Assembly: GCF_021869965.1 (NCBI RefSeq)
Contig: NC_063380.1
Location: 4,066,974 to 4,088,238, forward strand
Reading direction: 5' to 3'
Length of the DNA stretch: 21,265 nucleotides
From: Rhincodon typus
Taxonomy: Eukaryota
Shown: piece by piece, positions 1-21,265 of the stretch
How the letters are laid out: each line of letters begins with the position of its first letter
How positions within the stretch are numbered: position 1 is the stretch's first letter
Program-made: the position numbers and the translations under genes
The notes under the pieces: model-generated
The model's input: only the letters and a program-made list of their open reading frames with translations
Told to the model about the DNA's origin: nothing
Databases searched by the model: none

Positions 1-127
1 TGTGTCATTACAGGGAATCCCTCCCCGTGCGCTACAGCCCCGTGTGTAATTACAGTCCCATTACAGGGAATGTCGGGTCTTTCCCAGCAGCATATACGGA
101 GAGGTTTTCAGTTGTAACCACACTTAC

Positions 128-281
128 CGATCGGCTGGATGGTTTCCTGTGTGAACGGACGGTTGACCACCAGCTTGGATTTGGCAGCAAAGTTGAGGGC
201 AGTGAGGGTGTTAAAGTAGTGTTTGTATTCTGGAGCGATGTTGGTTATCATTACACTGTGGGCTGTGCCTCCTAGGGAATC
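128..281 (-). CDS. KIF22: Kinesin motor domain exon (kif22-like), [51 protein letters not shown]; continues outside window
   Basis: Minus-strand translation matches the conserved kinesin block DSLGGSAHSILIANIAPE...ALNFAARSKEVINRPF. The acceptor ttggtttggtgctag|GATTCC gives phase 0 after the preceding exon ends ...CTGCTGCAG. The donor is ATCG|gtaagtgtgg. Confidence 0.72.
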
Positions 282-299
282 CTAGCACCAAACCAAACA

Positions 300-745
300 G
301 ATCATTGGAAGCAAAGCACGTGAGAGAAGCGGCAAGATCAGGAAGGAGGAATAGAACAACATTTAAACCCAATGATTGCAGGGTTGAGCCACACATTTTA
401 CACTTGAATCTCCCCTTGTGCGGCCTTTACGAAAAGCCTTCTCAAAGCCCTGGTGAACCACATCCACTGGCTCCTCCTTACCCACTCTACTAGTCACATC
501 CTTAGAAAACTCTCGTAGATTTGCCAAGCATGATTTCCCTTTCGTAAATCCACCATGACACTGTCCAATGCTGTCACTCTTTTACAACGGACTCTAGAAT
601 TTTCCCCATTACAGATGTCAGGTTGACTGGTCTATAATTCCCAGTTATCCTCAAATCTGTGGGAAGTGCTCCAGAGTCTACGCAATCTTGCAATTTGATC
701 ACCAATGCAGCCAGTTGGATACAAAACTTGACTTGACTGTAGGAG
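300..745 (-). mobile_element. CR1/L2-type LINE ORF2 fragment (N-terminal RT: ...NYRPVNLTSVMGKILE...VDVVHQGFEKAF...), inverted relative to the adjacent fragment
   Basis: Minus-strand translation carries the RT motifs NYRPVSLTS and VDVVYxDFxKAF. It ends about 20 bp from the kif22 exon acceptor at 281. Confidence 0.55.
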
Positions 746-784
746 ACAGATGGTGGTGGTGAAGGAATTTTTTTTGAATGGAGG

Positions 785-1795
785 CCTGCGACCAGCAGTG
801 TTCCACAGCTCAGTTCACTGTTGCTTGTCGTTTATATAAACGACTTGGATGAGAATATAGGAGGCAATGGGCAGTAAGTTTGCAGATGACACAAAATTGG
901 TGACGTAGTGGACAGTGAAGGTTATCCTGAAGTACAATGGAATCTTTATCAGCTGGGCCAATAGGCCGAGGAGTGGCAGATGGAGTTGAATTTAGATAAA
1001 TGCGAGGTGTTGCATTTTGGTAAGACAAATCAGGGCAGGACTTATACAATCAATGGTAGGGGCCCTGGACAGTGTCGATGAACAGAGACACCTAGGGGTT
1101 CAGGTACATAATTCCTTGGGAGTGGGATAACAGGTTGAAGGCAGCATTTGGCATGCTTGCCTAAGTTGGTCAGAGCATTGAGTGTTGAAGTTGGGAGGTC
1201 ATGTCGGTGCTGTACAGGACATTTGGGAGGCTACTATTGGAGTAGCGCCTGGTCACGAAGGATATTATTCAATTGTAAAGGGTATAGAAAAAATTTACCA
1301 GGATGTTACTGGAACAGGAGCATTCAAGTTAAGAGGAGGGGCTGGATAGGTTGGGACTTTTTTCACTGGGAGCGCAAGGATTGAGGGCTGACCTTGTAGA
1401 AGTTTATAAAATTATGAGGGGCATCGATAAGGTGAGTAGCAAAGGTCTTTTCCTGAGGGTGGGGGGAAGACTTCAAACCCAGAGGGCATAGGTTTAAAGG
1501 TGAGAACGGGGAGACTTAAAAAGGGACCTGACGGGCAACTTTTACCCCTCCCCATTGAGGGTGGTGCGTCTATGGAAGGAACTGATGGAGAAAGTGCTAA
1601 ATGCGGGTACAGTTACAACATTTAAAAGACATTTGGACAGGTGCATAAATGGGAAAGGTTCAGAGGGGACACGGGCTAAGCACAGGAAAATTGGTAAACT
1701 TGGTCCGCATGGAGGAGTTGGACTAAAGGGTTTGTTTCCATGCTGTATGATTCCACAACTCTACGTTGGGATGCAGATTATCCAGGCTCCGTGGA
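785..1795 (+). mobile_element. CR1/L2-type LINE 3' portion (RT from PQGSVLGP through FADDTKL to the ...FKRHLDRCINGKGSEG...CCMIPQLY 3' end)
   Basis: The plus-strand translation, with frameshifts, carries SKFADDTKLV, LHFGKTNQGRTY, LVT..., RIEG.L.EVYKIMRGID and the FKRHLD tail. The terminus ...gtttccatgctgtatgattccacaactctacg is typical of CR1-like 3' ends. Confidence 0.7.
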
Positions 1796-1957
1796 TTTTA
1801 TCGGGCTTCAATTCCATCAATTTCCCATACACCCTTTTCCCTACTAATCCCGATTTCCTTCAGTTCCTCCCTCTCGCTTGACCTTGCCCTCACCAACATT
1901 TTTGGGACACTATGTGGGTCTTCCTTCCTATGTGAAGGCAGAACCAAAATGCTGAAC

Positions 1958-2050
1958 TAAAAACGAAGAATTGCAAATGCTGGAGATCTGAAACACAAAA
2001 CCAGATGTTGCTGGAGAAACTCAGGTCTGGCAGCAGAGCTGAGGTGAGGT
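1958..2050. repeat. Partial copy of the hairpin short-repeat family (left arm: gcaaatgctggagatctgaaacacaaaaccagatgttgctggagaaactcaggtctggcagca)
   Basis: It shares the ...tgctggaga / ...ctcagcaggtctggcagca motifs with the copies at 10540-10770 and elsewhere. Confidence 0.45.
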
Positions 2051-2099
2051 GGCCCAGGGTCTCCTGGACTGTCTGATGTCCATTACAAACCCATCAACT

Positions 2100-3190
2100 G
2101 ATACTGTATTTGTGGTGTTATTTCCTGCAGGGAGCCTCAAACATCCGCCTTTCTCCTCAACCAAGGATGCTCTGCCACATGGTTAAGAGGGCTCTTAGTC
2201 ATGTCTCACCCATTTCCCATACGTCTGCCCTTACTCCTTCTTTTCCCCCCGAACATAATCGAGTCCACCAATCCTCACTTTCTACTCCACCAGCCTCCAC
2301 ATCCAAAGGGTGAAAAGCTGCCATTTCCACCAGCTCCCAACAGACATATTTTCCTGTCCCTTGTCAGCATTCCGCAGGCACTGTTCCCTCTGGGATATCC
2401 TGGCCCGTTCCCAACACCTCCCCACAGCACCATCCTGTACAACTGCAGAAGGTGCAACACTTGCCAGTTTTACTTCCTCTGTCCTCATTATCGAAGGGCC
2501 CAGACACACCGCCCATGTGAAGGAGCAATTTTATCTGTGCTTCCTTGAATCTAGCCTACTGTATTTGCCGCTCACAATGTGGTCTCCTCTATAAAAACGG
2601 GAGACAAAACACAGACTGGTGACCACTTTGCACCTCTGTTCTGTCTATAGGAAGAGCCAACCTTTTAGTTGCCTGCCATTTCAACACACCAGCGTTCCCC
2701 GGCCAACATTTCGGTCCCAAGCATACGACAGCGCTGCAAAGAGACTCAACCCAAGCTGAAGAGCAACACTTCCTCTTCCGTTTGTGGACCAGACAGCCTT
2801 CGCCGAGGTTCACAATCTCAGAGCACTTACACCTGTTTCCATGTCCATGACCCACCCACTCACGCCAAGGGCTTCCATTGCCCAGGACTGCCCATTTTCA
2901 CCCACTCATAGCCCCGAGTATTAACCTATCCACCTTCTCCTCTTCCCTACCTTATCATCAACAATCCCCCTGTCTGCCCACTTTGTTTTCACGCTCTCCA
3001 GGCTCTGTCTCTACCTATCGGCTCTATCCTTTCTCTCCTGCCCCCTGGCATCAGCATGCTTTTTCCCCACCCATCAGTTCTGAAGAAGGGTCACTGGATT
3101 TGATGTCCACGGATGCTGCCAGATCTGCAGAGTTTCTCCAGCAAGTTCTGTTTTTGTGTGTTATGTATTTAATTGGCCTGCCATCTCAGT
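2100..3190 (+). mobile_element. Degenerate Penelope-like (GIY-YIG-type) retroelement 3' fragment with a hairpin-type tail
   Basis: The Cys-rich stretch NCRRCNTCQFYFLC...R resembles the CxxC...YIG zinc-finger/GIY-YIG region. A downstream EEQHFLFRLWTRQP block resembles the EEQHLIFRLGTLQP block common in fish PLE-like repeats. The tail ctgaagaagggtcactgga...gatgctgccagatctgcagag (3060-3175) is shared with the hairpin repeat family. The family assignment is from memory and is low confidence. Confidence 0.33.
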
Positions 3191-4139
3191 GTTCCCCGTT
3201 ATAAGTGCTCCCATTTCTGACTGTAAAGGACCTACAATGGTCTTCACTAAACTCTTTCTCTTCACACAGCTTTTATAATCAGTTTCTGTGTTTCCTTCAT
3301 CCTGCTTTGCTGACATCCAAACCGCTCCCAATCTTCACGTCTGGTACTTATTTTAGCTAATTTGTACACTCCCACCTTGGATCCAATTCCCCTGGTTAGC
3401 CACGGTTGGGTGTTGGAGAAGTTCGAGTAACAGGACTGCAGCTGTCAGACTTCGAGGCAAAGAGAACTTTTTATTCCTGATATTACAGAGCATCAACACT
3501 AACGAAGGTTAGATACCAAAGACTCTGCAGCAATGCAGAGTTACGAGATATTTATACACAGAGAGACAAAGAAGTCAACGTGACAGATAACAGTGAACGC
3601 GTGATCCAAAGCTTAACGTTCTCCAGAAATCTCATCAGCTTCCTGAGCTGCAGGCTTTGTTCTTATGTTAATGTTTAGCTAACATGCACTTATTTTACTG
3701 ACTGGGGCAAAAATGTGATTAGGTTTTACGAAGAAAGCAGTTATTAAGAACTGGGGAGGTGGGGTTTGAACACCCTTTTAATGTTGTCTGTCACAGTCTT
3801 TTTGATACTGACTTTTCTCAAACTTTGTTAATGTCCTCCACATTGGGCCACCTTTCACATTTGTATTTTTTCAGCCCGACAGCAACGAGCAAGTGTTGCA
3901 GTTCCCCTACGTACATTCTATACGCTTGCCCTTATCTGACTGCTTCATGTTCCCCAAACTATCATTGCCAGCTTATGCCTCATACCATCACAGCTTCCTC
4001 TGTTTAGATTCAGGAGCCTAGTCTCCGATTCTACTACAGCACCCTCTACGAAGAACTCTATCTCCGAACTACTGAGCAAAGACTTTGCCTCCCGCTGCGA
4101 CAGCAACCTTGCCATACAAATCCCTCAGCAGCTGACTCA

Positions 4140-4325
<186 letters not shown>

Positions 4326-5228
4326 TTACAACACAGTGACAGCTACTCCCAGCAACATTATGTCCCACCCAATTCTGGTAGCTGACCAAAGCCTCCTTTT
4401 GTACCCTTTATTTTATTGCAAGCCAGGAATCTGATGGCAACATATACAGAACAGATAGCTACAAGACTCAAGAGCATGTGAATGGTTCTATGCGGTCAGA
4501 ATTCAGGGAGAAAAGTTTGGGAATTAATAGGCAGCTTAGCAATGGGGTCAGGACTCGGTAATCATCCTGGGAAGATCACCGGCTCTATGCGAAGAGCTTG
4601 GAAGAAGTCTGCAGACATCAATTCTTCAGAGGGGCTGGGACAGTGAAGATTGGAAAAACTCAGGTAGAATTTGCTTGATGCAATGGGGCAAGCTCGAAGG
4701 GGAGAAAATGCAGGGGTAGTACTGGCTTGGTGAAACACTGGAGTATTCCCAAGTCCACAGTGGGGGAGGGGGGGGCGCAGGAGACTGAGCAGCCAGAATA
4801 GTCGCTGAGAGACAGTCCATGACAGTGTGACTCCAGAAAACGTGGTTCAAGGCCAATGCAACAAGTGAAGAATGGTGATCCTGTGTGAAGTATAAAGATT
4901 GGATGGCCCCCTGTGTCACTCATGTCTGAGGGGAGTTGCTGAGCAATGATTTACTATTTAATGTGTACTGCGGGCTATTCCATCAAGGTCTATTATTTAT
5001 ATTTACCAAATGTTATTTGTAGATGTTAGTAATATGTTGCACATGTAATGTAGATTGATATACTGTTCTAACATTGGATTAAAAAAACAGCTTTGCTATA
5101 CGTTGTTCAAAAATGTACAATCCTGAGGTATTTCCCCCATCAAGTTCCCTGAATCTAACAGCTTGTTTATTTGAGACAGGTCCCCGAGCCAGATCTTGCC
5201 AAAGTGGCAGTTGTGGCATTGCACCCAC

Positions 5229-5338
5229 CTGACACCTTCATTCCCGGTCTTGCGATTATCCTCGGATCCTGCCAGGTCGATGAGGTAGAGTTTCCCTGTC
5301 AGCTGTCGGAACGGAGCCTCTCGCTGCAATTTCATCAC
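5229..5338 (-). CDS. KIF22: Kinesin motor exon: [36 protein letters not shown](R), switch II
   Basis: Acceptor ttctgttgcag|GTGATGAAA and donor GGTGTCAG|gtgggtgc. The [15 protein letters not shown] motif is the kinesin switch II and specifically resembles KIF22 [19 protein letters not shown]. Confidence 0.82.
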
Positions 5339-5359
5339 CTGCAACAGAACCAGGACTGG

Positions 5360-5560
5360 ATCAGGGCGAGAGTGGGATGTGGTGGGGTTGCGGGAGGGGG
5401 TGGGGGGGCGGAGGAGGAGCTGCTGGCTTTGCTGAACCAAATACAGTCTGTTACAACGGCAGTGTGTGTGTGAGAGAGAGAGAGAGAGCGCGCATGTTAC
5501 ACAGAGCGCTGGGGGTGGGAGAAGGAAGAGAGACAGCAAGGTGGTGGAGGGTAGGTGGGA
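5360..5560 (+). repeat. G-rich tract (ggggttgcgggagggggtgggggggcggagg) followed by (GT)n and (GA)n simple repeats, located in a kinesin intron
   Basis: Read directly. It has at least four GGG runs within 35 nt and is G4-capable on the plus (antisense-to-gene) strand. Confidence 0.7.
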
Positions 5561-5780
5561 GGATTTTGAAGTTGAGTCACATTCTGAGCACAACTGGACA
5601 GTGATCTTGTAGCCTCAGGTCCGAGCACTGGGATTAAATTCTTGAATGCAGCGCCTACCGATACATCATTTACAATACAGAAGAGAGAGGGAGAGCGTTG
5701 AGAGACGTGAGCAACAGAAAGATAACTGAAAGAGCAACGAAGGGATGAGATAGAAGCAGTGTGTCTCCACTCTTCTGTAC

Positions 5781-5990
5781 CTTGATCAGTAGCACAGAGT
5801 GACTGCGACTGGAACGACAATTCAGTTTGGTGCTGGCCGTGGTCCGTCTTTGTGTGGCCGGCAGGAAGAACTGCTCAAACTCCACGAAGCTGGTGATCGG
5901 TTGCTGCGTCAGGTTGGGAATGAAAATGTTCTTGTCTTGGTCCTCTCGGATCGGCAAATCCTGGTGCGTGGTCTCCAGCAGATCCAACAC
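5781..5990 (-). CDS. KIF22: Kinesin motor exon: [70 protein letters not shown]
   Basis: Acceptor cgtgtctcag|GTGTTGGAT and donor CTGATCAAG|gtacagaag. It is 210 nt (70 codons) in phase 0. The SSRSHS switch I motif and the colinearity with KIF22 VLDLL...[38 protein letters not shown] support the call. Confidence 0.82.
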
Positions 5991-6388
5991 CTGAGACACG
6001 TTGGCAACGTTACCATCCTCCAATAGGCTGCTGGGACAGTGCAAGCAGACCGCGAGATACGCAGGGGCTGGGGAATGGATTGCAGAGGTGGCACAGCCAC
6101 GCGTTCATGAGCCAGAGCTGTTTTCCACACGGGCAGGACGCAGGGTCAAGGGGAAAAGCACGGCAAGTGGTGCCCCCAGAGGCAGTGGCTCTCTACAACA
6201 ATTAACGCTGGTTTCATGGTCACCGTTATTGTGTCTAACTTCTTCAGTGAGAGAATTTATTTGACTAATTGAAGTCAAATACCCCAGCAACCCCAGGTGG
6301 GACTTGAACCTGGATCTCTGAAGTCATGTCTCTCTCCCCTACCCAGCACCCCCCACCCAAACCAACCAGGACAGTGAAGAAAACTCAC

Positions 6389-6549
6389 CTTCTCCTGGTA
6401 GATCTCCAGGTAGGACATTGTGACAGCAAAACTCCAGGAGGGCCCACCCAGCTGGTCACTCTGCTCCCGCACCATGCGGAATATGTCCAGCAGGGAACGA
6501 GGCACCACCCCAGGCTGCTTGGCACTGCCCAGCATCGTGTGGGTCTTGC
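6389..6549 (-). CDS. KIF22: Kinesin motor exon: (G)[54 protein letters not shown]-loop
   Basis: Acceptor ttctcattgacag|GCAAGACCCACACGATG and donor CAGGAGAAG|gtgagttttc. The Walker A motif GxxxxGKT is split across the 92-nt intron 6550-6641. Confidence 0.85.
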
Positions 6550-6641
6550 CTGTCAATGAGAAAACAAACAAATGGTTGAGGGGGGGCTGTTCTCCAACTG
6601 AGGAGGCTCAGCAGCAGACTGTCACTCACTCGGTCGCTCAC

Positions 6642-6769
6642 CTGCTCCCGTAGGGCCGTAGGCAAAGACACTGGCATTCTGTCCATTTAGGATATGCGAC
6701 AGGATCGGTTTCACTGAGTTCACATAGATCTCCTGCTGTGACGCGTCATCACCGTAAAATGCATCAAAA
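6642..6769 (-). CDS. KIF22: Kinesin motor exon: [42 protein letters not shown](G)
   Basis: Acceptor cctcctgtctttcag|TTTTGATGC and donor GGGAGCAG|gtgagcgacc. It matches KIF22 [43 protein letters not shown]. Confidence 0.82.
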
Positions 6770-7794
6770 CTGAAAGACAGGAGGAAGGGAGGTTTAGCTA
6801 CGTGTATAGCCGGGGAAACGTGCTCTCAATTAGCCTTATTACTATTTTAAACAATTTTCCTCGCTAGGCGGTGGAAGCAGATTCCTTGAAAATTTGTACA
6901 GTCGAGGTGGATAGTTTGCTGCTAACCTTTCACCCCTTCCGTCTTCTCCTGCGGGAAGCTGGGAATGTGGAGTAATGAGACCAGCCACGTGTTCTTATTG
7001 TACAGTAGGGTCAGGGATCAAAGAGCCGAGGGTTCCTGCTCCTATTTGAGATGCACAGCACAGAACAGACCGAGGGGCTATCTGATCAAGAGGGGGGCCT
7101 GGTTCTTCCACAGACTGATACCCAGACATTGCATTGGGCAGCAAACACCTTTGAGATTTACAAGGGTTTTATTTTAAAATCAATAGTTTAACACCTTTCC
7201 CTATCCAGAGGCAAACTCCCCACTGGAGAAGAACCCAGCTCCATTTCTTTAAATAAACCAAACAAGAAAAGTGACAATTGCCCACTGCGGGGGTGGGGGT
7301 GGACTGTAACGTGTACCAAAACCAAACATTAACTATGGGAATGGAATTAAAATAATGTTGGACAGGGAAAACAGTGCCCAGCTGGCCTGAAGAACTTCAA
7401 AAAGGTGCAGTACAAAGTCAGAACAATAACAATGAACAAATTTATGACTTTTTGTTTGCAAAAAGAAATCACTTTGCTAATGTAATTTGCTGTAGCTGTC
7501 CAGCTCAGGAAGTTAAATCATTCAATTGAGTGAAGTGTGACTGGGTGTTAACAAACATGTCAGTTATCACCACATGCTCCCTCACCATTGCAGTCACGTC
7601 TGCAGCTGGGTGTCAAAGAGGTGGGCTCTTACTACTTACCTACGTTAGCAAGGCCCACAAAGCCTCAAATGCTTAAAGATCAGGCGTCTGGTGCTGAAAT
7701 GACACCAAAGATTTCTTAAGAAAACGAAAACAGTGTGCAACCTCCCACAACCTGCACACACATGGTCATGGACACAGGAAGCCAGTGGTTTGTT

Positions 7795-8140
7795 TATTTT
7801 TACATAGTATCCCCACAGGGTGGAAACAGGCCATTCGGCCTAAAAAGTCCACACTGACTGTCCCACCCAGACTCAACTCCCCCCTACCCTATCCCTGTAA
7901 CCCTGGATTTCCCATGGCCAATCCACCTATATCACACATCCCTGGGCACTACAGGGCAACTTAGCACAGCCAATTCACCCTAGCCTGCACATCTTTGCAC
8001 TGTGGGAGGAATCCGGAGCACCCGGAGGAAAACCAAGCAGACGTGGGGACAATGTGCAAAGTCCACACAGTCGCCCAAGGGTGGAATCGAACCCAGGCCC
8101 CTTACAACAGTGTTAACCACTGAGCCACCATGAAATTTAA
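7795..8140 (-). mobile_element. tRNA-derived SINE with a LINE-type 3' tail (...gggccgaatggcctgtttcc...)
   Basis: The minus strand begins catggtggctcagtggttaacactg...ggggcctgggttcgattcc (a tRNA-like A/B-box head). The body is ...cacattgtccccacgtctgcttggttttcctccgggtgctccggattcctcccacagtgcaaagatgtgcaggctagg..., and the tail is shared with CR1-like LINE ends in this window. Confidence 0.6.
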
Positions 8141-8214
8141 AAAATGAAACTCAGGAACCTCTTCCCCCACCCCACCACACAAGGGGCACCACAACATTAA
8201 CCAAAACCTGAGGG

Positions 8215-8285
8215 ACTCTTGTTGCATGGTGGTAGTGTCCCTATCTTTGGACCAGGCGGTTCAAGTCCCACCTGCGCCAGAAACT
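8215..8285 (+). repeat. tRNA-like SINE head fragment (ggtggtagtgtccc...ggttcaagtcccacctgcgcca); a related antisense fragment lies at about 6283-6325
   Basis: It has a T-arm-like ggttcaagtcc plus a CCA-like end, but no complementary 5' acceptor strand upstream, so it is not a functional tRNA. Confidence 0.3.
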
Positions 8286-8896
8286 TGCAATAGCATCTCT
8301 GAAGAGGCTGTTTCCAACATATTGAACCCAATGCTAAAAACCACAAGTGAGGGACAGTAAGATAATGACTAAATCAAATCTTATAGGACGGGGAACTGAT
8401 GTCCCCAGCCAGAAGCCGGCTCTTAAATACAACAGCCCGCTATTTGATCAACTCCGGAACTATTCTGGCATACCTTTCAAAGCCAAGTGCATTTCTAGAC
8501 TGACACTCTCTGCATGGAGGCAATGGGATGAGTCAGTTGCCTGGCAGCTGGTTTGCAATGCAGTGTAGGGCCAACAGCATGGACTCAATTTCACACTGGC
8601 CGAGGGTCACCATCACTCTCACCAGTTTGTCCCAATCTCTCTTCATAGGACGGTTTCCCCAAACGCCCCTCCCCCGCCCAGTGTGACTAGGTGTGTCTGG
8701 ATTAAATTCCATCTGCCATTTCTCCGCCCAAGTCTCCAGCCTATCTATATCCTGCTGTATCCCCTGGCAACTTTAGGGTGAGGAGGGGTGTGTCAGTCGC
8801 TACCGTGAGAGAACACCGAGCTCTGCAATCGCGGTCCATTTTGACCTTACAGCCACGTCGCCATCTCAGCTTGGCGGTGAAGGGAGGGAGGGCGTG

Positions 8897-8916
8897 TCTG
8901 TGTCTGTGTCTGTGTG
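8897..8916. repeat. (GTCTGT)n microsatellite 12 bp 3' of the kinesin ATG-exon donor
   Basis: gtctgtgtctgtgtctgtgtg. Confidence 0.8.
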
Positions 8917-8928
8917 CGGGACGCTCAC

Positions 8929-9152
8929 TTGTACTGCATGGTCTCTGTACGACTCCTCCAGTTCACGATCTCCAGTGAGCGGGTGTCCAGGCCACGCACA
9001 CAGGGGCCCTGCTGCTGGTCATCCTCAGTGGCCTGGTACGGCCGGAGACGGACCACCACCTGCACCTGGCGGCGATGGTGTGGACCAGCCACCTTCCTGG
9101 AGGACTGGACGTCTGCAGGAGGTGGAGGAAGGCTGGACGTCGTCGACTGCAT
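8929..9152 (-). CDS. KIF22: First coding exon of kif22-like kinesin: MQSTTSSLPPPPADVQSSRKVAGPHHRRQVQVVVRLRPYQATEDDQQQGPCVRGLDTRSLEIVNWRSRTETMQY(N)
   Basis: An ATG at 9152-9150 lies directly after a strong acceptor ttttctctctctctttctctccatcag|ATGCAG. The donor is TACAA|gtgagcg, and phase 2 joins the next exon to give AAt. The translation matches KIF22 RVRVAVRLRPF...[27 protein letters not shown]. In-frame upstream sequence (MMNPSLIAF...) is AT-rich and not kinesin-like. Confidence 0.7.
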
Positions 9153-9204
9153 CTGATGGAGAGAAAGAGAGAGAGAAAAGTTAAAAGCAATTAATGACGG
9201 GTTC

Positions 9205-10320
9205 ATCACTATGCAGGGAGTGCCACACTTTTATTCCTTTGTTGGATGAGTGTGTCACCGGTTGGGCCCAGCATTTACTACTCTTCCTAGTTGTCCCTTG
9301 AGGAGGTGGGGGTGAGCTGCCTTCTCGAACCGCTGCAGTTCACGTGCTGTAGGTAAGACCCACAATGCCATTAGAGAGGCAATTCCAGGATTTTAACCCA
9401 GTTAAAAGGAAGAGCTGATATACTTCCAAGTCAGGATGGGGAGTGGCTCGGTGGGGAACTTGCAGGGGGCTGCTGTTCCCACATATCTGCTGCCCCTTCT
9501 CCTTCTGGATGGAAGTGGCCGTGGAAGGTGCTGCCTGAGGATCTTTGGGGACTTTCTGCAGCATTTTATAGATGGTACACACCGCTGCTACTGAGCATTG
9601 GTGGTGGTGGCAGATGTTGGACAGGCTTTGGGGAGTCAGGTGGTGAATTACTTGCAGCAGTATACCCAGCCTCTGACCTGTTCTAATAGCCATAGTATTC
9701 ATATGACGAGTGCAGTTCAGTTTCTGGTCAATGGTAACCCCAAGGATGTTGATATTGGGGGAAATTCAGTGATGATAATACCATGGAATGTCAAGGGGAC
9801 AGTGGTTAGATTGTCCCCACTAAGTGACAGTCATAGCCTGGCACTTGTACAGTGCAAATATCTCTTGCCACTTGTCAGCCCAAGCATGGACGTTGTCCAG
9901 TTCTTGCTGCTTCTGGACTGCTTCAGTGTCTGAGGAGCCGTGAACGGTGAAGATTGTGCGATCATCGGCAAATATCCCCACTTCTGACCTTACGATGGTA
10001 GGAAGGTCATTGATGAAACAGCTGAAGGTGGTTGAGCTCTAGGGCACTACCCTGAGGAAATCCTGCAGAGATTTGCCGGAACTGAGATGACTGAACTTCA
10101 ACGACCGTAACCATTTTCCTACGTGCCAGGTACCACTCCAACCTGCAGTTCCCCGATGCCCATCGATTCCAGTCTTGATACCACACTCAGTCGAACGTGA
10201 CGTTGATGGGGTGTGGGTTCGTTGTTCCTTGAAAGCAGAGTTGCGCGTAGGCAGGGTGATGAAGGCTGCATTTAATATTCCATCTACACTTCTTGTTGCC
10301 GTGGAAAGGCTGTCGACATT
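9205..10320 (-). mobile_element. LINE family A, 3' portion (RT ...RKMVTVVE.QSSQ...GFPQGS... to the SVAAVCTIYKM... C-terminus); the 3' end lies at about 9205 next to the kinesin ATG exon
   Basis: The minus-strand translation is colinear with the plus-strand copy at 18295-19430 (the same blocks SVAAVCTIYKM, ATSIQKEKGQQI.GN.SPLQVP and 3' UTR ctgcagcggttc...aataaatgctgggcc). Confidence 0.7.
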
Positions 10321-10856
10321 ATCATAGACCCCTCCAACCCTGGTAATATTCTCTTCCTTCTGGCAGAAGATACAGAGACTCGAATACATACACCAACAGG
10401 TTCAAGAACAGCTTCTCTCCCCTCTGTTATTAGACTGCTAAACAGACCTCTCTAATGTCAAATTACTTTTTGTACACCTCCTGCGCAGTTGTAACATTGC
10501 ACACCTCAGTCTGTCTGGGTGCCTGTCCATCCGAAATAAAAACCGAAAGAACTGCGGATGCTGTAAATCAGGAACAACAACAAAGTTGCTGGAAAAGCTC
10601 AGCAGGTCTGGCAGCACCTGTGAAGGAGAAAACAGAGTTAACGTTTCAGGTCCGGTGACCCTTCCTCAAAACACGCACACTGAGGAAGGGTTCTGAGAAA
10701 GGATCATCGGACCCGAAATGTTAACTTTGGTTTTTCCTTCACAGATGCTGCCAGATCATGTCTGTCCTTGTTTGCTATGATCTGCGACTGCTGCTTGCAA
10801 AACAAAACTTTTCACTGTAGTTGGGTAGACATGACAACAATAAATCAAATCAAAAG
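10320..10856 (+). mobile_element. LINE family B (L2-type, ...IIDPSNPGNILF...SLPSVIRLLNRPL*) C-terminus plus 3'UTR ending ...cactgtagttgggtagacatgacaacaataaatcaaatcaaa; a hairpin repeat is embedded in the UTR
   Basis: It matches the minus-strand family B copy at 15893-17340 (KDPSHPGYTLF...NRFENSF and the same ...acatgtgacaacaataaatcaaac terminus). Confidence 0.6.
10540..10770. repeat. Full-length hairpin short repeat (arms about 95 nt; loop ...ggtgacccttcctcaaaacacgcacactgaggaagggtt...)
   Basis: The left arm gcggatgctgtaaatcagg...gctcagcaggtctggcagcacctgtgaaggagaaaacagagttaacgtttcaggtc is the reverse complement of the right arm gacccgaaatgttaactttggtttttccttcacagatgctgccagatcatgtctg. Confidence 0.65.
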
Positions 10857-11455
10857 CTTGCCTTTATGGATCAGTGCATCGAGTATAGAACATAGGACAG
10901 CACAACACAGGAATGGGCTCTTTGGCCCATGATGTTCTGTCAAACTTGATGCCAAATTAGACCATTCCCTTCTGCCTGCCCTTGGTCCATATCCCTTCAT
11001 CCCTTGCATATCCATGTACTTATCTAGAAGTCCCTTAAACACTCCTATCATATCTGCCTCCACCACCACCCCTGGCAGCGCATTCCAGTCTCCCACACAG
11101 TGTGTATAAAAAAAAACTTGCCTCTCACATCTCCTTTCAATATTCCCCCCTGTCACCTTAAATGCATGCCCCTTATAATTAGGCCTTTCAACTCTGGGAA
11201 AAAGATTCTGACCGTTATCCCTACCTCTGCATCTCATAACATTATAGACTTCTATCAAGTCTCCCCTCAGCCTCTGCCACACTAGAGAAAACAACCAGAG
11301 CTTTTCTAGCCTCTCCTTATAGCTTATACCCTCTTATCCAGGCAGCATCCTGCTAAACCTCTTCTGCACCCTCCCCAAAGCCTCCAAATCCATCCTGTAA
11401 TGTGGCGACCAGAATTGAATGCAATGCTCTAAGAGTGGCCGAACCAAAGTCTTAC
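10857..11455 (-). mobile_element. CR1-like LINE (family C) 3' portion: LVRPLLEHCIQFWSPHYRMDLEALGRVQKRFSRMLPGLEGISYKERLEKLWLFSLVWQRLRGDLIEVYNVM...FKGLLDKYMDMQGMKGYGP...
   Basis: This is the minus-strand ORF 10845-11294 and its upstream continuation. Its 3' end abuts the family B LINE 3' end tail to tail at about 10857. Confidence 0.7.
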
Positions 11456-12132
11456 ATACAAGTCAGGACGTCACGTACAGGACATTGGTGAGGCCACTTT
11501 TGGAATACTGCATTCGACTCTGGTCTCCCTGGTATAGGGAAGATGTCACGAGGAGTGGCAGATGGAGTTTAATTTAGCTAAGTGTAAGATGTTGCATTTT
11601 GGAAAGGCAAATCGGGGCAGGACTTATACACTTAATGGTAAGGTCCTGGGAAGTGTTGCTGAACAAAGAGACCTTGGAGTGCAGGTAGACAGGGTGGTGA
11701 AGGCGGCGTTTGGTACACTTTCCTTTATTGGTCAGAGCACTGAGTACAGGATTGGTTAGAGACAAAAAAAACTGCAGATGCTGGAATCCAAGGTAGACAA
11801 ACAGAAGGCTGGAAGAACACAGCAAGCCAGGCAACATCTGGAGCAAAGGAGCAGTCAATGTTTTGGGTATTACCCTTCCTCAGGGCTGGAGACCTGAAGA
11901 AGGGTAATGCCCAAAACCTTGACTTCTTCCTTTCTCCAGATGCTACCTGGCTTGCTGTGTTCTTCCAGCCTCCTGTTTGTCTGCATTGAGCTTAGCAGTT
12001 GGGAGGTCGTGTTGTGGCTGTAAATGTTAGACCACTTTTGGGACACTCCCTTCAATTCCAGTCTCCCTGCTGTAGGAAGGATGCTGTGAAACTCAAAAAG
12101 GTTCAGAAAAGAATTACAATGGATTTGCCAGG
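11445..12132 (+). mobile_element. CR1-like LINE (family C) 3' portion in inverted orientation: an LVRPLLEYCIRLWSPWYREDV fragment, then EWQMEFNLAKCKMLHFGKANRGRTYTLNGKVLGSVAEQRDLGVQV...FIGQSTEYR, interrupted by a hairpin repeat, then ...LVRP-like/CRKDAVKLKKVQKR...
   Basis: From the plus-strand translation. It shares a 19-bp core gtcaggacgtcacgtacag (11451-11469) with the minus-strand copy. Confidence 0.62.
11757..11965. repeat. Hairpin short repeat copy inserted in the LINE (aaaaaactgcagatgctggaatcc...ctggaagaacacagcaagccaggcaacatctggagcaaaggag / ctttctccagatgctacctggcttgctgtgttcttccagcc)
   Basis: The arms are reverse-complementary. It interrupts the LINE ORF between ...FIGQSTEYR and the downstream LINE sequence. 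Confidence 0.62.
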
Positions 12133-12905
12133 GTTTGAGCCATAGGGAGTGGCTGGGGTTATTTTCCCTGGAGCGTCAGAGGCTGAGGGGTGTCCTTATA
12201 GAGGTTTATAAAACGATGAGGGGCATGGATAGGGTAAATAAACCAGGTCTTTTCCCCAGGGTGGGGGAGCCCAGAACTAGAGGGGCATAGATTTAAGGTG
12301 AGAGGGGGAAAGTGTAAGGGTTTGAGCTACAGGGAGAGGCTGGATAGGCTGGGGCTATTTTCCCTGGAGCATCGGAGGCTGAGGGGGTGACCTTACAGAG
12401 GTTTATAAAACCATGAGGGGCACTGAGTAGGGTAAATAAACAAGGTCTTTTCCCCAGGGTGGAGGAGTCCAAAACTAGAGAAGCATAGGTTTAAGGTGAG
12501 AAGGGAAAGATTTAAAAGGATATGGAGAGGCTGAGGGGGTGACCTTATAGAGGTTTATAAAACCATGAGGGGCAATGGATAGGGTAAATAAACAAGGTCT
12601 TTTCCCCAGGGTAAGGGAATGTCAAGAACTAGAGGGGCATAGGTTTAAGGTTGGTGGGGAGGGGGGGGGGGATTTAAAAGGATATTGGAGGGTTTGAACT
12701 ACAGGGAGAGGCTGAGGGGGTGACCTTATAAAGGTTTATAGAACCACGAGGGGCAACGGAGGGGCAATGGCCAAGGAGCAGAGGGTCATAGGTTAAAGGT
12801 CAGAGAATAAAGGTTTTTAAAAAAGGATCCAAAGAGACATTTTCTTCAACACGCAGAGGGTGCCACGTGCTGCCAGAGGAAGTAATACAATCATAACATT
12901 TAAAA
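12133..12905 (+). repeat. Tandem array (about 4 units of 165-210 bp) derived from the CR1-like LINE 3' coding tail (...ERLG.FSLE.RRLRGDLIEVYK.MRG.DRVN.QGLFPRV.ES.TRGH.FKV.GE..K..)
   Basis: The unit gagaggctgagggggtgaccttatagaggtttataaaaccatgaggggca..ggatagggtaaataaacaaggtcttttccccagggt...agaactagaggggcataggtttaaggt... starts again near 12133, 12311, 12521 and 12686. The last unit runs on into ...FFNTQRVPRAARGSNTIITFKK, close to the LINE C-terminal motif, and stops 27 bp from the putative exon-1 donor. A G11 run lies at 12661-12671. Confidence 0.7.
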
Positions 12906-13260
12906 AGGCGTCCTTTCAGTTAGTCTCTTACCTGTTTTTTCTCCCCTCGCCGGCCAGAACGGGTTCTCTCACTCATCCCAACCGCCGCCCGATTCAAATC
13001 TGACCAGAGCCCCGCCCCCCGGCTCCCGAGCGCCTCATCTGACTGGTCCGCTGCCCCGTCGTCACCCCAACTCTATTGGCCGCCATGCGCAGGCCCGCCC
13101 CCATAACGGAAGGGGCGGCTCGCCGCCTCCGGTTGGCCGAAGTACACGTCAATCGTAGACACGCCCACCTTCCCATTGGGCGGGCGTCCCAGTTGGTCAC
13201 GTGCCACGGCACCCATTGGACGCTTCAACCGTCTATCATCTGTACCGCGACCTGTTCCCC
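12900..13260 (-). promoter_or_regulatory. CpG island with 3 CCAAT boxes plus CHR (TTTGAA) and GC boxes; candidate cell-cycle (G2/M-type) promoter oriented toward the minus-strand kinesin gene
   Basis: The segment is very CpG dense in an otherwise CpG-poor window. Plus-strand ATTGG (minus-strand CCAAT) sits at 13075-13079, 13175-13179 and 13215-13219. TTCAAA (minus-strand TTTGAA, the CHR) is at 12993-12998. Sp1-like ccccgcccccc is at 13010-13020 and gggcggg at 13179-13185. Confidence 0.4.
12932..12995 (-). other. KIF22: Putative non-coding exon 1 (5'UTR) of the kinesin gene; the TSS end is not defined
   Basis: Minus strand reads ...gggagaaaaaacag|gtaagagactaactg, a consensus donor at 12932/12931-12930, immediately downstream of a CHR element and three CCAAT boxes. 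The ATG exon at 9152 starts at a strong acceptor, which implies an upstream exon. Confidence 0.3.
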
Positions 13261-13261
13261 T

Positions 13262-13445
13262 CTGAGATAGGAGGAACTGCAGATGCTGGAGAATCTGAGA
13301 TAACAAGGTGTAGAGCTGGATGAACACAGCAGGCCAAGCAGCATCATAGGAGCAGGAAGGCTGACGTTTCGGGCCTAGACCCTTCTTCAGAAAATGATGC
13401 TGCTTGGCCTGCTGTGTTCATCCAGCTCTACACCCTGTTATCTCT
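13262..13445. repeat. Full hairpin short repeat copy inserted in the CpG island (ggaactgcagatgctggagaatctgagataacaaggtgtagagctggatgaacacagcaggccaagcagcatc ... gatgctgcttggcctgctgtgttcatccagctctacaccctgttatctc)
   Basis: The arms are perfect or near-perfect reverse complements. Confidence 0.68.
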
Positions 13446-13960
13446 GTTCCCCTCTGATATTGGATTTACCGGAACGCCCGCCCCTCCAGGCCCGCGCCTG
13501 CAACCCACTGGTTATTCCTCAATACATTCTTCCAATCGGATTGGAAGATTCTGTTGTCAGTCACCAGTCTTGCTGCCCGTCTCATTCGCCTCCCGCCCCT
13601 AATGGTTTACATTGGTCGATCCAACCATCCATCATTCACGCTTCCCACCCATCCGGTACTACCTGTCAATCAACTCTCGGACCTGCCTCCTGCGGATGGG
13701 ACTGCTTTTTGACCTTTCCCCGCCCCTTCCGCTGTGCTGATGTCACCTCCCATTAGTTTGTCCTGGTGTCAATCACCGAATCCTGTCCTCCATTGGTTTC
13801 TGCAGCTGCCCATCAGCGGAACGGCCCAAGCGGAGGAGACGGGACATTCCTGTTCCCTCCCACATTCAGACTTCCTGTTCCCTCCCACATTCAGACTGAG
13901 GAGTCTCCAAATAGTTTGCCTCCAAACAAAGTCGCTGCTTCAATAACTCCTTCTCACTTC
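13446..13960. promoter_or_regulatory. Second GC-rich block carrying a palindromic CCAAT pair (cttccaatcggattggaag, about 13536-13554), further ATTGG/CCAAT boxes, TGATGTCA, and a 2x tandem 24-bp motif (tcctgttccctcccacattcagact, 13845-13892)
   Basis: Read directly from the sequence. It is separated from the 12900-13260 island by a hairpin-repeat insertion. Confidence 0.25.
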
Positions 13961-14091
13961 CTCAGTCTCTCTGCATTCTTATCTATCATTTTCTGTAGGA
14001 CTTCTGTCGCAGTGGTAAGCATTATTACTGCCAGAGCTATTACTCTCAGGATTGTTACCGTGAACCAGTTCCTGCTATCAGGAGTAGAGAT

Positions 14092-14175
14092 AGTAGGAAC
14101 TGCAGATGCTGGAGAATCCGAGACAACAAGGTGCAGGGCTGGATGAACACAGCAGGCCAAGCAGCATCAGGAGTA
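14092..14175. repeat. Partial hairpin short repeat (left arm only) inside the minisatellite
   Basis: gtaggaactgcagatgctggagaatccgagacaacaaggtgcagggctggatgaacacagcaggccaagcagcatc. Confidence 0.55.
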
Positions 14176-14354
14176 TTGCTTTGTGCCTGTATTATTACTA
14201 ACAGGATTATTACTGTCAGGAGTATTGGTCTGTGTCAAAGTTATTACTGCCAGAGTAATTTTTATCAGGAGTATTACTGTTAGAATTATGTCTGTCGGGA
14301 GTATTACTGACAGAGTGATTGCTATCTGGAATATTATTGCCAGAATTATTACTA

Positions 14355-14495
14355 GGAGCTAGCAAGAACTGCAGGTGCTGGAAGTTCAGAGTCAATACAG
14401 TGTGAGCTGGAGGAACACAGCAGGTCAGGCAGCATCAGAGGAGCAGGAAAGTCAATTTTTCAGATTGGGACCCTTCGTCAGGATGGAATTATTAC
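14355..14495. repeat. Partial hairpin short repeat (left arm plus loop) inside the minisatellite
   Basis: gcaagaactgcaggtgctggaagttcagag...gagctggaggaacacagcaggtcaggcagcatcagaggagcaggaaagtcaatttttcag. Confidence 0.5.
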
Positions 14496-14769
14496 TATCA
14501 ATTGTATTACAGTCTGTCACTTATTACTAACAGGAATATTATGATGTGCTAGTGTTGTTACTGACAGGATTAGTTCTGTGAAATTTATTCTTGTCAACAG
14601 TATTTCTGTCAAAGTTACCCTATCAGGAGGATTTCCATCCAAGATATCCCTGCTTGGAGTTCTATTTCCAGAGTTACTATTGGCAGGAGTTTTACTGCTA
14701 GAATTATTACTATCATGTGTGTTACTGTCTCAGAGGAATTACTATCAGAATTATTGCTATCAAAAGTCA

Positions 14770-15715
14770 CAGTGATCAGGGGGGATTTCAATATGCAGGT
14801 GGACTGGGAAAATCATGTTGGCAGTGGATTGCAAGAAAAGGAGTTTGTGGAATGTCTACGAGATGGCTTTTTGGAGCAGCTCGTGGTGGAGCCCACAAGG
14901 GAACAGGCAATACTGGATTTAGTGTTGTGCAAATTGGCAGATTTGATAAAGGAGCTTAAGGTGAAGGAACCCTTAGGAGGCAGTGATCATAAGATGATAG
15001 AATTTACTCTGCAATTTGAGAGGGAGAAGATAGAATCAGAGGTAACGGTATTACAGCTGAATAAAGGCAACTACAGAGGCATGAGGGAGGAGCTGGGCAG
15101 AATTGACTGGAAGATGAGCCTAGCGGGAATGACAGTGGAACAGCAATGGCAGGAGTTTCTGGGAGTAATTCAGGAGACACAGCAAAAATTCATATCTCAG
15201 GAAGGATGTACTGGCCCTGGAGCAGGTTCAGAGGAGGTTCACGAAAATGGTCCCAGGAATGGAAAGCTTAACGTACGAGGAACGTTTGAGGACTCTGGGT
15301 CTATACTCGTTGGAGTTTAGACAGATGAGGGGGGATCTAATTGAAATTTTCAGAATACTGAATGGCCTGGACAAAGTGGATGTTGGGAAGATGCTTCTAT
15401 TGGTAGGAGAGACTAGGACCCAAGGGAACAGCCTTAGAGTAAAGGGAAGACCTTTTAGAATGGAGATAAGGAGAAACCCCTTCAGCCAGAGAGTGGTGAA
15501 TCTATGGAATTCACTGCCACAGAAGGCTGTGGAGGCCAGGTCATTGAGTACATTTAAGACTGAGATAGATAGGTTCTTTATTAACAAGGGGATCAAGGGT
15601 TACAGGGAGAAAGCAGGAGAATGGGGTTGAGGAACTTATCAGCCATGATTGACTGGTGGAGCAGACTCGGTGGGCCGAATGGCCTAATTTCTGCTCCTAT
15701 GTCTTATGGTCTTAA
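14770..15715 (+). mobile_element. Internally deleted CR1-like LINE: the ORF2 endonuclease C-terminal fragment (GDFNMQVDWENHVG...LGGSDHKMIEF...) is fused directly to the 3' end (EERLRTLGLYSLEFRQMRGDLIEIFRILNGLDKVD...FKTEIDRFFINKGIKGY... ggccgaatggcctaatttctgctcctatgtcttatggtc)
   Basis: ORFs 14715-15320 and 15247-15630. The SDH motif is the C-terminal motif of APE-type endonucleases, and there is no RT core between the EN fragment and the tail. Confidence 0.7.
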
Positions 15716-15892
15716 AATTATTACTTTCAAGAGAATTACTGCCAGTTATTCCTAACAGGATTATTACTGTTAGAGTTCTTACTATCAGCATTATTACTGT
15801 CAGCTAGAGTTATCAAGATTATTACTGTCATATTTTTCTTATCAGGAGTATTACTTTGAGATTGTAACTGTCAGAATTATTTCTGTTTGAGT

Positions 15893-17340
15893 TTGATTTA
15901 TTGTTGTCACATGTACTGAGATACAATGACAAGTGTTGTTTTGTGTATTAGACAGGCAGATTGTACAATACAAAGTGCATCAGGGTAGCAGAACAGAGGG
16001 CAGAAATGTAGTGTTACAGCCGCAGGAAAGGCACAGAAAAGGAGAGATCAACATTAACATTTGAAAGTGTGATAAGAAGCTGTTCTCAAATCTGTTTGTA
16101 CATGTGTTCAAACTTTTATGCCTTATGCCGGATGGAAGAGGTAGGAAGAGAGTGTAACCGGGGTGGGAGGGGTCTTTGATGATGTTGGTTGCTTTCCCAA
16201 GGCAGTGGGAAGTGTAGATGGAGCCAGTGGATGGAAGGCTGGCTTGTGTGATGGACTGGGCTGTGCTCACAACTCTCTGTCGTTTCTTGTGGTCCTGTGG
16301 TATAGCAACTGTTCTTCCCGCTCTGATGCATCCAGATGGAATGCTTGCTTATGGTGCCTCTATAAAAATTGTTAAGAGTCCTTGTGGACGTGCTGAATTT
16401 CCGTAGCCTCCTGAGGAAGTAGCTGCGTTGTTGTGCCTTCTTGGCCATTGTGTCAACATGGATGGACGTGGCCAGATTGTTGGGTGATCATCGCCTCCCA
16501 GGAACATGACACTCTCGACCGTCTCTATCTCAGCACCATTGGTGCAGACCAGGGCATGTCCTCCACCCCGCTTCCTGACGTCAGTGACCAGCTCCTTCAT
16601 TTTGCTGACATTGGTGGAGAGATTGGTGTCTTAACACCATGTCGCTATGCACTCGGTCTCTTTCCTGTGTCCTGTCTCGTCGTTGTTTAAGACCCGACCT
16701 ACAACAGCAGTGTCATCAGCAAACCTAAATGGAGTTGGAGCGGAATTTGGCCATGGGTGTATAAGGAGTGTGGTAAGGGTATGCAGCCCCGTGGAGCACT
16801 GGTGTTGAGGTATATGGTGGAGGAGGTGTTGTCGCCTAATCTCACTGTCTATGGGTCAGAAAGTCCAGCTACAGAGGTGGGTGGGGGGGGTGGTGTGGAG
16901 CCGAGACCTAGGGCTCAGGGTTTGGAGATGCCTTTGTTTGGGATTATGGCGTTGAAGACGGAGCTGTAGTCCAAGAGTAGACTTGTCATTCAGATGCAGC
17001 GGGGATGAGCATAGGGCCAGGGAGATGGGGTCTGCCATGGGCCCATTGCGCCGGTAGGCACATTGTCTTGATCCTTTGCAATCTGGGAGGCTGGCGTTAA
17101 TATGAGCCCTGACTTAACTCTCGAAGCACTTCATAACGATGGAGGTGAGGGCAGTAGTCTGCATGACTTTTCTTCGGCACCGGGATGATGGCAGCCTCCC
17201 TGCAGCGGGTGGGGACTTCGGATCAGAGTAAGGAGGGGTTAAAGATATCAGCGAATACCAGCAGCCAGCCTGTCCACACAGGATCTGAGCGCGTAGCCCG
17301 GGACTCTCTATCCAGGGCCTGCCGCTTCTCGTGGGTTTTC
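15893..17340 (-). mobile_element. Internally deleted L2-type LINE (family B). The RT N-terminus (...NPGKPTRSGRPWIESPGLRAQ...ALTSIVMKCFE) is joined to the C-terminus (...LVTDVRKRGGGHALVCTNGAEIETVESV...MAKKAQQRSYFLRRLRKFSTSTRTLNNFYRGTI...KDPSHPGYTLFLPLPSG...NRFENSF)
   Basis: Minus-strand ORFs 17114-17398, 16349-16600, 16116-16448 and 15980-16270. The 3' terminus ...acatgtgacaacaataaatcaaac lies at about 15895-15950. Confidence 0.7.
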
Positions 17341-17514
17341 CAGGGTTAATGTTTTTGCGATTACTACTGTCAGAGTTATCACTATCCAGCTTTATCACTT
17401 GTCTGTCAGTGTTCTTTCTGTCTGCCTGGATTGTTACTGGTGGAATGTTTCAAGGGCGCGACCAAGTGTTTGGATGAGGGTGGGGCACTAGAACTGGCTT
17501 TGTATGGATTTCAG

Positions 17515-18150
17515 CAAGGCGTTTGACATGGGAAGCTGATAGACTCACACAGCTCGGAAACAGACCCTTCTGTCCAACCAGGTCATGCTGAGAGTAATCG
17601 CGAACTAAACTAGTCCCAACTGCCTGCACTTGGCCCATATCGCTTCAAACATTTCCTATTCATGTACTTATCTAAGTGCCTTTTAAATATTACAATTGTA
17701 AGCGCAACCACCAATTACTCAGGACATTTATTCCACATGCAAACCATTCTCTATCTTAAAAAAAAAAGTTGCCCCCATGTCTTTGTTAAATCTTTCTCCT
17801 TTCACCTTAAAAATATGTTCCCTAGGCTTGGAAACCATCCCCCACCCTAGGGAACAGATACCTGCCATTCACCTTATCTATACCCTCTCGTTATTTCATA
17901 AACCTTTATAAGGTCACCTCTCAATCTCCTATGCTCTAGTGAAAAAGTCCCAGCTTATCCCGCCTCTCCATATAACTCAAACCCTCCATTCCCGGCAACA
18001 TCCTGGTAAATCTCTTCTGTACCCTTTCCAGTACCTTTCCTACAACTGGGAGACCAGAACTGGACACAGTGCTCCAGAAGAGGCCTCACCAATGTGCTGT
18101 ACGATCTCAACACGACGTCCCCAACTCCTACACTCAAAGGTCTGAGCAAT
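17515..18150 (-). mobile_element. CR1-like LINE (family C) 3' portion (TLVRPLLEHCVQFWSPSCRK...LGLFSLEHRRLRGDLIKVYEI...FKRHLDKYMNRK...), with a small plus-strand RT fragment (...ALYGFQQGV, the YMDFSKAFD motif) at 17450-17525
   Basis: Minus-strand ORF 17955-18149 and the downstream translation. The terminus is ...ctgtttccgagctgtgtgagtctatcagc. Confidence 0.6.
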
Positions 18151-18159
18151 GAAGGTAAA

Positions 18160-18258
18160 GAAGGTAAAAGTTATTGGGTTTCAGGGTAATTTAGCAAGTT
18201 GGAATCAAAATCAGCTTTGTGACGGGACACAGAGGGTAGAGGTAAAAGGCAAAAGACA
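18160..18258 (+). mobile_element. Short LINE RT fragment (KVIGFQGNLASWNQNQLCDGTQRVEVKG, similar to ...HGI.G.LL.WI.NWL..R.QRV.V.G)
   Basis: Read from the plus-strand translation. It is inverted relative to the adjacent minus-strand LINE piece. Confidence 0.35.
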
Positions 18259-18294
18259 GGATTATTACTGTCAGAGGTATTGCTCTCAGAGCTA

Positions 18295-19430
18295 AACTCC
18301 TGAGGTGAGGTGAGAGTGACAGCCCTTGACGTCAAGGCTGCGTTCGACCGAGTGTGGCATCACAGAGCCCTAGCAAAACTGGAATCAATGCCAATCAGGG
18401 GGCAAACTCTCTGCTGGTTGGAGTCACACCTGACACAGAGGAAGATGGTCATGGTTGTTGGAGGTCAATCATCTCAGCTCTGGGACATCTCTGCTGGAGT
18501 TCCTCAGGGTAGTGTCTTAGGCCCAACCATCTTCAGCTGCTTCATCAATGACCTTCCCTCCATCATAAGGTCAGAAGTGGGGGATGTTCACCGATGGTTA
18601 CACAATGTTCAGCACCATTTGTGACTCCTCAGATACTGAAGCGGTCCGTGTTCACATGCAACAAGATCGGGACAATATCCAGGCTTGGGCTGACAAGTGG
18701 CAAGTAACATTCGCGCCACACAAATACCAGGCCAGGACCATGACCAATAAGAGACAATCTAACTGCCATTGACGTTCAGTGGTGTTACCATCCCTGAATC
18801 TACCCATTATCAATATCCTGGGGGTTGCCATTGACCAGAATCTCAACTGGACTCCCCACATAAACATGAGCAGGTCAGAGGTTAGGAATACTGTAGCAAG
18901 AAACTGACATCCTGACTGTCCACTTGCCTGGATGAATGGACCTCCAACAACAGTCAAGAAGCTTGACATCATCCAGGACAAAGTAGCCTGGATTGGCACC
19001 ACATCCACAAACATCCCACTCCACCCGCCACCACCGAAGCTCAGTTGCAGCAGTGTGTACCATCTACAAGATGCCCTGCAGAAATTCACCAAAGACCCTC
19101 AGGCAGCATCTTCCAAACCCCACGGCCACTTCCATCCAGAAGGACAAGGGGCAGCAGATACACGGGAACACCAGCCCCCTGCAAGTTCCCCTTTGAACCA
19201 CTCTTAATCCTGACTTGGAAATATATCGCCGTTCCCTCAATGTGGCTGGGTCACAATCCTCGAATTCCCTTCCTAAGAGACACTGTGGGTCTACCCACAG
19301 CTTATGGACTGCAGCGGTTCAAAAAGGGAGCTCACCACTATCTTTTCAAGGGGCTGCTAGGGACAGGCAATAAATGCTGGGCCTAGCCAGTGATGCCCAC
19401 ATCCCACAGATGTATTAAAAAAAATTGTTA
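18295..19430 (+). mobile_element. LINE family A 3' half (RT ...LDVKAAFDRVWH...QRKMVMVVGGQSSQ...GVPQGSVLGPTIFSCFINDLP...MFTDGYTMF[FADD-box degenerate]...SVAAVCTIYKM... to the 3'UTR ...ggcaataaatgctgggcctagccagtgatgcccacatcccacagatgtattaaaaaaaa)
   Basis: ORFs 18310-18624, 18584-18772, 18993-19196 and 19045-19386. It is colinear with the minus-strand copy at 9205-10320 and ends in an A-rich tail. Confidence 0.72.
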
Positions 19431-19689
19431 CTGTCTGCCAGAGGTATCACTCTCAGGATTATTACCGCCTGTCCGAATTATTACTGTCAACTATTTCTAC
19501 CTGGCTTTTTACTGTTAACCAGGGCTATTACTGTCAAGATTATTCCTAGTAGGATTATTACACTCATTCCAAAAGTGTCAGAACTATTACTGTCTGCATA
19601 GCTTACCTACTGCCATGAATATTACTGACTGCCAAGATTATTACAATTAGGAGTTTCTTTTATTTTTTGCTGACAGCATTAATACCATT

Positions 19690-20245
19690 GGGATTATCAC
19701 CAGAAAATAAGAGGGACAAGGTAAGTTATGAGCGCAAACTAGCAAGTATACAAAACTGGCTTCTTTATATGAAAACGAGGAGAGGAGCTAAAGAGAAATT
19801 GGATAATGGAAAATAGTAATGGGGAACCAGGAAATGGAAAAGGAACTGAATACATATTTAGCATCAGTCTCCTAGTAATATTCTGAAATGACTAAATAAA
19901 CAAGAAGGAGGGGAAATAAATCCAATTACTATTTCGAGAGAAAAGTGTTGGTAAAACTAATGGGGCTAACGACCGATAAATCTGGATCTGATGAGATACA
20001 TCCTAGAATTTACAGAGGGTGGTTCATGTGTGGAATTAACTTCCAGAGGAAGTGGTGGGTATGGGTTCAGTTACAACGTTTAAAAGACACTTGGATAAGT
20101 ACATGAGTAGGAAAGGTTTGGAGGGACAGGAGCCAGGAGCAGGCGGCTGGGACTAGTTTAGTTCGGGATTATGTTTGGCGTGGACTGGATGGATCGAAGG
20201 GTGTGTTTCTATGCTGTATGACTCTGTGACCAGCTACAGAGATAG
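19690..20245 (+). mobile_element. Degenerate, internally deleted CR1-like LINE: RT N-terminus (...LKTDKSPGPD-like ...ASIQNWL...RINLDLMRYILEF) joined to the 3' end (FKRHLDKYMSRKGLEGQ...CVSMLYDSV)
   Basis: From the plus-strand translation. The terminus is ...gtgtgtttctatgctgtatgactctgtgac. Confidence 0.45.
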
Positions 20246-20249
20246 TGGG

Positions 20250-20723
20250 GACAGAATAATCTCCGTTTCCACCTCTCTGTCTCGCTGCCTGTAACAAAAG
20301 TTGGTCTCATTGTGGTGAGTCTCTGTCTCCCTCTCCAGCTGTTCTCACTGCGGTCTCTCTCGCTCTCTTTCTTGCTCCCTGGCTTGTGCTGTCGCTGTCA
20401 CTTTCGCTGTCTTGCGCTCTCTCGCTCTCGCCCTTGCTCTCTCGCTCTACCATGCTCCCTGGCCCTCGCCCTCTCTCTTACCCTCTCTTGCCCTTGCCCT
20501 CTCACTCTTGCCCTTGCCCCACCTTCTCGCCCTTGCCCCCCTCTACTCTTTCTCACCCTTGCTCTCTCGCTCTCTGTCTGCCCTCTCTCGCTCTCTCTCG
20601 TTCTACCATGCTCCATGGCCCTCACCCTCTCTTACCCTCTCTCGCCCTTGCCCTCACCCCCACTCTCACCCTCTCTCACCCTTGCTCTCTCTCTGCCCTT
20701 TCTCACCCTTACTCTGTCGCGCA

Positions 20724-20761
<38 letters not shown>

Positions 20762-20860
20762 GCCCTACACCGTCCCTCCAGCCAGTCTCGCTGTGGTCAC
20801 TCTCTCTGTCTCTCTTCCTCCCCACCCTGTCCAGTTGGTCTCCTAGTGGACAATCCCTAG
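20250..20860 (+). repeat. About 600-bp polypyrimidine (CT-rich) low-complexity tract with (CT)~16 at 20726-20758 and an internal duplication of about 160 bp (20440-20600 against 20600-20760). It lies immediately upstream of the pagr1 exon
   Basis: Read directly. All long ORFs here (20312-20860, 20386-, 20412-20846) are SLSL/PLPL low-complexity artefacts. Confidence 0.8.
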
Positions 20861-20862
20861 GC

Positions 20863-21146
20863 ATGCAGACAGAGGATGCTGACCCTGCAGTCAGCCTAGC
20901 TGAACTGACTGTGGACACTGAGGATTCATGGTGCGTTGAATGCAGTGACCAGGAGATCCAGGATGCAGAGACGTGGACTCCGAGCCCCCAAGAGATCCTA
21001 CGCCTGTATGGCGCCCTTGCTGAGGAGGGAAGCAGCCTTGAACTGAGCTGCAGACCCCTACCCCGCCGTCCACCAACTCCCGAGGCTGACCCTACAGAGG
21101 AGGAGGCGGAAGAAGAGGAGGAGGCGGAAGAGCAGGCCACTGAGAA
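20863..21146 (+). CDS. PAGR1: First coding exon of a PAGR1 (PAXIP1-associated glutamate-rich protein 1) orthologue: [94 protein letters not shown](K)
   Basis: It matches the recalled human PAGR1 block EDWCVPCSDEEVELP...[43 protein letters not shown] followed by a glutamate-rich tail. The donor is GAGAA|gtaagataat at 21147. An acceptor-like ccctgtccag|TTGG at about 20834 may mark the exon start. The upstream in-frame CT-repeat translation is not credible coding. Confidence 0.55.
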
Positions 21147-21149
21147 GTA

Positions 21150-21265
21150 AGATAATCTCTCTCACTACCTCTCTCTCTGTGTCTCTGTCTCTGTCTCTCT
21201 CATTCTCTCGCTCTGAGCCCCTGCCTCTCTGTCTCCCTCGATCTCTCCCCCTCTCTCTGAGCCCC
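21150..21265 (+). repeat. CT-rich low-complexity tract resuming directly after the pagr1 exon donor
   Basis: ctctctcactacctctctctctgtgtctctgtctctgtctctc... Confidence 0.7.

Follow-up and report, generated by a model that had tools for sequence, protein, structure and literature searches.

A head-to-head kif22-pagr1 pair in Rhincodon typus probably reflects the ancestral jawed-vertebrate arrangement

The window analyzed here is a 21,265-nucleotide stretch of the Rhincodon typus genome (NC_063380.1, positions 4,066,974 to 4,088,238 of the forward strand), and it holds the beginnings of two divergently oriented genes, kif22 and pagr1, along with the sequence between them. Their coding features are as follows.

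8929-9152, minus strand: first coding exon of kif22, from tblastn against KIF22 and sequence reading, with donor AA/GTGAGC after 8929
~6769-6640, 6553-6386, 5993-5778, ~5371-5228, 4307-4173 and 281-132, minus strand: further kif22 motor-domain exons, from tblastn
20863-21146, plus strand: first coding exon of pagr1, with its ATG at 20863 and donor GAA/GTAAGA after 21146
20300-20860, plus strand: CT-rich low-complexity tract, from TRF rows between 20416 and 20758 and the sequence itself

The original prediction named both genes correctly, and its coordinates 8929 and 21146 are exactly the last exon bases before the GT donors. Coding exons of kif22 occupy the minus strand, starting from an ATG at 9152-9150, and the gene extends past the left end of the window. 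Assembled, these exons form a kinesin motor (337 bits against Pfam Kinesin), the composite is 96% identical to KIF22 of the zebra shark, Stegostoma tigrinum, and the descriptive names among the matches listed read KIF22 in 120 of 120 cases. The pagr1 exon reaches 53 bits with Pfam PAXIP1_C, whose cut-off is 27, is approximately 80% identical by tblastn to Chiloscyllium plagiosum PAGR1 (P0121), and has an orthologous exon in the matching relative position in the catshark Scyliorhinus, gar, and frog. The divergent orientation that had been described, with kif22 on minus and pagr1 on plus, is confirmed; the start codons lie at 9152 and 20863.

Acceptor-like sites directly abut both start codons, suggesting that both genes begin with a non-coding exon. 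For kif22 the site is tttctctccatcag, and an equivalent motif, a pyrimidine tract followed by CAG, precedes the ATG in the five other species examined (6/6 overall). For pagr1, the CT-rich tract ends in an acceptor-like ...ccctag immediately before the start codon; in Scyliorhinus and gar a (CT)n run and then CAG come just before the ATG, in frog a pyrimidine tract and then CAG, so that an acceptor-like site occupies this position in four species. The non-coding first exon is thus probable for pagr1 as for kif22, and 8929-9152 would be exon 2 in the kif22 gene model we propose.

Between the two coding exons lies an 11.7 kb spacer (9153-20862), made up of LINE and MITE fragments, a degenerate minisatellite, and one CpG island.

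9153-12931, minus strand: predicted kif22 intron 1, a 5'UTR intron, with AG acceptor 9154-9153 and GT donor 12931-12930
12932-12990, minus strand: predicted non-coding kif22 exon 1 (start approximate; ~50-60 nt), with donor CAG/GTAAGA
~12900-13850, unstranded: CpG island, the only clear one between kif22 and pagr1
12977-13001, minus strand: conserved block AGATTTGAATCGGGCGGCGGTTGGG with a CHR element, TTTGAA, in kif22 orientation, from cross-shark comparison
13079-13075, 13179-13175 and 13219-13215, minus strand: three CCAAT boxes upstream of the CHR in kif22 orientation, from a motif scan
14021-19683, plus strand: degenerate 15-bp minisatellite with consensus of about ATTATTACTGTCAG plus N, from motif count, TRF and sequence reading
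14715-15715, plus strand: LINE fragment comprising the C-terminal part of the endonuclease and the ORF2 tail (Pfam Exo_endo_phos_2, E = 4e-4)
15980-17350, minus strand: LINE fragment with dispersed copies (ALKBH8_N, 38.8 bits, in ORF 16116-16448; weak RVT_1)
18288-19408, plus strand: LINE reverse-transcriptase fragment (Pfam RVT_1, E = 7e-12, in ORF 18310-18624)

At least 58% of the spacer matches dispersed copies at other shark loci, including multiple copies of the 14715-15715 fragment and up to eight of the 18288-19408 fragment, and the only Pfam families it contains are LINE domains (Exo_endo_phos_2, RVT_1, ALKBH8_N). Repeat matches, Pfam, motif counts, and the CpG scan together bear out the earlier description of transposable elements, satellite, and a single CpG island. 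The predicted kif22 intron 1, which is orthologous and collinear in Stegostoma, is packed with LINE fragments and MITE-like elements, along with a LINE tail duplicated in tandem at 12151-12509 with period 198, as judged by dispersed-repeat matches and TRF. The satellite is real, since ATTATTACTGTCAG has 38 matches at up to three mismatches where 1.8 are expected, all of them within 14021-19683 and nearly all on the plus strand. It is not, however, a 5.7-kb array: about 1.3 kb of degenerate 15-bp repeats survives in patches (14021-14358, 14488-14763, 15717-15889, 17360, 18261, and 19424-19683) with nested transposon insertions between them, and TRF reports it at 14191-14344 and 15735-15855 with 64-88% matches.

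The CpG island has a GC content of 0.69 and a CpG o/e of 0.93 at 13001-13200, with o/e of approximately 0.65 out to 13800. It is split by a MITE-like insert at 13261-13444; outside this insert it has no dispersed-repeat matches, and we found no ORF, Pfam, Rfam, or tRNA signal in it. A CpG island also sits at the equivalent intergenic site in Stegostoma, Scyliorhinus, gar, and frog. We consider the island a candidate promoter of kif22, and possibly of pagr1 too; if a non-coding pagr1 exon sits in the same island, the promoter would be truly bidirectional. The kif22 promoter would then lie ~3.8 kb upstream of the ATG with a layout of G2/M type, in which CCAAT boxes are followed by a CHR element and a short non-coding exon 1. 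The AGATTTGAATCGGGCGGCGGTTGGG block is identical in Stegostoma (locus L001, 6215 onward), and in Scyliorhinus a block matching at 22/26 positions has TTCGAA as its CHR variant (locus L002, 8526 onward); in each species it occurs once upstream of kif22. Orectolobiformes and Scyliorhinus both retain this CHR block, and its 26 nt are the sole intergenic stretch alignable between them. A consensus donor follows the CHR by ~60-70 nt in the window and in Stegostoma, and a GT donor-like site lies at a similar distance from the block in Scyliorhinus. Stegostoma has corresponding CCAAT(+) boxes at L001 5994, 6034, and 6167, and the gar island has a CCAAT/CHR arrangement at L003 8062, 8160, and 8258. 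Table 1 of PMC4176359 includes KIF22 in its list of genes whose CHR elements are evolutionarily conserved.

In the mammalian arrangement, MAZ and PRRT2 lie between KIF22 and PAGR1. A cat-family locus carries KIF22, MAZ, CD225/PRRT2, and PAXIP1_C/PAGR1 all on the plus strand, PAGR1 following PRRT2 by ~450 bp in the mammal, and a review (PMC11211608) gives the human order as KIF22-MAZ-PRRT2-PAGR1. The claim of the original prediction that no MAZ or PRRT2 coding sequence lies between kif22 and pagr1 is upheld. With MAZ zinc-finger and PRRT2 C-terminal probes, the best tblastn E-value against the window was 0.08, while the same probes, as a positive control, match the cat-family locus at 97-100% identity. 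Zebra-shark MAZ protein had no match in the window, a six-frame Pfam scan of the spacer returned neither zf-C2H2 nor CD225 at E <= 1, and a C2H2 pattern search gave a single match lacking the usual hydrophobic residues.

Other species place MAZ elsewhere. On record CM060558.1 of zebra shark, the nearest relative identified, MAZ (72,826-111,231) and kif22 (158,882-187,927) are both on the reverse strand, with MAZ 47.6 kb downstream of the kif22 3' end, which would put it beyond the left edge of our window. A gene with a NUFIP2 domain lies between the two, and the kif22-maz block is therefore not identical to that of frog. In the frog Spea bombifrons (CM049776.1), mvp and pagr1 run one way and kif22 and maz the other: the minus strand carries MVP and a gene with a PAXIP1_C domain (6551-7831), the plus strand KIF22 (10001-14078) and then a C2H2 gene (18022-23323), in which the zinc-finger segments each match the MAZ probe at 66-85% identity. 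In Scyliorhinus, Heterodontus, Stegastes, Hymenochirus, and others, KIF22 and MAZ are also placed on contigs of identical length, with consecutive locus tags (018722, 018723) in Hymenochirus. With maz located 3' of kif22 and on its strand in both frog and zebra shark, there is no reason to expect MAZ exons in the kif22-pagr1 spacer, and neither gene loss nor relocation is needed for MAZ; to judge from these sequences, it is neither lost nor moved.

The head-to-head layout is likewise shared. In Scyliorhinus canicula the pagr1 exon runs from 5734 to 5507 of L002 (minus) and the kif22 ATG lies at ~10001 (plus); in spotted gar the pagr1 exon, inside a called 264-aa minus-strand gene, runs from 4673 to 4527 of L003 (minus), with kif22 at 10016 (plus). 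In the ray Hemitrygon, pagr1 was not found in the 10 kb upstream of kif22. Finding the pair in sharks of two orders, in a ray-finned fish, and in a frog indicates that head-to-head kif22/pagr1 is the ancestral jawed-vertebrate state and that the mammalian order is derived. We put the probability of this explanation as a whole at roughly 0.85, the polarity being based on three non-mammalian lineages against one mammal, with junctions sampled outside sauropsids, coelacanth, lungfish, teleosts, and chimaeras. The human 16p11.2 order would stem from one event, in which the kif22-maz(-prrt2) block was inverted with respect to pagr1-mvp after the amphibian split, in the lineage leading to mammals. 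The interval studied here would then be the region between the members of an ancient divergent pair, and probably comprises their 5'UTR introns. The case is one of ordinary comparative synteny.

Judged only against a mammal, the window gives the impression of an inversion and lacks the two intervening genes, and the main suggestion of the original prediction was accordingly a shark-lineage inversion of kif22 or pagr1 with MAZ and PRRT2 lost or moved. An inversion does separate the shark from the mammalian order, but assigning it to sharks is contradicted by the layout of catshark, gar, and frog: the gene-order comparison that the prediction itself proposed reverses its polarity. A shark-specific event would require independent identical inversions in ray-finned fish and amphibians, and MAZ has stayed with kif22, sharing its strand in zebra shark and its chromosome or contig in both Scyliorhinus and Heterodontus. 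We regard that history as highly improbable. An artificial join of kif22 and pagr1, through collapse or mis-joining at the repeat array 13990-19690, was the other explanation offered. The interval is indeed repeat-rich, but the window is free of Ns, and zebra shark, assembled independently, is collinear with 8578-16913 at 84-85% identity. That stretch runs from inside kif22 through the CpG island to the first patches of the array and a nested LINE. The adjacency also recurs in the same orientation in three other species. The zebra-shark comparison reaches 16913, the end of its flank, ~4 kb short of pagr1, leaving 16914-20862 outside. The array is degenerate and interrupted by unique transposon fragments, making collapse less likely. 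Together, the collinearity, the absence of Ns, and the adjacency elsewhere make a mis-join very unlikely, and we give it hardly any credence.

Two further alternatives concern parts of the ancestral-pair explanation. MAZ may follow the ancestral layout while PRRT2 is truly missing from the shark neighborhood, having been lost, lying elsewhere, or having joined MAZ only in the tetrapod or amniote lineage. Neither the window, nor the 10 kb downstream of zebra-shark MAZ, nor the examined shark, ray, gar, and frog flanks gave a PRRT2/CD225 signal, and MAZ-PRRT2 adjacency was seen in amniotes only (the cat-family locus and a fused alligator gene model, P0162). However, genes at this locus are 7-12 times longer in sharks than in frog, and a PRRT2 neighbor could lie beyond a 10-kb flank; we treat true absence as a possibility, though not the likelier one. 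It is also conceivable, if rather unlikely, that the island serves an unannotated transcript or pagr1 alone, with kif22 starting just upstream of its ATG. Transcription starts and non-coding exons are predictions from sequence motifs, and 8801-9200 is moderately CpG-rich too (o/e 0.6-0.8). A lone TTTGAA is weak evidence by itself, and a CHR hexamer should turn up at random roughly every 2 kb, both strands counted. Against this, the pyrimidine tract and CAG before the ATG in 6/6 species argue for a spliced leader, the CHR sits inside the only alignable intergenic block, its orientation, upstream CCAAT boxes, and consensus donor 60 nt downstream all fit kif22, and the island lacks any ORF, Pfam, Rfam, or tRNA signal of its own.

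The locus can be compared with several known arrangements. With mammalian 16p11.2 (KIF22-MAZ-PRRT2-PAGR1-MVP) it shares orthologous KIF22 and PAGR1 (PAXIP1_C). The sub-blocks are conserved, since maz follows kif22 on one strand in zebra shark and frog and mvp follows pagr1 in frog, but their relative orientation is inverted, the 5' ends facing each other in the window, catshark, gar, and frog. Spea bombifrons is identical to the window in the order and orientation of the kif22/pagr1 junction, has a CpG island between the genes, and carries acceptor-like sites directly before both start codons. It differs in lacking the NUFIP2-domain gene present in zebra shark and in its spacer, which measures 2.2 kb in frog, 4.3 kb in catshark, and 5.3 kb in gar versus 11.7 kb here, the extra shark DNA being LINE/MITE insertions and minisatellite. 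The spacer probably grew to this length through transposon insertions into the minisatellite and the first introns of this shark.

The predicted kif22 promoter resembles CHR/CCAAT G2/M promoters (DREAM, MMB-FOXM1; CCNB2, KIF23, human KIF22) in its TATA-less CpG-island context and in having CCAAT upstream of a canonical TTTGAA in gene orientation, TTCGAA in Scyliorhinus being an accepted variant. In classic G2/M promoters the CCAAT boxes are spaced roughly 31-33 bp apart; here the spacing is irregular and looser (40, 100, and 82 bp), and a predicted 5'UTR intron separates the promoter from the start codon, ~3.8 kb away. As in CpG-island bidirectional pairs, two broadly expressed, proliferation-linked genes stand 5' to 5' with an island between them, an arrangement kept across sharks, gar, and frog. 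Such pairs are usually defined by transcription starts less than 1 kb apart, whereas the kif22 and pagr1 start codons are 11.7 kb apart. Mammals broke the pair, and its linkage is thus not obligatory.

The head-to-head arrangement of kif22 and pagr1 is the ordinary ancestral vertebrate layout, visible already in the annotated frog and gar genomes. The main value of this work is a correction: a difference in synteny from human had been misread, either as a rearrangement specific to sharks and accompanied by gene loss, or as a fault in the assembly. Gene-order differences should be polarised by outgroups before loss is inferred. The coding exons concerned are as follows.

9152-8929, minus strand, kif22, kinesin motor (ATG at 9152)
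~6769-6640, minus strand, kif22, kinesin motor
6553-6386, minus strand, kif22, kinesin motor
5993-5778, minus strand, kif22, kinesin motor
~5371-5228, minus strand, kif22, kinesin motor
4307-4173, minus strand, kif22, kinesin motor
281-132, minus strand, kif22, kinesin motor
20863-21146, plus strand, first coding exon of pagr1, encoding the start of PAGR1

By its motor motifs and best matches, the minus-strand kinesin is the KIF22 (kinesin-10, Kid) orthologue. Its exon translations contain GKTHTM (P-loop), SSRSHS (switch I: SSRSH) and DLAGSE (switch II), and the composite reaches 337 bits against Pfam Kinesin, over profile positions 1-325 of 327. Every top protein match with a descriptive name is KIF22, with no other kinesin family among them; identity is 96% to the zebra shark Stegostoma tigrinum, with the differences at real positions, and 82-92% to the remaining sharks and rays. 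KIF22 orthologues carry a C-terminal helix-hairpin-helix (HHH_3, PF12836), and the window breaks off near residue 372, still within the motor domain. The plus-strand exon, judged by its translation, is the first coding exon of the PAGR1 (PA1) orthologue: it scores 53.2 bits against PAXIP1_C (PF15364; cut-off 27), has the WCVxCSD...LPRRPPTPE core, is ~80% identical to Chiloscyllium PAGR1 and can be aligned to exons of frog, gar, catshark and cat-family species. The window extends just 119 bp past this exon, and a protein search with it returned one protein only, a partial Chiloscyllium PAGR1, so MAZ was taken as the synteny anchor instead. The exon boundaries 8929 and 21146 in the original prediction are exact, each being the final exon base before a GT donor.

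The prediction that no MAZ or PRRT2 coding sequence lies between the two genes also holds, with tblastn, Pfam and a C2H2-pattern scan in agreement. Our MAZ and PRRT2 probes are valid, since they are 97-100% identical to cat-family MAZ and PRRT2; the mammal-like MAZ probe does detect MAZ in the frog, zebra-shark, cat-family and lizard loci. In the window, neither this probe (best E = 0.11), nor the zebra-shark MAZ protein, nor the PRRT2 probe (best E = 0.083) gave a tblastn match. A Pfam scan of six-frame translations, in which X replaced each stop and only segments of at least 22 aa were kept, found no zf-C2H2 and no CD225 (PF04505) at E <= 1. The sole C2H2-pattern match, at 15979-15911, was rejected as chance, as it is without the usual hydrophobic positions and without Pfam support.

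We then compare gene order around kif22, with the loci of other species taken with 10-kb flanks.

Whale shark window: kif22 ATG 9152 (minus), pagr1 ATG 20863 (plus), 5' ends facing
Catshark Scyliorhinus canicula (locus L002): pagr1 exon from 5734 to 5507, on the opposite strand to kif22 (ATG ~10001); head-to-head, 4.3 kb between
Spotted gar (locus L003): pagr1 exon from 4673 to 4527, within a called 264-aa minus-strand gene; kif22 start 10016
Frog Spea bombifrons, annotated: MVP (minus), PAXIP1_C gene (minus) 6551-7831, KIF22 (plus) 10001-14078, C2H2 gene (plus) 18022-23323
Cat-family mammal: KIF22 (plus), MAZ (plus), CD225/PRRT2 (plus), PAXIP1_C/PAGR1 (plus), in that order
Zebra-shark kif22: CM060558.1, 158,882-187,927, reverse strand
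Zebra-shark MAZ (P0154): same record, 72,826-111,231, reverse strand

The adjoining, head-to-head placement that had been predicted is thus confirmed in the window, and the same pair recurs in catshark, gar and frog. The divergent orientation spans two shark orders, a ray-finned fish and an amphibian, and among the species compared the tandem order appears only in the mammal; a review lists the human genes likewise (PMC11211608). Two loci were uninformative within their flanks. In the ray Hemitrygon, the 10 kb upstream of kif22 contain no pagr1, a span that is short for such long genes, and around lizard MAZ the 10-kb flanks contain no neighbouring gene.

These comparisons bear differently on the explanations first offered for the arrangement. 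An inversion does separate the shark order from the human one, as had been proposed, but its polarity was wrong, because the supposedly derived layout is shared by catshark, gar and frog. With mvp and pagr1 pointing away from kif22 and maz (mvp<pagr1< beside >kif22>maz), inverting the kif22>maz(>prrt2) block would yield exactly KIF22>MAZ>PRRT2>PAGR1>MVP, and when outgroups are compared, the 16p11.2 order is explained parsimoniously by a single inversion in the ancestry of mammals. The data thereby indicate, as a modest positive result, that the KIF22-MAZ-PRRT2-PAGR1 order arose by inversion toward mammals. Our literature search found no paper on a kif22/pagr1 inversion or on a KIF22/PAGR1 bidirectional promoter; a study of 16p11.2 in zebrafish remarks on gene order only to say that it is not conserved (PMC3484866). 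Gene loss or relocation, the other part of that proposal, does not apply to MAZ. Zebra-shark MAZ lies on the kif22 record and strand, beginning 47.6 kb past the kif22 3' end, and MAZ is therefore neither lost nor moved; it sits downstream of kif22 as in frog and human, beyond the left edge of the window. The zinc fingers of the Spea C2H2 gene are 66-85% identical to MAZ, segment by segment. KIF22 and MAZ are on records of equal size in Scyliorhinus (98,274,498), Heterodontus (199,287) and the teleost Stegastes (122,631), and in Hymenochirus the records are again equal in size and the locus tags consecutive.

A mis-joined assembly, suggested because of the satellite sequence in the spacer, has several findings against it: the window contains no Ns, it is collinear with the zebra shark, and three other species have the same adjacency. 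Non-coding DNA of the window aligns collinearly to Stegostoma tigrinum CM060558.1 at 84-90% identity, and the segment 8578-16913, which takes in the CpG island along with a nested LINE and the minisatellite's first patches, is collinear with this independent assembly; the zebra-shark flank ends at window position 16913, so that the same-order cross-check covers the spacer up to that point. Together with the kif22 protein differences, the alignment marks the source as a related orectolobiform shark other than the zebra shark.

PRRT2 turned up in none of the non-amniotes covered, being absent from every shark, ray, gar or frog flank fetched; the MAZ>PRRT2 adjacency was met only in the cat-family mammal and in an alligator gene model that is a fusion. 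This model (Alligator mississippiensis P0162, 'MAZ isoform B') joins MAZ zinc fingers to the C-terminal CD225 domain of PRRT2 and is an annotation artefact, which nonetheless shows that in a crocodilian MAZ>PRRT2 are adjacent on one strand. Between kif22 and maz, the zebra shark has a NUFIP2-domain (PF15293) gene convergent with kif22 (zebra-shark locus L001, 40470-49046, minus; large ORF 43210-44328), which the frog is without. Human NUFIP2 is at 17q11.2, adjoining TAOK1, in a region paralogous to 16p11.2, and the shark gene may therefore be a retained whole-genome-duplication paralogue that was lost in tetrapods.

The spacer between the two genes was described as transposable elements, satellite and one CpG island, and all three are present, with the 'satellite' better described as a degenerate 15-bp repeat in patches. 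At least 58% of 9153-20862 is matched by dispersed copies, in only ~245 kb of other shark loci. The 15-bp repeat, ATTATTACTGTCAG, has 38 matches against 1.8 expected, all inside 14021-19683, and persists as patches with nested transposon insertions between them. The Pfam scan of the interval returned LINE domains only, and the window gave no hits to Rfam at gathering thresholds and none in a tRNA scan.

ORF 14715-15320, Exo_endo_phos_2, LINE domain (Pfam)
ORF 18310-18624, RVT_1, LINE domain (Pfam)
around 16.1-16.6 kb, minus strand, ALKBH8_N and weak RVT_1, LINE domains (Pfam)
~12900-13850, the one clear CpG island (GC 0.69 and CpG o/e 0.93 at 13001-13200)

The ALKBH8_N match (38.8 bits; 16116-16448, minus; MAKKAQQRSYFLRRLRKF...) sits in a LINE fragment and not in a gene, a case of a Pfam model picking up retrotransposon tails. 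The CpG island is split at 13261-13444 by a MITE-like insert. This insert is one copy of a short hairpin-forming (MITE-like/SINE-like) element with the core GGAACTGCAGATGCTGGAGAATCYGAGAYAACAAGGTG...GCTGGATGAACACAGCAGGCCAAGCAGCATC, found also at 14086-14173, 14363-14483, 11770-11990 and ~10540-10760, and the small set of other shark loci contains up to 10 more copies. Beside the island, at 12151-12755, a LINE 3'-tail fragment (...LRGDLIEVYK...RVNKQGLFPRV...) is repeated in tandem three to four times, with a period of ~198 bp and 88% matches; the zebra shark shares this structure.

The island also carries a predicted kif22 promoter, whose elements read in kif22 orientation are listed here.

13219, 13179 and 13079, three CCAAT boxes in the CpG island
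13001-12977, conserved block AGATTTGAATCGGGCGGCGGTTGGG, containing a canonical CHR (TTTGAA)
12932/12931, consensus donor CAG/GTAAGA, after the CHR block

The CHR, an element of cell-cycle gene promoters bound by DREAM, and the CCAAT motifs all point in the right direction and are conserved across three sharks, and together they would make up a candidate G2/M promoter. The AGATTTGAATCGGGCGGCGGTTGGG block recurs in zebra shark, and the Scyliorhinus block is 22/26 identical and carries TTCGAA, an accepted CHR variant that binds DREAM above background (PMC4176359). This block is the only alignable intergenic piece between the two shark orders, and on the pagr1 side of the island the window and Scyliorhinus have no other conserved block. 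A similar CCAAT/CHR layout is found in the gar CpG island. KIF22 is catalogued with the late-cell-cycle genes that have evolutionarily conserved CHR elements (PMC4176359).

A pyrimidine tract and CAG directly precede the kif22 ATG in all six species examined and the pagr1 ATG in four; these acceptor-like sites abutting both ATGs suggest that each gene has a non-coding first exon. From the CHR/CCAAT block, the donor and the catalogued CHR of KIF22, we infer a kif22 model in which transcription would start at ~12990, a non-coding exon 1 would run to 12932, and a 3.8-kb transposon-filled intron would lead to the coding sequence from 9152. A testable shark kif22 model, with a conserved CHR promoter 3.8 kb upstream of the ATG and a non-coding exon 1, is a second modest positive outcome. 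The putative pagr1 exon 1 may lie either within the kif22 CpG island or within the CT-rich stretch 20300-20860.

It is possible, if on the unlikely side, that one bidirectional CpG-island promoter has served kif22 and pagr1 since the jawed-vertebrate ancestor (>450 million years), each gene having a short non-coding first exon within the island, and that the inversion cut through it, uncoupling a proliferation-linked pair and putting PAGR1 directly behind PRRT2. Such a pair would have its transcription starts less than about 1 kb apart in one promoter or CpG island, which the acceptor-like sites ahead of both ATGs would allow. If such a shared ancient promoter existed, some of the regulatory wiring in the human 16p11.2 CNV region would be a mammalian or amniote novelty.

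Two features of sequence context were seen in and beside these genes. CT-rich or (CT)n tracts lie just upstream of the pagr1 ATG in the window (20300-20860), in catshark (L002 ~5735-5790) and in gar (L003 ~4700-4760), and in the window the tract picks up again in the intron after the pagr1 exon (21150-21265); it may be a conserved element of polypyrimidine/GAGA type with a role in the promoter or in splicing, or else a plain microsatellite. Long tandem arrays occupy the gar kif22 introns (L003 11263-21782, 22719-24756 and 24740-26000), and their repeat unit takes in a kif22 exon's 3' end along with the splice donor. In one array, a 92-136 bp unit encoding ...GMSYLEIYNEKV followed by GT is repeated ~90 times; in a second, a 149-bp unit that encodes an exon end followed by GT is present ~14 times; a third consists of 63-bp units with an acceptor and exon start. 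It is unusual for an essential mitotic gene to contain decoy splice sites by the dozen.

What the first reader, a model, noticed from the sequence alone, without database searches (positions are those of the whole stretch)
12900..13260. Distal CCAAT x3 + CHR CpG-island promoter with a spliced 5'UTR exon, about 3.8 kb upstream of the kinesin ATG exon
Reading the minus strand from high to low coordinate gives CCAAT at 13219-13215, CCAAT at 13179-13175 (overlapping a GC box), CCAAT at 13079-13075, an Sp1-like GC box, TTTGAA (the cell-cycle genes homology region) at 12998-12993, and then a consensus donor CAG|gtaagag at 12932. That is the textbook arrangement of NF-Y/CHR promoters of G2/M genes, the class chromokinesin KIF22 belongs to. 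It pairs naturally with the unusually strong acceptor (ctctctttctctccatcag|ATG) in front of the ATG exon at 9152. The implied intron 1 (9153-12931) would then be stuffed with LINE copies, a hairpin repeat and a LINE-tail tandem array. The alternative is a promoter for an unannotated or divergent transcript.
Basis: partly seen in the sequence, partly recalled or inferred. Interest (0 to 1): 0.6.

Follow-up and report, generated by a model that had tools for sequence, protein, structure and literature searches.

The report
Whale shark KIF22 promoter and first exon
This short CpG island is the ordinary promoter and small first exon of the whale shark mitotic kinesin gene KIF22; the public gene annotation already uses the exon, and the promoter has the CCAAT-plus-CHR design known from mammalian G2/M genes.

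Summary
They sit in a 329-bp CpG island (GC 0.65, CpG o/e 1.03; intron 1 is 0.29). Three same-strand CCAATs arise in 0.04% of dinucleotide shuffles.

The proposed 12932-to-9152 splice is already in the public annotation. RefSeq KIF22 of Rhincodon typus (XP_048476887.1) begins MSERTRSGRRGEKKQ|MQSTT. That is window 12976-12932 joined to the exon starting at 9152, and the window reproduces its first 384 residues exactly.

The CHR block, a short exon 1 and an acceptor 0-12 nt before the conserved ATG recur in zebra shark, catshark, horn shark and a stingray. Gar shows the same layout, but by eye only. The hexamer varies only among TTTGAA, TTCGAA and TTCAAA, all documented functional forms. Mammalian KIF22 is a listed conserved-CHR late cell-cycle gene.

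Corrections:
- Exon 1 carries a whale-shark-specific in-frame ATG (ACG in zebra shark).
- The 40/100-bp CCAAT spacing is neither the textbook ~33 bp nor conserved.
- The proximal CCAAT found in relatives is CCAGT here.
- The start site is unmapped.

Verdict: supported, ordinary, already known.

The parts
12932..13260 (-). CpG island forming the KIF22 promoter and exon 1
   Evidence: 329 bp with GC 0.65, 33 CpG and o/e 1.03. Flanking intron 1 has o/e 0.29.
13215..13219 (-). CCAAT box 1 (distal)
   Evidence: Conserved in Stegostoma at L001 5994.
13198..13203 (.). E-box CACGTG, 11 nt downstream of CCAAT box 1
   Evidence: Not conserved in Stegostoma.
13175..13179 (-). CCAAT box 2, overlapping a GC box (plus-strand GGGCGG 13178-13183)
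   Evidence: Conserved in Stegostoma at L001 6034, keeping the same 40-bp spacing.
13075..13079 (-). CCAAT box 3
   Evidence: In Stegostoma the same spot reads CCATTGG, an inverted box.
13042..13046 (-). Degenerate proximal CCAAT box (CCAGT), 48 bp upstream of the CHR
   Evidence: Stegostoma has GGACCAATCAGATGAGG at the orthologous position. The whale shark has GGACCAGTCAGATGAGG.
13012..13017 (-). GC box (GGGCGG) just upstream of the CHR
12993..12998 (-). CHR element TTTGAA. It has no CDE-like GC element at the usual 4-nt distance upstream, so it is a CHR-only type.
   Evidence: The orthologous block is found in Stegostoma, Scyliorhinus (TTCGAA), Heterodontus and Hemitrygon (TTCAAA).
12978..12990 (-). 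GC box followed by the conserved GGCGGTTGG block just downstream of the CHR. It contains CGGTTG, a relaxed MYB-site match on the other strand.
   Evidence: GGCGGTTGG is present in all four sharks. CGGT is invariant in all five elasmobranchs.
12932..12976 (-). 3' part of exon 1: in-frame ATG plus 14 codons (MSERTRSGRRGEKKQ), as annotated in RefSeq XP_048476887.1
   Evidence: The ATG is ACG in Stegostoma.
12926..12931 (-). Intron 1 donor GTAAGA (CAG|GTAAGA)
9153..12931 (-). Intron 1 (3779 nt), rich in repeats
   Evidence: CpG o/e is 0.29. A repeat copy lies directly upstream of the acceptor (related copy at 18993-19400).
8929..9152 (-). Exon 2, starting exactly at the conserved KIF22 ATG behind a strong acceptor
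   Evidence: An acceptor 0-12 nt before the ATG is seen in 8 species.
13297..13444 (.). Hairpin repeat bounding the island on its upstream side
   Evidence: Arms of 51 nt, 98% complementary. Part of a stretch of about 177 bp (13382-13558) with no counterpart in Stegostoma.

Best explanation
The island at 12932-13260 (minus strand) is the promoter and short first exon of whale shark KIF22, a chromokinesin. Transcription starts somewhere in roughly 13100-12977. Exon 1 ends at 12932 and is spliced across a 3779-nt repeat-filled intron to the exon that begins at the conserved ATG (9152).

By analogy with mammalian late cell-cycle genes, NF-Y bound at the upstream CCAAT boxes, together with Sp1-type factors at the GC boxes, would supply basal activity. 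The CHR (TTTGAA, 12998-12993) would be bound through the MuvB core protein LIN54. DREAM would then repress the gene in G0/G1, and MMB/FOXM1-MuvB would activate it in G2/M.

Shown here: the motifs, the island, the exon/intron structure as publicly annotated, and deep conservation of the CHR block and of the exon-1/acceptor layout. Inferred: the start-site position, factor binding and cell-cycle regulation.
For: - Annotation. RefSeq XP_048476887.1 uses exactly exon 1 (12976-12932) joined to 9152, and the window matches 384/384 of its first residues.
- Catshark. The only significant blastn match between the whale shark island and the 10.4 kb upstream of catshark KIF22 is the 26-nt CHR block (E=0.004).
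- Horn shark and stingray. A profile of the block finds the predicted horn shark site as top hit (E=0.0039). The stingray site is its only hit, though weak.
- Independent models. Annotated exon-1 peptides of Scyliorhinus torazame and Mobula hypostoma translate from the homologous block.
- CHR variants. At the orthologous site the hexamer is TTTGAA (whale shark, zebra shark, horn shark), TTCGAA (catshark) or TTCAAA (stingray). Gar has TTTGAA in the same layout, by eye only. The first two are among the three most common CHR forms, and TTCAAA is the documented functional inverse of the canonical CHR. CHRs lie on or near the start site with CCAAT boxes upstream, and KIF22 is in that paper's Table 1 of conserved-CHR late cell-cycle genes (PMC4176359).
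- Acceptor. It lies 0-12 nt before the conserved ATG in all 8 species.
- Proximal alternative is weak. The sequence right upstream of 9152 is a repeat in a CpG-poor intron.
- Chance. The motif cluster is very unlikely to arise by chance (P=0.0004).
Against: - No transcript, CAGE or ChIP data could be reached, so the start site and factor binding are inferred.
- RefSeq models are predictions, and I could not inspect their RNA-seq support.
- The CCAAT spacing (40, 100 and 81 bp to the CHR) differs from the ~33 bp of cyclin B2-type promoters.
- The proximal CCAAT kept in relatives is mutated here.
- Whale shark versus zebra shark identity across the island (78%) is no higher than in neighbouring introns (84-90%). 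At that distance only the CHR block stands out.
- The gar site was identified by eye and not recovered by nhmmer.
Confidence: 0.88

Rival explanations
1. The island is mainly, or also, a bidirectional promoter that drives an unannotated plus-strand (divergent) transcript. It could alternatively be a distal alternative promoter of PAGR1, which lies head-to-head upstream.
For: PAGR1 (PAXIP1_C domain) is on the plus strand with its ATG at 20863. The KIF22-PAGR1 head-to-head pairing also occurs in a frog, only about 2.2 kb apart. CpG-island promoters are commonly bidirectional (general knowledge).
Against: PAGR1 is 7.8 kb away, behind LINE fragments, and has its own GC-rich region. No protein-coding gene is called within the 10 kb upstream of zebra shark KIF22. 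The plus-strand side of the island runs straight into a hairpin repeat. All three CCAAT boxes and the donor are minus-oriented. In head-to-head pairs with a CHR, only one gene is cell-cycle regulated (PMC4176359). This reading does not exclude the KIF22 promoter reading.
Confidence: 0.12
2. The real KIF22 start site is next to the ATG exon (within about 200 bp of 9152). The upstream exon would then be a minor isoform or a gene-prediction artefact.
For: The ATG exon region is moderately CpG-rich (8700-9152: GC 0.60, o/e 0.62). It is more strongly so in catshark, horn shark and gar. RNA support for the RefSeq model could not be inspected.
Against: A strong pyrimidine tract plus AG sits right before the ATG in all 8 species. 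The sequence at 9240-9700 is a dispersed repeat copy. Independent annotations in four further species, S. torazame, Cetorhinus, Mobula and Hemiscyllium, carry N-terminal extensions. Those of S. torazame and Mobula translate from the homologous exon-1 block. The CHR block is conserved between sharks and a ray.
Confidence: 0.05
3. The motif cluster is a chance by-product of a GC-rich island with no NF-Y/CHR function. The promoter would then be a generic housekeeping-type CpG island.
For: Individual CCAAT boxes turn over between whale shark and zebra shark. Each box deviates from the extended NF-Y consensus at one flank position, and the spacing is not conserved.
Against: Shuffles give P(>=3 CCAAT)=0.0004, and 0 of 5000 had a CHR downstream as well. 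Every examined elasmobranch has CCAAT/ATTGG boxes upstream of the conserved CHR block, and gar shows the same by eye. The CHR varies only among documented functional forms.
Confidence: 0.07

Closest known systems
Mammalian KIF22 (Kid) promoter, one of 148 late cell-cycle genes with an evolutionarily conserved CHR (Mueller et al. 2014, PMC4176359) and a listed p53-p21-DREAM target (PMC4705690, PMC5729532)
   Same: It is the orthologous gene: kinesin motor, 97% identical to zebra shark KIF22, with the PAGR1 neighbour as in frog. It is a CpG-island promoter with a canonical CHR near the 5' end of the transcript and CCAAT boxes upstream.
   Different: The shark, ray, gar and frog genes place the ATG behind an intron (1.4-8.5 kb in elasmobranchs). 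From memory, and not tested here, the main human transcript has its ATG in exon 1. No experimental data exist for the shark promoter, and direct sequence orthology to the mammalian CHR was not tested.
Cyclin B2 (CCNB2)-type CHR-only G2/M promoters bound by DREAM and MMB (Mueller et al. 2012, PMC3287175)
   Same: Several upstream CCAAT boxes plus a single CHR, no canonical TATA near the CHR, and no CDE-like element at the 4-nt position upstream. The CHR is the most conserved element.
   Different: CCNB2 has three CCAAT boxes about 33 bp apart, with conserved distance to the CHR. Here the spacings are 40 and 100 bp, with 81 bp to the CHR. The spacing is not conserved among sharks, and the proximal box is degenerate in the whale shark.
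RefSeq gene model for Rhincodon typus KIF22 (protein XP_048476887.1)
   Same: Identical exon 1 end (12932), exon 2 start (9152) and coding sequence for the first 384 residues.
   Different: The model treats the 3' end of exon 1 as coding, from an ATG that is lineage-specific.

Membership tests
KIF22 orthologue (gene identity of the downstream exons) | Kinesin motor sequence closest to annotated KIF22 proteins | tested here: met
   The 369-aa assembled N-terminal part is 97% identical to Stegostoma KIF22, and the hit list is KIF22 throughout. It is 100% identical to R. typus XP_048476887.1 over 384 aa.
Annotated first exon / intron 1 of KIF22 | Exon 1 donor at 12932 joined to the acceptor at 9152 in a public gene model | tested here: met
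   The N-terminus of XP_048476887.1, MSERTRSGRRGEKKQ|MQSTT, equals window 12976-12932 joined to 9152.
CpG island (Gardiner-Garden and Frommer criteria) | At least 200 bp, GC at least 0.5, CpG o/e at least 0.6 | tested here: met
   329 bp, GC 0.65, o/e 1.03.
CHR-regulated late cell-cycle promoter (DREAM / MMB-FOXM1) | CHR hexamer of a documented functional type (TTTGAA, TTTAAA, TTCGAA or the inverse of the canonical form) | tested here: met
   TTTGAA at 12998-12993. The type list is from PMC4176359.
CHR-regulated late cell-cycle promoter (DREAM / MMB-FOXM1) | Phylogenetic conservation of the CHR | tested here: met
   The orthologous block is present in 4 other elasmobranchs. Substitutions occur only between functional CHR variants.
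CHR-regulated late cell-cycle promoter (DREAM / MMB-FOXM1) | CHR located on or very close to the transcription start site | not testable with these tools
   No CAGE or 5'-end data were available. The annotated CDS starts 17 nt downstream of the CHR. Models in related species start upstream of it.
CHR-regulated late cell-cycle promoter (DREAM / MMB-FOXM1) | CCAAT boxes upstream of the CHR | tested here: met
   Three minus-strand CCAAT boxes lie 81-221 bp upstream. Enrichment P=0.0004.
CHR-regulated late cell-cycle promoter (DREAM / MMB-FOXM1) | Binding of LIN54/DREAM/MMB/FOXM1 and peak expression in G2/M | not testable with these tools
   This needs ChIP and cell-cycle expression data from shark cells. 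It is known only for mammalian KIF22.
Cyclin B2-type 'textbook' NF-Y/CHR layout | About 33 bp between neighbouring CCAAT boxes, with conserved distance to the CHR | tested here: not met
   Spacings are 40 and 100 bp, with 81 bp to the CHR. They differ in Stegostoma, Scyliorhinus, Heterodontus and gar. The reference spacing is from PMC3287175.

The most novel reading that the evidence does not exclude
The layout of CCAAT boxes, a CHR, a short non-coding exon 1 and an acceptor a few nt before the ATG may be ancestral to jawed vertebrates. It appears in shark, ray and gar, and the acceptor also in frog. At one orthologous site the CHR may have toggled between TTTGAA, TTCGAA and TTCAAA. These states are linked by single CpG transitions of the palindrome TTCGAA, which effectively flips the orientation of the element without losing it. 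That would be a natural illustration that LIN54/MuvB recognition does not depend on orientation over several hundred million years. In the whale shark, a lineage-specific ATG in exon 1 may also add 15 residues to the kinesin N-terminus.
Probability: 0.45. Interest if true: 0.25.

Novelty: already known. Interest (0 to 1): 0.12.

Why it matters
It matters little beyond good annotation. The result confirms that the whale shark KIF22 gene has a distal promoter and a tiny first exon, as the public model says. It also shows that the NF-Y/CHR logic of G2/M genes described in mammals is recognisable in cartilaginous fishes. The comparison gives a compact, testable example of deep conservation of a CHR alongside turnover of the neighbouring CCAAT boxes. 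It also flags that the annotated 15-residue N-terminal extension is lineage-specific and may not be biologically meaningful.

Tried and rejected
- Direct transcript evidence. Exact look-up of the whale shark protein (P0122) and of Hemiscyllium KIF22 (P0003) found no contig on record. No shark transcript-assembly hits appeared among the homologues; the Logan hits were all about 66-69% identical to the query.
- Carcharodon locus. No DNA was returned because the gene range was too long.
- Chiloscyllium plagiosum. No island was found in the 10 kb upstream. The expected position coincides with an assembly gap at L004 6136-6635.
- The 'called gene' ranges turned out to be CDS ranges, so they give no UTR or start-site information.
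- Rfam scan of the whole window found no RNA family.
- The supplementary tables of the CHR paper, which might give the human KIF22 CHR position, are not held.
- A literature search for a dissected KIF22/Kid promoter found nothing relevant.
- The CHR-block profile did not recover gar or frog sites. The gar site rests on inspection, and the frog promoter could not be assigned confidently.
- A CDE/CHR tandem was considered and rejected. The 5 nt at the canonical 4-nt spacing upstream of TTTGAA read CTGGT, which is not CDE-like.
- A second homologue search to fetch the human or mouse locus was not spent, because it would not change the verdict.

Full report
**1. The observation**

- CCAAT boxes lie at 13219-13215, 13179-13175 and 13079-13075. 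The second overlaps a GC box on the other strand at 13178-13183.
- Minus-strand GGGCGG boxes lie at 13100-13095, 13017-13012 and 12990-12985.
- TTTGAA lies at 12998-12993.
- The only CAGGTAAG in the whole window lies at 12934-12927, which puts an exon end at 12932.

The segment 12932-13260 is a bona fide CpG island: 329 bp, GC 0.65, CpG o/e 1.03. The window average is 0.38 and the proposed intron 1 is 0.29.

In 5000 dinucleotide-preserving shuffles of 12900-13260 the mean CCAAT count was 0.16. Three or more occurred in 0.04% of shuffles. No shuffle combined three CCAATs with a TTYGAA downstream.

**2. What the downstream gene is**

tblastn with remembered human sequences, followed by reading the splice sites, gave seven clean minus-strand exons. 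They are 9152-8929, 6769-6642, 6549-6389, 5990-5781, 5338-5229, 4302-4182 and 281-128, all with AG/GT boundaries.

The 369-residue product is 97% identical to KIF22 of Stegostoma tigrinum, and its whole hit list is KIF22.

The exon at 9152 starts exactly at the ATG behind tctctctttctctccatcag. The 500 bp upstream of it is a copy of a dispersed repeat also seen at 18993-19400.

**3. The decisive result**

The 90% cluster of the zebra shark protein contains XP_048476887.1, 'kinesin-like protein KIF22 [Rhincodon typus]', 652 aa. It begins MSERTRSGRRGEKKQ and then MQSTTSSLPPPPADV.

Window 12976-12932 (minus) translates to MSERTRSGRRGEKKQ. Joining 12976-12932 to the seven exons above reproduces the first 384 residues of that protein with no mismatch.

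The exon is therefore real as far as the public annotation goes. I could not inspect the RNA-seq support of that model.

**4. Comparative evidence**

I fetched the KIF22 loci of these species:
- Stegostoma (L001)
- Scyliorhinus canicula (L002)
- Heterodontus francisci (L003)
- Chiloscyllium plagiosum (L004)
- the stingray Hemitrygon akajei (L005)
- gar (L006)
- the frog Spea (L007)

The 'gene start' in these loci is the conserved ATG, not the transcript start.

*Acceptor.* All eight species, the window included, have a pyrimidine tract plus AG 0-12 nt before that ATG. Examples are cag|ATG in whale and zebra shark, cag|gtaacc ATG in catshark, cag|gtcgcc ATG in gar and cag|gtaact ATG in frog. 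An intron immediately upstream of the start codon is therefore old.

*CHR block.* Upstream of the ATG each elasmobranch has a CpG island with CCAAT/ATTGG boxes, a CHR-type hexamer and a GT donor 46-75 nt further on. The positions are Stegostoma 6215, S. canicula 8526, Heterodontus 5517 and Hemitrygon 1420.
- The only significant blastn match of the whale shark island in the 10.4 kb upstream of catshark KIF22 is the 26-nt block around the CHR (E=0.004).
- A profile of that block from three species finds the predicted Heterodontus site as the top hit (E=0.0039). The Hemitrygon site is the only hit there, and it is weak (E=2.5).
- The multiple alignment shows invariant columns concentrated on A-ATT--AA and on CGGT just downstream.
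- Independent RefSeq models agree. The N-terminal extension of S. torazame isoform X1 and of Mobula hypostoma isoform X2 translate from the homologous catshark and stingray DNA across the CHR block.
- Gar shows CCAAT at 4062 and 4160, ATTGG at 4218, TTTGAA at 4258 and a GGTAAG donor near 4416. This was identified by eye only.
- The Chiloscyllium island is hidden in an assembly gap at the expected place.

*CHR variants.* At the orthologous site the hexamer is TTTGAA in whale shark, zebra shark and horn shark. It is TTCGAA in catshark and TTCAAA in the stingray.

*Literature (PMC4176359).*
- TTTGAA, TTTAAA and TTCGAA make up 80% of CHRs.
- The inverse form TTCAAA is functional.
- 45% of CHRs are in reverse orientation.
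- CHRs lie on or very near the start site, with CCAAT boxes upstream.
- KIF22 is in Table 1 of late cell-cycle genes with evolutionarily conserved CHRs.

KIF22 is also listed among p53-p21-DREAM targets. Change restricted to functional variants is what purifying selection on a working CHR predicts.

**5. Corrections to the interpretation**

(a) Exon 1 is not purely untranslated in the whale shark. It contains an ATG at 12976 in frame with the main ORF, and RefSeq uses it. The zebra shark has ACG there, so the 15-residue extension is lineage-specific and the ancestral exon 1 is non-coding. If transcription starts upstream of 13038, there is also a 14-codon upstream ORF from ATG 13038-13036 to a TGA inside the CHR.

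(b) The layout is not 'textbook'. Cyclin B2-type promoters have about 33 bp between CCAAT boxes, with conserved distance to the CHR (PMC3287175). Here the spacings are 40 and 100 bp, with 81 bp to the CHR. Only the 40-bp pair is shared with zebra shark. The third box is an inverted CCATTGG there.

(c) The box that is positionally conserved is GGACCAATCAG, 48 bp upstream of the CHR in zebra shark. Comparable proximal boxes lie 40-64 bp upstream in catshark, horn shark and gar. In the whale shark this box reads CCAGT at 13046-13042. From general knowledge, NF-Y requires the intact pentanucleotide.

(d) The start site is unknown. The annotated CDS fixes it upstream of 12976. Models in relatives begin at least 70 nt upstream of the CHR.

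(e) There is no CDE-like element at the canonical 4-nt distance upstream of the CHR, so this is a CHR-only promoter.

**6. Surroundings and rivals**

PAGR1 (PAXIP1_C domain, E=4.5e-13) lies on the plus strand with its likely ATG at 20863, head-to-head with KIF22. The same pairing occurs in Spea, about 2.2 kb apart. In the whale shark the two genes are separated by 7.8 kb of LINE fragments with RT and endonuclease domains.

A 148-bp hairpin repeat at 13297-13444 abuts the island. About 177 bp (13382-13558) has no zebra shark counterpart. Beyond it lies more CpG-rich sequence with a CCAAT and a GC box, so the ancestral island may have been split by an insertion.

The rivals are weaker:
- A divergent transcript cannot be excluded without stranded RNA data, but it would not displace the KIF22 reading.
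- A start site next to 9152 is contradicted by the conserved acceptor, the repeat and the low CpG content upstream.
- Rfam finds nothing in the window.

**7. Verdict**

The finding is correct in substance and ordinary. It is the promoter and first exon of KIF22, already captured by the public gene model, in a gene already known in mammals as a conserved-CHR G2/M gene.

The mechanism (NF-Y activation, with DREAM repression and MMB/FOXM1 activation through the CHR) is inferred by orthology and motif conservation. It was not shown for any shark.

Modest points of interest are the deep conservation of the CHR block with switching among functional variants, the turnover of CCAAT boxes, and the lineage-specific upstream ATG.

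Noticed in passing
window 20863-21150 (+): First coding exon of PAGR1 (PAXIP1_C domain, E=4.5e-13), head-to-head with KIF22 and preceded by a CT-rich low-complexity stretch at about 20300-20860. The KIF22-PAGR1 divergent pairing also occurs in the frog Spea (L007 2551-3831), only about 2.2 kb apart. In the whale shark the spacer has grown to 7.8 kb through LINE fragments.
   Followed up: partly
window 12974-12976 (-); L001 about 6238: The ATG that RefSeq uses as the whale shark KIF22 start is ACG in zebra shark. The 15-residue N-terminal extension is therefore lineage-specific and may be an annotation choice rather than a conserved feature.
   Followed up: yes
window 13042-13046 (-); L001 6167: The proximal CCAAT box, a perfect GGACCAATCAG in zebra shark 48 bp upstream of the CHR, is CCAGT in the whale shark. 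The third whale shark CCAAT is an inverted CCATTGG in zebra shark. CCAAT boxes turn over while the CHR stays fixed.
   Followed up: yes
window 12978-12986 (-); L002 about 8540; L003 about 5543; L006 about 4270: A conserved GGCGGTTGG lies 7-9 nt downstream of the CHR in the sharks. It contains CGGTTG (CAACCG on the other strand), a relaxed MYB-site match. Gar has a perfect TAACGG in the opposite orientation at a similar distance. A possible B-MYB site next to the CHR was not tested.
   Followed up: no
window 13297-13444 and 13382-13558: A hairpin repeat with 51-nt arms that are 98% complementary abuts the island. About 177 bp, including its distal arm, has no counterpart in zebra shark. CpG-rich sequence with another CCAAT and a GC box continues beyond it at about 13560-13620, so an insertion may have split the ancestral island.
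   Followed up: partly
window 16538-16626 (-): This is the only other same-strand triplet of CCAAT within 150 bp in the window. It lies in what looks like repeat-derived ORF sequence, with no CHR or donor nearby.
   Followed up: no
window 12151-12509, 11789-11988, 10607-10755, 10845-11294: Intron 1 holds a 198-bp x 1.8 tandem of a LINE-tail-like unit, two long hairpins (99-nt and 66-nt arms) and a LINE-tail ORF (RLRGDLIEVY...). Related copies lie elsewhere in the window and in the zebra shark locus.
   Followed up: partly
L004 6136-6635: The Chiloscyllium plagiosum assembly has a 500-N gap exactly where the KIF22 promoter island should be. A PITH-domain gene is called on the opposite strand further upstream (L004 1-5137).
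   Followed up: partly
L002 9901-10300; L003 10001-10300; L006 5701-6200; window 8700-9152: The ATG exon itself sits in a second CpG-rich patch. CpG o/e is 0.8-1.0 in catshark, horn shark and gar but only about 0.6 in the whale shark. Whether this is coding-sequence composition or an alternative internal promoter is unknown.
   Followed up: no

What the first reader, a model, noticed from the sequence alone, without database searches (positions are those of the whole stretch)
13990..19690. A 15-bp-period minisatellite array of about 5.7 kb acting as a TE landing pad: at least eight nested insertions, most of them truncated or internally deleted
The degenerate 15-mer ATTACTGTCAGGAGT-like unit reappears in seven separate blocks. 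Every gap between blocks is a different TE fragment: two partial hairpin repeats, an EN-to-3'-end deleted CR1-like LINE, a deleted L2-type LINE, a CR1-like 3' piece with an inverted RT scrap, a family A LINE with an A-tail, and a deleted CR1-like LINE. Three of the LINEs have lost their RT core while keeping both ends. This pattern suggests recombination or microhomology-mediated deletion inside the array rather than simple 5' truncation. The array lies between two divergent genes and next to the CpG island, so it may behave as a heterochromatic spacer.
Basis: seen in the sequence. Interest (0 to 1): 0.5.

Follow-up and report, generated by a model that had tools for sequence, protein, structure and literature searches.

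The report
Old minisatellite broken up by transposons
About 1.1 kb of an old, decayed 15-bp tandem repeat lies between the KIF22 and PAGR1 genes of a shark-like genome, split into seven pieces by ordinary retroelement insertions; it is real and ancient but shows no sign of attracting transposons.

Summary
The repeat is real. TTATTACTGTCAG-like cores occur 53 times against about 6 expected, almost all on the + strand between 14022 and 19682, in seven blocks. With the insertions removed, 1145 bp remain, and lenient TRF reads them as one 15-bp array of about 66 copies at 52% match. So the "5.7 kb array" is about 1.1 kb of satellite plus about 4.6 kb of retroelements.

- The L2 is a plain 5'-truncated copy with its RT in place, so two LINEs lack the RT core, not three.
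- Both partial hairpin repeats have perfect flanking duplications (10 and 12 bp), which suggests they arrived already truncated.
- Both RT-deletion junctions lie inside the LINEs, not at the satellite.

A 1038-bp Chiloscyllium plagiosum contig carries the same satellite (87% identical) and the same RT-less LINE upstream of PAGR1. The exon region is only 82% identical, so both features predate a deep species split. That contig also has a recent 88-bp duplication and a roughly 330-bp deletion that starts in the satellite, so the array does change over time.

The "landing pad" idea is not supported. Repeat cover is similar in the adjacent KIF22 intron, the families are mixed, and insertion points differ. 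This is an ordinary fossil minisatellite of low interest.

The parts
14019..14086 (+). Satellite block B1. It includes the CTCTCAG dimer variant at 14022-14051 and the left copy of the 10-bp flanking repeat ATCAGGAGTA at 14077-14086.
14087..14165 (-). G1: partial hairpin-repeat element (head plus left arm only), 94% identical to 13264-13346. It is flanked by ATCAGGAGTA, 10/10. Read as a 5'-truncated retroposed copy if the element's RNA is the minus strand (inference).
14166..14354 (+). Satellite block B2, the best preserved block, with 15- and 30-bp periods.
14355..14485 (-). G2: older partial hairpin-repeat element (head, left arm and loop), 81% identical to the full copy. It is flanked by GAATTATTACTA, 12/12.
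14486..14764 (+). Satellite block B3.
14765..15713 (+). G3: CR1-like LINE lacking its RT. The endonuclease C-terminus plus linker (reference residues 120-265) is joined at about 15193-15200 to the C-terminal region and 3' end (residues 776-901). About 510 residues are missing.
15714..15889 (+). Satellite block B4.
15890..17359 (-). G4: L2-type LINE, 5'-truncated. It is colinear with L2 reference proteins from just before the RT to the C-terminus, with no internal RT deletion and many stops and frameshifts.
17360..17440 (+). Satellite block B5.
17441..18255 (.). G5: a plus-strand CR1-like RT fragment (17441-17540 plus 18160-18255, about 200 bp, no 3' end). A nested minus-strand CR1-like 3' piece (17541-18159, reference residues 752-905) splits it.
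   Evidence: the RT reading was made by eye from the translations
18256..18296 (+). Satellite block B6 (41 bp). It is close to a duplicate of the start of B7 and may be a long target-site duplication of G6.
18297..19417 (+). G6: 5'-truncated non-LTR element running from RT motifs to an A-rich tail (ATTAAAAAAAA). A second copy lies at 9229-10180 on the minus strand.
19418..19700 (+). Satellite block B7, the most degenerate block, with a 19-bp spacing variant. Positions 19470-19597 are 87% identical to the C. plagiosum contig L001.
19701..20235 (+). G8: CR1-like LINE at the right edge of the array. Its linker joins the 3' end directly at about 20016, so the RT is missing. The same junction is present in C. 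plagiosum.
12750..13500 (.). Context: CpG island and CCAAT-rich promoter region of KIF22 (minus-strand ATG at about 12975). It may be shared with PAGR1.
20863..21146 (+). Context: first coding exon of PAGR1 (Pfam PAXIP1_C). A conserved splice acceptor lies at about 20834.

Best explanation
This is a fossil minisatellite. A 15-bp tandem array with consensus TTATTACTGTCAGAG, now about 1.1 kb and roughly 66-75 units at only about 52% match to the consensus, arose in the 7.8-kb head-to-head interval between KIF22 and PAGR1. It probably lies in a PAGR1 5'-UTR intron.

The array arose before the source species and Chiloscyllium plagiosum diverged. It has since decayed as neutral, CpG-depleted DNA. 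Like the neighbouring introns of this LINE-rich genome, it took retroelement insertions at unrelated positions:
- two hairpin retroposon copies, probably truncated when they inserted
- one L2, with simple 5' truncation
- several CR1-like LINEs
- one A-tailed LINE, possibly with a target duplication of about 30 bp

Ordinary later events reshaped it further. These are internal deletions in two CR1-like copies, loss of the 3' part of one RT fragment, one nested insertion, and lineage-specific slippage or unequal exchange and deletion within the repeat.

Shown here: the periodicity, a single repeat family in one orientation, the element identities and their coordinates on reference proteins, and orthology with C. 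plagiosum.

Inferred: the order of events, the target-site duplications, the retroposon mechanism for the hairpin element, the intronic location, and the absence of function.
For: - Periodicity and family: core enrichment is 53 against 5.85 expected, in one orientation. Spacing is 15 or 30 nt. TRF on the TE-masked concatenate gives one 15-bp array of 65.7 copies, and lag-15 autocorrelation has z = 9.5. One repeat family spans all blocks.
- No coding potential: no reading frame stays open across the blocks.
- Element identities: an APE-type endonuclease fragment and RVT_1 by Pfam, L2 homologues carrying RVT_1 plus PF09004, and CR1-like homologues.
- Reference mapping: the L2 is colinear with its references. 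G3 and G8 lack the RT.
- Flanking repeats: 10/10 at G1, 12/12 at G2, 13/15 at G3 and about 16/18 at G6. Each motif is matched equally well at only 1-3 other places among the roughly 70 satellite units.
- Hairpin element: a full copy has a perfect 14-bp target-site duplication, above all 300 random controls.
- Orthology: C. plagiosum contig L001 carries the satellite at 96/110 identity and the same RT-less G8 junction upstream of PAGR1. The exon region is only 81.7% identical and the LINE 3' part 75%.
- Background: repeat cover is 0.81 in the array span and 0.77 in KIF22 intron 1.
- Neutral decay: CpG o/e is 0.1-0.3 in the array.
Against: - Only one locus and one short orthologous contig (1038 bp) were available, so whether the satellite is dispersed across the genome is unknown.
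- TSD calls inside a tandem repeat are ambiguous, because in-phase neighbouring units resemble each other. The candidates at G4 and G5 fall in the conserved core and carry no information.
- The RT scrap without a 3' end, and the CTCTCAG dimer variant seen at three sites 4-5 kb apart, are not explained.
- The satellite segment is somewhat more conserved between species (87%) than the adjacent LINE (75%). Fisher p = 0.04, but this is biased by the choice of HSP. It leaves a small opening for constraint.
Confidence: 0.75

Rival explanations
1. The satellite is a preferred landing pad for TEs, and recombination or microhomology-mediated deletion inside the array produced the truncated and RT-less copies.
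For: - There are seven insertions within 5.7 kb plus one at the edge.
- Two RT-less CR1-like LINEs and one RT scrap lack what simple 5' truncation would retain.
- Three TE/satellite junctions on the truncated side fall at CAGGA, a motif of the satellite unit (sequence).
- C. plagiosum lacks about 330 bp, with breakpoints in the satellite and at a satellite-like TTACTAT motif in the LINE, and it has a 96.6%-identical 88-bp duplication.
Against: - Repeat cover and fragment density match KIF22 intron 1: 0.77 against 0.81, both lower bounds.
- At least five element types inserted at different phases of the 15-mer.
- The L2 is intact in extent.
- The hairpin fragments carry perfect flanking repeats.
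- Both RT-deletion junctions are internal to the LINEs, and one predates the species split.
- One locus cannot demonstrate enrichment.
Confidence: 0.15
2. The satellite-like blocks are internal tandem repeats of one transposable element, or tails of the inserted LINEs, and not a host array.
For: Some TEs carry internal minisatellites. Genome-wide distribution could not be examined here.
Against: - The blocks flank seven different elements in both orientations, yet always keep the same strand and consensus.
- No terminal repeats or coding capacity are associated with them.
- None of the other copies of the same LINE and hairpin families in the window has such units next to it.
- The same satellite sits at the orthologous position in C. 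plagiosum.
Confidence: 0.03
3. The array is a conserved cis-acting element. It could be a cluster of TGACAG/TGTCA (TALE-homeodomain type) sites, an insulator between the two promoters, or an intronic splicing decoy. On this view it has been kept in place by selection despite the insertions.
For: - It has kept its position between KIF22 and PAGR1 across a deep divergence, and the satellite segment is 87% identical against 75% for neighbouring LINE DNA.
- Every consensus unit contains CTGTCA. That this is the reverse complement of the MEIS/TGIF-type hexamer comes from my own knowledge and was not tested.
Against: - Units match the consensus at only about 52%, with 16% indels.
- The array tolerated seven insertions and, in C. 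plagiosum, a deletion and a duplication.
- CpG depletion is typical of bulk methylated DNA.
- The conservation contrast rests on 75-110 bp and on a chosen HSP.
Confidence: 0.05
4. The blocks are a degenerate coding repeat, that is, a pseudogenised exon encoding a pentapeptide repeat such as DSNNP on the minus strand.
For: Minus-strand translations contain short runs such as PDSNN and SDSNN.
Against: All six frames are interrupted every few units, and the frame shifts with the indels. No protein homology was seen.
Confidence: 0.02

Closest known systems
Vertebrate minisatellites (VNTR-type arrays with 10-100-bp units), in their old degenerate "fossil" form
   Same: It has a 15-bp unit arranged head to tail in one orientation, a net length of about 1.1 kb and a 30-bp higher-order pattern. 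Copy number changes between lineages, as shown by the 88-bp block duplicated in C. plagiosum.
   Different: It is far more decayed than active hypervariable minisatellites, at about 52% match. It is AT-rich, not GC-rich. Polymorphism within the species is untested.
Nested retroelement insertions in neutral repetitive DNA. TE-interrupted satellites and nested TE clusters have been described in many plant and animal genomes (own knowledge).
   Same: Several unrelated retroelements are inserted into one repeat tract. One insertion is nested in another, and most copies are truncated.
   Different: This is a small euchromatic tract beside a promoter, not pericentromeric heterochromatin. No excess over the adjacent intron was seen.
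Repeat-targeting site-specific non-LTR elements, such as the R1/R2 clades in rDNA and microsatellite-specific LINEs (own knowledge)
   Same: LINEs lie inside a tandem repeat.
   Different: Those elements insert one family at one fixed position of the unit. Here, at least five element types sit at different unit positions, and the same families also occur outside the array.
Known LINE insertion and decay structures: 5' truncation, microhomology at 5' junctions, twin-priming inversions and internal deletions, as described for mammalian L1 (own knowledge)
   Same: G4, G5b and G6 are simple 5' truncations. G3 and G8 have internal deletions with short possible microhomologies. Another copy at 366-1760 has an inverted 5' part.
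   Different: The elements here are of CR1 and L2 type. It was not established whether the RT-less copies arose during retrotransposition, after it, or as amplified deletion derivatives.

Membership tests
Minisatellite (tandem repeat, unit 10-100 bp) | A consistent unit length in the minisatellite range | tested here: met
   The period is 15 bp: TRF gives 65.7 copies, lag-15 autocorrelation has z = 9.5, and core spacing is 15 nt 15 times and 30 nt 5 times.
Minisatellite (tandem repeat, unit 10-100 bp) | Head-to-tail copies in a single orientation forming one array | tested here: met
   47 of the 50 core matches inside the span are on the + strand. One repeat family spans all seven blocks. Contiguity before the insertions is inferred.
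Minisatellite (tandem repeat, unit 10-100 bp) | Copy-number instability or polymorphism | tested here: inconclusive
   There is a between-species difference: an 88-bp block is duplicated at 96.6% identity in C. plagiosum, which also has a deletion of about 330 bp. No population data were available.
Dispersed satellite family | Arrays of the same unit at many genomic loci | not testable with these tools
   No shark genome could be searched by DNA. In the window, the only matches outside 14022-19682 are at chance level.
TE landing pad / repeat-targeted insertion site | More insertions per kb than comparable neutral DNA | tested here: not met
   Lower-bound repeat cover is 0.81 in the span against 0.77 in KIF22 intron 1. 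There are roughly 1.2-1.4 fragments per kb against about 1.6. This is a single locus, so the test is weak.
TE landing pad / repeat-targeted insertion site | The same element family inserted at the same position of the repeat unit | tested here: not met
   Hairpin retroposon, CR1-like, L2 and A-tailed LINE copies are all present, and the left junctions fall at different positions of the 15-mer.
CR1-like LINE (G3, G5, G8) | Homology to APE-type endonuclease, RT and the conserved C-terminal region of CR1-type ORF2 | tested here: met
   Pfam Exo_endo_phos_2 matches weakly (E = 1e-4, below the gathering score). Full-length ORF2 homologues of about 900 aa match both parts. tblastn gives the coordinates on them. 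Assignment to the CR1 clade itself rests on recall, not on a phylogeny.
L2-type LINE (G4) | RT followed by the L2-type C-terminal domain, colinear with L2 ORF2 | tested here: met
   Hits carry RVT_1 plus PF09004 with E values down to 3.5e-67. The alignment is colinear over reference residues 213-658.
LINE-mobilised retroposon (hairpin element G1, G2) | Target-site duplications of variable length, and 5'-truncated copies that keep a constant 3' end | tested here: inconclusive
   TSD-like repeats of 14, 12 and 10 bp are present. Both partial copies keep the same end. The transcribed strand, the 3' tail match to a partner LINE and genome-wide copies were not established. There is no Rfam match.

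The most novel reading that the evidence does not exclude
The array may be more than junk. A block of about 70 TGTCA/TGACAG-containing units would then have been kept at the KIF22-PAGR1 bidirectional promoter or first intron since before two distantly related sharks diverged. It would act as a cis element, such as a homeodomain-site cluster, a boundary element or a splicing decoy, and would survive despite repeated TE insertions. A milder version is that the satellite is a local hotspot of deletion and duplication that shapes how TEs decay around it.
Probability: 0.06. Interest if true: 0.5.

Novelty: new member of a known kind. Interest (0 to 1): 0.18.

Why it matters
It matters little on its own. 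It is a clean small example of how a tandem repeat and its nested retroelements persist in a slowly evolving, LINE-rich genome. The satellite and an RT-less LINE can still be recognised as orthologous in a species whose PAGR1 exon region is only 82% identical.

It is also a caution for annotation:
- Several "deleted" TEs are simple truncations or were inserted already truncated.
- TE density inside a repeat has to be compared with the local background before it is called a landing pad.

The hairpin retroposon family seen in passing may deserve more attention than the satellite. One young copy sits inside the KIF22 CpG island.

Tried and rejected
- **Coding repeat.** Six-frame translation of every block shows no sustained ORF. 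Rejected.
- **Orthologous loci through proteins.**
  - The PAGR1 exon search gave a single hit, from C. plagiosum.
  - The KIF22 search returned almost no shark entries with genomic contigs.
  - An exact-sequence look-up of the window's PAGR1 ORF found nothing.
  - Only the 1038-bp contig L001 was retrievable, so the left six blocks have no comparative data.
- **Amplified deletion-derivative family for G3.** Short proteins P0242 and P0245 looked like copies with the same deletion. They turned out to be tandem duplications of the linker region, so they give no support.
- **Segmental duplication.** I checked whether the array span and KIF22 intron 1 are duplicates of each other. The shared families are not colinear and are only 65-78% identical. 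Rejected.
- **Twin priming for G5.** The plus-strand RT fragment lies on both sides of the minus-strand piece, so nested insertion fits better.
- **Phase continuity of the 15-mer across insertions as a TSD test.** Phase drifts even within blocks, so the test is uninformative.
- **RNA searches.** Rfam and tRNA scans of the window found no hits.
- **Literature.** Searches for the hairpin head sequence and for shark satellite or hairpin repeats found nothing relevant.
- **Metagenome pattern scan.** Not run. Even the window contains no exact two-unit match, so an exact-pattern scan could not find such degenerate arrays.

Full report
**Context**

The window is vertebrate DNA, most likely from a shark.
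- The minus strand carries kinesin motor exons whose conceptual translation matches KIF22 proteins at 65-80% identity. The start codon is at about 12975.
- A CpG island lies at 12750-13500 (GC 0.58-0.61, CpG o/e 0.76-0.91) and contains several CCAAT boxes.
- On the plus strand, 20863-21146 encodes the N-terminal exon of PAGR1. It matches Pfam PAXIP1_C at E = 4e-14 and is 80% identical to Chiloscyllium plagiosum PAGR1.
- The two genes are therefore head to head and about 7.8 kb apart, and the reported feature fills most of that gap.
- A polypyrimidine tract plus CAG acceptor 28 nt before the PAGR1 ATG is conserved in C. plagiosum. A donor-like CAGTG|GTAAGC sits at 14016, at the left edge of the repeat. 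The array may therefore be intronic, in a PAGR1 5'-UTR intron, and not strictly intergenic. This is inference and has no transcript support.

**Is the repeat real?**

Yes.
- The core TTATTACTGTCAG with up to 3 mismatches occurs 53 times, against 5.85 +/- 2.1 in dinucleotide shuffles (largest 11). Of these, 47 are on the + strand between 14022 and 19676.
- Successive cores are 15 nt apart 15 times and 30 nt apart 5 times. In the last block only, they are 19 nt apart 4 times.
- Sliding autocorrelation peaks at lag 15 or 30 exactly where the blocks lie.
- An independent repeat finder puts one family in all seven blocks.
- The blocks are 14019-14086, 14166-14354, 14486-14764, 15714-15889, 17360-17440, 18256-18296 and 19418-19700.
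- After removing everything between them, 1145 bp remain. Stringent TRF sees only local pieces. With lenient penalties TRF reports a single 15-bp array: 65.7 copies, 52% matches, 16% indels, consensus TTATTACTGTCAGAG. The lag-15 autocorrelation has z = 9.5 and lag-30 has z = 6.5.
- The "5.7 kb array" is a span. The satellite itself is about 1.1 kb and badly decayed.
- No reading frame stays open through the blocks, so it is not a coding repeat.

**What lies between the blocks?**

I mapped the gaps with intra-window BLAST, Pfam and reference LINE proteins retrieved (tblastn).
- **G1 (14087-14165) and G2 (14355-14485).** These are partial copies of a hairpin repeat. The full copy at 13266-13443 folds at -114 kcal/mol with z = -11.6. 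Both partial copies keep the head and left arm only.
- **G3 (14765-15713, +).** This is CR1-like. Reference residues 120-265 (endonuclease C-terminus and linker) abut residues 776-901 at about 15193-15200. About 510 residues, including the whole RT, are missing.
- **G4 (15890-17359, -).** This is L2-type, with homologues carrying RVT_1 plus PF09004 at E values down to 3.5e-67. It is colinear with the references from about residue 213 to residue 658 of 664.
- **G5 (17441-18255).** This is a plus-strand CR1-like RT fragment of about 200 bp. A nested minus-strand CR1-like 3' piece (17541-18159, reference residues 752-905) splits it.
- **G6 (18297-19417, +).** This element runs from RT motifs (Pfam RVT_1 positions 70-145) to an A-rich tail. 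A second copy lies at 9229-10180.
- **G8 (19701-20235, +).** This is CR1-like and sits at the right edge of the array. Its linker (P0244 residues 244-319) joins reference residues 875-908 directly at about 20016, so the RT is missing again.

Two LINEs, not three, lack the RT core.

**Were the truncated copies damaged inside the array?**

The evidence is mixed and mostly points elsewhere.
- G1 is flanked by ATCAGGAGTA (10/10) and G2 by GAATTATTACTA (12/12), directly at the element ends. Each motif recurs only once or twice among the roughly 70 other units.
- A full-length hairpin copy outside the array has a perfect 14-bp duplication, better than any of 300 random controls.
- Variable-length duplications, together with partial copies that always keep the same end, fit a LINE-mobilised retroposon that was 5'-truncated on insertion, with its RNA on the minus strand. 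That mechanism is inferred.
- G3 (13/15) and G6 (about 16/18; block B6 is nearly a duplicate of the start of B7) also have plausible flank repeats. Those at G4 and G5 lie in the conserved core and prove nothing.
- The RT-deletion junctions of G3 and G8 are inside the LINEs and have at most 3-4 nt of possible microhomology. They do not involve satellite sequence.

What remains in favour of post-insertion loss is limited:
- The RT scrap in G5 has no 3' end.
- Three TE/satellite junctions fall at CAGGA, a motif of the unit.

**Comparative evidence**

This is the most informative result. The only retrievable orthologous DNA is a 1038-bp C. plagiosum contig (QPFF01126908.1, locus L001).
- Upstream of its PAGR1 exon it carries the same satellite. 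L001 23-132 aligns with window 19470-19597 at 96/110, or 87%.
- It also carries the same CR1-like element with the same linker-to-3'-end junction.
- The exon region is only 81.7% identical and the LINE 3' part 75%, so the two species are distant. From general knowledge of slow elasmobranch substitution rates, I estimate a divergence of the order of 10^8 years. This is rough and was not computed here.
- The array and the RT-less G8 therefore predate that split.
- L001 also shows that the array is not static. An 88-bp block of units is duplicated at 96.6% identity. About 330 bp present in the window (about 19600-19925, the end of B7 plus the 5' part of G8) are absent. The breakpoints are in the satellite and at a satellite-like TTACTAT motif in the LINE.

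**Is it a landing pad?**

Within this window there is no excess.
- A lower-bound repeat annotation (intra-window families plus LINE protein homology) covers 0.81 of the array span and 0.77 of KIF22 intron 1, which lies just across the promoter.
- That intron holds at least six TE pieces in 3.8 kb, including the same families. The array has seven in 5.7 kb.
- The inserted elements belong to at least five types in both orientations, and their left junctions fall at different positions of the 15-mer. This is unlike repeat-targeting LINEs.
- One locus cannot settle enrichment, and the genome-wide test could not be run.

**Other readings**

- **Part of a TE.** This is unlikely. Other copies of the same TE families in the window have no such units beside them, and the blocks keep one strand whatever the orientation of the neighbouring element. 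The satellite is also positionally orthologous in another species.
- **Functional cis element.** This cannot be excluded. It rests only on a small and biased conservation contrast (87% against 75%, Fisher p = 0.04) and on the CTGTCA core in each unit. The heavy decay, the indels, the tolerated insertions and the CpG depletion argue against it.
- **"Heterochromatic spacer".** This is untestable here.

**Verdict**

It is wrong in several particulars: the L2, the count of RT-less LINEs, the origin of the partial hairpins and the landing-pad claim. This is an ordinary fossil minisatellite with nested retroelements. Its only notable property is that it can still be recognised across a deep shark divergence.

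Two details remain unexplained:
- A CTCTCAG dimer variant occurs only at 14022, 18262 and 19425.
- The RT scrap has no 3' end.

Noticed in passing
window 13266-13443; also 11757-11985, 10540-10765, and 1960-2035 with 3065-3150: A hairpin repeat family with a near-perfect stem of about 50 bp (RNA fold -114 kcal/mol, z = -11.6) and a non-palindromic head, GGAACTGCAGATGCTGGA. The youngest copy sits inside the KIF22 CpG island and has a perfect 14-bp target-site duplication, CTGTTCCCCTCTGA. There is no Rfam match. It looks like a LINE-mobilised retroposon, not a cut-and-paste MITE.
   Followed up: partly
window 12151-12900: The 3' region of a CR1-like LINE in KIF22 intron 1 is tandemly repeated. 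TRF reports a 198-bp period, 88% match and 1.8 copies, and further degenerate copies are visible up to about 12760.
   Followed up: no
window 20300-20840 and L001 about 560-690: A CT-rich microsatellite and polypyrimidine tract of about 500 bp precedes the PAGR1 coding exon. The C. plagiosum orthologue has only about 100 bp there. The splice acceptor CTGTCCAG| just upstream of the ATG is conserved.
   Followed up: partly
window 13847-13897: A perfect 25-bp tandem duplication (TTCCTGTTCCCTCCCACATTCAGAC, two copies) lies between the CpG island and the satellite.
   Followed up: no
window 366-705 (-) and 779-1760 (+): A CR1-like copy in a KIF22 intron has its RT N-terminal part (reference residues 459-563) inverted next to the direct 3' part (residues 606-909). 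This is the layout expected from twin priming.
   Followed up: partly
window 14022-14051, 18262-18291, 19425-19457: A two-unit satellite variant with CTCTCAG in the second unit occurs only at these three places. The first and third copies are 30/33 identical although 5.4 kb apart. The second and third flank the A-tailed LINE G6.
   Followed up: partly
window 7780-8140 and 8200-8300: A SINE-like sequence with a tRNA-like motif (GGTGGAATCGAACCC, GTTAACCACTGAGCCACC) lies in a KIF22 intron. ARAGORN calls no tRNA there.
   Followed up: partly
window 12975-20863: KIF22 and PAGR1 are direct head-to-head neighbours here. From memory, MAZ and PRRT2 lie between them in human 16p11.2. This was not checked with tools.
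   Followed up: no
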